Assembly: GCF_006345805.1 (NCBI RefSeq)
Contig: NW_021834649.1
Coordinates: forward strand, 1 to 48,133
Origin: Octopus sinensis
Lineage: Eukaryota
DNA length: 48,133 nt
Direction of reading: 5' to 3'
Below, piece by piece: positions 1-48,133 of the stretch. Position numbers and translations under genes: made by a program. Within the stretch, counting starts at the first letter, position 1, and each line of letters starts with the position of its first letter. The notes under the pieces were generated by a model. That model was not told the origin of the DNA, ran no database searches, and was given only the letters and a program-made list of their open reading frames with translations.

Positions 1-73
1 TGATGGGCTTCTTTCAGTTTCCATCGACACAGATATACGATGGGTTTCTTTCAGTTTCCATCGACACAGATAT

Positions 74-240
74 ACGATGGGTTTCTTTCAGGTTCCATCG
101 ACCAAATCCACTCACAAGGCTTTGGTCAGCCCGAGGCTATAGTAGAAGATACTTGCCCAAGGTGCCATGCAATGGGACTGAACCAGGAACCATGTGGTTT
201 GTAAGCAAGCTACTTACCACACAGCCACTCCTGCGCCTAT
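74..240 (-). mobile_element. tRNA-derived SINE family A, head module
   Basis: Reverse complement of the head seen at 1362-1530: A-box-like TGGCTGTGTGGT, B-box-like GGTTCAGTCCC, then GGCACCTTGGGCAAGT. Preceded by a 37-nt tandem triplication at 1-100. Confidence 0.85.
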
Positions 241-803
241 GTTCATTTCATTGCAAAATCGCTTTGTTATTATTATTATTTTTTTCTTTGTTTGCTGGCT
301 TTTTCTGTCTGTTTAGAAACAAAAAAAGTAAATTACTGTTTTTTTTGGGGGGGGGGGGGACACCCTTAACAATGAGTCACCAACTCACTTGACTGCAAAG
401 CGGTAACATAATCTGTTGTCTATTTTTAGTATTGTATCTTCTTTTCCTTTTAGAGTTCTTCATTACCGCTTTAACAGTGAAGCCCGGGTAATATTACATT
501 TAAGCGGGGGAATGTGATTTGACGGGGTAACAAATAAACATAGTTCTCAGGGAGATTCATTGTGACATAGAATGACAGGACCGGCCCTTTGAGCTGCAGA
601 TGCAACTTACTTTTACCAGCTCAGCAGATTGGAGCAATGTGAAAATATAATGTCTTGCTGAAGGCCACAACGTGCTACTAGGAATTGAACTCACAGCCTT
701 ATGATATCGTGAACCAAATACCCTCACGATCATAACCATTAAACCACACAGCTTCACGGATCTAATAGAGGAGTTTAAAATATATAATAGAGAATCAATT
801 CTT

Positions 804-1277
804 AACCCTTTTGATACCAATCTGGTTGAAACCACCTCTGGCTCTGTAGTACAAATGTCTTGTTTTCATAAGTTCTGAATTATAATCTTCCCCTAAACCT
901 TAGCCACAATTTATGTTCCTAACACTAGCTTAATGATAACTAATTTATTTTACTAAATTCTTTGTTATATTGAAAATTAATTGAAAGAAACACAGAGCAT
1001 CTCAACAGAAATGGGGTAACAGAAGGGTTAAAATATATAATAGAGAATCAATTCTTAACCCTTTTGATACCAACCTGGCTGAAACCACTTCTGGCTCTGA
1101 GTACAAATGTCTTGTTTTCGTAAGTTTTGAATTAAAATTTTCCACCAAGCCTTAGTCACAATTTATGTTCCTAACACTAGCTGAATGATAACAAAGTTAT
1201 TTTACTAAATTCTTTGTTGTATTTAAAATTAATTGAAAGAAACACAGAGCATCTCAACAGAAATATGGTAACAGCTA
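804..1277. mobile_element. TTAA-flanked MITE (piggyBac-like), tandemly duplicated
   Basis: TTAA(804-807)|CCCTTTTGATACC...GGTAACAGAAGGG|TTAA(1028-1031). A second copy starts at 1055-1059 with the same ~25 bp of left flank; its right end is degenerate. Confidence 0.7.
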
Positions 1278-1361
1278 AGTTACAGTGACATAAACACACC
1301 AGCATTGGTTGTCAAGCAGTAATGGGTACACCTGGACATATATGCATAAAACCTCCACATA

Positions 1362-1757
1362 TAGGCGTAGGAGTGGTTGTGTGGTAAGTAGCTTGCTTAC
1401 CAGCCACATGGTTCCGGGTTCAGTCCCACTGCGTGGCACCTTGGGCAAGTGTCTCCTGCTATTGCCTCGGGCCGACCAAAGCCTTGTGAGTGGATTTGGT
1501 AGACGGAAACTGAAAGAAGCTCGTCGTATATATGTATATATATGTGTGTGTGTGTATGCTTGTGTGTCTGTGTTTGTCCCCCTAGCATTGCTTGACAACC
1601 GATGCTGGTGTGTTTACGTCCCCGTTACTTAGCGGTTCGGCAAAAGAGACCGATAGAATAAGTACTGGGCTTACAAAAGAATAAGTCCCGGGGTCGAGCT
1701 GTCGATTAAAGGCGGTGCTCCAGCATGGCCGCAGTCAAATGACTGAAACAAGTAAAA
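1362..1757 (+). mobile_element. SINE family A, full length (tRNA head + internal (TA/TG)n + tail)
   Basis: Pol III A/B-box-like head, internal microsatellite at ~1527-1570, tail ending CAGTCAAATGACTGAAACAAGTAAAAGA. The same layout recurs at 4860, 21136, 22075(-), 32414 and 37140(-). Confidence 0.9.
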
Positions 1758-1804
1758 GAAAGAAAAGAAAAAGAAAAAGAAAGAAGAATATACACCTATA
1801 CACA

Positions 1805-2530
1805 CAGAGTGGACAAACAAGGACATACAAAGGGATTAAGTCGATTATATCGACCCCAGTGCGTTACTGGTACTTATTTAATCGACCCCGAAAGGATGAA
1901 AGGCAAAGTCGACCTGGGCGGAATTTGAACTCAGAACGTAACGGCAGACGAAATACGGCTAAGCATTTCGCCCGGCGTGCTAACGTTTCTTATTTCTTTA
2001 TTGCCCACAAGGAAGTAAACATAGAGGGGACAAACAAGGGATTATGTCGATTATATCGACCCTAGTGCGTAACTGGTACTTAATTTATCGGCGAGCTGGC
2101 AGAACCGTTAGCACGCCGGGCGAAACGCTTAGCGGTATTTCGTCTGCGTTACGTTCTGAGTTCGAATTCCGCCGAGGTCGACTTTACCTTTCATCCTTTC
2201 GGGGTCAATTAAATAAGTACCAGTTACGAACTGAGGTCAATGTAATCGACTCAATCCGTATGTCTGTCCTTGTTTGTCCCCTCTGTGTTTAGCCCCTTGT
2301 GGGTAATAAAGAAATAGGTATTTGGTCAGTCGCTACGTTCTGAGTTCAATTTCCACCGAGGTCGACTTTGCCTTTCATCCTTTCGGGCTCGATAAATTAA
2401 GTACCAGTTACGCACTGGGGTCGATGTAATCCGCCGACCTCAGCGGAATTTGAACTCAGAACGTAAAGACACAAAATGCCGATAATCATTCCACCCGGGG
2501 TGCTAACCCTTCTGCCAGCTCGCCGCCTTG
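1805..2530. mobile_element. SINE family B copies in opposite orientations
   Basis: Minus copies at ~1805-2090 and ~2433-2530, plus copies at ~2089-2430. Shared core GTCGACTTTGCCTTTCATCCTTTCGGGGTCGATAAATTAAGTACCAG; head GGCGAGCTGGCAGAACCGTTAGC with B box GAGTTCAAATTCC. Confidence 0.9.
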
Positions 2531-2699
2531 CCGAAAGAAATATCAACATTCTCATCTGAAGCATGTGCTTTCTATGTCAAAAGCGTTAATAATAAATATA
2601 TTGGAATTTAAACAGTTACAGAAATCAGGGCAAATCTACACAAATGAACCCCATGATTTTATTTCGTCTTAACTCCCAGAAAAAAAGGGAATTTTTTTT

Positions 2700-3033
2700 T
2701 TCTATTAAAATTTTCTACATATACGTTTCATATGGTGCAAAGCCCAATTATATTCGAATTTGTGAATTTTTTTTTCCAAGAGGAAAGAGAGAAATTTCGG
2801 AAAATCCAGACGAGTTAGCTTTGCTACCTGATAACTTTCATAAAAATGGGTATTTTTATGATGAAATTTTCTACAAATACCTTTCAGACTGCGTAAATAA
2901 CGATTATATCGGAATTTAATATGAAAAAACCCCAGAAAAACTGGTGGATCCGTACACATACAAACTGATACATCTATGTATCTAGAAAACGAAACTTGAA
3001 ATTTCGAAAAAGAATTGCTAGAATGTATATATG

Positions 3034-3068
<35 letters not shown>

Positions 3069-3545
3069 ATGTGCTCAACAATTTTATTTTTCATATTAAA
3101 TTCTAATATAATCGTAATCTACATCATGTAAGAGGTATTTGTAAGAAGTTTCATTAAAGAAATATCTATTTTTCTGTAAGTTATCAGGAAACAAAGCCAA
3201 ATCGTGTAACTCTACCGAATTTGCGGAAACTCCTCTCCAAACCCTTGGAACAAAAAAAGAAAAAGGAATGTTTTTCACAACAAATTCCGATCTAATCGGG
3301 ATCTACATCACCTGGAGCGTATCTGTAGAAAATTTCATATAAAAATATCAATTTTTCTTAAAGTTATCAGGAAACAAAGCCAAATCGTGTAACTCTACCG
3401 AATTTGCGGAAACTCCTCTCCAAACCCTTGGAAAAAAAAAATAAAAAAAGAATGTTTTTCACAACAAATTTCGATGTAATCGGGATTTACATCACCTGGA
3501 GCGTATCTGTAGAAAATTTCATTTAAAAATATCAATTTTTCTGAA
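2700..3545. repeat. Foldback structure of ~180-bp degenerate units around a (TA/TG)n spacer
   Basis: Plus arm ~2700-2935 (e.g. CTGATAACTTTCATAAAAATGGGTATTTTTATGATGAAATTTTCTACA) matches the reverse complement of 2.5 tandem units at ~3095-3545 (e.g. CTGATAACTTTAAGAAAAATTGATATTTTTATATGAAATTTTCTACA). Confidence 0.75.
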
Positions 3546-3669
3546 AGTTGTGAGTAAACAAAAGCGAAGGGGGGCAGTCGTGTAGGTAAGCTGAAATGAA
3601 ATGTCAGCCTCCCTGGATGATGAAACTACTATTTCGTAACGCCACATACACACATACATGTGTATATAT

Positions 3670-3735
<66 letters not shown>

Positions 3736-3902
3736 CACACACACATATATGAACACACAATTTAAGGGATGCTAGCATCCTAAATTGATATCTGCATGGC
3801 AATTTCTCCATTTTCTTCTTCTCATTCATATATATATACAAAAAGGGGGCAATCAGAATTTTGGATAATTCTTCATTCGTGTTTTCGTCCGTCCAACTAA
3901 AT

Positions 3903-3903
3903 A

Positions 3904-3951
<48 letters not shown>

Positions 3952-4024
3952 GTCTATCTGTCTTTCTATCTGTCTATCTATCTATCTATCTGTCTATCTG
4001 TCTTTCTATCTATCTATCTGTCTT

Positions 4025-4106
<82 letters not shown>

Positions 4107-4119
4107 CAGCCATCTACCA

Positions 4120-4208
<89 letters not shown>

Positions 4209-4322
4209 CCAATCTATCTATCTATATATTTATCTATCTATCTATCCATCCTTCTATCTATCCATTTGTCTATCCATCCATCCATCCATCCATCTATCTA
4301 TCTATCTATCCATCCATCCAAC

Positions 4323-4350
<28 letters not shown>
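3903..4350. repeat. (TATC)n/(CATC)n/(CA)n compound microsatellite
   Basis: Visible directly; it explains the IYLS-repeat ORF 3861-4451. Confidence 0.97.
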
Positions 4351-4353
<3 letters not shown>

Positions 4354-4859
4354 ATCTCCTGACTTTTAGAATACCAGTCTTTCGAATCCCACACCTCATA
4401 GATAATCGAAAAAGCTACGAAAACGGAGATCAAAGAGGGACAAAGGTATAAAATCGATAATTAAAACTTAATTTAAATAATCGCAATTTAACCAAAGGAT
4501 AAAATAACCATTTAAAAACTACTCATTTCTCTTCCCGCGAAATATGGGACTTCGAAGGAGTCAACCACTCATCTCCCTATTACCGCAACATCAACAATGT
4601 TTCTGTCCCTTTTATTGTCCCTTTTTCTCGAGTCTGGTACCTATTCTATTGACCTAATATTGCCGAACCGCTAATACACAGAAACGTAAACAAACCAATA
4701 CCGGTTGTCAAGCGGTGGTGGTAGTGGTACGGATAATTACACACACACACACATATATTAATGTTTGTTTAAAGGTCCAATTATAAGGAAAACGATGACT
4801 TAGCTGGCCGAGACTTCGAAGTTACTATCAACAACATTTTTGTTTAAGAATAATATATA

Positions 4860-5243
4860 TAGGCGCAGTTTACCAACCACATGGTTCCAGGTTCAGTCCC
4901 ACTGCGTGGCACCTTGGGCAAGTATCTTCTACTATAGCCCCGGGCTGACCAAAGCCTTGTGAGTGGATTTGGTAGACGGAAACTGAAAGAAGCCCGTCGT
5001 ATATATGTATTTATATATATATATATATGCGTGGGTGTGTTTGTGTGTCTGTGTTTGTCCCCGTAGCATTGCTTGACAACCGATGCTGGTGTGTTTACGT
5101 CCCCGTCACTTAGCGGTTCGGCAAAAAGAGACCGATAGAATAAGTACTGGGCTTACAAAAGAATAAGTCCCGTGGTCGAGTTGCTCGACTTAAAGGCGGT
5201 GCTCCAGCATGGCCACAGTCAAATGACTGAAACAAGTAAAAGA
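4860..5243 (+). mobile_element. SINE family A, near full length
   Basis: Same head, (TA)n and tail as 1362-1757, with a small deletion in the head. Confidence 0.88.
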
Positions 5244-5569
5244 GTATATATATATGCTTGTTGTTCCCTCACCTGCGTGTGTATGTGTGTGTGTGTGTGT
5301 GTGGGGGGGGTGTACAGGAAGGGCTTCATGCAGTTTCCCTCTACGAAATCCTCTCGCCTGCCCACGGTGCCATCACTCAGTTGAGACCGAACTCAATCTT
5401 CTCACATACGCCGGGCTTCTTTCCAGTTTCCGCCTATCAAATCCACTCACAAGGCTTTGGTCGGCCCCCAAAGGCATCGCCAAGCAGTGAGATCGAACTC
5501 GTAACCATGTGACTGAAAAGCAAACATCTTCTCAGCGACGCCCGGACGCAATCATAGTCAAAACATATA

Positions 5570-6104
5570 TATTTCTTTACTGCCCACAAGGGGCCAAACA
5601 CAGAGGGGACAAACAAGGACAGACAAAGGGGTTAAGTCGATTACATCGACCCCAGTACGAAACTGGTACTTATTTAATCGACCCCGAAAGGATGAAAGGC
5701 AAAGTCGACCTCGGCGAAATTTGAACTCAGAACGTAGCGGCAGACGAAATACCTATTTCTTTACTACCCACAAGGGGCTAAACACAGAGGGGACAAACAA
5801 GGACAGTCAAAGGGATTAAGTCGATTATATCGACCCCAGTGCGTAACTGGTACTTAATTTATCGACCCCGAAAGGATGAAAGGCAAAGTCGACCTCGACG
5901 GAATTTGCATAGTCAGGACATATATTTAAAGAAAAAGGGTTCCTTACCTATTTCTTTACTACCCACAAGGGGCTAAACATAGAGGGGACAAACAAGGACA
6001 GACAAAGGGGTTAAGTCTTTTACATCGATCCCCAGTACGAAACTGGTACTTTATTCATCGACCCCGAAAGGATGAAAGGCAAAGTCGACCTCGGCGGAAT
6101 TTGC
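5570..6104 (-). mobile_element. Tandem array (~3 units) of head-truncated SINE family B
   Basis: Repeated CCCACAAGGGG...CGAAAGGATGAAAGGCAAAGTCGACCTC units running up to the Rho exon donor region. Confidence 0.9.
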
Positions 6105-6144
6105 AATAGTCAGGACATATATTCAAAGAAAAAGGGTTCCTTAC

Positions 6145-6283
6145 CGTTAAAACTATCGTAAAATGTTGGTACATAATCCGCACTGTATCCTTTCGTTGTA
6201 TAATTAAGGAGCATCGAAGTCTTTCCTACGGCTCCATCGCCGACTACCACGCACCTGATGGTGCGTGGATTCGAACCCACCAT
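6145..6283 (-). CDS. First coding exon of a Rho-family small GTPase (RhoU/RhoV- or Cdc42/RhoQ-related); downstream exons not found in window
   Basis: [46 protein letters not shown] contains the P-loop GDGAVGKT and switch I YVPT. ATG context GAGATGG; phase-1 donor AACG|GTAAGG at 6144. A strong acceptor (CTGAC branch, long pyrimidine tract, CACAG) at 6463-6464 defines a 318-nt exon, 6145-6462. Confidence 0.9.
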
Positions 6284-6498
6284 CTCGTAACGCCAGGTAT
6301 CGAGGGTAAAATGAACGAGACACGGTTCACGTTGTATCCGTCTGGGTATGAATGGATGAATGAATGAATGAGGAGATGGCTGGTTGGCTGGTTGGGCGGG
6401 TGGGTGGCTGGTTGGTTGGTTGGTTGGTGATAGCGTCGTTAAGCGAATGAGGTTGGGTTTAGCTGTGGCGAAAGGAGGAAGGGGGAGAATAAGAGTGT

Positions 6499-6499
<1 letters not shown>

Positions 6500-6530
<31 letters not shown>

Positions 6531-7268
6531 ATGGGTGAGAGGGGAAAGGAGTGTGAGAGAGAAATAAAGAGTGTGTGAGAGGGAAAAGGAGTGTGAGAGA
6601 GAGTGAGGCAAAATAGAAAGTGTGTGAGAGGGCGAGAGAGTGTGAAGGAGAAATAAAGAGTGTGTGAGAGGGAAAAGGAGTGTGAGAGAGATATAAAGAG
6701 TGTGTGAGAGGGACAGAGAGTGTGAGGGAGAGATAAAGAGTGTGTGAGAGGGAAAAGGAGTGTGAGAGAGAGTGAGGCAAAATAGAAAGTGTGTGAGAGG
6801 GTAAGAGGGTGTGAAGGAGAAATAAAGAGTGTGTGAGAGGGAAAAGGAGTGTGAGAGAGATATAAAGAGTGTGAGAGAGGGACAGAGAGTGTGAGGGAGA
6901 GATAAAGAGTGTGTGAGAGGGTAAAGGAGTGTGAGAGAGAGTGAGGCAAAATAGAAAGTGTGTGAGAGGGCGAGAGAGTGTGAAGGAGAAATATAGAGTG
7001 TGTGAAAGTAAGAGAGTGAGGGAGAAATAGAAATAGAAAGGGTGTGAGACGGACAGAGAGTGTGAGGGAGATATGAAAAGTGTAGGAGACGGAGAGAGAG
7101 AGAGAGTGAGGCAAAATAGAAAGTGTGTGAGAGGGCGAGAGGGTGTGAAGGAGAAGTAAAGTGTGTGTTAGAGGGAAAAGGAGTGTGAGAGAGAAATAGA
7201 AAGTGTGTGAGGGGAGAGAAAGTGAGGAAGTTAGTAGGAAGGAGGAGAGAGTGAAAGAGTCGGAGCGG

Positions 7269-7299
<31 letters not shown>

Positions 7300-8110
7300 G
7301 TTGTATGAAAGTGTGACGGAGGGGATTTAGGAAGTGTGAGAGAGGGAGTATGTGAAGAAGGAGAGTGAGGAAGGATAGGTGCGAGAAGGATAGACACATG
7401 TGTGAGAGAAAGAAAGGGAGTGTGAAAGAGAAAGGGGGAAATGTGTGTTTGATAGAGACGGAGTGATTGTGGGAGAGAGAGAGAGAGAAAGACAGAGTGT
7501 GTAGGAAGGAGAGAGAGTGTGAAGAAGAGAGAAAGAGAGAGTGAATGTGACATACAGAAGAAATATGAGGGAGTGGGAGAGTGTCCAAAGAGAGAGAGAG
7601 AGAGAGAGGGACAGGAAGAAAGGTTGGGAGCGTAGCTTTAAGTGAGAATGACGTAAGAGAAGGAGGAAGTGAGTAAGACTAGCGAGAGAGAGAGAGAGAG
7701 AGAGAGAGTACATGTGACGTTGTAGATAAGGAGATAAATATAAGGATGAGGAAAAGAGGGTAAGAAATGGACGAAAACGAAAGTAGACGTAGAAAGCGCG
7801 AGCGAGCGAGAGAGAGAGAGAGAGAGAAAGAAACGGGAAGGGAGAGAGAAAGAGAGAAACGGGGGAAAGAGAGAGAGAAACGGGGCGGAGAGAGAGAGAG
7901 AGGAGAGAGAAACGGGGAAAAAGAGAGAGAAGCGGGGACGGAGAGAGAGAGAAACGGGGAGAAAGAGAGAAAGAGAGAAACGGGGACGGAGAGAGAGAGA
8001 AACGGGGAGGGAGAGAGAAAGAGAGAAACGGGGAGGGAGAGACAAAGAGAGAGGGGGAGAGAAACGAAGAGGGGGTGAAAAAATAATAAATTAAGAAAGA
8101 GAGAGAGAGG
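6500..8110. repeat. GA/GT-rich minisatellite and (GA)n tracts
   Basis: Recurrent GTGTGTGAGAGGG, GAGTGAGGCAAAATAGAAA and GAGAGAAACGGGG units; source of the L/S/H-rich minus-strand ORFs. Confidence 0.9.
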
Positions 8111-8157
8111 AAAATCACGTGCACACACACACACACATACATACATATACATATATA

Positions 8158-8321
8158 CGACGGGCTTCTTTAAGTTTCCGTCTACCAAATCCACTCACAA
8201 GGCATTGGTCGGCCCGAGTCTATAGTAGAAGACACTTGCCCAAGATGCCACGCAGTGGGACTGAACCCGGGACCATGTGGTTGGTTAGCAAGCTACTTAC
8301 CACACAGCCACTCCTGCGCCT
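8158..8321 (-). mobile_element. SINE family A head
   Basis: CGACGGGCTTCTTT...CAGCCACTCCTGCGCCT is the reverse complement of the head module. Confidence 0.88.
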
Positions 8322-8589
8322 ATATATACACACACATGCCGCCTACCCAGAAGTAGTATCGGTAGATCGAACACACAGACACAGACAGAGCGAGGTCGAT
8401 GCTATGTAGACAGAACGAACACACAGACACAGAGATGTCATCCTTATAGCATAGATACGAAGGCTTTGATCAAATCAACGGGACGAACACACAGACACAG
8501 ACGTGGAGTACAGATACATGCACACACGCAATCACACACACGCATTATTTTCTACTCTAGGCACAAGGCCCGAAATTTTGGGGGAAGGG

Positions 8590-9475
8590 GCCGGTCGATT
8601 ATATCGACCTCAGTGCATAACTGGTACTTAATTAATCGACCCCGAAAGGATGAAAGGCAAAGTCGACCTCGGTGGAATTTGAACTCAAAACGTAAAGACA
8701 GACAAAATACCTATTTCTTTACTGCCCACAAGGGGCTAAACACAGAGGGGACAAACAAGGACAGACAAAGGGATTAAGTCGAATATATCGACTCCAGTGC
8801 GTAACTGGTACTTATTTAATCGACACCGAAATGATAAAAGGCAAAGTCGACCTGGGCGGAATTTGAACTCAAAACGTAAAGACAGACAAAATAACCTATT
8901 TCTTTACTACCCACAAGGGGCTACACACAGAGGGGACAGACAAAGGGATTAAGTCGATTATATCGACCCCAGTGCATAACTGGTAATTAATTTATCGACC
9001 CCGAAAGGATGAAAGGCAAAGTCGACCTCGGTGGAATTTGAACTCAAAACGTAAAGACAGACAAAATACCTATTTCTTTACTGCCCACAAGGGGCTAAAC
9101 ACAGAGGGGACAAACAAGGACAGACAAAGGGATTAAGTCGAATATATCGACTCCAGTGCGTAACTGGTACTTATTTAATCGACACCGAAATGATAAAAGG
9201 CAAAGTCGACCTGGGCGGAATTTGAACTCAAAACGTAAAGACAGACAAAATAACCTATTTCTTTACTACCCACAAGGGGCTACACACAGAGGGGACAGAC
9301 AAAGGGATTAAGTCGATTATATCGACCCCGGTGCATAACTGGTAATTAATTTATCGACCCCGAAAGGATGAAAGGCAAAGTCGACCTCGGCGGAATTTGA
9401 ACCCAGAACGTAGCGGCAGACGAAATACGGCCACGCATTTCGCCCGGCGTGCTAACGTTTCTGCCAGCTCGCCCG
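8590..9475 (-). mobile_element. Tandem array (~5 units) of SINE family B with a 359-bp higher-order duplication
   Basis: Sequence from 8641 is repeated apparently exactly from 9000. Only the last unit (9400-9475) keeps the tRNA-like head. Confidence 0.9.
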
Positions 9476-9674
9476 TCGAGGTTAGAGAGGCTACGCTATA
9501 AGAGGCAGGACATAGGTAGTGGTGGTGGGAGAGTGCAGAGACTAGTGAGTACATGGGTATATAGAGGGAGGGAGAGGGGAGATTGGAATGATAGAGAGAG
9601 GAGAGGAGGGAGGAACAGCTAACTGGACTGGTCTAAGGGAGATTACTCGACCTTGCAGACCAATAAGGTATGTT

Positions 9675-10147
9675 TTGTGCGTGTGTGCATGTGTGTGTGT
9701 CTGTGCTTGTATCTATGTGTGTGTGCCTGTTGTGTGTATATGTGTGTGTGTGTATATTTGTGTATGCAAGTATGTTTTATGTGTATGTGTGTGTATGTCT
9801 ATGCATGTATGTAGGTATGTGTATATATCAGTAAGAGCTTGTTGTGTGTGTATGTGGTGTGTGTGATGTGTGTGTGTATGTGGTGTGTGTATGTGTGTGA
9901 TAGTGTGGTGTGTGTGATAGTGTGATGTGTGAGTTTGATGTGTGTGTGTGTGGTGTCTGTGAGTGTGATGTGTATATGTGGTGTGTGTGTGTGTATGTGT
10001 GTGTATGTGGTGTGTGTGATGTGGTGTCTGTGAGTTTGATATGTGTGTGTGTGTGGTGTGTGTGTGTGTGTGTGAGTGTGATGTGTGTGTATGTGGTGTG
10101 TGTGTACGTGTGTGCGTTGTATCCGTTTATAAATCGTTATTTCTTTC

Positions 10148-10197
<50 letters not shown>

Positions 10198-10200
10198 TTC
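9675..10200. repeat. (TG)n-rich and (CT)n microsatellite block
   Basis: Visible directly. Confidence 0.95.
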
Positions 10201-10257
10201 TTCGTTTTTCATTTCGTCGTCACGTTCCCATTTTTGCGTTTGCCGTTGTCTGCTTCG

Positions 10258-10272
10258 GTTGCTAAGGTAAAC
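10258..10272 (+). promoter_or_regulatory. Possible RFX X-box-like motif overlapping a 5' splice donor
   Basis: GTTGCTAAGGTAAAC resembles the X-box GTTGCYATGGYAAC with an imperfect right half. It lies in a short unique, CpG-containing island between microsatellites, upstream of a motile-cilium gene. AG|GTAAAC donor at 10267. Confidence 0.35.
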
Positions 10273-10358
10273 AAAACATCGACAGTTACAACTTTCTCTG
10301 TCTGCCTCACATTATTTACAAAGGCTCTTTCTACAAGTTTGTGTATATATATATATAT

Positions 10359-10395
<37 letters not shown>

Positions 10396-10631
10396 GCCTG
10401 CTTCTCTCTTCTTAGTTTTGTTTTTTTTCATTTTTTTTTTAATCTTCTTTCTTTCTTTCTTTCTAAGCGAGGATTTAATTTTTTCCAAAAAAAAAAAAAA
10501 AAAAAAAAGAAAAAAAGAAAAAGAAAAGGGTACACCAAACCGAACATTTATTTAAATATATAAAAAAAAAAACCAGGACGATGAAAGGGGAAAAAAGGAG
10601 AAAAAAAACTTCTCCATAAATATCAATCAAG

Positions 10632-10680
<49 letters not shown>

Positions 10681-10849
10681 CAACAGCAACAACAGTCGCA
10701 GTAATAACGGAAAGAAAAACATCTTGCACAGGAACGAAGGACAGGGCATGGTCGGACTTTATATGCAGTGTTTTGGTGTCATACCTGTAAGCCGGTAACT
10801 ATACATCAATATATACATCAAGTCTGTAACGTTTGTACGCCTGTACGTA

Positions 10850-11522
10850 TAATTTATACATATATATATATACAAATATACAAATATATATATATATTAT
10901 ATATATATATATATATGTAAATACAAGCATCCATTCATCCATCCATACATATATACATACATACGTACATACATACGTACGTACGTACATACATACGTAA
11001 TACATACATACGTACATAGATACATACATACATACATACATACGTACATACATACATAACATACGTACATACATACATACATACATACATACATACATAC
11101 ATACGTACATACATACATACGTACATACATACATACGTACGTACATACATACATACCACGTATATACATACATACGTACGTACATACGTATGTACGTACA
11201 TACATACATACGTACATAGATACGTACATACATACATACATACATACATACGTACATACATACGTACATACATACACACATACATACACACATACATACA
11301 CATACATACATACACACACATAGACACACACATACATACATACATACATACATACATACATACATACATACATACATACGTACATACATACATACGTACA
11401 TACACACACATACATACATACATACACATGTATATACATACATACGTACGTACATACATACAAATATCTATACACACACAAACACTTCCAAATACCATAT
11501 ATGAATAGGATATAAATACAAA

Positions 11523-11558
<36 letters not shown>

Positions 11559-11600
11559 AACGCACACACACACATAAACGCACACACACACACACACACA
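10850..11600. repeat. (TA)n/(TACA)n/(CA)n microsatellite block
   Basis: Visible directly; it explains the YVCM-type minus-strand ORFs. Confidence 0.97.
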
Positions 11601-14600
11601 CATCCCTCCGCCTCATCTTCACCCCCTCCACACACAACACTGTTCCCTCCAACTCCCCCGAAGAAGACTCTTCCTCCCCTCCCTTCTCACTCCATCCCCC
11701 CGAACCGCAGAAGCACCCCGCACCACAACCCGGCTGCATCACATTGCGCCGTTGCGGGCTGCAATTGCAGGTGCACCGCCTTGCAGCACTGCACCGTCCC
11801 ACAGCGCTACGTGCTACGCCGCTCCAGGCACCGACACAGCAACTCCCCGTGCCACGCGACACGGCCCTGCACCGCATCGCGGAACCACTGCACGGCACGA
11901 TACTGCACCGGATCACACTGTACCGCCGCAAACAAATGCACTTCAGTGCACCACGGTAGTGCACATCATAATACACCGTACTACACTTCAAAACACTGTA
12001 ATACACTAAATAGCACTGTACTATACCTCGACGAACCATACAACACTGCACCTAAACTCGCGGCGCAGTGTCACACTACAAAATCCCACTGTGCACCACA
12101 CTGCAACGCATCAAATCGCACCCAGCTACGTTGCACTGCGCCGCAACACATCCCACTTGAATACACCACCCGACACAACACTGTCCCATACTACAGGAGA
12201 CCAAGTTCTCGCGCGGTATACAACAACACCTCATACTTCATCACGAACTGTAGCCACCTGCATTACACCACACCAAACTACATCACAGGCGGCAAGGCCA
12301 TACCTGCCTCCGCATCTGACTCCGCCGCAAAGTACATCTCCACACCTGCCGCCTCACCGTGGCGTGCGAAACCAAACCGCAGTAAACCGCCAGAGTTTTT
12401 GCAGCTCAACTCCACGCCGCGCACCTCTGCGTCGCAACACACTCCACAAGACCAAAGTACATCACAGCGTGCTAAGTTGCATAAAAGTACACCAGAGTAC
12501 GCCACACTGCAGAGTGCGTCGCAGCGTGTCACATCGCGTCGAAGTACAACACAGCGTGCGAAACCACTTCCAAGCACACCAGAGTACGCCACACCACGAA
12601 GTACATCGCAGCGTGTCGCATCACTTCAAAGTACATCACAAAGAACCAAGTCACATCAGAGTGCATCAAAGTACGCCAAACCACAAGGTACATCACAGCG
12701 TGCCAAAGCACATCAAAGTGCATCAAAGTACTCCACCTCGAACCAAAGTGCATCTCAGGACGAGACACCGCACCAAGATACATCCCAGTACGAGACACCG
12801 CACCAAAGTACACACCAGTACGTCTCCCTACACCGCCCCAAAGTAGAGTACATCCTCACCTACAAAACAACAGCACCACAGGCTGCACGCTATCGTAACG
12901 TCACACAGTATATCAAACCGAATCGTCCAACCGTACACTACGCCACTCCATCGTACCATACCACTCCAACGTACCATACCACTCCGAGTCATTCCAATTT
13001 ATACTGCATCGATCCACACAGCACTGCAGCAGCGAATCGCACACTTCACTATATCACTCAGCAGTACACGCCATCGCAACAGACCAACCAACACAACACT
13101 ACACTAACCTACAACGCACCACTCCAAACTGCACCGCAGTACACTGCATCGCAACAGACCAACCGACCCAACACTACGCTAACCTACCTCGCACCACTCC
13201 AAACTACACCGCAATACACTGCATCGCAACAGACCAAACGACCCAACACTACACTAACCTACATTGCACCACTCCAAACTGCACCGCAATACACTGCAAC
13301 ACAACAGACCAAACGACACAACACTACACTAACCTACATTGCACCACTCCAAACTGCACCGCAGTACACTGCATCGCAACAGACCAAACGGCACAACACT
13401 ACAGTAACCTACCTCGCACCACTCCAAACTACACCGCAATACACTGCATCGCAACAGACCAAACGACCCAACACTACACTAACCTACATTGCACCACTCC
13501 AAACTGCACCGCAATACACTGCAACACAACAGACCAAACGACACAACACTACACTAACCTACATTGCACCACTCCAAACTGCACCGCAGTACACTGCATC
13601 GCAACAGACCAAACGGCACAACACTACAGTAACCTACCTCGCACCACTCCAAACTACACCGCAATACACTGCATCGCAACAGACCAAACAATACAACACT
13701 ACAGTAACCTACCTCACACCACTCCAAACACCACCGCAATACACTGCATCGCAACAGACCAAACAGCACAACACTACAGTAACCTACCTCGCACCACTCC
13801 AAACACCACCGCAATACACTGCATCGCAACAGACCAAACAACACAACACTACAGTAACCTACCTCGCACCACTCCAAACACCACCGCAATACACTGCATC
13901 GCAACAGACCAAACAACACAACACTACAGTAACCTACCTCGCACCACTCCAAACACCACCGCAATACACTGCATCGCAGTACACTGCATCGCAACAGACC
14001 AAACAACACAGCACTACACTAACTTACACTGCACCACTCCAAACTTCACCGCAATACACTTCATCGCAACAGACCAAACAACAAGTAAGTTACACCACAC
14101 TACCCCAAAACACACCGCATTGCAGTGCACCACTCCATAGCACAACTACACTCCATCAAACAGTGCCATCCCACGCTACACCTCTTACCCTACACTATAT
14201 CCCTGCGTACCACACTCTGTACCACCATCCTCTGTATTACTACACTGCGCCAAACAACACCACCCTAAGCGAAACTACATCGCTCCACACTACAGCAGAC
14301 TCCTCCACACTATATTCCCACTCCACTCCACTCTACAACCCCTCATACTTCACTTCCCCGCACCACACTTACTTGCACTACACCTCACTGCACCACGCAC
14401 CGCCTCACTGCACGAGACCACATCCTCTTGTGCCAGACCACAGTGCGCTGCCGCAGTACACCACTCTACAGCCAGGTGCACTACACAGCAGCGCACCTCA
14501 GTACACTACCTTGCAATATACCACACCACTCCAAACCACTCTCAATTACGCCGCACCCCAAACAACCACACCAAGCAACCCGGCACCCCTGTGGACCACA

Positions 14601-17207
14601 TCGCCCAACAGTGCCACTGCGGTACCCACGGCCACACCAGACTACTTTACATCAGCGCAGACCGTACCAAGCCACACTCCGTTGCCGCACCCTGAACTGT
14701 ATCAAGCTGTACCACAAAGTACCACACCCCGTCACACTGAAGGACAACGTGCCACCCCGCGTTCAGCCAAGAAGACCCTCACAACACCACGTTACACTAC
14801 TGCACTAGCTCCAACCACAACAAAGTACGTTGCCCCACAACAAACCGTGCTTCGGTATAGCACACCACACAGCACCAAAACCACAAGCCGCAGCGTACTT
14901 TACCGTACCAAATTACCCCAAAGTACGACATATAACACTAAAGTACAGCAAAGCAAGCCTTACTACTCTGGACCACATCTAGCTACATTGCAAAGCACTA
15001 CATCACATCGCGTCACACCCCACGAAACTAAACTAAGCCCCACTGTACTAGAGTCATCAGCAGTAGAGTCCCCTCCATTAGAATCAATCCCAGCAGAGTC
15101 CGTAACATTAGAGTCCCCTGCGTTACAATCAATCCCAGCAGAGTCCGTAACATTAGAGTCCCCTGCGTTACAATCAATCCCAGCAGAGTCCGTAACATTA
15201 GAGTCCCCTGCGTTACAATCAATCCCAGCAGAGACCGTAACATTAGAGTCCCCTGCGTTACAATCAATCCCAGCAGAGTCCATAACATTAGAGTCCCCTG
15301 CGTTACAATCGATCCCAGCAGAGTCCGTAACATTAGAGTCCCCTGCATTAGAATCAATCCCAGCAGAGTCCGTAACATTAGAGTCCCCTGCATTAGAATC
15401 AATCCCAGCAGAGTCCATAACATTAGAGTCCCCTGCGTTACAATCAATCCCGGCAGAGTCCGTAACATTAGAGTCCCCTGCGTTACAATCAATCCCAGCA
15501 GAGTCCGTAACATTAGAGTCCCCTGCGTTACAATCAATCCCAGCAGAGACCGTAACATTAGAGTCCCCTGCGTTACAATCAATCCCAGCAGAGTCCATAA
15601 CATTAGAGTCCCCTGCGTTACAATCGATCCCAGCAGAGTCCGTAACATTAGAGTCCCCTGCATTAGAATCAATCCCAGCAGAGTCCGTAACATTAGAGTC
15701 CCCTGCATTAGAATCAATCCCAGCAGAGTCCATAACATTAGAGTCCCCTGCGTTACAATCAATCCCGGCAGAGTCCGTAACATTAGAGTCCCCTGCGTTA
15801 CAATCAATCCCAGCAGAGTCCGTAACATTAGAGTCCCCTGCGTTACAATCAATCCCAGCAGAGTCCGTAACATTAGAGTCCCCTGCATTAGAATCCATCC
15901 CAGAAGAGTTCATAACATTAAAGCCCCATGCATTAGAATCCATCCCAGAAGAGTTCATAACACCAGAGTCTACTGCATTAGACTCTACCCTTATAGAGCC
16001 CAACACACTTGAACCCACCCAACAAGAGTTCACAGCTCTAGAGTCAAACCCACAAGAGTCCAACACACTAGAGTCTACAGCGCCAGAGGTGAACCCACAA
16101 GAGTCTAACACAGTAGAGTCCATAGTACTAGCTAACACCACATCAAACTGCACAAAACCTCTCCCTACCAAACTTTACCCAATCGACCCCCACCCCACCA
16201 AACCGCACTTCACGACACAGCACTCTACCCCAGGATGCTCCACCTTCACAACAGTTTACGAAGCCACACCGCATTACAAGACACTACGTCACATCTCGCT
16301 TAATCGCCCGTACCACCACTCTACTACACCTCATCTCCACACGAGCCCCTGCACCGCACCCGACTACCTCACCCTGCTCCACATCTCCCCACACTGCCCC
16401 TCACCCTACTACACGACTCCGCAATATACAACGCCGCCGACCGCATATTACACCAGCCCGCATCAAAAGCTCAACTGCTCCTACCCATATTTCGCTTCAA
16501 CACCTTGCATCCCACACCCCTGTGTCGCACCATCTCCCTGTGCCCCACGCCATCGCATTGTGTCCCCTTGCACCCCGTCCAACCGTGTAACACTCCCTGC
16601 AATTTACTGCGCCACTCCATACAAAGCTAAATCGCAGTGCACCGCGTTACCTGCTCTTAACCGCAGCACATCACACTGTGCTATACTACATCACAGCGCG
16701 GCACAGCGCACTACGTTGCCGACACTTCCTTGCGTCCCACAGCACCCCAGTGCGCCACAACACTCCACCAACTGCTCTGTACTGCGCAGCACTGCATTAT
16801 CTTCATTGTGCACCGTCAAACCGCACCCCACTCACCTGAACCACCCTTCACCGTACCAATCACACTGCATCATACCACCACGTTACCAGACGTCACAGTT
16901 TCCTGCACCGCACCAAACAACGCTGCACCGCACAGCACAACGCCTCCACCTTCCATCTGTACAAACTACACTGCGCTGCACTGCAGCCCACACAGCTGTA
17001 ACACGCAGTAGGGATCTTTGCTGCACATCGCCACACATCACTGCACCAGTAACACGCTGTGTCACACCTCCACGCACTTGCACTGTCTATTTTTCGCATT
17101 ACGTCCTACGTCACACTGCACTAGATTTCACTGAAGAACCCAGCGGCGTCACGCCTCATCGCACAATTCACACGCCACCCGGCTCTAACCATGGCTTCGG
17201 TGAATGA
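11505..17207 (+). CDS. Putative giant exon/ORF (1,900 codons, no Met) encoding a Thr/Pro/Ser/His/Tyr/Gln-rich, mucin-like repeat protein
   Basis: One frame is open from the TGA at 11502-11504 to the TGA at 17205-17207. The other plus frames reach at most 251 aa in the ORF track. Repeat periods are 75, 45 and 15 nt, and variation within repeats is often synonymous (GCG/GCA, TCA/TCG, CCA/CCG). The track's initial M is a TTG. Confidence 0.65.
13063..14084 (+). repeat. 75-nt coding tandem repeat (~14 copies; QYTASQQTKRHNTTLTYIAPLQTAP)
   Basis: ACACTGCA recurs at 13141, 13216, 13291 and onward. A 3-unit block is duplicated (13216-13440 vs 13441-13665), and there is one 15-nt QYTAS duplication near 13965-13990. 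Confidence 0.95.
15068..15960 (+). repeat. 45-nt coding tandem repeat (~20 copies; ESVTLESPALQSIPA) with a 315-nt higher-order repeat
   Basis: Unit GAGTCCGTAACATTAGAGTCCCCTGCGTTACAATCAATCCCAGCA; the variant GAGACC recurs at 15232 and 15547. Confidence 0.95.
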
Positions 17208-18411
17208 TGAACAAAACCTGTTTAAGGGTATGAACGAGGTGAAGACATCCCTCGGTAGTTTTATCACTACGGAAAGCGTTAATTCAGATAACACTGGCTA
17301 CCAAAAATCCGTATCTGAGATCCACCCATCACAGAAGGAAACGCCGCATGAAGATGTACCTGTTGCTAGCAAGAATGATAATGTACGCGCTGGTGGGGCT
17401 ACGACAAACATTGGTGAACACACCGAAGAAATAAATGTCACTTACCCCCACATCAGTCTGCAGCCGGCAAAGAAGAAACTGTCATCGCTCGAGTCACAGC
17501 GAGTGATGAACGTGTATATTGACATGGTGGAAAGAGCCGTGTTGGTAGGTATGTTTCCATTTGTCTTGGAGAATTTGCACCTCTTCGAGGACGCGTTCGA
17601 CGATCACTTGAAAGCGTGTTTTAAGAACCACGCCGACCTCCAGGCATCCTACACGGAAACGCGGCGTGAGTTTCTCACGTTTTGCCGCAGAATGCGTCGG
17701 TCCGCCCAGCCGCAGCCGAAAACTATAGACCTTACTGCCGAAGCTGAGAAAATGAAAAAGCTTTCGAATTGTGATTTTGAGGGTGAAGAAGAGGAAGAGA
17801 GTACCGTTGTTATGACTAGTGAAGATGACACTGATATTCACTATAGGCATTCCACAAGTGATGATGTAGATGGTACGGACATGTACCATGATGGCGATGA
17901 TGAATATGATGCCAGCATTGGGAAAGCCAGGAAAAAAAATAGCTACGACAGCCATAGCAACTGGATGCTTAAGGAAGATGAGGATGGGGATTACCCTTTG
18001 CAATCCTTATCGTCGAGTGCTTCGCCCTACAGCGTCGACTCCTCGGTGGAAATGAGGGAGAGCAGCGACGAAAGCCTGAGGGCTCACGAACTCGGCCGCC
18101 AGCTGTCGAACCTCGCCGACCGGCTGGGCAACTCCTGTAAGAATATACTGCGCGCGGTAAACGAGAACACGACGGCCGAGAAGGAGATACTGAGCTACAG
18201 GGACAACATGTCGCCGGAGCTGCAGGAGTTTGTGAGCAAACTCAACGAGCTGAAGAGCATTTTGAGAATCCGCCTGCTGACCACCCCTCTCGAAGAAAAG
18301 GAGCAAGATGAATACCTGAAAGAAACGGCAGAGAAAGCGGTTCAGAACAAGAAGCTTATTGAAAAACTTGAGAAAGAACTGGCAGAGGTAACAGCGGCCA
18401 AGGACGAGCAG
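17191..18411 (+). CDS. IQCD: Dynein regulatory complex protein 10 / IQ domain-containing protein D, coding exon 1
   Basis: AACCATGG Kozak context. KKLSSLESQRVMNVYIDMVERAVLV and LNELKSILRIRLLTTPLEEKEQ match the DRC10 coiled-coil segments as I recall them. Phase-0 donor CAG|GTATTA at 18412. Confidence 0.88.
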
Positions 18412-18435
18412 GTATTACGTATGGGTTGTTTATTA

Positions 18436-19430
18436 TTATCGCTATGTTCAGAGTTCAAATTCCGCCGATGTCGATTTTGCCTTTATTCCTATCGGGGTCG
18501 ATTAAATAAGTACCAGTTACGCACTGGGGTCGATATAATCGACTTAATCCCTTTGTCTGTCCTTGTTTGTCCTCTCTGTGTTTAGCCCCTTGTTGGTAGT
18601 GAAGAAATAGGTATTTTGTCTGCCACTACGTTCTAAGTTCAAATTCACCCGAGGTCGACTTTGCCTTTCATCCTTTCGGGGTCGATTAAATAAGTACCAG
18701 TTACACACTGCGGTCGATATAATCGACTTAATCCCTTTGTCTGTCCTTGTTTGTCCTCTCTGTGTTTAGCCCCTTGTTGGTAGTGAAGAAATAGGTATTT
18801 TGTCTGCCACTACGTTCTGAGTTCAAATTCACCCGAGGTCAACTTTGCCTTTCATCCTTTCGGGGTCGATTTAATAAGTACCAGTTACGCACTGGGGTCG
18901 ATATAATCGACTTAATCCCTTTGTCTGTCCTTGTTTGTCCTCTCTATGTTTAGACCCCTGTGGGCAATAAATCCGTTTGTCTGTCCTTGTTTGTCCTCTC
19001 TGTGTTTAGCCCCTTGTAGGTAGTAGAGAAATAGGTATTTTGTCTGCCGCTATGCTCTGTGTTCAAATACCGCCCAGGTCGACTTTGCCTTTCATCCTTT
19101 CGGGGCTCGATTAAATAAGTACCAGTTACACACTGGGGTCGATGTAATCGACTTATCCCCTTTGTCTGTCCTTGTTTGTCCCCTCTGTGTTTAGCCCCTT
19201 GTGGGTAGTAAAGAAATAAGTATTCGTCTGCCACTACGTTCTGAGTTCAAATTCCGCCGAGGTCGACTTTGCCTTTCATCCTTTCGGGGTCGACTTTACC
19301 TTTCATCCTTTCGGGGTCGATTAAATAAGTACCAGTTACGCACTGGGGTCGATATAATCGACATAATCCCTTTGTCTGTCCTTGTTTGTCCCCTCTGTGT
19401 TTAGCCCCTTGTGGGTAGTAAAGAAATAGG
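18436..19430 (+). mobile_element. Tandem array (~6 units, ~165 bp) of head-truncated SINE family B
   Basis: Units TACGTTCTGAGTTCAAATT...GCCCCTTGTGGGTAGTAAAGAAATAG joined through GGTATTT; starts ~25 bp after the exon donor. Confidence 0.92.
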
Positions 19431-19489
19431 TTGTTTATTATTGTTTACACGGACCTTTGTTTTTCGCAAAACCCTTTGTACTTTTGGTC

Positions 19490-19770
19490 AGCCTGAGGCT
19501 ATAGCAGAAGACACTTGCCCAAGGTGCCACACAGTGGGACTGAACCCGGAACCATGTGGTTGGTAAACAAGCTACTTACCACACAGCCACTCCTGCATAT
19601 ATATATATACGACAGGCTTCTTTCAGTTTCCGTCTACCAAATCCACTCACAAGGCTTTGGTCGGCCCGGGGCTATAGTAGAAGACACTTGCCCAAGGTGC
19701 CACGCAGTGGGACTGAACCCGGAACCATGTGGTTCGTAAGCAAGGTATTTAGCACACAGCCACTCCTGCG

Positions 19771-19844
<74 letters not shown>

Positions 19845-20005
19845 GAGAGGCTTCTTTCAGTTTCCATCTACCAAATCCACTCACAAGGCATTGGTCGGCC
19901 CGGGGCTATAGTAGAAGACACTTGCCCAAGATGCCACGCAGTGGGACTGAACCCGGAACCATGTGGTTGGTTAGCAAGGTATTTACCACACAGCCACTCC
20001 TGTGC
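19490..20005 (-). mobile_element. Three tandem SINE family A head modules separated by (TA)n
   Basis: Heads at ~19490-19595, 19610-19772 and 19845-20005, with no tail modules. Confidence 0.88.
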
Positions 20006-20169
20006 CTATATATATATTTTTTGGGGGCTTTTTTCTTCATTCCTTCCATCACCACTGCCAACTCCACCTTCACCCCTCCCCCCATGCCAAACCCCGCCCC
20101 GCCCCCTGCCACCCTCTCTCATCTTGCTGCACACTTAACCGAAGGCCATCGGAACCCCTTTTTTTCTAG

Positions 20170-20403
20170 GTGAAACAGAAGACTATGAAAATACGCAAAC
20201 TACAAAACGATATCCAGCAGATTGACAAATCGGCCGTAGAGAATATCCGTCGTGTGAAGGCCGAAGCGGACAACACCATCGCTACCGAGATGAAAGGCAG
20301 TGAGAGCAAGACCCAGGCCGTCTACCAGGAACTGGTCCACGCCAAAGCGAATCTTGCAAACCAAACGACAGCGCACAGAGAGAACGAACAAGATTTACGA
20401 AGG
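20170..20403 (+). CDS. IQCD: DRC10/IQCD coding exon 2
   Basis: TTTTTCTAG|GTG...AGG|GTAAGA; 78 codons, VKQKTMKIRKLQNDIQQID...RENEQDLRR coiled coil, phase 0/0. Confidence 0.92.
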
Positions 20404-20448
20404 GTAAGAATTTCTGTGATCTGATACCAAAAGGTTCCCGGTTAGTTA

Positions 20449-21048
20449 TCTTTATATATAAAACTGAAGCTGTGTGAGAGTCTGTCTACTCCGATTTAGA
20501 TTCCTAACTACTCCCACATTTTGCGGTGCAGTTTAACCAAATTCGGGCATCTTATAGTCGTGATTCATATCGAGTCCTTCTCGGTATTAGCGCGCGTCTA
20601 CGATGAGTCTACGATTAAAAAAAAATTTACCATAATTTTTTTCCATTTTTAATGCATTTTTTTCCTATTTTTTGGCTATAACTCTCTAAAAATGCTTATA
20701 TAGTTATTTCCCTTACAAACCCGAGCAACGCCGGACGATACTGCTAGTCTTTATATATAAAACTGAAGTTGTGTGAGAGTCTGTCTACTCCGATCTAGAT
20801 TCCTAACTACTCCCACATTTTGCGGTGTAGTTTAACCAAAACCGGGTATCTTATAGTCGTGATTCATATCGAGCCCTTCTGGGTATTAGCGCGCGTCTAC
20901 GATGAGTCTACGATTAAAAAAAAAATTTACCATCATTTTTTCCCTTTTAATGCATTTTTACGCTATTATATAAGGGAAGTAACTCTCTAAAAATTCTTAT
21001 ATAGTTATTTCCCTTCCAAACCCGAGCAACGCCGAGCGATACTGCTAG
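20449..21048 (+). mobile_element. Two non-autonomous Helitrons in a head-to-tail tandem
   Basis: Each begins TCTTTATATATAAAACTG and ends with a CCCGAGCAACGCCG hairpin followed by CTAG. Junction CTAG|TC at 20747/20748; the array sits between A(20448) and T(21049). Confidence 0.88.
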
Positions 21049-21135
21049 TATATATATATATAAAAGAGGCTTTGGGTCAAAATTGTCACATTTTGTTACG
21101 TCAGAGGTTGGCGTCCAGACCAGAGGTCGAATCGA

Positions 21136-21305
21136 GCCTAGGAGTGGCTGTGTGGTAAGTAGCTTGTTTACCAACCACATGGTTCCGGGTTCAGTCCCAC
21201 TGCATGGCATTTTGGGCAAGTGTCTTCTGCTATAGCCCCGGGCCAACCAATGCCTTGTGAGTGGATTTGGTAGACGGAAACTGAAAGAAGCCCGTCATAT
21301 ATATG

Positions 21306-21349
<44 letters not shown>

Positions 21350-21562
21350 GTGTGTATGTGTTTGTGTGTCTGTGTTTGTCCCCCTAGCATTGCTTGACAA
21401 CCGATGCTGATGTGTTTACGTCCCCGTCACTTAGCGGTTCGGCAAAATAGACCGATAGAATAAGTACTGGGCTTACAAAGAATAAGTCCCGGGGTCGATT
21501 TGCTCGACTAAAGGCGGTGCTCCAGCATGGCCGCAGTCAAATGACTGAAACAAGTAAAAGAG
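21136..21562 (+). mobile_element. SINE family A, full length
   Basis: Head + (TA)n + tail, as at 1362. Confidence 0.9.
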
Positions 21563-21611
21563 AGAAAAAAGAGAGAGACATAGAAGGTGTGATGAGGCAG
21601 AGAGTTGAGTA

Positions 21612-21992
21612 GGCAGTTTTTTCTAGCGGTGTCATATGAAATTGTCAACCATAATTATGACCCTAGTATCGATCTATTGCATTTCAATCTGTTTTAGGGT
21701 TAGGGTTAGGGGTGGGGGGAAGGTATCTTTTTTTCTTCACAAATGTAAATAAACCCAATCTGTTTCTTAAACGAGGGACATATTCATACCGCACAGAATG
21801 TTTTTTTACCTCAATAGACGTCATTGATTGGTTGAAATTGCAGAAATTGAAGAAAAAACAACAACAAATATCTTACAAACTATAGAATTTTCTCAATAAA
21901 GTCGAGAGAAAAAGATGTTTTATAAACACATTCTAACAGTATACGAAGTTTAAAACTGTTTAGTTACCTGAAAATTATGTTAAAAAACTGCC
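21612..21992. mobile_element. Possible MITE with 11-bp TIRs containing (TTAGGG)3
   Basis: GGCAGTTTTTT at 21612 and AAAAAACTGCC ending at 21992; TTAGGG x3 at 21694-21711; no clear TSD. Confidence 0.4.
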
Positions 21993-22074
21993 GCTCAAAC
22001 CGAAAAGATCTGGAATTTTCATAATCAGACAATATCTGTGTAACTGCCAGTCAAACCGAAAAGATCCAAATATT

Positions 22075-22233
22075 ACCGCCTTTAATCGAGCAACTCGACC
22101 CCGGGACTTATTCTTTTTGTAAGCCCAGTACTTATTCTATCGGTCTCTTTTGCCGAACCGCTAAGTGACGGCGACGTAAACACACCAGCATCGGTTGTCA
22201 AGCAATGCTAGGGGGACAAACACAGACACCCAA

Positions 22234-22286
<53 letters not shown>

Positions 22287-22475
22287 AATATATATATATA
22301 TACATATACACGACAGGCTTCTTTCAGTTTCCGTCTACCAAATCCACTCACAAGGCATTGGTCGGCCCGGGGCTATAGCAGAAGACACTTGCCCAAGATG
22401 CCACGCAGTGGGACTGAACCCGGAACCATGTGGTTGGTTAGCAAGCTACTTACCACACAGCCACTCCTGCGCCTA
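22075..22475 (-). mobile_element. SINE family A, full length
   Basis: Reverse-complement tail at 22075-22240, (TA)n, head at 22310-22475. Confidence 0.9.
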
Positions 22476-22881
22476 TATTAACCCTATTGACATTAATTCT
22501 ACCTCTATAATCAAGCCATAACGATATTAACAATATTAATTTTAGTAGTGTAAGGGAGATAACCATTATTTAAGACACTTTTTTTTTCGTCATAAAGGTA
22601 CATCGGGGACTTTTAACGATAATTACCCTAATAACGGGGTACGTCCTAGCAAAACTGTTTGGTTAATAATTCCATAGGATACGCAGATCATATCCAACCT
22701 CCCTTGCCAGTTTTCGTGAAGCTATAGATCAGAATTTCCCAAGAAATTCAAGATAGTTTTCGATTATTAATTAACACAGATTGAGGAGAGGTTTTTTTTC
22801 TAACACAAAAAAAATCTTTCACAAATATTCTCTTTGCATAATAATAAGTTATTAAATACAAATCCACTTTAATGAAAATAC

Positions 22882-22922
22882 TAACATTGAATTTGTTAGC
22901 ACTACCCATTCTTTAAATAATG

Positions 22923-22991
<69 letters not shown>

Positions 22992-23009
22992 TAATAATAA
23001 TTAATAATG

Positions 23010-23056
<47 letters not shown>

Positions 23057-23208
23057 TAATAATAATAATATTTAACATTGATTTTGTTAACACTACCCAT
23101 TCTTAAATAATGATAATAATAATAATAATAATAATTAATAATAATAATATAATAATAATATAATAATAATAATGATAATAATAATTAATAATGATAATAA
23201 TAATAATA

Positions 23209-23247
<39 letters not shown>

Positions 23248-23297
23248 TAATAATAATAATATTTAACATTGATTTTGTTAACACTACCCATTCTTTA

Positions 23298-23335
<38 letters not shown>

Positions 23336-23360
23336 GAAGAAGAAGAAGAAGAAGAAGAGT
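22882..23360. repeat. (TAA)n microsatellite in three ~190-bp tandem units
   Basis: TAACATTGAWTTTGTTARCACTACCCATTCTT recurs at ~22882, 23073 and 23265, each time followed by (TAA)n. Confidence 0.9.
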
Positions 23361-23372
23361 AATAAGAAAAAA

Positions 23373-23750
23373 AATGCTTTCTGATTGATGTATCAATACC
23401 GGCAGATGACAACGTGTCTCTAAAAGAAATGGAGAAACTCTCAAAATACAAAGACCTGGAAATAGAGGTAACTAGAATGTGGAATTTGAAAACAGAAACA
23501 ATTCCTATCATAGTAGGTGCATTAGGCATGATAAAAAAATATTCAGACAAATACATAACAAAAACACTAGGACTTACAAACACATATAACATACAGAAAA
23601 TTGCACTAATGGGCACTGCACACATCCTACGCAGAACACTTTCCATACAATAACCATCAGAGCATCACAACAAATCACAGCACATACCCAAGGCACACAG
23701 AGCTGCGCTCGGTAGTGAAGTGGAAGCACGATATAAAAATAAAACTACTG
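23373..23750 (+). mobile_element. 5'-truncated R4/Dong-like (RLE) non-LTR retrotransposon
   Basis: KCFLIDVSIPADDNVSLKEMEKLSKYKDLEIEVTRMW...IPIIVGALG...KIALMGTAHILRRTL is the C-terminal restriction-like endonuclease. A short 3' UTR runs into (TAA)n. Confidence 0.85.
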
Positions 23751-23782
23751 AATAATGATAATAATAATAATAATAATAATAA

Positions 23783-24339
23783 ATGCCCTGATGCAGTCCC
23801 AGGCAGTGGCTCTCATGGCTTCTGATCTTAACTGATTGGAAGTGTTATCATGTACATTGTTTTGTCTTGGTATAAAAAGATGGGCTACACCAAATATTCT
23901 GCTCAATACCACAGATTTGCTTGTCAGTTGTTTGACCGTAACCAGTTGAGCATGTCCCTTAGTGGCTGACGATATGTGCATCTCTGATCATGAGCAGAAG
24001 TAGTTGGGGAGCATCATAGCCATGTGTTGAGAGGGATTCTTTGGAGTTTGAATAATTCACCTCTGGAAACATGGGTGGTTCTTTCAACATCCTTAAACAA
24101 CACTTATTCAGGGACCTGTTGAGCGGGATGGGTTACTCAACCTGAAGAAAATTCTAACTGGGCCCCACCTGCAAGGTCATGTGCTGTTTATCTTGATATG
24201 AGATCACCATGTCGCGCACATATGGTTGTGATGCATGTGCCTAGTGTACCCTTATCAGAGGGGTAGTCATGATGGGTATATTGGGCTTTGTATATTTTAC
24301 CCCAGTGTCACTTTGATGGCATGAACTGCTCTCTCACTC

Positions 24340-24394
<55 letters not shown>

Positions 24395-24960
24395 TTAATA
24401 ATAAAATGCCCTGATGCAGTACTAAGCAGTGTCTCTCATGGCTTCTGATCTTAACTGATTGGAAGTGTTATCATGTACATTGTTTTGTCTTAGTATAAAA
24501 GATTGGCTACAGCAAATATTCTGCTCAATACCACAGATTTGCTTGTCAGTTGTTTGACCTTAACCAGTTGAGCATGTCCCTTTGTGGCTGACGATATGTG
24601 CATCTCTGATCACGAGCAGAAGTAGTGGGGGAGCATCATAGCCATGTGTTGAGAGGGATTCTTTGTGGTTTGGATAATTCACCTCTGGAAACATGGGTGT
24701 TTCGTTCAACATCCTTAAACGATCCTTATTCAGGGACCGTTTAGCGGGATGGACTGCTCAACCTGAAGAAAATTCTAACTGGGCTCCACCTGCAAGGTCA
24801 TGTGCTGTTTATCTTGATATGAGATCACCATGTCGTGCACATATGGTTGTGATGCATGTGCCTGGTGTACCCTTATCAGACGGGTAGTCATGACGGGTAT
24901 ATTGGGCTTCGTATATTTTACCCCAGTGTCACTTTGATGGCATGAACTGCTCTCTCACTC
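23783..24960 (+). mobile_element. Two copies of an unclassified ~555-bp element, each bounded by (TAA)n
   Basis: 23783-24339 and 24406-24960 share identical ends (ATGCCCTGATGCAGT...CTCTCTCACTC) and are roughly 90% similar by eye; no long ORF. Strand is assumed from the (AAT)n tail. Confidence 0.8.
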
Positions 24961-25018
24961 AATAATAATAATAATAATAATAATAACGACCTCGCTCGAA
25001 TCTTTTTACACTACCTGT

Positions 25019-25081
<63 letters not shown>

Positions 25082-25121
25082 CCTACCTACCTACCTACCT
25101 ACCTACCTACCTACCTACCAC

Positions 25122-25154
<33 letters not shown>

Positions 25155-26016
25155 GGGCGTCGACTAGAAATTCCTAACCCGCCTTTTCAGGACGACGTTC
25201 GGGCCGGGGCCTATGGATAACTTCCAAAGATCCCTGGCTTGGTAGTGCTATCGAGACGCACTACCTGTTCGAGAGAAGAGCTACAGGCACGGTTCAAAAA
25301 CCATCACCGGACCGACCTGCCCGAGATGCGGTCAGAGCAACGAAACCGTTCTGCACACACTCGTGCAGTGTCCAGATATTTCAGAGCTGTGGACCTTCGT
25401 CGAACAGCTGTTGTCACGTGTAGGTCAGGCCCACCTATCGGCCGAGTCTATCGTGAATATTGTTCCACCACCTTCTTTTAAACGGGAAGGGAAAATGGTT
25501 TTCGTTACGCTGATGGCTATGGCGAAAGAATGTGTGTGGTGGACGCGTTTGAAAGGGCTACAAACAAATACCTTCCTCTCTGGTCAGTCTCTCGTCAACT
25601 TTTTCAAGTACCACTTGAAAAGGAGGATGAGAATAAAGAGGAAGGCTTTGTTGAACGAATGTTTTAATAAAAAGTGGGTAAAAGTGGCAAAAATGGTCAG
25701 TATGAAAGACGACACTATTTTAAGTGCAAATGTGTAACCAAAAGAGACAACGAGAAGTAAGGTGACTCATGTGTTCATTTTCGAACTGTCTGAGGTGACC
25801 GTGGTCTTTTGCGTAGGTTTTTCTTTCCCACGCTACACCCAAACTGTGAACTTTATATATATTGCTTTTTTATACACCACATAACCCACAGATCCCTATT
25901 GATCGAACGTTTTTTCTTTGTGTGTCTCACCCATCCCACCTCGAAAAGAAAAAAACTCTACATTGTATTTCGTCCATTTTTTCTGTGTTAAGCCCTGTGT
26001 GGCCACAATAAAAAGT
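25155..26016 (+). mobile_element. Tx1/L1-clade LINE, 5'-truncated copy A (diverged subfamily)
   Basis: Homologous to 29730-30750 (SAESIVNIV.PPSFKREG, LKGL.TNTFLSGQSL.NFFKYHLKR). Flanked on both sides by (TATC)n; ends CCCTGTGTGGCCACAATAAAAAGT. Confidence 0.88.
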
Positions 26017-26858
26017 TATCTATCTATCTATCTCTCTATCTACCGATCTTTCTATCTGTCTATCTATCTATCTATCTATGACGACAAGAGAAGCACACCA
26101 AGCTAATCCGTCATCAACCAAAAACCACTCAACACCTGAAAAAATACCAACACCACCAACAACAGCAAGAACCAAAGGAACAGAAAAACAAAGAAAACAC
26201 AAAAAAACTGACCCCCCATCCCTTATACCGCACTCAACACACACAAACACTCAACAACCAACAACAACGAAAACAGCAACACAACCACTTACACAGACAT
26301 ACATAGAAGCCTACAACATACCCCTACCCCCTTCTGATTCCTCAGAAATTTCGTCGGAAGACGAAACCAGTGAGGAATGGCAAATAGCTACAAAAAGAAG
26401 GAAAATAAAGAGCAGAAACACAACCAAACCAAATGCAAACACGAACAAAGCAGGGGGAAATACATCTCCCGAAGACATTTCAAAACCCAACGCAAACAAC
26501 AGCCACACCAACACCACAAAAATATATACAGCAAACATGCTCACAGCTATAGACACCAAAAACACAAATTTGATGGAATACATCCAATCAAAACAAACAT
26601 AACAGAAGATGACATAAAAACAAACAATCACCCATACACAACACCACCAGACCACATCAAAATATTACACATCTCCAAAAGTCTGCACCACACACTCAAA
26701 GGCATTTTCCCCAGTGCGGTTGGTAAATGCCAAAAATATCTCACAAAGAAACTGTACTGGGATCTCCTCGAGGACAAACCAAAGGAGGAGAAAGCAAAAA
26801 CTTTCGAGCAGTAAGTAACCCTCTGTTCCTTTCACTTGTATTCTAATTCATTAGGATT

Positions 26859-27810
26859 ATGATCAAGATTGGTTGTGTAAATGCGCGTGGCTTGGGGTCC
26901 CCTTGGAAACAAGGGTACCTCTTAAACGACATAAAGTCACATAAGTTAGAAATCATAGCCATAAGTGAGACTAGACTCCACAATCCGCGGGCCCTAAAGA
27001 CCATGTGTGGCGGACAGTTCAACATTTATTTTTCCCCCTGTCTGCCGAGAATGGGCGGTAGTGGCACCGCGGTACTTTTTCGCAAGAGTCTAGATCTCAA
27101 AGTAAGGACAATATTCGTAGACCTGGAGGGTAGACTGGTCGTCCTGGATGTCGACGGCAGCAATGGGTGCGCTTTTCGACTCGTATCAGTCTACGCACCA
27201 CCCTTAACAGCTTGGGCGGATTTCTTTCAACGTCTAGAAGTATTCTTGGGAACGTCTCGTCCTTTACTCTTAGTGGGGGATTGGAATGCTACCTTGGACA
27301 CGCATGTAGACTACGTGGGTAGAGATAGGAATAGACGGGGATGCAAATGCCTCAGAGACCTGCTCAGACACTTTCAACTGTCTGACAGGTTCCAACTAGA
27401 CCACCCGAATGCGCCAACGTGGACATGGAGCAACTGCATCGGGTCGTCGAGATCGTATCTAGATAGGATACTGTGTAGGACAGTAGACAGAGATAGCATA
27501 GGATGTCCACAATTCCACATAGTCAGCTACACGGATCACAAACTTGTGACATGTACGCTAGACTTAGGTAAAACACTTAGGCAGGGTCCCGGATACTGGA
27601 AACTAAACGCGTCTTTCCCATCGAGACAGGTTTTCAGAGACCGGATTAGCACACTAGTAAAGAGGGCTTTGACGGGAGCCATCATCAACAACAAATGGTG
27701 GTTTGCCCTCAAGAGAGCAGTAAAAGCAGAAGCGATTAGGTACAGCAAAGCACTAGCCATAGATAGAAATAGAGTAGAGGGTGAGCTAGTTAAGAAGCTA
27801 GAAGCGGCAT
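26859..27810 (+). pseudogene. ORF2 apurinic-like endonuclease domain of the Tx1-like LINE
   Basis: NARGL, SETRL, VYAP, GDWN, YLDRI and SYTDH motifs; frameshifted near 27810. Confidence 0.93.
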
Positions 27811-28005
27811 CGCATCCGACGTTTTGGCGGCGAGGTTGGCCCTCGAACAACACTTCAACGCCAAACAGGAAGGATGTGCTGTCAAAGCTAGGATACGTGC
27901 TCTAAGGAACGAAGGTGTTGGAGCTGCGAGAGAGGCCTGGGTGGCAGAGGCGCAACAGGGCAACAAAGCCACCATTCGGTCCCTGGTAGATGAACAGGGC
28001 GCGAA

Positions 28006-30230
28006 TTGCTCGAGCCAAGTAAAATGTGTGAGGCCTTTCAGCAGCATTTTGCCCGACTGTTCGGGACGAGTGGAGGGCAAGAACGTAGGGTGGACTTCAG
28101 TGCCTACCTACATAGCCTACCACGACTCTCGACAAGAAAGGCAGGGTGCTGTGAAGGTGCCATCACGGTGGCGGAAGTGCAGGACGCGATGGCAGAATGC
28201 TCGAGGGACAAATCATCGGGTTTGGATGGTCTGCCCTACGAGCTTTACAATTGTATGCCAGACTTGTTTGGAGATCTCTTGGTGGCGGTGTACTGCAACT
28301 GGCAGCAAAACGGGAGCATTCCTGGTTTTGTGAGCCGAGGAGCCGTAACACTGCTGAAGAAAGATCGAAATAAGGGAAATGTAATAGATAACTTTAGGCC
28401 CATCACTCTGCTCAATGCAGACTTGAAAATTTTGGCCAAGGTGCTAGCCAAGAGGTTGGCGCTTGTCATCGAGAAACTGGTCGACAAGGCGCAAACATGC
28501 GCCGTGCCAGGCCGGACCATCCATGACAACCTCCACCTAATGCACTACATCATAGACAGGGTAGTTAACGAACCTGGCATGGGTGGGGCGCTGATCAATT
28601 TGGATCAATCGAAAGCTTTTGATAGGGTAGACCATCGATACTTGCAGGCGGTCCTCAGAGCGGCTGGCTTCGGTCCCGTCTTCCGCGGCTGGATAGCTGC
28701 TTTGTACAGAGGCATCCGTTCAGTAATTCACGTGAATGGACATCTATCGAGACCCTTCGACATCGCACGTTCGGTCCGTCAAGGATGCCCCCTCTCGTCG
28801 CTTCTATACGTATTGACTCTCGAGCCATTATTGCGGAAGCTGGCAACTTTGAGGGGTATCCAGCGAGAATGGGGATGCGGGACGAGTGTGTCTGCATACG
28901 CGGACGACGTCACCGTCATAGTGTCTAGCCACGAGCACATCGAGCAGGTCGGCGAGACACTGAAAAACTACGAAGCGGTGACAGGAGCGAAAATCAACCG
29001 GGAAAAGTCAGTGGGCTTGCGACTAGGCACCTGGAGAAGCAAGCCCATGCTGTCCACCAGCGCCTCCGTCGTGGGACGCTGGACCGACGGCCCGGTTGAG
29101 TTGCTCGGGGTCTGGTTTGGTCCGGACCTCCAAGTGGAGAAGAACTGGAACGAGATAACGAGTAGGGTGATCACTCTCGCCTGGCAATGGGCCGAGAGGA
29201 AACTGTCCCTAAAAGGTCGGGCGGAGGTGGCGAACACGTACATCGCGTCCGTCATCTACTACCGCCTGACCGTCGTACCTTGTCCCGAACCTACCATCAC
29301 CAAACTACAACGCATTCTCTTTCGCTTCTTGTGGAAAGGATGCATCCCGATGGTCAGGCGATCCATTTGCTGTCAACACCCGTTAAAAGGAGGGCTGGGC
29401 ATGCCGTGGTTGATGATGCGCAGACACGCGCTGAGACTGCGACATCTCTGGCTTTATGTAGACGACGGTGAACAGGTGTGGTCGCCGTTTGTGAGGCACG
29501 CTTTCCCGCAGCTCGTCTCCATGACCGAACTGCAGTCGTGGATCAAAAAGAGGCCGAGGAAGGGCGAATGGCACCGCGAGTGTCGCGTTGCTCTCAAGCA
29601 ACTCTGCCGTCCTGGGTCGACCTTGAGCGACTTCAACACAACCAAAGCATCCTATAGGGGATTAATGGAGGGGAGGTACGACGACGAGCTCGGGGCGAAC
29701 CTGGACGTCGACGAGGAGTACCTGACCCGCCTGTTCAGGACGACTTTCGGGCCAGGGCCCATGGACAACTTCCAGAGATCCCTGGCCTGGCAGTGCTACC
29801 AAGAAGCGCTACCCGTTCAGGATAAGCTCTACAGACACGGCTCGAGAAACACGGGGCCGACCTGCCCGAGATGCGGTCAGAGCAACGAAACCGTTCTGCA
29901 CGCACTCGTGCAGTGTCCAACAATTTCCGACCTGTGGGCTTGTGTCGAACAATGCTGTCACGTGTGGACGAGTCGGTTTATCAGCTGAGTCTATCGTCAA
30001 TATTGTCACGCCTCCTTCCTTCAAACGGGAAGGAAGAGCTATTTTCATCATCCTTGTGGCTATGGCGCAAGAAGTATCTGGTGGACGCGCGTCTGAAAGG
30101 ATTGGAGACAAACACTTTCCTCTCTGGTCAATCTCTCATCAACTTCTTCAAGTACCACTTGAAAAGGAAAGTGAGAGTAGAGAGGCAAGTTTTGTCTAGC
30201 GAATGTTTTAAAAAAAGATGGGTGATGTAG
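28006..30230 (+). pseudogene. ORF2 reverse transcriptase and C-terminal domains of the Tx1-like LINE
   Basis: GLDG, FRPITLLN.D.KI, DQSKAFDRV, RQGCPLS, AYADDV and LGVWF motifs; frameshifts near 28005, 29950 and 30080. Confidence 0.95.
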
Positions 30231-30757
30231 CAAGAATGGCACGTATATGAATGACGAAGCCACCTTGAGCATAATCCTATGAACCCAGAAATTGAAAACA
30301 GAGGGTTACCCACTTGCAAACATGTGGTAACATATAACAATATTGACCAAGGTTACCGTGGGTCTTTTTCGTAGGTTTCTTCCCACAGATAAACCTTACT
30401 TGCTTTCCCCTTTACACCATATATATCATAACACTGTGATACACGATCCCTATTGATCGTTCTTTTTTTATTTCCTCTTCCCCTTTTTTTTCCACTTTTT
30501 TCTTCTTTTTTCATTTCTCTTTTCTTTTATTCCTTTTCCTTTTCTTTTTTTCTTTTTTTTCTCTTTTTTTTTTTATTTTATTTACTTTTTTTTTAGTTTT
30601 TTTTGTTCTTTTCTTCCCTTTTACGATCCCTCTTGATCGAAAACCTACACCACCCCTTTTTTTTTTTTTTTTTTTCATCCCCCAAAAGAAAAGCTCTACC
30701 TTGTAACTTGTCCCATCTGTGTGCAGCCCTGTGTGGCCAATAAAGAAACTTATCTAG

Positions 30758-30788
<31 letters not shown>

Positions 30789-30789
30789 C

Positions 30790-31043
30790 ATGATCCCCTT
30801 TTTTCCTCTTTTTTCTTCTTTTTTCATTTTTCTTTTCTTTTGTTCCTTTTCCCTTTTTTTCTTTTTTTCTTTTCCATATTTTCTTTTTTTCTTTTTTTTT
30901 TGTTGTTATTTTTCCCCCTTTACGATCCCTTTTGATCGAAAACTTACACCACCTTTTTTTTTTCTTTTTCTCCCCCAAAAGAAAAGCTCTACCTTGTAAC
31001 TTGTCCCATCTGTGTGCAGCCCTGTGTGGCCAATAAAGAAACT
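30790..31043 (+). mobile_element. Tx1-like LINE 3'-end fragment (copy C)
   Basis: Repeats the last ~250-300 bp of copy B with the same 3' terminus, bounded by (TATC)n. Confidence 0.88.
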
Positions 31044-31062
31044 TATCTATCTATCTATCTAC

Positions 31063-31105
<43 letters not shown>

Positions 31106-31348
31106 CCTATCTACCTGTTTATCTACCTATCTATCTATCTATCTACCTATCTACCTGTTTATCTACCTATCTACTTATCTATCTATCTACCTACCTACCT
31201 GTTTGTCTGTCTGTCTATCACATTCTATCATCGTTTTCTTTGTCCCTTCTTTCACTCCCTCTTACAGGTGTTGTGACGGACGGAAAGACAGACAGACAGA
31301 GACCAGCTTCACTTTTATAATATAAATATTTCTATTTTCTATCAACAG

Positions 31349-31420
31349 CGAAAGTTCAAGGCAGAAACTGAAGTTGAAAATTGGATACAAAAATACGACC
31401 AAGACATGGGACAACTGCAG
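31349..31420 (+). CDS. IQCD: DRC10/IQCD coding exon 3
   Basis: TTTTCTATCAACAG|CGA...CAG|GTAATC; 24 codons, RKFKAETEVENWIQKYDQDMGQLQ, the hallmark DRC10 segment. Confidence 0.95.
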
Positions 31421-31425
31421 GTAAT

Positions 31426-32093
31426 CCGCCACCACCACCACCACCACAAATGCCACCACCACTACCATCGCCACCACCACCACTACTGCGACAACCACCA
31501 CCATCACCACCACCGCCGCCACCACCACCACCATCGCCACCACCACTACAACCGCCACCACTACTGCCATCACTACCGCCACCACCACCACCACCACTAC
31601 CACCACCCTGCCACCACCACCATCACTACCGCCGACACCACCACTACTGCCACAACCACAACCACCACCACCACCACCATCGCCGCCGACGCCACCATCA
31701 CCACCACCACCACCACCACCACCACCACTACCATCACCACCACCACTGCCACCACCACCACCACCACCACCACCACCATCGCCGCCACCACCACTAACAC
31801 CACCACCACCACCACTACCATCACCACCACCACTGCCACCACCACCACCACCACCACCACCACCATCGCCGCCACCACCACTAACACCACCACTGCCACC
31901 ACCACCACCACCACACCCCCCATCGCCGCCACCACCACTAACACCACCACTACCATCACCACCACCATTAACACCACCACCATCACAACCACCGCTGTCA
32001 CCATCGCTGCCGCCGCCGCCACCGCCACCACCGCCAGCACCAGCATTCCCCCCACCACCAGTACCACTCCCACCACCACCATCACTACCGCCA

Positions 32094-32149
<56 letters not shown>

Positions 32150-32360
32150 ACCACCACTTCTACCACTAATACTACTCCTACCACCACCATAGCCGCTTTC
32201 ACAGTACTCACAAATGTTGCTCTCCTATGACTTACTGCTCTCTCCTCCTTTGTTCTACCTGCCCTAAATTCTTCTGCTCTCCTTTTGTCTCCGTCCATCC
32301 CCCCTACCACCTCTTCCACCTCCACCTCCTCCTCCTCCTCCTCCACCTCCTCCTCCTCTC
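31426..32360. repeat. (CAC/CCA)n trinucleotide low-complexity tract and (CCT)n
   Basis: Visible directly; gives poly-H/T/P/V ORFs in all frames. Confidence 0.95.
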
Positions 32361-32413
32361 CTTCTGGTTTCTTCTCTTGCAATCTCCTACTTTCTCCTGC
32401 GTAAATTTATACA

Positions 32414-32577
32414 GGGGCATAGGAGTGGCTGTGTGGTAAGTAGCTTGCTTACCAACCACAGGGTTCCGGGTTCAGTCCCACTGCATGGCACCTTGGGCAA
32501 GTGTCTTCTACTATAGCCTCGGGCCGACTGAAGCCTTGTGAGTGGTTTTGGTAGACGGAAACTGAAAGAAGCCTGTC

Positions 32578-32637
<60 letters not shown>

Positions 32638-33045
32638 GTGCAGGAGTGGCTGTGGGTAAGTAGCTTGCTTACCAACCACAGGGTTCCGGGTTCAGTCCCA
32701 CTGCGTGGCATCTTGGGCAAGTGTCTTCTACTATAGCCTCGGGCCGACCGAAGCCTTGTGAGTGGATTTGGTAGACGGAAACTGAAAAGAAGCCCGTCGT
32801 ATATATATGTATTTATATATATATATATGTGCGTGTGTGTGTTTGTATGTCTGTGTCTGTCCCCATAGCATCGCTTGACAACCGATGTTGGTGTGTTTAC
32901 GTCCCCGTCACTTAGCGGTTCGGCAAAAGTGACTGATAGAATAAGTATTAGGCTTACAAAGAATAAGTCCCGGGGTCGATTTACTCGACTAGAAGGCGGT
33001 GCTCCAGCATGGCCGCAGTTAAATGACCGAAACAAGTAAAAGACT
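32414..33045 (+). mobile_element. SINE family A with duplicated head (head-(TA)n-head-(TA)n-tail)
   Basis: Heads at ~32414-32580 and 32640-32800, tail at ~32850-33045. Confidence 0.88.
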
Positions 33046-33230
33046 AAAATAGTTAGGAGAGTAAGGGGAACAAACTCAGAGACGAAACTACACAGACATA
33101 CAGACGTACATACATACATATATACTCTTTACTTGTTGCTGTCATTTGACTGCGGCCATGCTGGAGCACCGCCTTTAGTCTAGCAAATTGATTCCGGGAC
33201 TTATTCTTTTGTAATATTCTTATGTATATA

Positions 33231-33742
33231 CTAGCAGTATCGCCCGGCGTTGCTCGGGTTTGTAAGGGAAATAACTATATAAGCATTTTTAGAGAGTTAC
33301 TTCCCTTATAGATGCCAATTCGGGCTTTCTTAGCCATTTCTGTTTTGGTGTCTTCAAGTCATGAAGTCGTTGTTCTAAAAGAACGCTGGTCTCCTTGACA
33401 ACGCTTTACGACGTTGATTTCCTTACACTCCCTTCCCCACAGCTTCACGAGGGAGGGAGAAGGGGGAGAAGCAAACAGGTGCAGGTGTGACCATGGACGC
33501 CAACTCCGCCGCCATCGACACACGAAAAAATTATGCATTAAAATGGAATAAAAAATGATGTTAAATTATTTTTAAAATCGTAGACTCATCGTAGACGCGC
33601 GCTAATACTCAGACGGGCTCGATATGAATCACGACTATAAGATACCCGAATTTGGTTTTTAAATGCACCGCAAAATGTGGGAGTAGTTAGGAATCTAAAT
33701 CGAAGGGGACAGACACTCACACAACTACAGTTTTATATATGT
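33231..33742 (-). mobile_element. Helitron of the same family as 20449-21048, with ~215 bp of extra internal sequence
   Basis: 3' CTAG + hairpin at 33231-33262; 5' region matches at 33540-33740; the segment ~33310-33525 is absent from the tandem copies. Confidence 0.85.
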
Positions 33743-33879
33743 ATATTTACCCAAAATTAATTCACGAAGGTGTCATTAATTCTATTATTATCCAATGTAA
33801 CAGTTTAGAAAAATGATAATAACAGAATCAATGATACAGGCGATAGCAGGTCAGAAAATAGCATTAATTAGCCAAGGGA

Positions 33880-34202
33880 TTAAAATTAATCAAAGGACAT
33901 ACTAGGTATGTCAACCTGCTTGAAATAACAGTCAAAACTCTTATTATTAAATCACCAAAAATACACCGATGGAAGCAACAGAGATCAAACGAAGGCAAAA
34001 TCATGTTAAGATAATCTACTAACATACATTTAAGTATTTGGACTCACGTGGATCGATTTCTGCATTGGTAAAATAAAACCTTAGCTTCTTCAGCACATGC
34101 TTTCTGTAGATTTCATCGGTGTATTTTTGGCAATTTAATAAGAGTTTTGACTGTTATTTCAAGCAGGTTGACATACCTAGTATGTCCTTTCATTAATTTT
34201 AA
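33880..34202. mobile_element. MITE with ~95-bp TIRs
   Basis: TTAAAATTAATCAAAGGACATACTAGGTATGTCAACC... (33880-33974) is the near-perfect reverse complement of 34111-34202. Confidence 0.85.
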
Positions 34203-34366
34203 ATTTTATATGTATATATATATATACTCTTTACTCTTTTACATGTTTCAGTCATTTGACTGTGGCCATGCTGGAGCACCGCCTTTAGTCGAGTAACTCG
34301 ACACCGGGACTTATTCTTTGTAAGCCCAGTACTTATTCTATAGGTCTCTTTTGCCGAAATTGCTAA

Positions 34367-34516
34367 GATGATCCGGTTCCGACTGAAGATTAGAGGCTTC
34401 GAGTGACCTGTCTGTTTTTTTTTGTGTCGTCTCTTTGTGTGTTTTTGCGTTCTTGTCCCACTTTGTAATTTATATTTTATATTTAATTTCTATACATATA
34501 TATATATAAATATGTA

Positions 34517-34554
<38 letters not shown>

Positions 34555-34920
34555 TATAATATATATATATAATATATATATATATATATAATATATATAT
34601 TTAAAAAAAGAGATGTGGAACACGAGTTGTGATATATAAAAAGGAAATGAAGAAAATGCTGACAAAAAATTAAGTAATTTAAGAATTTAATTAGGTGGAA
34701 AGTTCTTTTTACCGGTTGCGCATTTGTTATGCTTATCAAAAGATTAGAGTTCCTTTCTGATAGATTTTTTCCTCAAGATGATCCGGTTCCGACTGAAGAT
34801 TAGAGGCTTCGAGTGACCCGTCTGTTTTTTGCGTTCTTGTCCCACTTTGTAATTTATATTTTATATTTAATTCCTATACATATATATATATATAAATATG
34901 TATACATTTGTATTTATTAT

Positions 34921-34953
<33 letters not shown>

Positions 34954-35275
34954 TTAAAAAAGGAGATGTGGAACACGATGTGTTGTGATATATAAAAAGG
35001 AAATGAAGAAAATGCTGACAAAATAATTTAAGTAATTTAAGTAATTTAAATAGGTGAAAGTTCTTTTTACCGGTTGCGCATTGTTATGCTTATCAAAAGA
35101 TTAGAGTTCCTTCTGATAGATTTTTTCCTCAAGATGATCCGGTTCCGACTGAAGATTAGAGGCTTCGAGTGACCCGTCTGTTTTTTTGTGTCGTCTCTTT
35201 GTGTGTTTTTGCGTTCTTGTCCCACTTATTTAATTTATATTATTTATTTTAATTTCTATATATATATTATATATT
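34367..35275. repeat. Unclassified ~360-410-bp tandem repeat (2.4 copies) with internal (TA)n
   Basis: GATGATCCGGTTCCGACTGAAGATTAGAGGCTTCGAGTGACC at ~34367, 34777 and 35133. Confidence 0.9.
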
Positions 35276-35430
35276 AATGAAATGGATAAATGAATTATCT
35301 TGTTACGGATTATTCAAAATTTAACCGATACCTGTGTAGGAAAATTCACACCAGAAAAGACACGGTTGAGGTTATGACCATGGGGTTTCGCCCCCGTGCT
35401 TTAGCGTGGATAATTGAAGTTTTATTATTA

Positions 35431-35901
35431 GTGAAGGGAAGAAATGGAGCCGAACGAAGATTCTACAAAATTCCTTTTTATTATTTTCTACACATGTTTC
35501 AAAGGCTGCAAATTCTTTCCCAAATTCGGATTGAATAAGGAGACCATTCTGCAGCTTTCTCTCAGGAAAATCCAGGAATTAAAATCTCAAAACAAATGCG
35601 CAGCAAGCTTTTCGAACAAAACGCTCCCTAGGAGCCCATGGTAAAAATGGTAAAAATGGCGCCATTTTTACCATTTTTTACCAAAGTGCCATTTTACCAT
35701 GGGCTCCTAGGGAGCGTTTTGTTCGAAAAGCTTGCTGCGCATTGGTTTTGAGATTTTAAATTCCTGGATTTCCTGAAGAGAAAGCTGCAGAATGGTCTCC
35801 TTATTCAATCCGAATTTGGGAATTGCAGCCTTTGAAACATGTGTAGAAAATAATAAAAGGAATTTGGTAGAATCTTCGTTCGGCTCCATTTCTTCCCTCA
35901 C
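35431..35901. mobile_element. ~470-bp near-perfect palindrome (TA-flanked MITE-like)
   Basis: TA|GTGAAGGGAAGAAATGGAGCC... / ...GGCTCCATTTCTTCCCTCAC|TA; arms ~220 bp; the apex is itself palindromic around GGCGCC (35658-35663). Confidence 0.9.
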
Positions 35902-36087
35902 TATATATATATATATAAATATGTAACATGTATATATATATATATGTATATATATATATAATTAATTAATAAGGGTGAGAGAATTAAGATACTAATTTAT
36001 AGTATATCTATTCAACACCAAGTGGCCTAGTGCCGAGAAACCTGGATTATTATAATATTTTATAACATATTATAATATTTTACAAAA

Positions 36088-36355
36088 AAATATAAGAGAG
36101 TGGTCACTATATGGCTCACACTAGCACCAGTTAATCCAAAAGGTTTCAACCACGAAAATACATGTTTCCCATGAAAGTCAGTACGATTGTTAGCTCACAC
36201 GGAGGGCAAATAAAAATAACAAATAACAAAATTTGCCCTGTCCGTGTGAGCTAACAATCGTACTGACTTTCATGGGAAACATGTATTTTCGTGGTTGAAA
36301 CCTTTTGGATTAACTGGTGCTAGAGTGAGCCATATATGACCACTCTCTTATATTT
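36088..36355. repeat. ~120-bp-stem hairpin with a 19-nt loop
   Basis: 36088-36211 is the near-perfect reverse complement of 36231-36355. Confidence 0.92.
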
Positions 36356-36382
36356 ATTTAATTATATATATATATATATATA

Positions 36383-36436
<54 letters not shown>

Positions 36437-36464
36437 ATATATATTAATATATATATAATATGTG

Positions 36465-36498
<34 letters not shown>

Positions 36499-36541
36499 AT
36501 ATATATATATATAGTGTATATATATATATATATATGTGTAT

Positions 36542-36577
<36 letters not shown>

Positions 36578-36593
36578 CTTTGTACTCTTCCAG

Positions 36594-36881
36594 GAAGAAA
36601 TTGAGACCATTGAAAAGATCTACTCCGAAGAGAAGAGACAATTGATGGAACTGGAGGAACGGTTCAGAAGTTTGGAGATTGAATACAGGAAAATCAGGAG
36701 AGAGAGGGAGGACACAAAGAAGTGGAAAGAAGAGACGGATAGAAGGTTGGTGCGCATGATGAGGGCGGCGACCACGATCCAGGCATTTTGGCGCTCATAT
36801 AAGGTGCGGAAGATGCTGAAGGTGAGAAAGAAAAAAGGGGGAGCAGGCAGCGGGAAGAAGAAGAAGAAGAAGAAGAAGTAA
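36594..36881 (+). CDS. IQCD: DRC10/IQCD terminal coding exon (IQ motif + lysine-rich tail)
   Basis: CTCTTCCAG|GAA; ...RMMRAATTIQAFWRSYKVRKMLKVRKKKGGAGSGKKKKKKK*. Confidence 0.95.
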   Translation, partial: EEIETIEKIYSEEKRQLMELEERFRSLEIEYRKIRREREDTKKWKEETDRRLVRMMRAATTIQAFWRSYKVRKMLKVRKKKGGAGSGKKKKKKKK

Positions 36882-36976
36882 TCGCCGTGACGATAGGGTC
36901 CCCCCATCATCGCCCCCCCCCCCCGCCCCTGGAAATGATGATGGTGATTATGATGATGATGATGATGATGATGTTA

Positions 36977-37011
<35 letters not shown>

Positions 37012-37017
37012 AATAAA
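37012..37017 (+). promoter_or_regulatory. Candidate polyadenylation signal of DRC10
   Basis: AATAAA ~130 nt after the stop, followed by T/GT-rich sequence. Confidence 0.5.
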
Positions 37018-37139
37018 GATAATAATTTTGTTAATATAAATATTTTGTCCGTGGTTTTTGATGTACATTTAAACACATAAGGAATCCACTCGTGGGATTC
37101 AAGGAGAGAAACAAGGAGAGAAAAAATGGAGAGAAAAAA

Positions 37140-37318
37140 GGGAGAGCGACTCGACCCCGGGACTTATTCTTTTTTGTAAGCCCAGTACTTATTCTATCGG
37201 TCTCTTTTGCCGAACCGCTAAGTGACGGGGACATAAACACACCAGCATCGGTTGTCAAGCAATGCTAGGGTGACAAACACAAGACACACAACACACCACA
37301 AATACATATATATAGTAG

Positions 37319-37349
<31 letters not shown>

Positions 37350-37510
37350 GGCTTTTCAGTTTCCGTCTACCAAACTCACTCACAAGGCATTGGTCGGCCG
37401 GGGCCTATAGCAGAGAAGACACTTGTCCAAGGTGCCACGCAGTGGGACTGAACCCGGAAACATGTGGTTGGTTAGCAAGCTACTTACCACACAGCCACTC
37501 CTGCGCCTAC
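37140..37510 (-). mobile_element. SINE family A
   Basis: Reverse-complement tail, (TA)n and head. Confidence 0.85.
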
Positions 37511-37544
37511 ATATATATATATTATATATATATATCATCATCAT

Positions 37545-38565
37545 CATCATCATTGCTTTACGTCCGTTTTCCATGCTAGCATGGGTTGGACGGTTCAACT
37601 GGGTTCTGGGAAGCCAGGAGGCTGCGCCAGGCCCAGTCTGATCTGGCAGTGTTTCTACAGCTGGATGCCCTTCCTAACGCCAACCACTCCGTGAGTTTAG
37701 TGGGTGCTTTTTATATGCCATCGTCACGGGGGCCAGACGAGGCTGGCAATGGCCACAATCGGATGGTGATTTTTATGTGCCACCGGCACGGAGGCCAGTC
37801 TGGGCAGCACTGGCAATGGCGACGTTCGGACAGTTCTCTTACATGCCACCAGCACTGGTATCTCAGCTACAATTTCCATTGATGTTGAAAGATTTTGATT
37901 TTGATTTTGATTTTCACTTGCCTCAACAGGTCTTCACAAGTAGAGTTTTGTGTCCCAAGAAGGAAAGGTATGCATAAGTGGACTGGCTACGTCCCAGGTA
38001 GAGGCCATGGGTTATGGTCTCACTTGTCCTGCCGGACCTTCCCACGCACAGCATACTTCCAATGGTCTCAGTCTCTGGTCATTTCCTCGGTGAGACCTAA
38101 AGTTCGAAGGTCGTTCTTCACCACCTCGTCCCAGGTTTTCCTGGGTCTACCTCTTCCACAGGTTCCCAAAACGCTAGGGTGTGGCACTTTTTCACACAAC
38201 TATCTTCATCCATTCTCGCACATGACCATACAAGCGCAAACGTCTCTCTTGCACACCACAAAACTGATGCTTCTTAGGTCCAACTTTTCTCTCAAGGTAC
38301 TTACACTCTGTCGGGTATGAATACTGTGACATTACACAATCCATCGGAGCCACAATGGCTTCATTTCTTGCGAGCTTACGCATATCCTCAGCAGTCATGC
38401 CCCATGTTTCACTGCCATGTAGTATGGCTGGCGTCATACAGTCTGCCCTTTACTCTGAGCGAGAGGCCTTTTGTCACCAGCAGAGGTAAGAGCTCTCTGA
38501 ACTTTGCCAGGCTATTCTTACTCTAGCAGTTACACTTTCAGCACCCCCCCCCCCCCCGCTGCCTT
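37545..38565 (-). mobile_element. RTE-clade LINE 3' fragment with (ATG)n tail
   Basis: Minus-strand LHGSETWGMTAEDMRKLARNEA and GVQERRLRLYGHV; 3' region with GGTTGGCGTTAGGAAGGGCATCCAGC and a (GAT)n tail; homologous to 40625-41830. Confidence 0.85.
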
Positions 38566-38704
38566 CGTCTTTTGTCTATTTTCATAAATTTCCCCTTATA
38601 TATATATATATATATATATATATTTGAAATAAGCAACAAGGAGAGACAGAGGTAATGCAGTATGATATCAATTCATATGACTTAATTAGATTTAGCTATA
38701 AATA

Positions 38705-38960
38705 GGCAAAGTTCAGAGAGCTCTTACCTCTGCTGGTGACAAAAGGCCTCTCGCACAGAGTGAAAGGCAGACTGTATGACGCCAGCCATACTACATGGCA
38801 GTGAAACATGGGGCGTGACTGCTGAGGATATGCGTAAGCTCGCAAGAAATGAAGCCAGTGTGCTCCGATGGATGTGTAATGTCAGTATTCATACTCGATA
38901 GAGTGTAAGTACCTTGAGAGAAAAGTTGGACCTAAGAGCATCAGTTGTGGTGTGCAAGGA
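38705..38960 (+). mobile_element. RTE fragment, inverted duplicate of 38267-38510
   Basis: Near-identical reverse complement, sharing the same ~11-bp deletion relative to the 41040 copy. Confidence 0.85.
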
Positions 38961-39409
38961 CATAGTAAGTCAAGCGAAACCCTTGAGATATATGAAATTT
39001 TGATAAATATGGATAATGTAAACTTCCTAAATAACTGTTTAGAACTCGGAGTATCGTCTATACATTGTACTACCTTACCTTTAAATATTTTAAAGAATAA
39101 CACTCTGTTATTCCTGATTTTTTAGATACTCTTTCACTTGTTTCAGTCATTTGACTGCGGCCATGCTGGAGCACTGCCTTTAGTTGAGCAAATCGACCCC
39201 GGGACTTATTCTTTGTAAGCCCAGTACTTATTCTATCGGTCTCTTTGCCGAACCACTAAGTAACAGGACTTAACACACCAGCATCGTTGTTCAAGCGATG
39301 CTAGGGGGACAAACACAGACACACAAACATCCGCACATACATATATTATATATATATATATTATATATAATAATATATATATACTATATATATATATATA
39401 TATCTAATA

Positions 39410-39452
<43 letters not shown>

Positions 39453-39474
39453 CTAGATAGATATAGATATTAAT

Positions 39475-39700
39475 ATACCGGAGTAAACACATAAATGTGA
39501 AACAAGGTGGAAAAAAGAGTACTCAAATACCAGTGGTAGAGTAATATGCTTTATTTAAAGCAGCAGAAAATTCAACAAAACCTGTTACTCTGAGTTTCCC
39601 GTTTCCGTTCGGCGGACAGTTTTTCCTAGAATGGAACCGACATGTGAATTCTATTCAGACTATTGCAAACGCTACACCTTTAAAAAAAATGGATTGTTTG
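39475..39700 (-). mobile_element. Penelope-like terminal repeat with a degenerate hammerhead motif
   Basis: Minus strand CTGT-CCGCCGA-ACGGAAACGG-GAAA-CTCAGAG-TA-ACAG (39582-39619), then AATAAA and a T-rich tail ending at (TA)n. Confidence 0.6.
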
Positions 39701-40624
39701 ATTGGCCCTTTAGAAATAACGGCCATACACCTTTTTTAAAATGGACTTGTTTGATTGGCCCTTTAGAAATAACGGCCAATTTTCGAGCGATAAACATAGA
39801 TGAGTTCAAAAATATATATATGTATATGAAATATGAAAAAATATAAAATATAAAAAATATAAAAATATAAAATATATAAAAAATATATAAAAATATAGAA
39901 AAGGTATATAAAAAATTATAAATTCGAGGAAAAACCTTATATTGAATAAAATACATATTGACCTTAATGAAGGAAATATAATTAATACATGGGAATTAAA
40001 ATGCATTAAAACTATGCATTAAGAATATACAAAGCAATACATATTCATATTAAAGTATGGAAGCACTCCGCGTGACACACAGAGAGTGACAAGGCTGGCC
40101 CCTTGAAATACAGGTACAACAGAAACAGGAAGTAAGAGTGAGAGAAAGTTGTGGTGAAAGAGTACAGCAGGGTTCACCACCATCCCCTGCCGGAGCCTCG
40201 TGCAGCTTTAGGTGTTTTCGCTCAATAAACACTCACGGTCTGGGAATCGAAACCGCGATCCTGTGACCGCGAGTCCGCTGCCCTAACCCGGGACTGAACC
40301 GGAACCATGTGGTTGGTAAGCAAGCCACTTACCACACAGCCACTCCTGTGCCTATACTCTTTACTCTTTTACTGGTTTCAGTCATTTGACTGCGGTTATG
40401 CTGGAGCACCGCCTTTAGTCGAGCAAATCGACCCCGTGACTTATTCTTTGTAAGCCTAGTTCTTATTCCATTGGTTTCCTTAGTCGAACCGCTAAGTAAC
40501 AGGGACATAAATGCACCAGCATCGGTTGTTAAGCAATGCTAGGCGGACAAAGACAGACCCACAAACCCACACAAATATATATATATATGTATATATATTA
40601 TATATATATATATATATATATCAA

Positions 40625-41830
40625 AGACCAAGTTTAGTAAGCAGCAAGAGGTACTCAGCACACATCCCTCTGGGTAGGTGGCCTGCTCAACCTGTAGGAA
40701 AGGTACAGGTAGAAACTCCATAAGATGCACCCAATGTAAGTTATGGACACATAAGAGGTGCAGCAACATTAAAGGGAAATTAACAGATAAAATAGCTTTC
40801 ATGTGCGGCAGATGCACAGGGACAATAGACACAACAGACACTCAGAAAACAGATTCCATCACACTCCAGGGAGAGAAACTAGAAGTAGTTGATAGTTTCC
40901 GCTACCTGGGTGACCAAGTTAGTAGCGGAGGTGGATGCACAGAGAGTATCACCACTAGAATACGAATAGCCTGGGCAAGTTCAGAAAGCTCCTACCCTAC
41001 TGGCACAAAAGGTCTCTCCCTCAGAGCAAAAGGTAGATTGTATGATGCATGTGTGCGAACTGCCATGCTTCACGGTAATGAAACATGGGCTGTGACTGCA
41101 GAGGCATGCGTAGACTTGAAAGAAATGAAGCTAGCATGATCCGCTGGATGTGTAGTGTCAGTGTGCACGCAAGACAGAGTGTAAGCATCCTGAGAGAAAT
41201 GCTGGATATAAGAAGCATCAGATGTGGTGTGCAAGAGCGACGCTTGCAATGGAATGGTCATGTGCTGCGGATGGATGAAGAGAGATGTGTGAAGAAGTGC
41301 CACTCCCAAACAGTTGAAGGTATCAGGGGGAGAGTAGACCCAGGAAGACATGGGATGAGGTGGTCAAGCATGAGCTCAGAGCATTGGGCCTCACTGAGGC
41401 AATGGCGAAGGACCGAGATCTCTGGAGATATGCTGTGACTACAAAGACCCGGGCTGCTTTCTGCAGCAATTCCACCTACCCCCTACCCATTCTAAGTACC
41501 CCGGATCCCCAAAGTACCCTGGATACCCCAAAGTACCCCGATCCCATCCCCAAAGTACCCTGGACCTCGTTGCCCCCGTGCCGCTGACACGTTAAAATGC
41601 TCGAACCGATCGTGACGATGCCGGACCCTCCGCCCCTGTGCAGGTGGCACGTAAAAAGCACCCATCCACTCACGGAGTGGTTGGCGTTAGGAAGGGCATC
41701 CAGCCGTAGAACTCTGCCAGATTCAGACTGGAGCCTGGAGCGGCCCCTGGCTTCCCAGACCCGGTCGAACCGTCCAACCCGTGCTAGCGCGGAAAGCGGA
41801 CGTTAAACGATGATGATGATGATGATGATG
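40625..41830 (+). mobile_element. RTE-clade LINE 3' part with PHD-like finger, 3' UTR and (GAT)n tail
   Basis: CSTCRKGTGRNSIRCTQCKLWTHKRC...CGRC, FRYLGD, RIRIAW, LHGNETW, RRLQWNGHV; frameshifted. Confidence 0.9.
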
Positions 41831-41859
41831 ATATATATATATATATATATAATATATAT

Positions 41860-42026
41860 ATACGACAGGCTTCTTTCAGTTTTGTCTACCAAATCCACTC
41901 ACAAGGCATTGGTCGGCCCGGGGCTATAGCAGAAGACACTTGCCTAAGATGCCACGCAGTGGGACTGAACCCAGAACCATGTGGTTGGTAAACAAGCTAC
42001 TTACCACACAGCCACTCCTGCGCCTA
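41860..42026 (-). mobile_element. SINE family A head
   Basis: Reverse complement of the head module, after (TA)n. Confidence 0.85.
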
Positions 42027-42195
42027 TTTTTTTGATCAATAGCCATGCTTCAAAAGTGTCAGAACAACTTCTTTGACTCATTATTTCTTTGTGCCTTTTC
42101 ATTAATACACGTATAATAATAAGCTAAGATTTATACAGGTAAATGACCTGAAAATCGTCTGTTTAAAGGTACATTTACTTATATTCAGTGCAGTT

Positions 42196-42985
42196 AAGGC
42201 GGCGAGCTGGCAGAATTGTTAGCACGTCGGGTGAAATACTTAGCGTTATTTCGTCTGTCGTTACGTTCTGAGTTCGAATTCCGTCGAGGTCGACTTTGCC
42301 TTTCATCCTTTCGGGGTCGATAAATTAAGTACCAGTTACGCACTGGGGTCGATATAATCGACTTAATACCTATGTCTGTCCTTGTTTGTCCCCTCTGTGT
42401 TTAGCCCCTTGTGGGTAGTAAAGAAATAGGTATTTCGTCTGCCGCTACATTCTGAGTTCAAATTCAGCCGAGGTCGACTTTGCCTTTCATCCTTTCGGGG
42501 TCGATAAATTAAGTACCAGTTACGCACTGAGGTCGATATAATCGACTTAATACCTATGTGTGTCCTTGTTTGTCCCCTCTGTGTTTAGCCCCTTGTGGGT
42601 AATAAAGAAATAGGTATTTCGTCTGCCGCTACATTCTGAGTTCAAATTCAGCCGAGGTCGACTTTGCCTTTCATCCTTTCGGGGTCGATAAATTAAGTAC
42701 CAGTTACGCACTGAGGTCGATATAATCGACTTAATACCTATGTGTGTCCTTGTTTGTCCCCTCTGTGTTTAGCCCCTTGTGGGTAATAAAGAAATAGGTA
42801 TTTCGTCTGCCGCTACGTTCTGAGTTCAAATTCCGCCGAGGTCGACTTTGCCTTTCATCCTTTCGGGGTTGATAAATTAAGTACCAGTTATACACTGGAG
42901 TCGATGTAATCGACTTAATACATATATCTGTCCTTGTTTGTGTCCTCTATGTTTAGCCCGTTGTGGGTAATAAAGAAATAAGATA
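42196..42985 (+). mobile_element. SINE family B: one full copy followed by three ~163-bp head-less tandem units
   Basis: AAGGCGGCGAGCTGGCAGAA head once, then near-identical units joined at AAATAGGTATTTCGTC. Confidence 0.92.
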
Positions 42986-43259
42986 CGCCCATACCTTCAC
43001 AAAATTATATAAACACACCTACTCACGCAAATACACACATGTACACACACATTCATAATTGAACGCATACACAGACACACATACACACACACTTAATTAT
43101 CTCTCCTTATTTCCTCCACCTTATCCTCCGGCCTCCCCCATACACCTCCCCCATTTTCTCTCTCTTTACCATTCTCTCCACTAAACACCCCACCCCACGT
43201 CCACCCCACGTCCACCCCAACATAGATAAGCATAACCCATGTCCCTCGACCTGGTTTAT

Positions 43260-44904
43260 GTACCCACGCGCACACACACACACACACACATGATTGTACG
43301 CATGCACGCAGTCATATATTTCACTCGCATAAGCACACGCATTTGAACACACACACACACACACACTCACACACACTCAGACACACACACACACACGCAA
43401 ACAAACACACATACACACAAACGTGCAAACACACACACATACAAACACACACACACACACAGACGCAAACAAACACACATACACACACACTTGAAAACAC
43501 ACATACACACACATACAAACACATACAAACACACGCGCACACACAAACACACATACACACACACACGTGCAGACACACACACACACACACGTGAAAACAC
43601 ACATACACACACACACGTGAAAACACACATACACACACACACGTGAAAACACACATACACACACACACACATACAAACACAGACACACACATACAAACAC
43701 ACACACACACACACACACATACAAACACACACACACACATACACACACACGTGAAAACACACACACAAACACACACACACACACACGCACACACACACAT
43801 TCACACACACACACACACATGGTTTCCCGCTCTTTCTGAAAACACTTGTCAGCAACGCCTTAACTCCTTCCCTCCCCCTCTCTCTCCCCCCTCTCTTCCT
43901 CCCCCTCTCTCTCCCTCCTCCTCCTCCGCTCTTCTTTCCTCTCTGTGCTGCCATCTGCAATCAACAGGATCCCTGTCACTATCTTTCGATTCACAACGAC
44001 CAAGGCATTCTTGAATTCCGTGATATTTTATAGTCAAACCTCTGGACTAATTTATCTCAGGTAAGCATTTTCCATTCATATGTACGTATGTATGTATGTA
44101 TGTATGTATGTATGTATGTATGTGTGTGTGTATGTGTGTGTGTATGTGTGTGTGTATGTGTGTGTGTATGTATGTGTATGTATGTATGTATGTATGTATG
44201 TATGTATGTATGTATGTGTGTGTGTATGTATGTATGTATGTATGTGGTCTGTATGTGTGGTTGGGTTGTATGTATGTATGTATGTATGTATGTATGTATG
44301 GATGTATGTATGTATGTATGTATGTATGTATGGTGTGTGTATGGTGTGTGTATGTATGTATGTATGTATGTATGTATGTATGTGTATGTATGTATGTATG
44401 TATGTATGTATGTATGTGTGTGTGTATGTATGTATGTATGTATGTGTTGTCTGTATGTGTGTATTGTTATGTATGTATGTATGTATGTATGTATGTATGT
44501 AGTATGTATTATGTATGTATGTATGTATGTATGTATGATGTGTGTGTGTATGTGTGTGTGTATGTATGTATGTATGTATGTATGTATGTATGTATGTATG
44601 TATGTATGTATGTACGTATGTATGTATGTATGTGTGTATATGTATGTATGTATTTATGTATGTATGTATGTACGTATGTATGTATGTATGTGTGTATATG
44701 TATGTATGTATTTATGTATGTATGTATGTACGTATGTATGTATATATGTGTGTATATGTATGTATGTATGTATTTATGTACGTATGTATGTACGTATGTA
44801 TGTATATATGTGTGTATATGTATGTATGTATGTATTTATGTATGTATGTATGTACGTATGTATGTATATATGTGTGTATATGTATGTATGTATGTATTTA
44901 TGTA

Positions 44905-44935
<31 letters not shown>

Positions 44936-45225
44936 GTGTATATGTATGTATGTATGTATGTATTTATGTATGTATGTATGTACGTATGTATGTATGTATG
45001 TGTGTGTGTATGTGTGTGTGTATGTAGTATGTATGTATGTATGTATGATGTTATATGTGTATATGGTATGTTGTATGTATGTATTATGATGTATGTATGT
45101 ATGTATGTATGTATGAACGTATGTATGTATATATTGTGTATATGTATGTCTGTATTTATGTATGTATTGTATGTATGTATGGTGTTGTGTATGTATGTAT
45201 GTATGTATGTATGTATATATGTGTG

Positions 45226-45257
<32 letters not shown>

Positions 45258-45303
45258 TGTATGTATGTATGTATGTATGTACGTATGTATGTATATATGT
45301 GTG

Positions 45304-45335
<32 letters not shown>

Positions 45336-45391
45336 TGTGTGTGTATGTATGTATGTATTTATGTATGTATGTATGTATGTATATATGTGTG

Positions 45392-45423
<32 letters not shown>

Positions 45424-45433
45424 TATATGTGTG

Positions 45434-45465
<32 letters not shown>

Positions 45466-45739
45466 TGTATTTATGTGTGTGTGTATGTGTGTATTTATGT
45501 ATGTATTTATGTATGTGTGTGTATGTGTGTATGTATGTATGTACGTATGTATGTATATATGTGTGTATATGTATGTATGTATGTATGTATGTACGTATGT
45601 ATGTATGTGTGTGTGTCTGTATGTATGTATGTATGTATGTACATCTAGGATTGTATGTTTTTTGTATGTATTTTCATGCATGTATCCAGACATACCTGGA
45701 CACGCGCGCACACACACACACACACTCACACACACACAG

Positions 45740-45770
<31 letters not shown>

Positions 45771-45780
45771 TGTTTGTACG
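43260..45780. repeat. (CA)n and (TATG)n compound microsatellite field
   Basis: Visible directly; it explains all the CV/YVCM/HT ORFs here. Confidence 0.97.
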
Positions 45781-46046
45781 CATTCACACACTGAAAAATT
45801 TAGGTGATCTTTATAGTTCCCTTGATGGATTGGATCTACATTCTTCGAATTAGCTTTCTCCTTTCTGGTTTTGAGAAACCTAATTTCTCAAGATTGCTAT
45901 TTAGGCAGTGTGTTACATATTCCCAGGGCTCCAATAATTACAGGTATAAAACTGAACTTGTCATCTCGATACAGTAACTGCAGATTTCTCAATAGTTCAG
46001 CATCAGTGTCCTTTTTTTCACTGATAATCAGCTTTATATTAACATA

Positions 46047-46613
46047 CACTACCGTCAGAAATTAATTAGCACCCTTGATTTGCTCACCATGAAGCATGGT
46101 GGGGGTGGTCTGATGGTGTGAGGAGCGTTCAGCTACAGTGGTGTTGGGCGGCTCTATGCCGTCGAAGGCAACATCAACGCAGCAAAGTATGTTGAGATAG
46201 TACGGGATACCTCTTTTGTGGCGAGGAGTACGTGCTGGCCAGTCACCTGGCCTGAACCCTATTGAGAACCTCTGGAGTCGATTGGGTAGGGATTTGAATG
46301 TGCAGCAATACAGGAACCGACACGAGCTGTTTGGGGCACTTCTTGCTGCATGAGGGGCCGTCCCTGCACAGTACCTGTAGGCACTCATAGACAGCATGCC
46401 GATCCGCGTAGCAGCTGTCATTGCTGCCAAAGGAGGTGCAACAAGATATTGACTAAATTTCACGATTAATAACAATTATGTGGTGTGCTGGGATATGTTT
46501 TAATAAATTTTTGATTAAAAATGAGTTCGTTTCTGATAATAAGTTAATTAAATTAAGAAAATGTACGAAAATGTAGAAATTTGAGAAGTGCTAATTAATT
46601 TCCGACGCAAGTG
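46047..46613 (+). mobile_element. Internally deleted Tc1 transposon
   Basis: TA TSD; 26-bp TIRs CACTACCGTCAGAAATTAATTAGCAC vs CACTTGCGTCGGAAATTAATTAGCAC; relics TMKHGGG.LMV*GAFSYSGVG, LNPIENLW and SMP.R..AVIAAKGGATRY. Confidence 0.92.
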
Positions 46614-47006
46614 TATGCTGGGCAGCGAATTTCCACAACTGTACACAGTTTCTCTTCTCTATCCCTAATCATTATATCAGGTCTGTTATCCTTACATTTT
46701 ATTGAGGTCTTCACTGGTACATTCCATCAGTAATCCTTTTTATTATGAGTGGCTATGGCTTCTACTATACTGTGTGTTCTTTTATATTATGGTGCTCTTT
46801 GCACCCTGCTAGCACAGACGCCAGTCATCGAATTTGATTTTTATTTTGTTTACCCATGAGGTCTATAATTGGGATATTTTTTGCTTCTGGTGAATGACGT
46901 GTCAATTAATCCCTTTAAAATAGAAAGAATAGCTAAGATTTTTGACTGCTATTTCTGTACTTCGGTGTGTCGTAAAGCTAATCGTTGCTGAACCCTAATG
47001 ATATAG

Positions 47007-47036
<30 letters not shown>

Positions 47037-47039
<3 letters not shown>

Positions 47040-48133
47040 AAACAAGTCAAAATAGAAAATGCTAAAATAATTTTATAGTGAACATTTCAGTACCGGTTTC
47101 GGTCATTTTGAGACCATTTCAACTGTAATGATTAAATAATAAATTAGAAAAAATTAGAAGAAAAGTTTTTTAAAGGAATATTCTATAGTAGTGTTCAGAT
47201 ATAAGTGGCATTCTGCCTTTCTCTGACTCCCTTGTTTGCACTTGTGTGTTCGAGGTCGTTGTGAATTCTTGATAGGGTAGAAGAAGAAGGCTGATGAGGA
47301 GAGGGGGTGTGGGAAAATCTGGGAGTGCCCTGATGGTCGTATTTTGAATGGTCAGTGGCGGCTAGCAGTCGCAGTTCAATTCAGGAGAATATTTCTATTG
47401 AAAGGCTTGTTTATGGAATTTGCGTAGGTGTTATACTAAAAAGCATTAGTGACAAAGTTAAGAGGTAGAAGGTGAAGTAGAAGAAGAAGAAGAAGAAGAA
47501 GAAGAAGAAGAAGAAGAAGATGACGATGTTGATGATGATGATGATGAAGAAGAAGAAGAAGGAGAAGGAGAAGATGATGATGATGATGATGGTGGTGATG
47601 ATGATGACGACGATGATGATGATAATGATGATGATGAAGAAGAAGAGGAAGAAGAAGAAAAAAACAGAGAAGGGAGAATATGAATGGGTGAAAAGTAGTG
47701 AGGGTTGTATGACTTGAAGTTGGCATGTTATGGATTTAGTAATGGATTCTTTGGAATGTAATATTGTGTGTGTATATTTCTTTTATTCTAAAGTTGAGGT
47801 ATATTAATTGTTTGTCGTAGACCCGTAAGAAGTGGCCTGTATTTGTAATAAAGAGAGTTTCTTTACTTATTCGTTGTCTCGAGGTTGTATCGCCTAAATG
47901 GTAGAGGGGAAAATCCTGAAGCTTGTGTTTTTTTGTTGGCGCAAGTATCTATGTGTTGGCTAAAAGCTATTTTTCTGTTTTGGGGAATTTTTATCTGGGA
48001 TCTGTGCAGGGCCATTCGTTTACGCAAACTATTTTTTGTTTGGCCTAGTACTGCTCTTGACACCCGGAGCAGGTTAGTGAGTATATTAGGTTCTCCAAAG
48101 CACATGTGAAGTTGCTTTTCACTGTAAGCCGTT
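47037..48133 (-). mobile_element. Penelope-like element 3' end (GIY-YIG remnant + terminal repeat with hammerhead motif)
   Basis: Minus strand FTC..ENLIYSLTCSGCQEQY / GQTKNSLRKRMALHRSQ (frameshifted, 47900-48120); hammerhead-like motif at 47088-47125; ends at (TA)n. Assignment of the intervening sequence is inferred. Confidence 0.75.

What the first reader, a model, noticed from the sequence alone, without database searches (positions are those of the whole stretch)
11505..17207. A 1,900-codon methionine-free ORF apparently born from a pentanucleotide microsatellite
Seen: the DNA is a degenerate CACTA/CACCA/CACTG-like pentamer texture, yet only one plus frame stays open for 5.7 kb. All repeat periods and the internal duplication I could identify are multiples of 15 nt (15, 45, 75, 315), the common multiple of a 5-nt repeat and a codon, so the protein has a 5-residue beat (ESVTL-ESPAL-QSIPA, ESNPQ-ESNTL). 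The 45-mer has stops in another plus frame and synonymous variants in this one. There is no in-frame ATG, and I noticed only a few ATGs in any frame (11936, 15928, 16235). Inference: a de novo, microsatellite-derived giant exon under coding selection, encoding a disordered mucin-like or structural protein.
Basis: partly seen in the sequence, partly recalled or inferred. Interest (0 to 1): 0.8.

Follow-up and report, generated by a model that had tools for sequence, protein, structure and literature searches.

The report
Giant ATG-free ORF leading octopus DRC10
A 1,900-codon reading frame with no methionine codon, built from DNA with a 5-base beat, is real and kept open by selection in octopuses. 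It is transcribed (shown for its last 850 nt) as the leader of the cilia/sperm-tail gene DRC10-like, so one mRNA probably carries two coding regions.

Summary
Window 11505-17207 (+) is open for 1,900 codons. The other two + frames carry 84 and 30 stops, and Markov order 1-6 simulations never exceed 815 codons.

The window is an Octopus sinensis contig. The same frame is open in O. bimaculoides and in a spliced octopus RNA-seq contig.

Since the sinensis/bimaculoides split:
- every internal indel is a multiple of 3;
- no stop arose in this frame (9.6-12 expected), while 8 and 25 stop differences arose in the other frames;
- omega is 0.51, against 0.81-0.91 in the control frames.

So the frame is under selection of the kind translation imposes.

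The ORF ends 17 nt inside the start of a real gene, dynein regulatory complex protein 10-like (ATG 17191, +1 frame). At least its last 850 nt lie on that gene's mRNA.

ATG is depleted about 8-fold or more in all three frames in all three species, and new ATGs are selected against (4 vs 13 expected).

My best reading is a dicistronic mRNA. An AUG-free, G-poor upstream cistron encodes a disordered Pro/Thr/Ser-rich repeat protein, and scanning ribosomes pass through it to the DRC10 AUG, as in Drosophila stoned/Snapin.

The upstream cistron's start codon, its actual translation and its microsatellite origin remain unproven.

The parts
10928..11602 (+). Microsatellites just upstream of the ORF: (CATA)n at 10928-11462 and (AC)n at 11526-11602. 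The nominal first ~33 codons of the open frame are the (AC)n read as THTH... The last ATGs before the ATG-poor zone are at about 11428 and 11501.
   Evidence: TRF; sequence. Rfam hits here are all far below gathering score and fall on the microsatellite.
11635..11710 (+). Pyrimidine-rich block, 97% identical between O. sinensis and O. bimaculoides (the rest is ~83%). It ends in ...CCGCAG. It could be a 3' splice site, a TSS/TOP-like initiator, or a non-AUG initiation region. It contains an in-frame CTG at 11640 with A at -3, conserved in both species.
   Evidence: Alignment A1; near-cognate listing. The function is inferred, not shown.
11711..17207 (+). Body of the conserved ATG-free ORF (upstream cistron, about 1,830 codons), ending at TGA 17205-17207. 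Composition: T 16.6%, P 12.2%, S 11.1%, A 8.8%, L 8.1%, Q 7.6%, no Met.
11936..11959 (+). Conserved 7-codon out-of-frame uORF in weak context (aaacaaATGc). It is the only ATG shared by O. sinensis and O. bimaculoides in the leader, and its stop is at the same place in both.
12453..12822 (+). 87-nt (29-aa, x3) and 30-nt repeats, S/T/Q/R/K-rich (STSQRAK... units). These periods are multiples of 3 but not of 15.
   Evidence: TRF.
13061..14083 (+). 75-nt (25-aa) array, 13.4 copies (QYTASQQTKRHNTTLTYIAPLQTAP). It is also present in O. bimaculoides.
15064..15970 (+). 45-nt (15-aa) array, 20.2 copies (ESPALQSIPAESVTL), with a 315-nt (7-unit) higher-order repeat. It is expanded in O. sinensis only. 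O. bimaculoides has instead expanded the neighbouring ESNTLESTALEANPQ 45-mer, which sits at 15995-16122 here with about 2 copies.
17107..17113 (+). TACGTCA (CRE-like half palindrome) inside a stretch about 85 nt upstream of the DRC10 ATG. The stretch is conserved at synonymous positions in all three species. It may be a proximal promoter or a translational control element.
   Evidence: Alignment A2. The motif reading rests on my own knowledge of CRE sites and is not tested.
17191..17207 (+). 17-nt overlap between the two reading frames. The DRC10-like ATG (aaccATGg, +1 frame relative to the giant ORF) lies 14 nt upstream of the giant ORF's TGA. The same geometry is found in all three species (..HGFGE*, ..HGYGE*, ..HDFGE*).
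17191..18411 (+). First coding exon of dynein regulatory complex protein 10-like (P0001, 604 aa, 100% identity). The donor GT is at 18412. The next exon starts at 20170 and the gene runs to about 36881.

Best explanation
The 5.6-kb stretch is a lineage-restricted upstream cistron, very probably translated, on the mRNA of the octopus DRC10-like gene.

Shown:
- The frame has been kept open, and indels kept to multiples of 3, in at least three octopus lineages.
- Its last 850 nt are part of a spliced DRC10-like transcript.
- It stops 14 nt after the DRC10 AUG, in a different frame.
- AUG triplets are purged from all three frames.
- The RNA is G-poor and weakly structured.

Inferred:
- A minority of ribosomes start the upstream cistron. 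The start is either a near-cognate codon in the conserved block around 11640-11710 or an AUG in an unidentified upstream exon. They make a long, disordered Pro/Thr/Ser-rich repeat protein.
- The remaining 43S complexes scan through the AUG-free, unstructured leader and start at the first strong-context AUG, which is DRC10's. This is leaky scanning on a dicistronic mRNA, as in Drosophila stoned/Snapin and green-algal bicistrons.
- The 5-nt beat reflects growth of the sequence from [A/G]CA[C/A][C/T]-type pentamer repeats. Such repeats read the same in all frames and lack stops, so they offer a ready-made open frame. Only 15-nt-compatible or 3n length changes then survive.
For: Reality of the ORF: 1,900 codons open against at most 815 in composition-matched simulations.

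Conservation: the O. bimaculoides orthologue is open in the same frame over about 1,500 codons between assembly gaps and has the same end. A third octopus transcript, L002, is open for 288 codons to the end of the contig, with stops per frame of 0, 7 and 8.

Coding-type selection between O. sinensis and O. bimaculoides:
- All 12 internal indels preserve the frame: 11 are multiples of 3 and one is a 14+1 pair within 35 nt.
- Lineage-specific stops number 0 in this frame against 8 and 25 in the other two. Neutral simulations expect 12.0+-3.5 (0 of 2,000 runs gave zero) or, with context-dependent rates, 9.6+-3.2 (0 of 400).
- Omega is 0.51 against 0.81 and 0.91 in the control frames.
- Substitutions per codon position are 15.1%, 13.6% and 18.9% (p=0.002).

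Same transcript: L002 is a spliced DRC10 mRNA contig from an octopus RNA library (SRR3401912; PMC11662614), with the leader contiguous to the coding sequence.

AUG depletion:
- O. sinensis has 3 ATGs against 42 expected (Markov-1) or 24.3+-4.1 (codon shuffle).
- The unique segments have 2 against 19.
- O. bimaculoides has 7 against about 22 under codon shuffle (about 34 under Markov-1).
- The third species has 0 against 5.
- Out-of-frame stops are not depleted: 109 observed against 107 expected.
- ATG gains since the species split are 4 against 13.0+-3.4 (P=0.005). Eight control triplets range from 0.75 to 1.6 times expectation.
- The residual ATGs are all out of frame and open uORFs of only 2-22 codons.

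Start context: the DRC10 AUG has A at -3 in all three species and G at +4 in two.

Unstructured leader: -19 kcal/mol per 150 nt against -35 to -46 for neighbouring sequence of similar GC.

Precedent: AUG-deficient first cistrons translated with leaky scanning to the second cistron (PMC11892635, which cites Wall et al. 2005).
Against: - No start codon for the upstream cistron was found. The contiguous DNA has an in-frame stop at 11502 and no in-frame ATG.
- Only 850 nt of leader are documented on a transcript, in one species and from one assembled contig. Overlapping transcripts could have been merged by the assembler.
- There is no Ribo-seq or peptide evidence.
- A CRE-like block conserved at synonymous sites about 85 nt before the DRC10 ATG suggests DRC10 may also, or mainly, use a proximal promoter. 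That would make scanning through 5.6 kb unnecessary.
- Part of the ATG and TGA shortage follows from the pentamer motif itself (C at motif position 2, pyrimidine after CAT). Shuffle-based expectations are therefore inflated. The evolutionary gain test is cleaner but rests on only 4 vs 13 events.
- dS in the ORF (0.285) is much lower than in the DRC10 exon (0.715), so some constraint acts at the nucleotide level and could contaminate omega.
- Scanning over more than 5 kb has no precedent that I know of.
Confidence: 0.5

Rival explanations
1. Independent upstream gene. The ORF is the large terminal coding exon of a separate, octopod-specific repeat-protein gene whose start lies in an upstream exon. 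DRC10-like is transcribed from its own promoter embedded in the last ~100 nt. The 17-nt overlap is just tight packing, and the ATG scarcity is a by-product of the pentamer motif.
For: - A pyrimidine tract followed by CAG at 11635-11710, conserved at 97%, looks like a 3' splice site.
- A TACGTCA block is conserved at synonymous sites ~85 nt before the DRC10 ATG.
- Both genome annotations call a separate protein gene inside the region, 717 aa at 12014-14695 and 1,122 aa in O. bimaculoides.
- Motif structure explains the TGA shortage and part of the ATG shortage.
Against: - The spliced DRC10 transcript contig carries 850 nt of the ORF as its leader.
- New ATGs are under-represented since the species split (4 vs 13, P=0.005) while eight control triplets lie between 0.75 and 1.6 times expectation. 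An ordinary coding exon has no reason to avoid out-of-frame ATGs.
- The O. bimaculoides model's 5-nt ATG exon is not conserved in O. sinensis. Both models end at stops in another frame, so they are weak predictions.
Confidence: 0.25
2. Cis-acting translated leader. The frame must be translated through to the DRC10 start, for example for termination-reinitiation at the 14-nt overlap or to keep the mRNA loaded or repressed. The peptide itself has no function.
For: - Selection is very strong against stops but weak on residues: omega is 0.51, and each species has expanded a different array.
- The stop/start overlap geometry is identical in three species.
- Post-termination 40S subunits can move back a short distance to an AUG (discussed in PMC11892635).
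Against: - Reinitiation after very long ORFs is generally inefficient (established knowledge).
- The conserved TGA is forced by the conserved Asn-Asp/Glu codons of DRC10, so the overlap need not be selected for its own sake.
- Omega of 0.5 and the 3>1>2 codon-position pattern indicate some constraint on residues.
Confidence: 0.12
3. Programmed +1 frameshift or fusion. Ribosomes reading the giant ORF shift +1 at GAA-UGA and continue into DRC10, making a giant N-terminally extended DRC10.
For: - The DRC10 frame is +1 relative to the ORF.
- Skipping the U of UGA would read GAU/GAA in the DRC10 frame.
- Both frames are open across the junction in three species.
Against: - The DRC10 AUG and its A(-3) context are conserved in all three species.
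- The site does not match the antizyme UCC-UGA-U shift site. No stimulatory structure was looked for.
Confidence: 0.04
4. Non-coding relic. The stretch is a degenerate microsatellite or long 5' UTR whose open frame is left over from recent 15n-unit amplification, with no selection for translation.
For: - Period 5 dominates and period 3 is weak.
- About a third of the region is young arrays that copy a stop-free unit.
- There is no homologue, domain or predicted fold.
Against: - The unique 1,096 aligned codons show 0 new stops against 9.6-12 expected, while frames 1 and 2 gained or lost 8 and 25.
- All indels are multiples of 3, most of them not multiples of 5.
- The frame is still open in a lineage with dS>1.
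Confidence: 0.03

Closest known systems
Drosophila dicistronic loci stoned (stnA/stnB) and Snapin. Wall, Phillips & Kelly 2005, J Biol Chem 280:27670, as summarised in PMC11892635.
   Same: Two conserved ORFs on one nuclear mRNA. The first cistron is deficient in internal AUG codons. The second cistron is reached by leaky scanning and has the better start context.
   Different: Here the first cistron is far longer (~1,830-1,900 codons). It has no identified AUG start at all, overlaps the second cistron by 17 nt instead of being separated from it, is made of period-5 repeat DNA, and has no experimental support.
Green-algal bicistronic/polycistronic nuclear genes (Chlamydomonas, Auxenochlorella; PMC11892635)
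   Same: AUG depletion in the 5' UTR, ORF 1 and inter-ORF region. Weak ORF 1 start and strong ORF 2 start. Evolutionary conservation of the pair.
   Different: The algal ORF 1s are short proteins on transcripts with short 5' UTRs. The octopus leader is 5.6 kb, repetitive and animal.
Unstructured CA-rich/G-poor translational leaders (TMV omega, synthetic (CAA)n leaders). My own knowledge; not tested here.
   Same: G-poor, CA-rich, AUG-free and weakly folded RNA that scanning ribosomes traverse easily (folding energies).
   Different: Those leaders are tens of nucleotides long and are not themselves open reading frames under coding selection.
Mucin-type PTS tandem-repeat proteins, and repeat-derived new genes such as fish antifreeze glycoproteins or tandem-repeat elongation of de novo ORFs (PMC12888051)
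   Same: About 40% Pro+Thr+Ser. In-frame tandem arrays that differ in copy number between species. No globular domain. Growth of an ORF by tandem duplication.
   Different: No signal peptide or N-terminus is known and there are no flanking mucin domains. The repeat substrate is pentanucleotide, not 3n. The ORF is physically coupled to a conserved axonemal gene.

Membership tests
Dicistronic nuclear mRNA translated by leaky scanning (stoned/Snapin type) | Both ORFs lie on one mature mRNA | tested here: inconclusive
   The spliced octopus RNA-seq contig L002 carries 850 nt of the upstream ORF contiguous with the full DRC10 coding sequence. The whole 5.6 kb on one molecule is not shown, and merging by the assembler cannot be excluded.
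Dicistronic nuclear mRNA translated by leaky scanning (stoned/Snapin type) | First cistron and everything upstream of the second AUG is depleted of AUG in all frames | tested here: met
   3 ATGs against 42 (Markov-1) or 24 (codon shuffle) in O. sinensis; 7 against ~22 in O. bimaculoides; 0 against 5 in the third species. ATG gains since the split are 4 against 13.0+-3.4.
Dicistronic nuclear mRNA translated by leaky scanning (stoned/Snapin type) | First cistron starts at an AUG in weak context (or another inefficient start) | not testable with these tools
   No start was identified. There is no in-frame ATG between the stop at 11502 and 17207. The candidate in-frame CTG at 11640 and the possible acceptor at 11710 are conjecture.
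Dicistronic nuclear mRNA translated by leaky scanning (stoned/Snapin type) | Second cistron has a strong start context | tested here: met
   aaccATGg in O. sinensis and O. bimaculoides, gatcATGa in the third species. A at -3 in all three.
Dicistronic nuclear mRNA translated by leaky scanning (stoned/Snapin type) | Both ORFs are under purifying selection | tested here: met
   Upstream ORF: omega 0.51, no stops, indels all multiples of 3. DRC10 exon 1: omega 0.18.
Dicistronic nuclear mRNA translated by leaky scanning (stoned/Snapin type) | Downstream translation falls when AUGs are added upstream or the first start is strengthened | not testable with these tools
   Requires reporter experiments.
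Mucin-like PTS-repeat secreted protein | Pro/Thr/Ser-rich tandem repeats | tested here: met
   P+T+S is 39.9%, with 25-aa x13 and 15-aa x20 arrays.
Mucin-like PTS-repeat secreted protein | Signal peptide and/or flanking Cys-rich mucin domains (VWD, C8, CK, SEA) | tested here: not met
   Pfam gives only a sub-threshold Extensin_1 match (27 bits against a cut-off of 105). The N-terminus is unknown.
De novo (lineage-restricted, repeat-derived) protein-coding gene | No homologue outside the lineage | tested here: met
   The search of 5.8 billion proteins returned only a spurious actinobacterial repeat match. The search of 1.84 billion representatives returned 0 hits. Non-octopod DRC10 contigs lack a long upstream ORF.
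De novo (lineage-restricted, repeat-derived) protein-coding gene | Orthologous non-coding or simple-repeat sequence in outgroups | not testable with these tools
De novo (lineage-restricted, repeat-derived) protein-coding gene | Direct evidence of translation | not testable with these tools
   Only evolutionary signatures are available.
In-frame N-terminal extension of DRC10 (alternative upstream start) | Upstream ORF is in the same frame as the main coding sequence | tested here: not met
   The DRC10 ATG at 17191 is in frame +1 relative to the ORF. The same offset holds in three species.
Antizyme-type programmed +1 frameshift | UCC-UGA-U-type shift site with a downstream stimulator | tested here: not met
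   The site is GAA-UGA-U/A. A downstream structure was not examined.

The most novel reading that the evidence does not exclude
An animal mRNA carries a ~1,830-1,900-codon cistron with no AUG. It is initiated at a near-cognate codon, grew out of a pentanucleotide repeat, and is translated upstream of the axonemal gene DRC10. The same 5.6-kb tract has been kept AUG-free and unstructured so that most ribosomes scan straight through it. As far as I know, this would be by far the longest non-AUG ORF and the longest leaky-scanning tract described, and a clear case of a giant protein born from a non-triplet microsatellite.
Probability: 0.3. Interest if true: 0.85.

Novelty: new variant of a known kind. 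Interest (0 to 1): 0.66.

Why it matters
If correct, the locus bears on three points.
- Scanning ribosomes would tolerate a multi-kilobase leader when it is AUG-free and G-poor.
- A pentanucleotide repeat, which reads identically and stop-free in all three frames, could seed a very long new coding sequence. That sequence is then maintained by selection while keeping its 5-nt beat.
- Dicistronic, AUG-purged gene pairs of the stoned/Snapin kind would exist in molluscs.

The locus also flags an annotation problem. Gene finders that require an ATG mis-model or miss it: both octopus annotations call models inside the region that end in another frame.

It gives a concrete system for testing non-AUG initiation and leaky scanning, with three overlaid constraints (period 5, period 3 and no AUG) that can be separated experimentally.

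Tried and rejected
- Pfam scan of the ORF and the DRC10 exons found nothing meaningful for the ORF.
- Three large protein searches and one representative-library search for homologues of the ORF were run: the whole ORF, its C-terminal 362 aa, and the frame-2 translation of 12899-14137. The only return was a spurious 'PLRSIPL'-repeat actinobacterial protein. I therefore could not recover the annotated 717-aa (O. sinensis) or 1,122-aa (O. bimaculoides) models or determine their frames directly. Their end coordinates coincide with stops in another frame.
- The O. bimaculoides model's 5-nt 'ATGAC|gt' first exon is not conserved in O. sinensis and sits in GA-rich simple sequence, so I treat it as an ab initio artefact.
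- I tested a hand-found mini-exon (ATG at 10748, donor at 10787) as a possible first exon. Its phase does not fit the candidate acceptor at 11710, and its orthologous region is an assembly gap, so I dropped it.
- The bacterial-type promoter/terminator scan is uninformative for a eukaryote.
- Rfam found nothing in the ORF. Sub-threshold miRNA hits all fall on the (CATA)n microsatellite.
- Single-sequence AlphaFold2 of the C-terminal 362 aa gave pLDDT 33. This is compatible with disorder but is weak evidence.
- DNA-level indel phases between O. sinensis and the third species are uninterpretable at 55% identity.
- Two non-octopod DRC10 contigs (L003, L004) show no long upstream ORF, but their taxa are unknown.
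- Literature searches found no report of this locus or of dicistronic genes in octopus.

Full report

Yes. Read in the frame of position 11505, the + strand has no stop until TGA at 17205-17207, which is 1,900 codons. The nearest upstream in-frame stop is at 11502. The other two + frames contain 84 and 30 stops and the three minus frames 70-123.

There is no in-frame ATG.

The region is C/A-rich and G-poor: C 38%, A 31%, T 17%, G 14%.

Sequences simulated from the region's own k-mer statistics (Markov orders 1-6, 300 each) give longest open runs averaging 195-323 codons and never above 815.

The repeat architecture is as described:
- 75 nt x 13.4 copies at 13061-14083.
- 45 nt x 20.2 copies at 15064-15970, with a 315-nt higher order.
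- Smaller 15-, 30- and 45-nt arrays.

One correction is needed. TRF also reports 87-, 57- and 18-nt periods, which are multiples of 3 only.

The 'pentamer texture' is quantitatively real and is not confined to the arrays. Nucleotide autocorrelation peaks at lags 5, 10, 15, 20, 25 and 30 (z about 5-14) in each of the three 'unique' segments, while period 3 is weak. The adjacent DRC10 exon shows the ordinary period-3 signal. The motif [A/G]CA[A/C/T][C/T] occurs 356 times against 139 expected, and its commonest spacings are 5, 10, 20 and 15 nt.

**2. Where is it?**

The ORF that starts at ATG 17191 is 100% identical to 'dynein regulatory complex protein 10-like [Octopus sinensis]' (P0001, 604 aa). 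That protein's longest contig is 48,133 nt, so the window is that contig, VCDQ01005722.1.

The first DRC10 coding exon is 17191-18411 and the next begins at 20170. The DRC10 ATG (aaccATGg) lies 14 nt upstream of the giant ORF's stop codon and in the +1 frame, so the two frames overlap by 17 nt.

Upstream of the ORF are a (CATA)n and an (AC)n microsatellite. Further upstream, on the minus strand, is the first coding exon of a Rho/Ras-type GTPase. The ORF therefore fills most of the space between two divergently oriented genes.

**3. Comparative evidence**

*O. bimaculoides.* The orthologous locus (L001) aligns at 78-87% DNA identity. The same frame is open over about 1,500 codons and is broken only by runs of N. 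It ends with the same overlap...SNHGYGE*.

*A third octopus.* P0003 is a 607-aa DRC10 with 59% identity over exon 1. It is encoded on a 2,710-nt Logan contig from SRR3401912 (L002), in which the coding sequence is uninterrupted, so the contig is spliced RNA. A paper identifies that run as an octopus meta-transcriptome (PMC11662614).

The 850 nt upstream of the ATG on L002 are open in the homologous frame all the way to the contig end (288 codons). Stops per frame are 0, 7 and 8, and the frame ends ...FDHDFGE* with the same 17-nt overlap. The translated leaders align at 35-47% identity (pairwise E 3e-16) with many large in-frame gaps.

At least the 3' part of the ORF is therefore on the DRC10 mRNA. 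The frame has stayed open at a divergence where dS exceeds 1.

**4. Is the frame under selection?**

I compared 1,096 aligned codons of non-array sequence between O. sinensis and O. bimaculoides.
- **Indels.** All 12 internal indels preserve the frame: 3, 18, 12, 15, 30, 30, 18, 3, 12, 18, 3, and a 14+1 pair within 35 nt. Most are not multiples of 5, so this is not slippage of the pentamer.
- **Stop turnover.** Stops present in only one species number 8 in frame 1 and 25 in frame 2, but 0 in the ORF frame.
- **Neutral expectation for stops.** Mutating the O. sinensis sequence with the observed substitution spectrum creates 12.0+-3.5 stops in the ORF frame (0 of 2,000 runs gave none). With trinucleotide-context rates it creates 9.6+-3.2 (0 of 400). 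Frames 1 and 2 match neutrality: 6 vs 9.5 and 15 vs 10.4.
- **Omega.** Nei-Gojobori omega is 0.51 (0.48-0.67 in each of four segments), against 0.81 and 0.91 when the same alignment is read in the other frames. DRC10 exon 1 gives 0.18.
- **Codon position.** Differences per codon position are 15.1%, 13.6% and 18.9% (chi-square p=0.002).

This is the signature of a translated sequence that is only loosely constrained.

One caveat: dS in the ORF (0.285) is well below that of the DRC10 exon (0.715). Nucleotide-level constraint, or the period-5 structure, also acts on the ORF.

**5. The ATG depletion is a second, separate signal**

| Sequence | ATGs observed | Expected |
|---|---|---|
| O. sinensis, 11603-17190 | 3 | 42 (first-order Markov); 24.3+-4.1 (codon shuffle) |
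| O. sinensis, three unique segments | 2 | 19 |
| O. bimaculoides | 7 | ~22 (codon shuffle); ~34 (Markov-1) |
| Third species | 0 | ~5 |

No species has a single in-frame ATG. Every residual ATG opens a uORF of only 2-22 codons. One of these, the 7-codon uORF at 11936, is conserved with its stop in O. bimaculoides. Out-of-frame stops are not depleted: 109 observed against 107 expected.

The pentamer motif itself disfavours some triplets. TGA is rare because motif position 2 is C, and CAT is usually followed by a pyrimidine. I therefore added an evolutionary test. ATGs present in O. bimaculoides at positions where O. sinensis has none number 4, against 13.0+-3.4 expected under context-dependent neutral mutation (P=0.005). 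Eight control triplets range from 0.75 to 1.6 times expectation (a simpler model gave 4 vs 15.3).

Selection has thus been removing AUGs in all frames, which an ordinary coding exon does not require.

**6. Other properties**
- The RNA is about half as structured as neighbouring sequence of equal GC: -19 vs -35 to -46 kcal/mol per 150 nt.
- The product is T 16.6%, P 12.2%, S 11.1%, A 8.8%, L 8.1%, Q 7.6%, with no Met and almost no Gly, Asp or Trp.
- It has no Pfam domain, no homologue in two very large protein libraries and no predicted fold (pLDDT 33, single sequence).
- No Rfam family matches inside it.
- Array content turns over quickly but always in frame. O. sinensis expanded the ESPALQSIPAESVTL 45-mer. 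O. bimaculoides expanded the neighbouring ESNTLESTALEANPQ 45-mer.
- The 5-nt periodicity is equally strong in all three species' leaders, including the one at saturating divergence. It is therefore being maintained or regenerated, not merely inherited.

**7. Interpretation**

The data place three constraints on one stretch of RNA: an open frame (translation), no AUG in any frame (scanning), and a G-poor period-5 texture (its origin and/or an unstructured RNA).

The known arrangement that unites the first two is the dicistronic mRNA read by leaky scanning. In Drosophila stoned and Snapin, and in green-algal bicistrons, the first cistron is deficient in AUGs and has a poor start. Ribosomes that miss that start reach the strong AUG of the second cistron (PMC11892635, citing Wall et al. 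2005).

I therefore propose that the 5.6-kb ORF is an upstream cistron of the DRC10-like mRNA.

The weakest link is its start codon, because the contiguous DNA offers no in-frame ATG. Two candidates lie in a 76-nt pyrimidine-rich block (11635-11710) that is 97% conserved between the two Octopus genomes:
- It ends in CAG and could be a 3' splice site, with the AUG in an unseen upstream exon.
- It contains a conserved in-frame CTG with A at -3 (11640). It could be the site of an inefficient, non-AUG start, which would itself make scanning leaky.

The last ATGs before the depleted zone are at about 11428 and 11501. This fits a transcript start between there and 11936.

**8. What argues against it**

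Only 850 nt of leader are documented on RNA, from one assembled contig. There is no ribosome or peptide evidence.

The ~100 nt before the DRC10 ATG are conserved even at synonymous positions in all three species and include TACGTCA, a CRE-like site. DRC10 may therefore have a proximal promoter inside the end of the ORF.

That supports the main rival: an independent upstream repeat-protein gene packed against DRC10. The remaining rivals are:
- a translated leader whose peptide is irrelevant;
- a +1 frameshift fusion;
- a non-coding relic.

The non-coding relic is contradicted by section 4.

Both existing genome annotations call a separate protein gene inside the region: 717 aa at 12014-14695 here and 1,122 aa in O. 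bimaculoides. Both models end at stops in another frame. The O. bimaculoides model starts with a non-conserved 5-nt ATG exon. I treat them as poor models of the same underlying ORF.

**9. Verdict**

It is unproven on 'de novo' and 'mucin-like'.

I rate it a new variant of a known kind (AUG-depleted dicistronic mRNA), with moderate confidence in the mechanism and high confidence that the ORF is a real, selected feature.

Noticed in passing
window 6104-6523 (minus strand; coding part about 6110-6260): First coding exon of a Rho/Ras-family small GTPase ([33 protein letters not shown]...). It is conserved at 87% with O. bimaculoides, where the neighbouring minus-strand gene carries Ras, FKBP_C and TPR hits. 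It is oriented divergently from the giant ORF/DRC10 unit.
   Followed up: partly
window 18452-18959; also 66-232, 1368-1759, 4868-5246, 8123-8315: A 184-nt SINE-like element is tandemly repeated 2.8 times about 40 nt downstream of the DRC10 exon-1 donor. Dispersed copies elsewhere in the window match several places in the O. bimaculoides locus.
   Followed up: no
window 26078-29988 (+): LINE-type retrotransposon inside a DRC10 intron. It has an ORF1-like 174-aa ORF followed by an endonuclease-like 348-aa ORF and a reverse-transcriptase-like 660-aa ORF. The three ORFs look largely intact. I judged this from the translations only and ran no domain scan.
   Followed up: no
window 31406-32230 (+): A 274-aa ATG-initiated ORF made almost entirely of His runs followed by Thr/Ala runs (C-rich strand, GC skew -0.68). 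It is probably a microsatellite artefact, but it is another long open frame in simple DNA.
   Followed up: no
window 12014-14695 (+); L001 1942-9821: Existing annotations place uncharacterised protein genes (717 aa and 1,122 aa) inside the giant ORF. Their 3' ends coincide with stops in a different frame. The O. bimaculoides model begins with a 5-nt 'ATGAC' exon that is not conserved. Neither product could be retrieved from the protein libraries.
   Followed up: partly
window 17091-17190 (TACGTCA at 17107-17113): The last ~100 nt before the DRC10 ATG align without gaps in three octopus species and are conserved at synonymous positions of the giant ORF. They include a CRE-like TACGTCA. This may be a proximal promoter or a translational control element.
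   Followed up: partly
window 10928-11462: The (CATA)n microsatellite produces dozens of sub-threshold Rfam 'miRNA' hits (mir-297, mir-466, mir-3149, etc.). All are far below gathering score and are spurious.
   Followed up: yes
window 11505-17190 compared with L001 and L002:1-850: dS in the leader ORF (0.285) is less than half that of the adjacent DRC10 exon (0.715). The 5-nt periodicity is as strong in a lineage diverged beyond dS=1 as in O. sinensis. Something other than the protein constrains or regenerates the nucleotide pattern, such as an RNA-binding motif array or ongoing 15n slippage. This is unexplained.
   Followed up: partly
window 40678-41139 (+): A 153-aa ORF that looks, from its translation only, like a zinc-finger/reverse-transcriptase fragment of another retroelement (…RCTGTIDT…LGDQVSSGGG…). 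No domain scan was run.
   Followed up: no

What the first reader, a model, noticed from the sequence alone, without database searches (positions are those of the whole stretch)
14085..17207. How the giant ORF couples to DRC10: overlap, frameshift or in-frame splice
Seen: the ORF stops 14 nt past the DRC10 ATG (CCATGGCTTCGGTGAATGA), in a different frame. The DRC10 frame is open back to a TAG at 17122-17124 that could be an acceptor (CACTAG|). A perfect donor CAA|GTAAGT lies at 14085, exactly on a codon boundary at the end of the 75-nt array. Splicing 14085-17124 would fuse ~860 repeat-rich codons in frame to ISLKNPAASRLIAQFTRHPALT-MASVND..., giving a dynein-regulatory subunit with a huge disordered N-terminus. 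Alternatives: an overlapping uORF or stop-restart bicistron, a +1 frameshift, or a 1-bp assembly error between 17125 and 17204.
Basis: partly seen in the sequence, partly recalled or inferred. Interest (0 to 1): 0.7.

Follow-up and report, generated by a model that had tools for sequence, protein, structure and literature searches.

The report
Start-codon-free giant ORF leading into octopus DRC10
In octopuses, a conserved, unannotated reading frame of about 1,900 codons that has almost no ATG in any frame runs straight into the cilia and sperm-tail gene DRC10, overlapping it by 17 bases, so the two proteins are probably made separately from one messenger RNA rather than fused.

Summary
The window is an Octopus sinensis contig.

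**The giant ORF is real coding sequence.**
- The frame from 11505 to 17207 has 0 stops, against 84 and 29 in the other two frames.
- It is open in all three octopods examined.
- Most indels are multiples of three, and dN/dS is 0.39-0.55.
- Its C-terminal motifs are conserved.
- About 60% of it is missing from every protein database searched.

**DRC10 starts at its own ATG (17191).** That ATG is conserved and sits in the context aaccATGG. DRC10 lies in the +1 frame of the giant ORF.

**The same layout is in all three octopods.** O. bimaculoides and an octopus RNA contig have the same 17-nt overlap and the same upstream TAG. That rules out a 1-bp assembly error.

**The proposed splice fusion (14084/17125) is not supported.** The supposed intron is about 1,013 stop-free conserved codons. 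The RNA contig reads straight through the acceptor. The acceptor lacks the T-rich tract of real DRC10 acceptors.

**New finding: ATG has been purged.** There are 3 ATGs in 5.7 kb, against 20-25 expected from codon shuffles, and none in frame. Synonymous codon choice avoids creating ATG (p = 0.0008). Control coding sequences show no such avoidance.

**Best reading (about 0.5):** a two-cistron mRNA in which ribosomes scan through the upstream cistron to DRC10.

**Main rival (about 0.3):** two overlapping transcription units.

The parts
11635..11710 (+). Pyrimidine-rich block at the 5' edge of the giant ORF, about 97% identical to O. bimaculoides. It ends in ...ccgcag|A. It may be a promoter or 5' leader, or the polypyrimidine tract and acceptor of the giant exon.
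   Evidence: Alignment; acceptor-like string. Its function is inferred, not shown.
11505..17207 (+). Giant open frame of about 1,900 codons: no stop, no in-frame ATG. The first ~100 nt run through an (AC)n microsatellite, so coding probably begins after about 11604. It encodes a Thr/Pro/Ser/Ala/Gln/His/Tyr-rich protein.
   Evidence: Open in O. bimaculoides (three segments between N gaps) and in L003. dN/dS is 0.39-0.55. 13 of 17 indels are multiples of 3.
11936..11959 (+). Out-of-frame mini-uORF of 7 codons. Its ATG, length and stop are conserved in O. bimaculoides.
13061..14083 (+). 75-nt tandem array, 13.4 copies, giving a 25-aa repeat (TPQYTASQQTKxxNTTxTYxAPLQT).
14085..14090 (+). Donor-like GTAAGT at a codon boundary; O. 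bimaculoides has GTAAGG. NCBI's 717-aa model may use it with an acceptor at 14611|14612. The arithmetic fits uniquely, but this was not confirmed.
15064..15970 (+). 45-nt tandem array, 20.2 copies, giving a 15-aa repeat (ESPALQSIPAESVTL).
15928..15936 (+). Out-of-frame mini-uORF of 2 codons (ATG CAT TAG).
16235..16303 (+). Out-of-frame mini-uORF of 22 codons.
16221..17204 (+). Conserved Cys/Pro/Thr-rich C-terminal region of the giant protein. Motifs: TTLPTLxC, (V/I)TPPRTCTxxFxHYxLRHTxLD, TIYTPP, HxFGE-stop. It has no homologue in the protein databases searched.
   Evidence: 77% and 48% identity to the two other octopods; no hits.
17122..17124 (+). TAG in the DRC10 frame, 69 nt upstream of the ATG. 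It sits at the same position in all three octopods and closes the DRC10 frame.
17191..17207 (+). 17-nt overlap between the DRC10 start (aaccATGG) and the giant ORF's stop (GAA TGA). DRC10 is in the +1 frame.
17191..18411 (+). DRC10-like exon 1 (407 codons).
20170..20403 (+). DRC10-like exon 2 (78 codons).
31349..31420 (+). DRC10-like exon 3 (24 codons).
36594..36881 (+). DRC10-like exon 4 (95 codons plus stop, carries the IQ motif). The four exons add up to 604 aa.

Best explanation
Two real coding sequences sit on one octopod transcript and are translated separately.

**The upstream cistron (about 11.6-17.2 kb).** It encodes a fast-evolving, repeat-rich, methionine-free protein that is conserved among octopods. 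No AUG start was found, so it begins either at a near-cognate codon near its 5' end or at an AUG in an unidentified upstream exon.

**The same RNA serves as the 5' leader of DRC10.**
- AUG has been removed from all three frames. Only 2-22-codon mini-uORFs remain.
- The RNA is G- and U-poor and weakly structured.
- 40S subunits that skip the weak upstream start, or that resume scanning after a mini-uORF, can therefore scan to the first strong AUG. That is aaccAUGG at 17191, where DRC10 starts.

**The overlap.** Ribosomes translating the giant frame terminate 14 nt later, at a UGA formed by the conserved Asn-Asp/Glu codons of DRC10. The overlap is therefore a by-product of two abutting cistrons, not a fusion device.

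**Shown:**
- both ORFs and their overlap in three species;
- purifying selection on the giant ORF;
- the ATG purge, including at synonymous sites;
- an RNA contig that joins both ORFs.

**Inferred:**
- that one mature mRNA carries both ORFs in vivo;
- that scanning is the route to DRC10;
- where the giant ORF starts.
For: **1. The giant frame is coding.**
- It has 0 stops against 84 and 29 in the other frames.
- All its large tandem arrays have periods that are multiples of 3.
- It is open in O. bimaculoides and in L003.
- 13 of 17 indels are multiples of 3.
- dN/dS is 0.39-0.55.
- Its C-terminal motifs are conserved.

**2. The architecture is the same in three octopods.**
- The ATG context, the 17-nt overlap and the upstream in-frame TAG all match.
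- Three non-octopod DRC10 loci lack any such upstream ORF.

**3. An RNA contig joins the two ORFs.**
- L003 comes from SRR3401912, an octopus meta-transcriptome according to PMC11662614.
- It carries a fully spliced 607-aa DRC10 CDS preceded by at least 850 nt of the upstream ORF, colinear with the genome.

**4. ATG is purged.**
- There are 3 ATGs in 5,686 nt, against 44 expected (first-order Markov) and 20-25 (codon shuffles). None of 2,000 shuffles was as low. ATG is the most depleted trinucleotide, while its complement CAT occurs 134 times.
- NNA|TGN codon junctions: 2 observed, 15.2 expected. NAT|GNN junctions: 1 observed, 9.6 expected.
- A-ending synonymous codons make up 9% before TGN codons and 43% elsewhere: p = 0.0008 in O. 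sinensis and p = 0.004 in O. bimaculoides.
- L003 has 0 ATGs in 850 nt against about 5 expected. O. bimaculoides has 7 in 4,501 nt against about 35 expected.
- Control coding sequences (DRC10 exon 1, the two LINE ORFs and the L003 DRC10 CDS) show no avoidance.

**5.** Every remaining upstream ATG opens only a 2-22-codon uORF, and one of them is conserved.

**6.** Synonymous divergence in the giant ORF (dS 0.23-0.34) is two to three times lower than in the adjacent DRC10 exon 1 (dS 0.69). This points to an RNA-level constraint.

**7.** The leader is weakly structured: -18.9 against -36.7 kcal/mol per 150 nt in O. sinensis, and -11.5 against -28.7 in L003.

**8.** Precedents show the same signature. 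RTBV scans through 900 nt of AUG-free ORFs whose first ORF starts at AUU (PMC5902531). Green-algal bicistronic loci show ATG depletion before ORF 2 (PMC11291117).
Against: - No start codon for the giant ORF was found, and its 5' end and transcription start site are unknown.
- L003 is a short-read assembly of total RNA. The giant ORF's 3' UTR must in any case overlap the 5' end of DRC10, so an assembler could have merged two overlapping transcripts.
- There is no RNA evidence for O. sinensis itself.
- I know of no cellular mRNA scanned over more than 5 kb.
- Part of the ATG deficit comes from low T and G content and from repeated motifs. The codon-shuffle and synonymous-site tests control for much of this, but not all.
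- The O. bimaculoides region has several N gaps, so continuity of its frame cannot be checked.
- Neither protein has been shown to be translated.
Confidence: 0.5

Rival explanations
1. There are two independent, overlapping transcription units. DRC10 has its own promoter and start site inside the 3' coding part of the giant gene. The giant gene's mRNA runs into DRC10 exon 1 or intron 1 and is polyadenylated there. The RNA contig is an assembly merge of the two transcripts.
For: - The giant ORF's stop lies inside DRC10 exon 1, so its 3' UTR must overlap the DRC10 mRNA. Short-read assemblers merge such overlaps (inference).
- NCBI annotates separate genes in both species.
- AATAAA or ATTAAA motifs exist downstream of the stop, for example at 17430 and 18501.
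Against: - It gives no reason for purging ATG from all frames over the whole 5.7 kb, including at synonymous sites, in three species.
- It does not explain the lower dS along the entire ORF.
- No conserved TATA-like motif was seen by eye upstream of the ATG.
- The poly(A) motifs are not at conserved positions.
Confidence: 0.3
2. The mRNA is bicistronic, but DRC10 is reached by termination-reinitiation. Ribosomes finish the giant ORF at UGA 17205-17207 and restart at the AUG 14 nt upstream, as on calicivirus and influenza B mRNAs.
For: - The stop and start overlap closely, and the overlap is conserved in three species.
- A block 60-130 nt upstream is conserved at the nucleotide level.
Against: - There is no UGGGA (TURBS motif 1) within 200 nt upstream in any of the three species.
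- Protein conservation explains the conserved block.
- Restart after about 1,900 codons needs special signals (PMC5902531).
- It does not explain the ATG purge.
Confidence: 0.07
3. A programmed +1 ribosomal frameshift between 17125 and 17204, most simply at GAA-UGA, fuses the giant protein to DRC10.
For: - DRC10 is in the +1 frame. A shift at the stop would join ...GFGE to DEQNLF... (frame arithmetic).
- The overlap is conserved.
Against: - The DRC10 ATG is conserved in a strong context (aaccATGG or gatcATGA), inside a region where ATG is otherwise purged.
- GAA-UGA is not a known +1 shift site (own knowledge: antizyme UCC-UGA-U, Ty1 CUU-AGG-C). The base after the UGA differs between species: U in two, A in O. 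bimaculoides.
- Rfam finds no frameshift element, and the local fold is not significant, z = -1.18.
- Echinoderm DRC10 proteins are 481-488 aa with no extension.
Confidence: 0.04
4. One reading: an intron from 14085 to 17124 is removed, fusing about 860 repeat codons in frame to a 22-codon extension and DRC10. This would occur at least as a minor isoform.
For: - The donor-like site is at phase 0, and it is kept as GTAAG in O. bimaculoides.
- The acceptor-like TAG is kept in three species and is in phase.
- NCBI's 717-aa model may use the same donor, with a different acceptor (unconfirmed).
Against: - The 'intron' is about 1,013 stop-free codons under purifying selection.
- The L003 RNA is unspliced at the acceptor.
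- The acceptor has 20% T in its tract, against the T-rich tracts of real DRC10 acceptors.
- One GTAAGT in this ORF is not beyond chance (and my estimate of about 0.3 expected).
- The fused product would still lack an in-frame ATG.
Confidence: 0.04
5. A 1-bp assembly error near 17125-17204 hides a single continuous ORF.
For: None beyond the frame offset itself.
Against: - The offset, overlap and upstream TAG are the same in the O. sinensis assembly, the O. bimaculoides assembly and an independent RNA contig.
- The DRC10 frame has 84 stops upstream.
Confidence: 0.01

Closest known systems
Rice tungro bacilliform virus ORF I-II-III (leaky scanning through AUG-free ORFs)
   Same: - Long upstream ORFs kept free of internal AUGs in all frames.
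- The first ORF starts at a non-AUG codon (AUU).
- Short overlaps between consecutive ORFs.
- The downstream ORF is reached by scanning.

Source: PMC5902531.
   Different: - RTBV is a viral pregenomic RNA, and the AUG-free stretch is about 900 nt. Here it is a cellular animal gene with about 5.6 kb.
- Here the upstream start is unknown and nothing has been tested experimentally.
Nuclear bicistronic genes of green algae (Chlamydomonas, Auxenochlorella)
   Same: - Cellular mRNAs with two ORFs.
- A weak ORF 1 start.
- Statistical depletion of ATG before ORF 2.
- Leaky scanning shown by mutagenesis.

Source: PMC11291117.
   Different: - The algal ORF 1s are small, whereas here ORF 1 is about 1,900 codons and has no in-frame ATG at all.
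- The host here is an animal (a cephalopod).
- Co-transcription here rests on a single assembled RNA contig.
Animal bicistronic genes such as SNURF-SNRPN and Drosophila stoned A/B (from my own knowledge, not checked here)
   Same: Two unrelated proteins encoded in series on one nuclear mRNA.
   Different: - I know of no reported purge of AUG over several kb in those cases.
- Their upstream cistrons start with AUG.
Antizyme-type +1 programmed frameshifting (from my own knowledge)
   Same: The downstream ORF is in the +1 frame and overlaps a UGA stop.
   Different: - ORF 2 here has its own conserved AUG in a strong context.
- The shift site is not UCC-UGA-U.
- No stimulatory RNA element was found.
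Calicivirus and influenza B termination-reinitiation (TURBS)
   Same: Closely overlapping stop and start codons of consecutive ORFs.
   Different: - No UGGGA motif lies upstream.
- The upstream ORF is far longer.
- That mechanism does not require an ATG purge.

Membership tests
DRC10 / IQCD (dynein regulatory complex subunit 10) | DRC10_N domain (PF27661) | tested here: met
   Precomputed Pfam hit on P0001, which is 100% identical to the window's exons, and on all homologues found. The local Pfam copy did not report it on exon 1 alone.
DRC10 / IQCD (dynein regulatory complex subunit 10) | C-terminal IQ motif and overall similarity to named DRC10 proteins | tested here: met
   PF00612 is listed for P0001. 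Homology to echinoderm 'dynein regulatory complex protein 10' proteins reaches E = 5e-14 to 9e-10. The KKLxxxESQRV, LLTTPLEEK and ATxIQAFWRSYK motifs are visible.
Bicistronic mRNA translated by leaky scanning | Both ORFs on one mature mRNA | tested here: inconclusive
   RNA contig L003 joins at least 850 nt of ORF 1 to a spliced DRC10 CDS. It is a short-read assembly from another octopus species, and a merge of two overlapping transcripts is possible.
Bicistronic mRNA translated by leaky scanning | Depletion of AUG in all frames between the 5' end and the ORF 2 start | tested here: met
   3 ATGs observed against 20-44 expected. The synonymous-site test gives p = 0.0008. The depletion is conserved in three species, and control coding sequences are negative.
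Bicistronic mRNA translated by leaky scanning | Weak or non-AUG start of ORF 1 | tested here: inconclusive
   There is no in-frame ATG anywhere in the open frame 11505-17207. This fits a non-AUG start, but an AUG in an unidentified upstream exon cannot be excluded.
Bicistronic mRNA translated by leaky scanning | ORF 2 starts at the first AUG in a strong context | tested here: met
   The context is aaccATGG in O. sinensis and O. bimaculoides, and gatcATGA in L003. Every earlier ATG opens a 2-22-codon uORF.
Bicistronic mRNA translated by leaky scanning | [quoted passage not shown] | not testable with these tools
   Needs Ribo-seq, proteomics or reporter assays.
Programmed +1 ribosomal frameshift (antizyme/Ty type) | Known shift heptamer at the overlap and a stimulatory RNA element | tested here: not met
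   The site is GAA-UGA-U/A. There is no Rfam hit in 11000-19000 other than microsatellite artefacts. The local fold has z = -1.18.
Programmed +1 ribosomal frameshift (antizyme/Ty type) | The downstream frame lacks its own functional start | tested here: not met
   An ATG in a strong context is conserved at the homologous position in three species.
Termination-reinitiation (TURBS-dependent) | UGGGA motif complementary to 18S rRNA within about 100 nt upstream of the stop/start | tested here: not met
   No TGGGA lies within 200 nt upstream in any of the three species.
   The interval is a conserved stop-free ORF with dN/dS of about 0.4-0.55. The only RNA available reads through the acceptor. Junction reads in O. 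sinensis could not be examined.

The most novel reading that the evidence does not exclude
Octopods carry a nuclear two-cistron mRNA with three linked properties:
- its upstream cistron (at least 1,860 codons) is methionine-free and AUG-free in every frame;
- that cistron is translated from a non-AUG start;
- 40S subunits also scan through it for more than 5 kb to reach the DRC10 AUG.

To my knowledge this would be by far the longest translated, AUG-purged leader known in a cellular gene. It would couple an orphan repeat protein, possibly of sperm or cilia, to an axonemal regulator.
Probability: 0.35. Interest if true: 0.8.

Novelty: new variant of a known kind. Interest (0 to 1): 0.62.

Why it matters
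- **Animal polycistrons and scanning range.** If confirmed, this would be a clear animal example of polycistronic expression by leaky scanning. It would also extend the distance over which scanning is thought to operate by several-fold.
- **A search signature.** A stop-free frame, an ATG purge in all frames and a G/U-poor sequence together form a simple genomic signature. It could be used to look for similar hidden cistrons in cephalopod and other animal genomes.
- **An annotation gap.** About 60% of a conserved coding region of about 1,900 codons is absent from protein databases. The NCBI upstream models in both octopus species look wrong.
- **DRC10 biology.** The finding argues that the protein is of ordinary size, with no giant disordered N-terminus.

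Tried and rejected
- **Protein searches with pieces of the giant ORF.** Pieces 16101-17204 and 11781-13180 gave no hit, not even to NCBI's own upstream models. A full HMMER scan of 1.84 billion representative proteins also gave none.
- **Pfam.** It gave only a sub-threshold Extensin_1 hit, at 27 bits against a cut-off of 105.
- **NCBI's 717-aa model.** I rebuilt it as 12015-14084 plus 14612-14695. The length fits uniquely, but that exact sequence is not in the collection, so the use of donor 14085 stays unconfirmed.
- **Is the open frame a general property of skewed, C/A-rich DNA in this genome?** Rejected. The other skewed stretches in the window are (CCA)n and (CA)n microsatellites with stops in all frames. 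The C/T-rich ORFs upstream of the GTPase exon are open in several frames at once.
- **Rfam.** The scan of 11000-19000 returned only sub-threshold miRNA-family hits on the (ATAC)n repeat.
- **RFX X-box or TATA motif upstream of the DRC10 ATG.** I looked by eye and found nothing convincing or conserved. No formal scan was run.
- **Upstream exon supplying an ATG.** Candidates exist: a donor-like AAG|GTAAAC near 10266 in a block conserved with O. bimaculoides, and CCAATAAG|GTATGT near 9668. Neither carries a plausible ATG. This remains unresolved.
- **O. bimaculoides.** N gaps prevent any test of frame continuity or of the region 5' of the ORF.

Full report
**Identity of the window**

The 464-codon ORF at 17191-18585 is 100% identical over its exon part to an NCBI protein named 'dynein regulatory complex protein 10-like [Octopus sinensis]' (P0001, 604 aa, DRC10_N and IQ domains). 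That protein lies on a contig of exactly 48,133 bp, VCDQ01005722.1. Mapping P0001 back to the window gives four exons, which sum to 604 aa:
- 17191-18411
- 20170-20403
- 31349-31420
- 36594-36881

**Checking the observation**

- The ATG is at 17191 and the giant ORF's TGA is at 17205-17207, so DRC10 is in the +1 frame.
- An in-frame TAG lies at 17122-17124.
- CAA|GTAAGT, with GT at 14085, lies on a codon boundary immediately after the 75-nt array. TRF places that array at 13061-14083 with 13.4 copies.
- The frame is open from the stop at 11502 to 17207. It has no stop, against 84 and 29 stops in the other two + frames, and no in-frame ATG.

The donor-like hexamer is not beyond chance. It is the only copy on the + strand of the ORF, and I estimate about 0.3 expected from composition. 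The TAG is one of many stops in the DRC10 frame.

**Is the giant ORF coding?**

Yes, on several independent grounds.
- The large tandem arrays all have periods that are multiples of 3: 75, 45, 87, 30, 18, 15 and 90 nt.
- The unique stretches between arrays are also stop-free only in this frame.
- The orthologous O. bimaculoides region (L002) is broken by N gaps, but each of its three sequenced segments has exactly one stop-free frame: 0 stops against 6-52 in the others. So does the 850-nt upstream part of a third octopod sequence, L003, with 0 against 7 and 8.
- 13 of 17 indels between O. sinensis and O. bimaculoides are multiples of 3.
- dN/dS is 0.49-0.55 between O. sinensis and O. bimaculoides, and 0.39 between O. 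sinensis and L003.
- The C-terminal ~290 residues align at 77% and 48% identity, with conserved motifs: TTLPTLxC, (V/I)TPPRTCTxxFxHYxLRHTxLD, TIYTPP and HxFGE-stop.

Other strongly skewed stretches in the window are plain (CCA)n or (CA)n microsatellites with stops in every frame, so the open frame is not a general property of skewed DNA here.

The protein is rich in Thr, Pro, Ser, Ala, Leu, Gln, His and Tyr, and has no Met. It has no detectable homologue. Two word-indexed searches and one exhaustive HMMER search found nothing. This also means that most of it is unannotated. NCBI's upstream gene calls are a 717-aa product at 12014-14695 in O. sinensis and a 1,122-aa product ending in another frame in O. 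bimaculoides.

**How the two ORFs are coupled**

The arrangement is the same in three octopods.
- In O. sinensis, O. bimaculoides and L003 the upstream frame ends ...CAT GxC TxC GGx GAA TGA, 14 nt past the DRC10 ATG.
- The TGA is formed by DRC10's conserved Asn-Asp/Glu codons.
- The DRC10-frame TAG lies 69 nt upstream of the ATG in all three.
- Three independent assemblies with the same offset rule out a 1-bp assembly error.

L003 is RNA.
- Its run, SRR3401912, is described as the octopus meta-transcriptome of the Shi et al. data set (PMC11662614).
- Its DRC10 CDS (607 aa) is intron-free.
- So transcripts do include sequence upstream of 17125, and this one is not spliced there.

DRC10 homologues from three non-octopod sources (L004-L006) have ordinary upstream sequence and no such ORF.

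**The splice-fusion model**

The proposed intron (14085-17124) consists of about 1,013 stop-free, conserved codons under purifying selection, which is not how introns behave. Its acceptor...cgtcacactgcactag|A, has 20% T. Real DRC10 acceptors have T-rich tracts, for example cccctttttttctag|G.

The donor is kept as GTAAGG in O. bimaculoides. NCBI's 717-aa model fits, by length and uniquely among the acceptors tried, a splice from 14084 to 14612. I could not confirm that model. A minor isoform that uses this donor therefore cannot be excluded, but nothing supports the fusion to DRC10.

Echinoderm DRC10 proteins (481-488 aa) begin about 60-65 residues before the conserved KKLxxxESQRV motif, and octopus DRC10 begins about 95 residues before it. 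No N-terminal extension is needed.

**Frameshift and reinitiation**

A +1 shift at GAA-UGA would fuse the frames, but several points count against it.
- The DRC10 ATG is conserved in a strong context (aaccATGG).
- The site is not a known shift site.
- Rfam finds nothing in 11000-19000 apart from sub-threshold hits on the (ATAC)n repeat.
- The local fold is unremarkable, z = -1.18.

For termination-reinitiation, no UGGGA motif lies within 200 nt upstream in any species.

**The new observation: an ATG purge**

- The 5,686 nt from 11505 to 17190 contain three ATGs. A first-order Markov model expects 44, and shuffling codons within the frame expects 20-25. None of 2,000 shuffles reached 3 or fewer.
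- ATG is the most depleted of all 64 trinucleotides (observed/expected 0.07), while its reverse complement CAT occurs 134 times.
- The deficit shows at codon junctions. NNA|TGN occurs 2 times against 15.2 expected, and NAT|GNN once against 9.6.
- It holds at synonymous sites. For amino acids that have an A-ending codon, that codon is used 43% of the time in general but in 2 of 22 cases before a TGN codon: Fisher p = 0.0008 in O. sinensis, 4 of 26 and p = 0.004 in O. bimaculoides, and 0 of 6 in L003.
- The L003 leader has 0 ATGs in 850 nt (about 5 expected). O. bimaculoides has 7 in 4,501 nt (about 35 expected).
- Control coding sequences (DRC10 exon 1, both LINE ORFs and the L003 DRC10 CDS) show no avoidance of out-of-frame ATG.
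- The few remaining ATGs open uORFs of 2-22 codons. The 7-codon uORF at 11936 is conserved in O. bimaculoides.
- Synonymous divergence in the giant ORF (dS 0.23-0.34) is two to three times lower than in the neighbouring DRC10 exon 1 (0.69).
- The RNA is predicted to be about half as structured as the DRC10 coding sequence. This follows from its G/U-poor composition.

**Interpretation**

An ordinary, independently expressed coding sequence has no reason to avoid out-of-frame AUGs. A sequence that scanning 40S subunits must cross to reach a downstream start does.

The same signature defines two known systems:
- the RTBV ORF I/II region, which is 900 nt, AUG-free and has an ORF I start at AUU (PMC5902531);
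- the region before ORF 2 in green-algal bicistronic genes (PMC11291117).

I therefore favour, at about 0.5, a two-cistron mRNA. In this model the giant ORF is translated from a weak start, either a non-AUG codon or an AUG in an undetected upstream exon. DRC10 is translated from its own AUG by ribosomes that scan through.

The main rival, at about 0.3, is two overlapping transcription units with a DRC10 promoter inside the giant ORF's 3' end. In that case L003 would be an assembler's merge. That model does not explain the purge.

**What remains open**
- The 5' end and start codon of the giant ORF are unknown. A 75-nt pyrimidine-rich block (11635-11710) that is about 97% identical to O. bimaculoides marks its upstream edge. 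It could be a promoter or leader, or an acceptor tract.
- There is no RNA evidence from O. sinensis itself.
- Translation of either cistron has not been shown.

**Verdict**

It is a new variant of a known kind of mechanism, and it deserves testing with long-read RNA and ribosome-profiling data.

Noticed in passing
window 26859-29988 (+): A non-LTR (LINE-type) retrotransposon with two intact-looking ORFs sits inside DRC10 intron 2. The ORFs carry an endonuclease/exonuclease/phosphatase domain (348 aa) and a reverse transcriptase with zf-RVT (660 aa).
   Followed up: partly
window 6110-6250 (-), with upstream 6250-8200 (-): This is the first coding exon of a Rho/Ras-family GTPase ([23 protein letters not shown]...), transcribed divergently from the giant ORF. 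It is preceded by about 2 kb of C/T-rich low-complexity sequence that is open in several frames at once, which is a composition artefact. The O. bimaculoides neighbour is annotated with Ras, FKBP_C and TPR hits, so synteny is conserved.
   Followed up: partly
window 1368-1759, 4868-5246, 21139-21562, 32642-33048 and others; L002 2827-3220: An interspersed repeat of about 400 bp (SINE-like) is present in at least eight copies in the window, at 80-88% identity to a copy in the O. bimaculoides locus.
   Followed up: no
window 8560-9400 (+): Two to three tandem copies of a unit of about 360 bp (ggcacaaggcccgaaatttt...gtcgacctcggtggaatttgaactc...) lie in the region between the two divergent genes.
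   Followed up: no
window 31425-32230 (+): A degenerate (CCA)n microsatellite starts right after the donor of DRC10 exon 3. It creates a spurious 274-aa His/Thr-rich ORF that begins in the exon.
   Followed up: yes
window 11000-11462: An (ATAC)n microsatellite gives many sub-threshold Rfam hits to miRNA precursor families (mir-297, mir-5014 and others). These are repeat artefacts.
   Followed up: yes
L002 10001-15434 (O. bimaculoides): The NCBI DRC10 model there (P0002, 420 aa, named 'uncharacterized protein') is truncated. After exon 1 it continues into 12 unrelated residues and lacks the C-terminal coiled-coil and IQ part. The locus has several N gaps.
   Followed up: partly
window 14963-16171 (-): Minus-strand ORFs of 402 aa and 286 aa lie within the 45-nt array. 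Any frame that is stop-free in one repeat unit stays open across the array, so they are not evidence of a gene.
   Followed up: partly
window 18501 and L002 11356: Both octopus species have an AATAAA or ATTAAA motif about 90-130 nt into DRC10 intron 1. It could serve as an intronic poly(A) site for giant-ORF transcripts.
   Followed up: no
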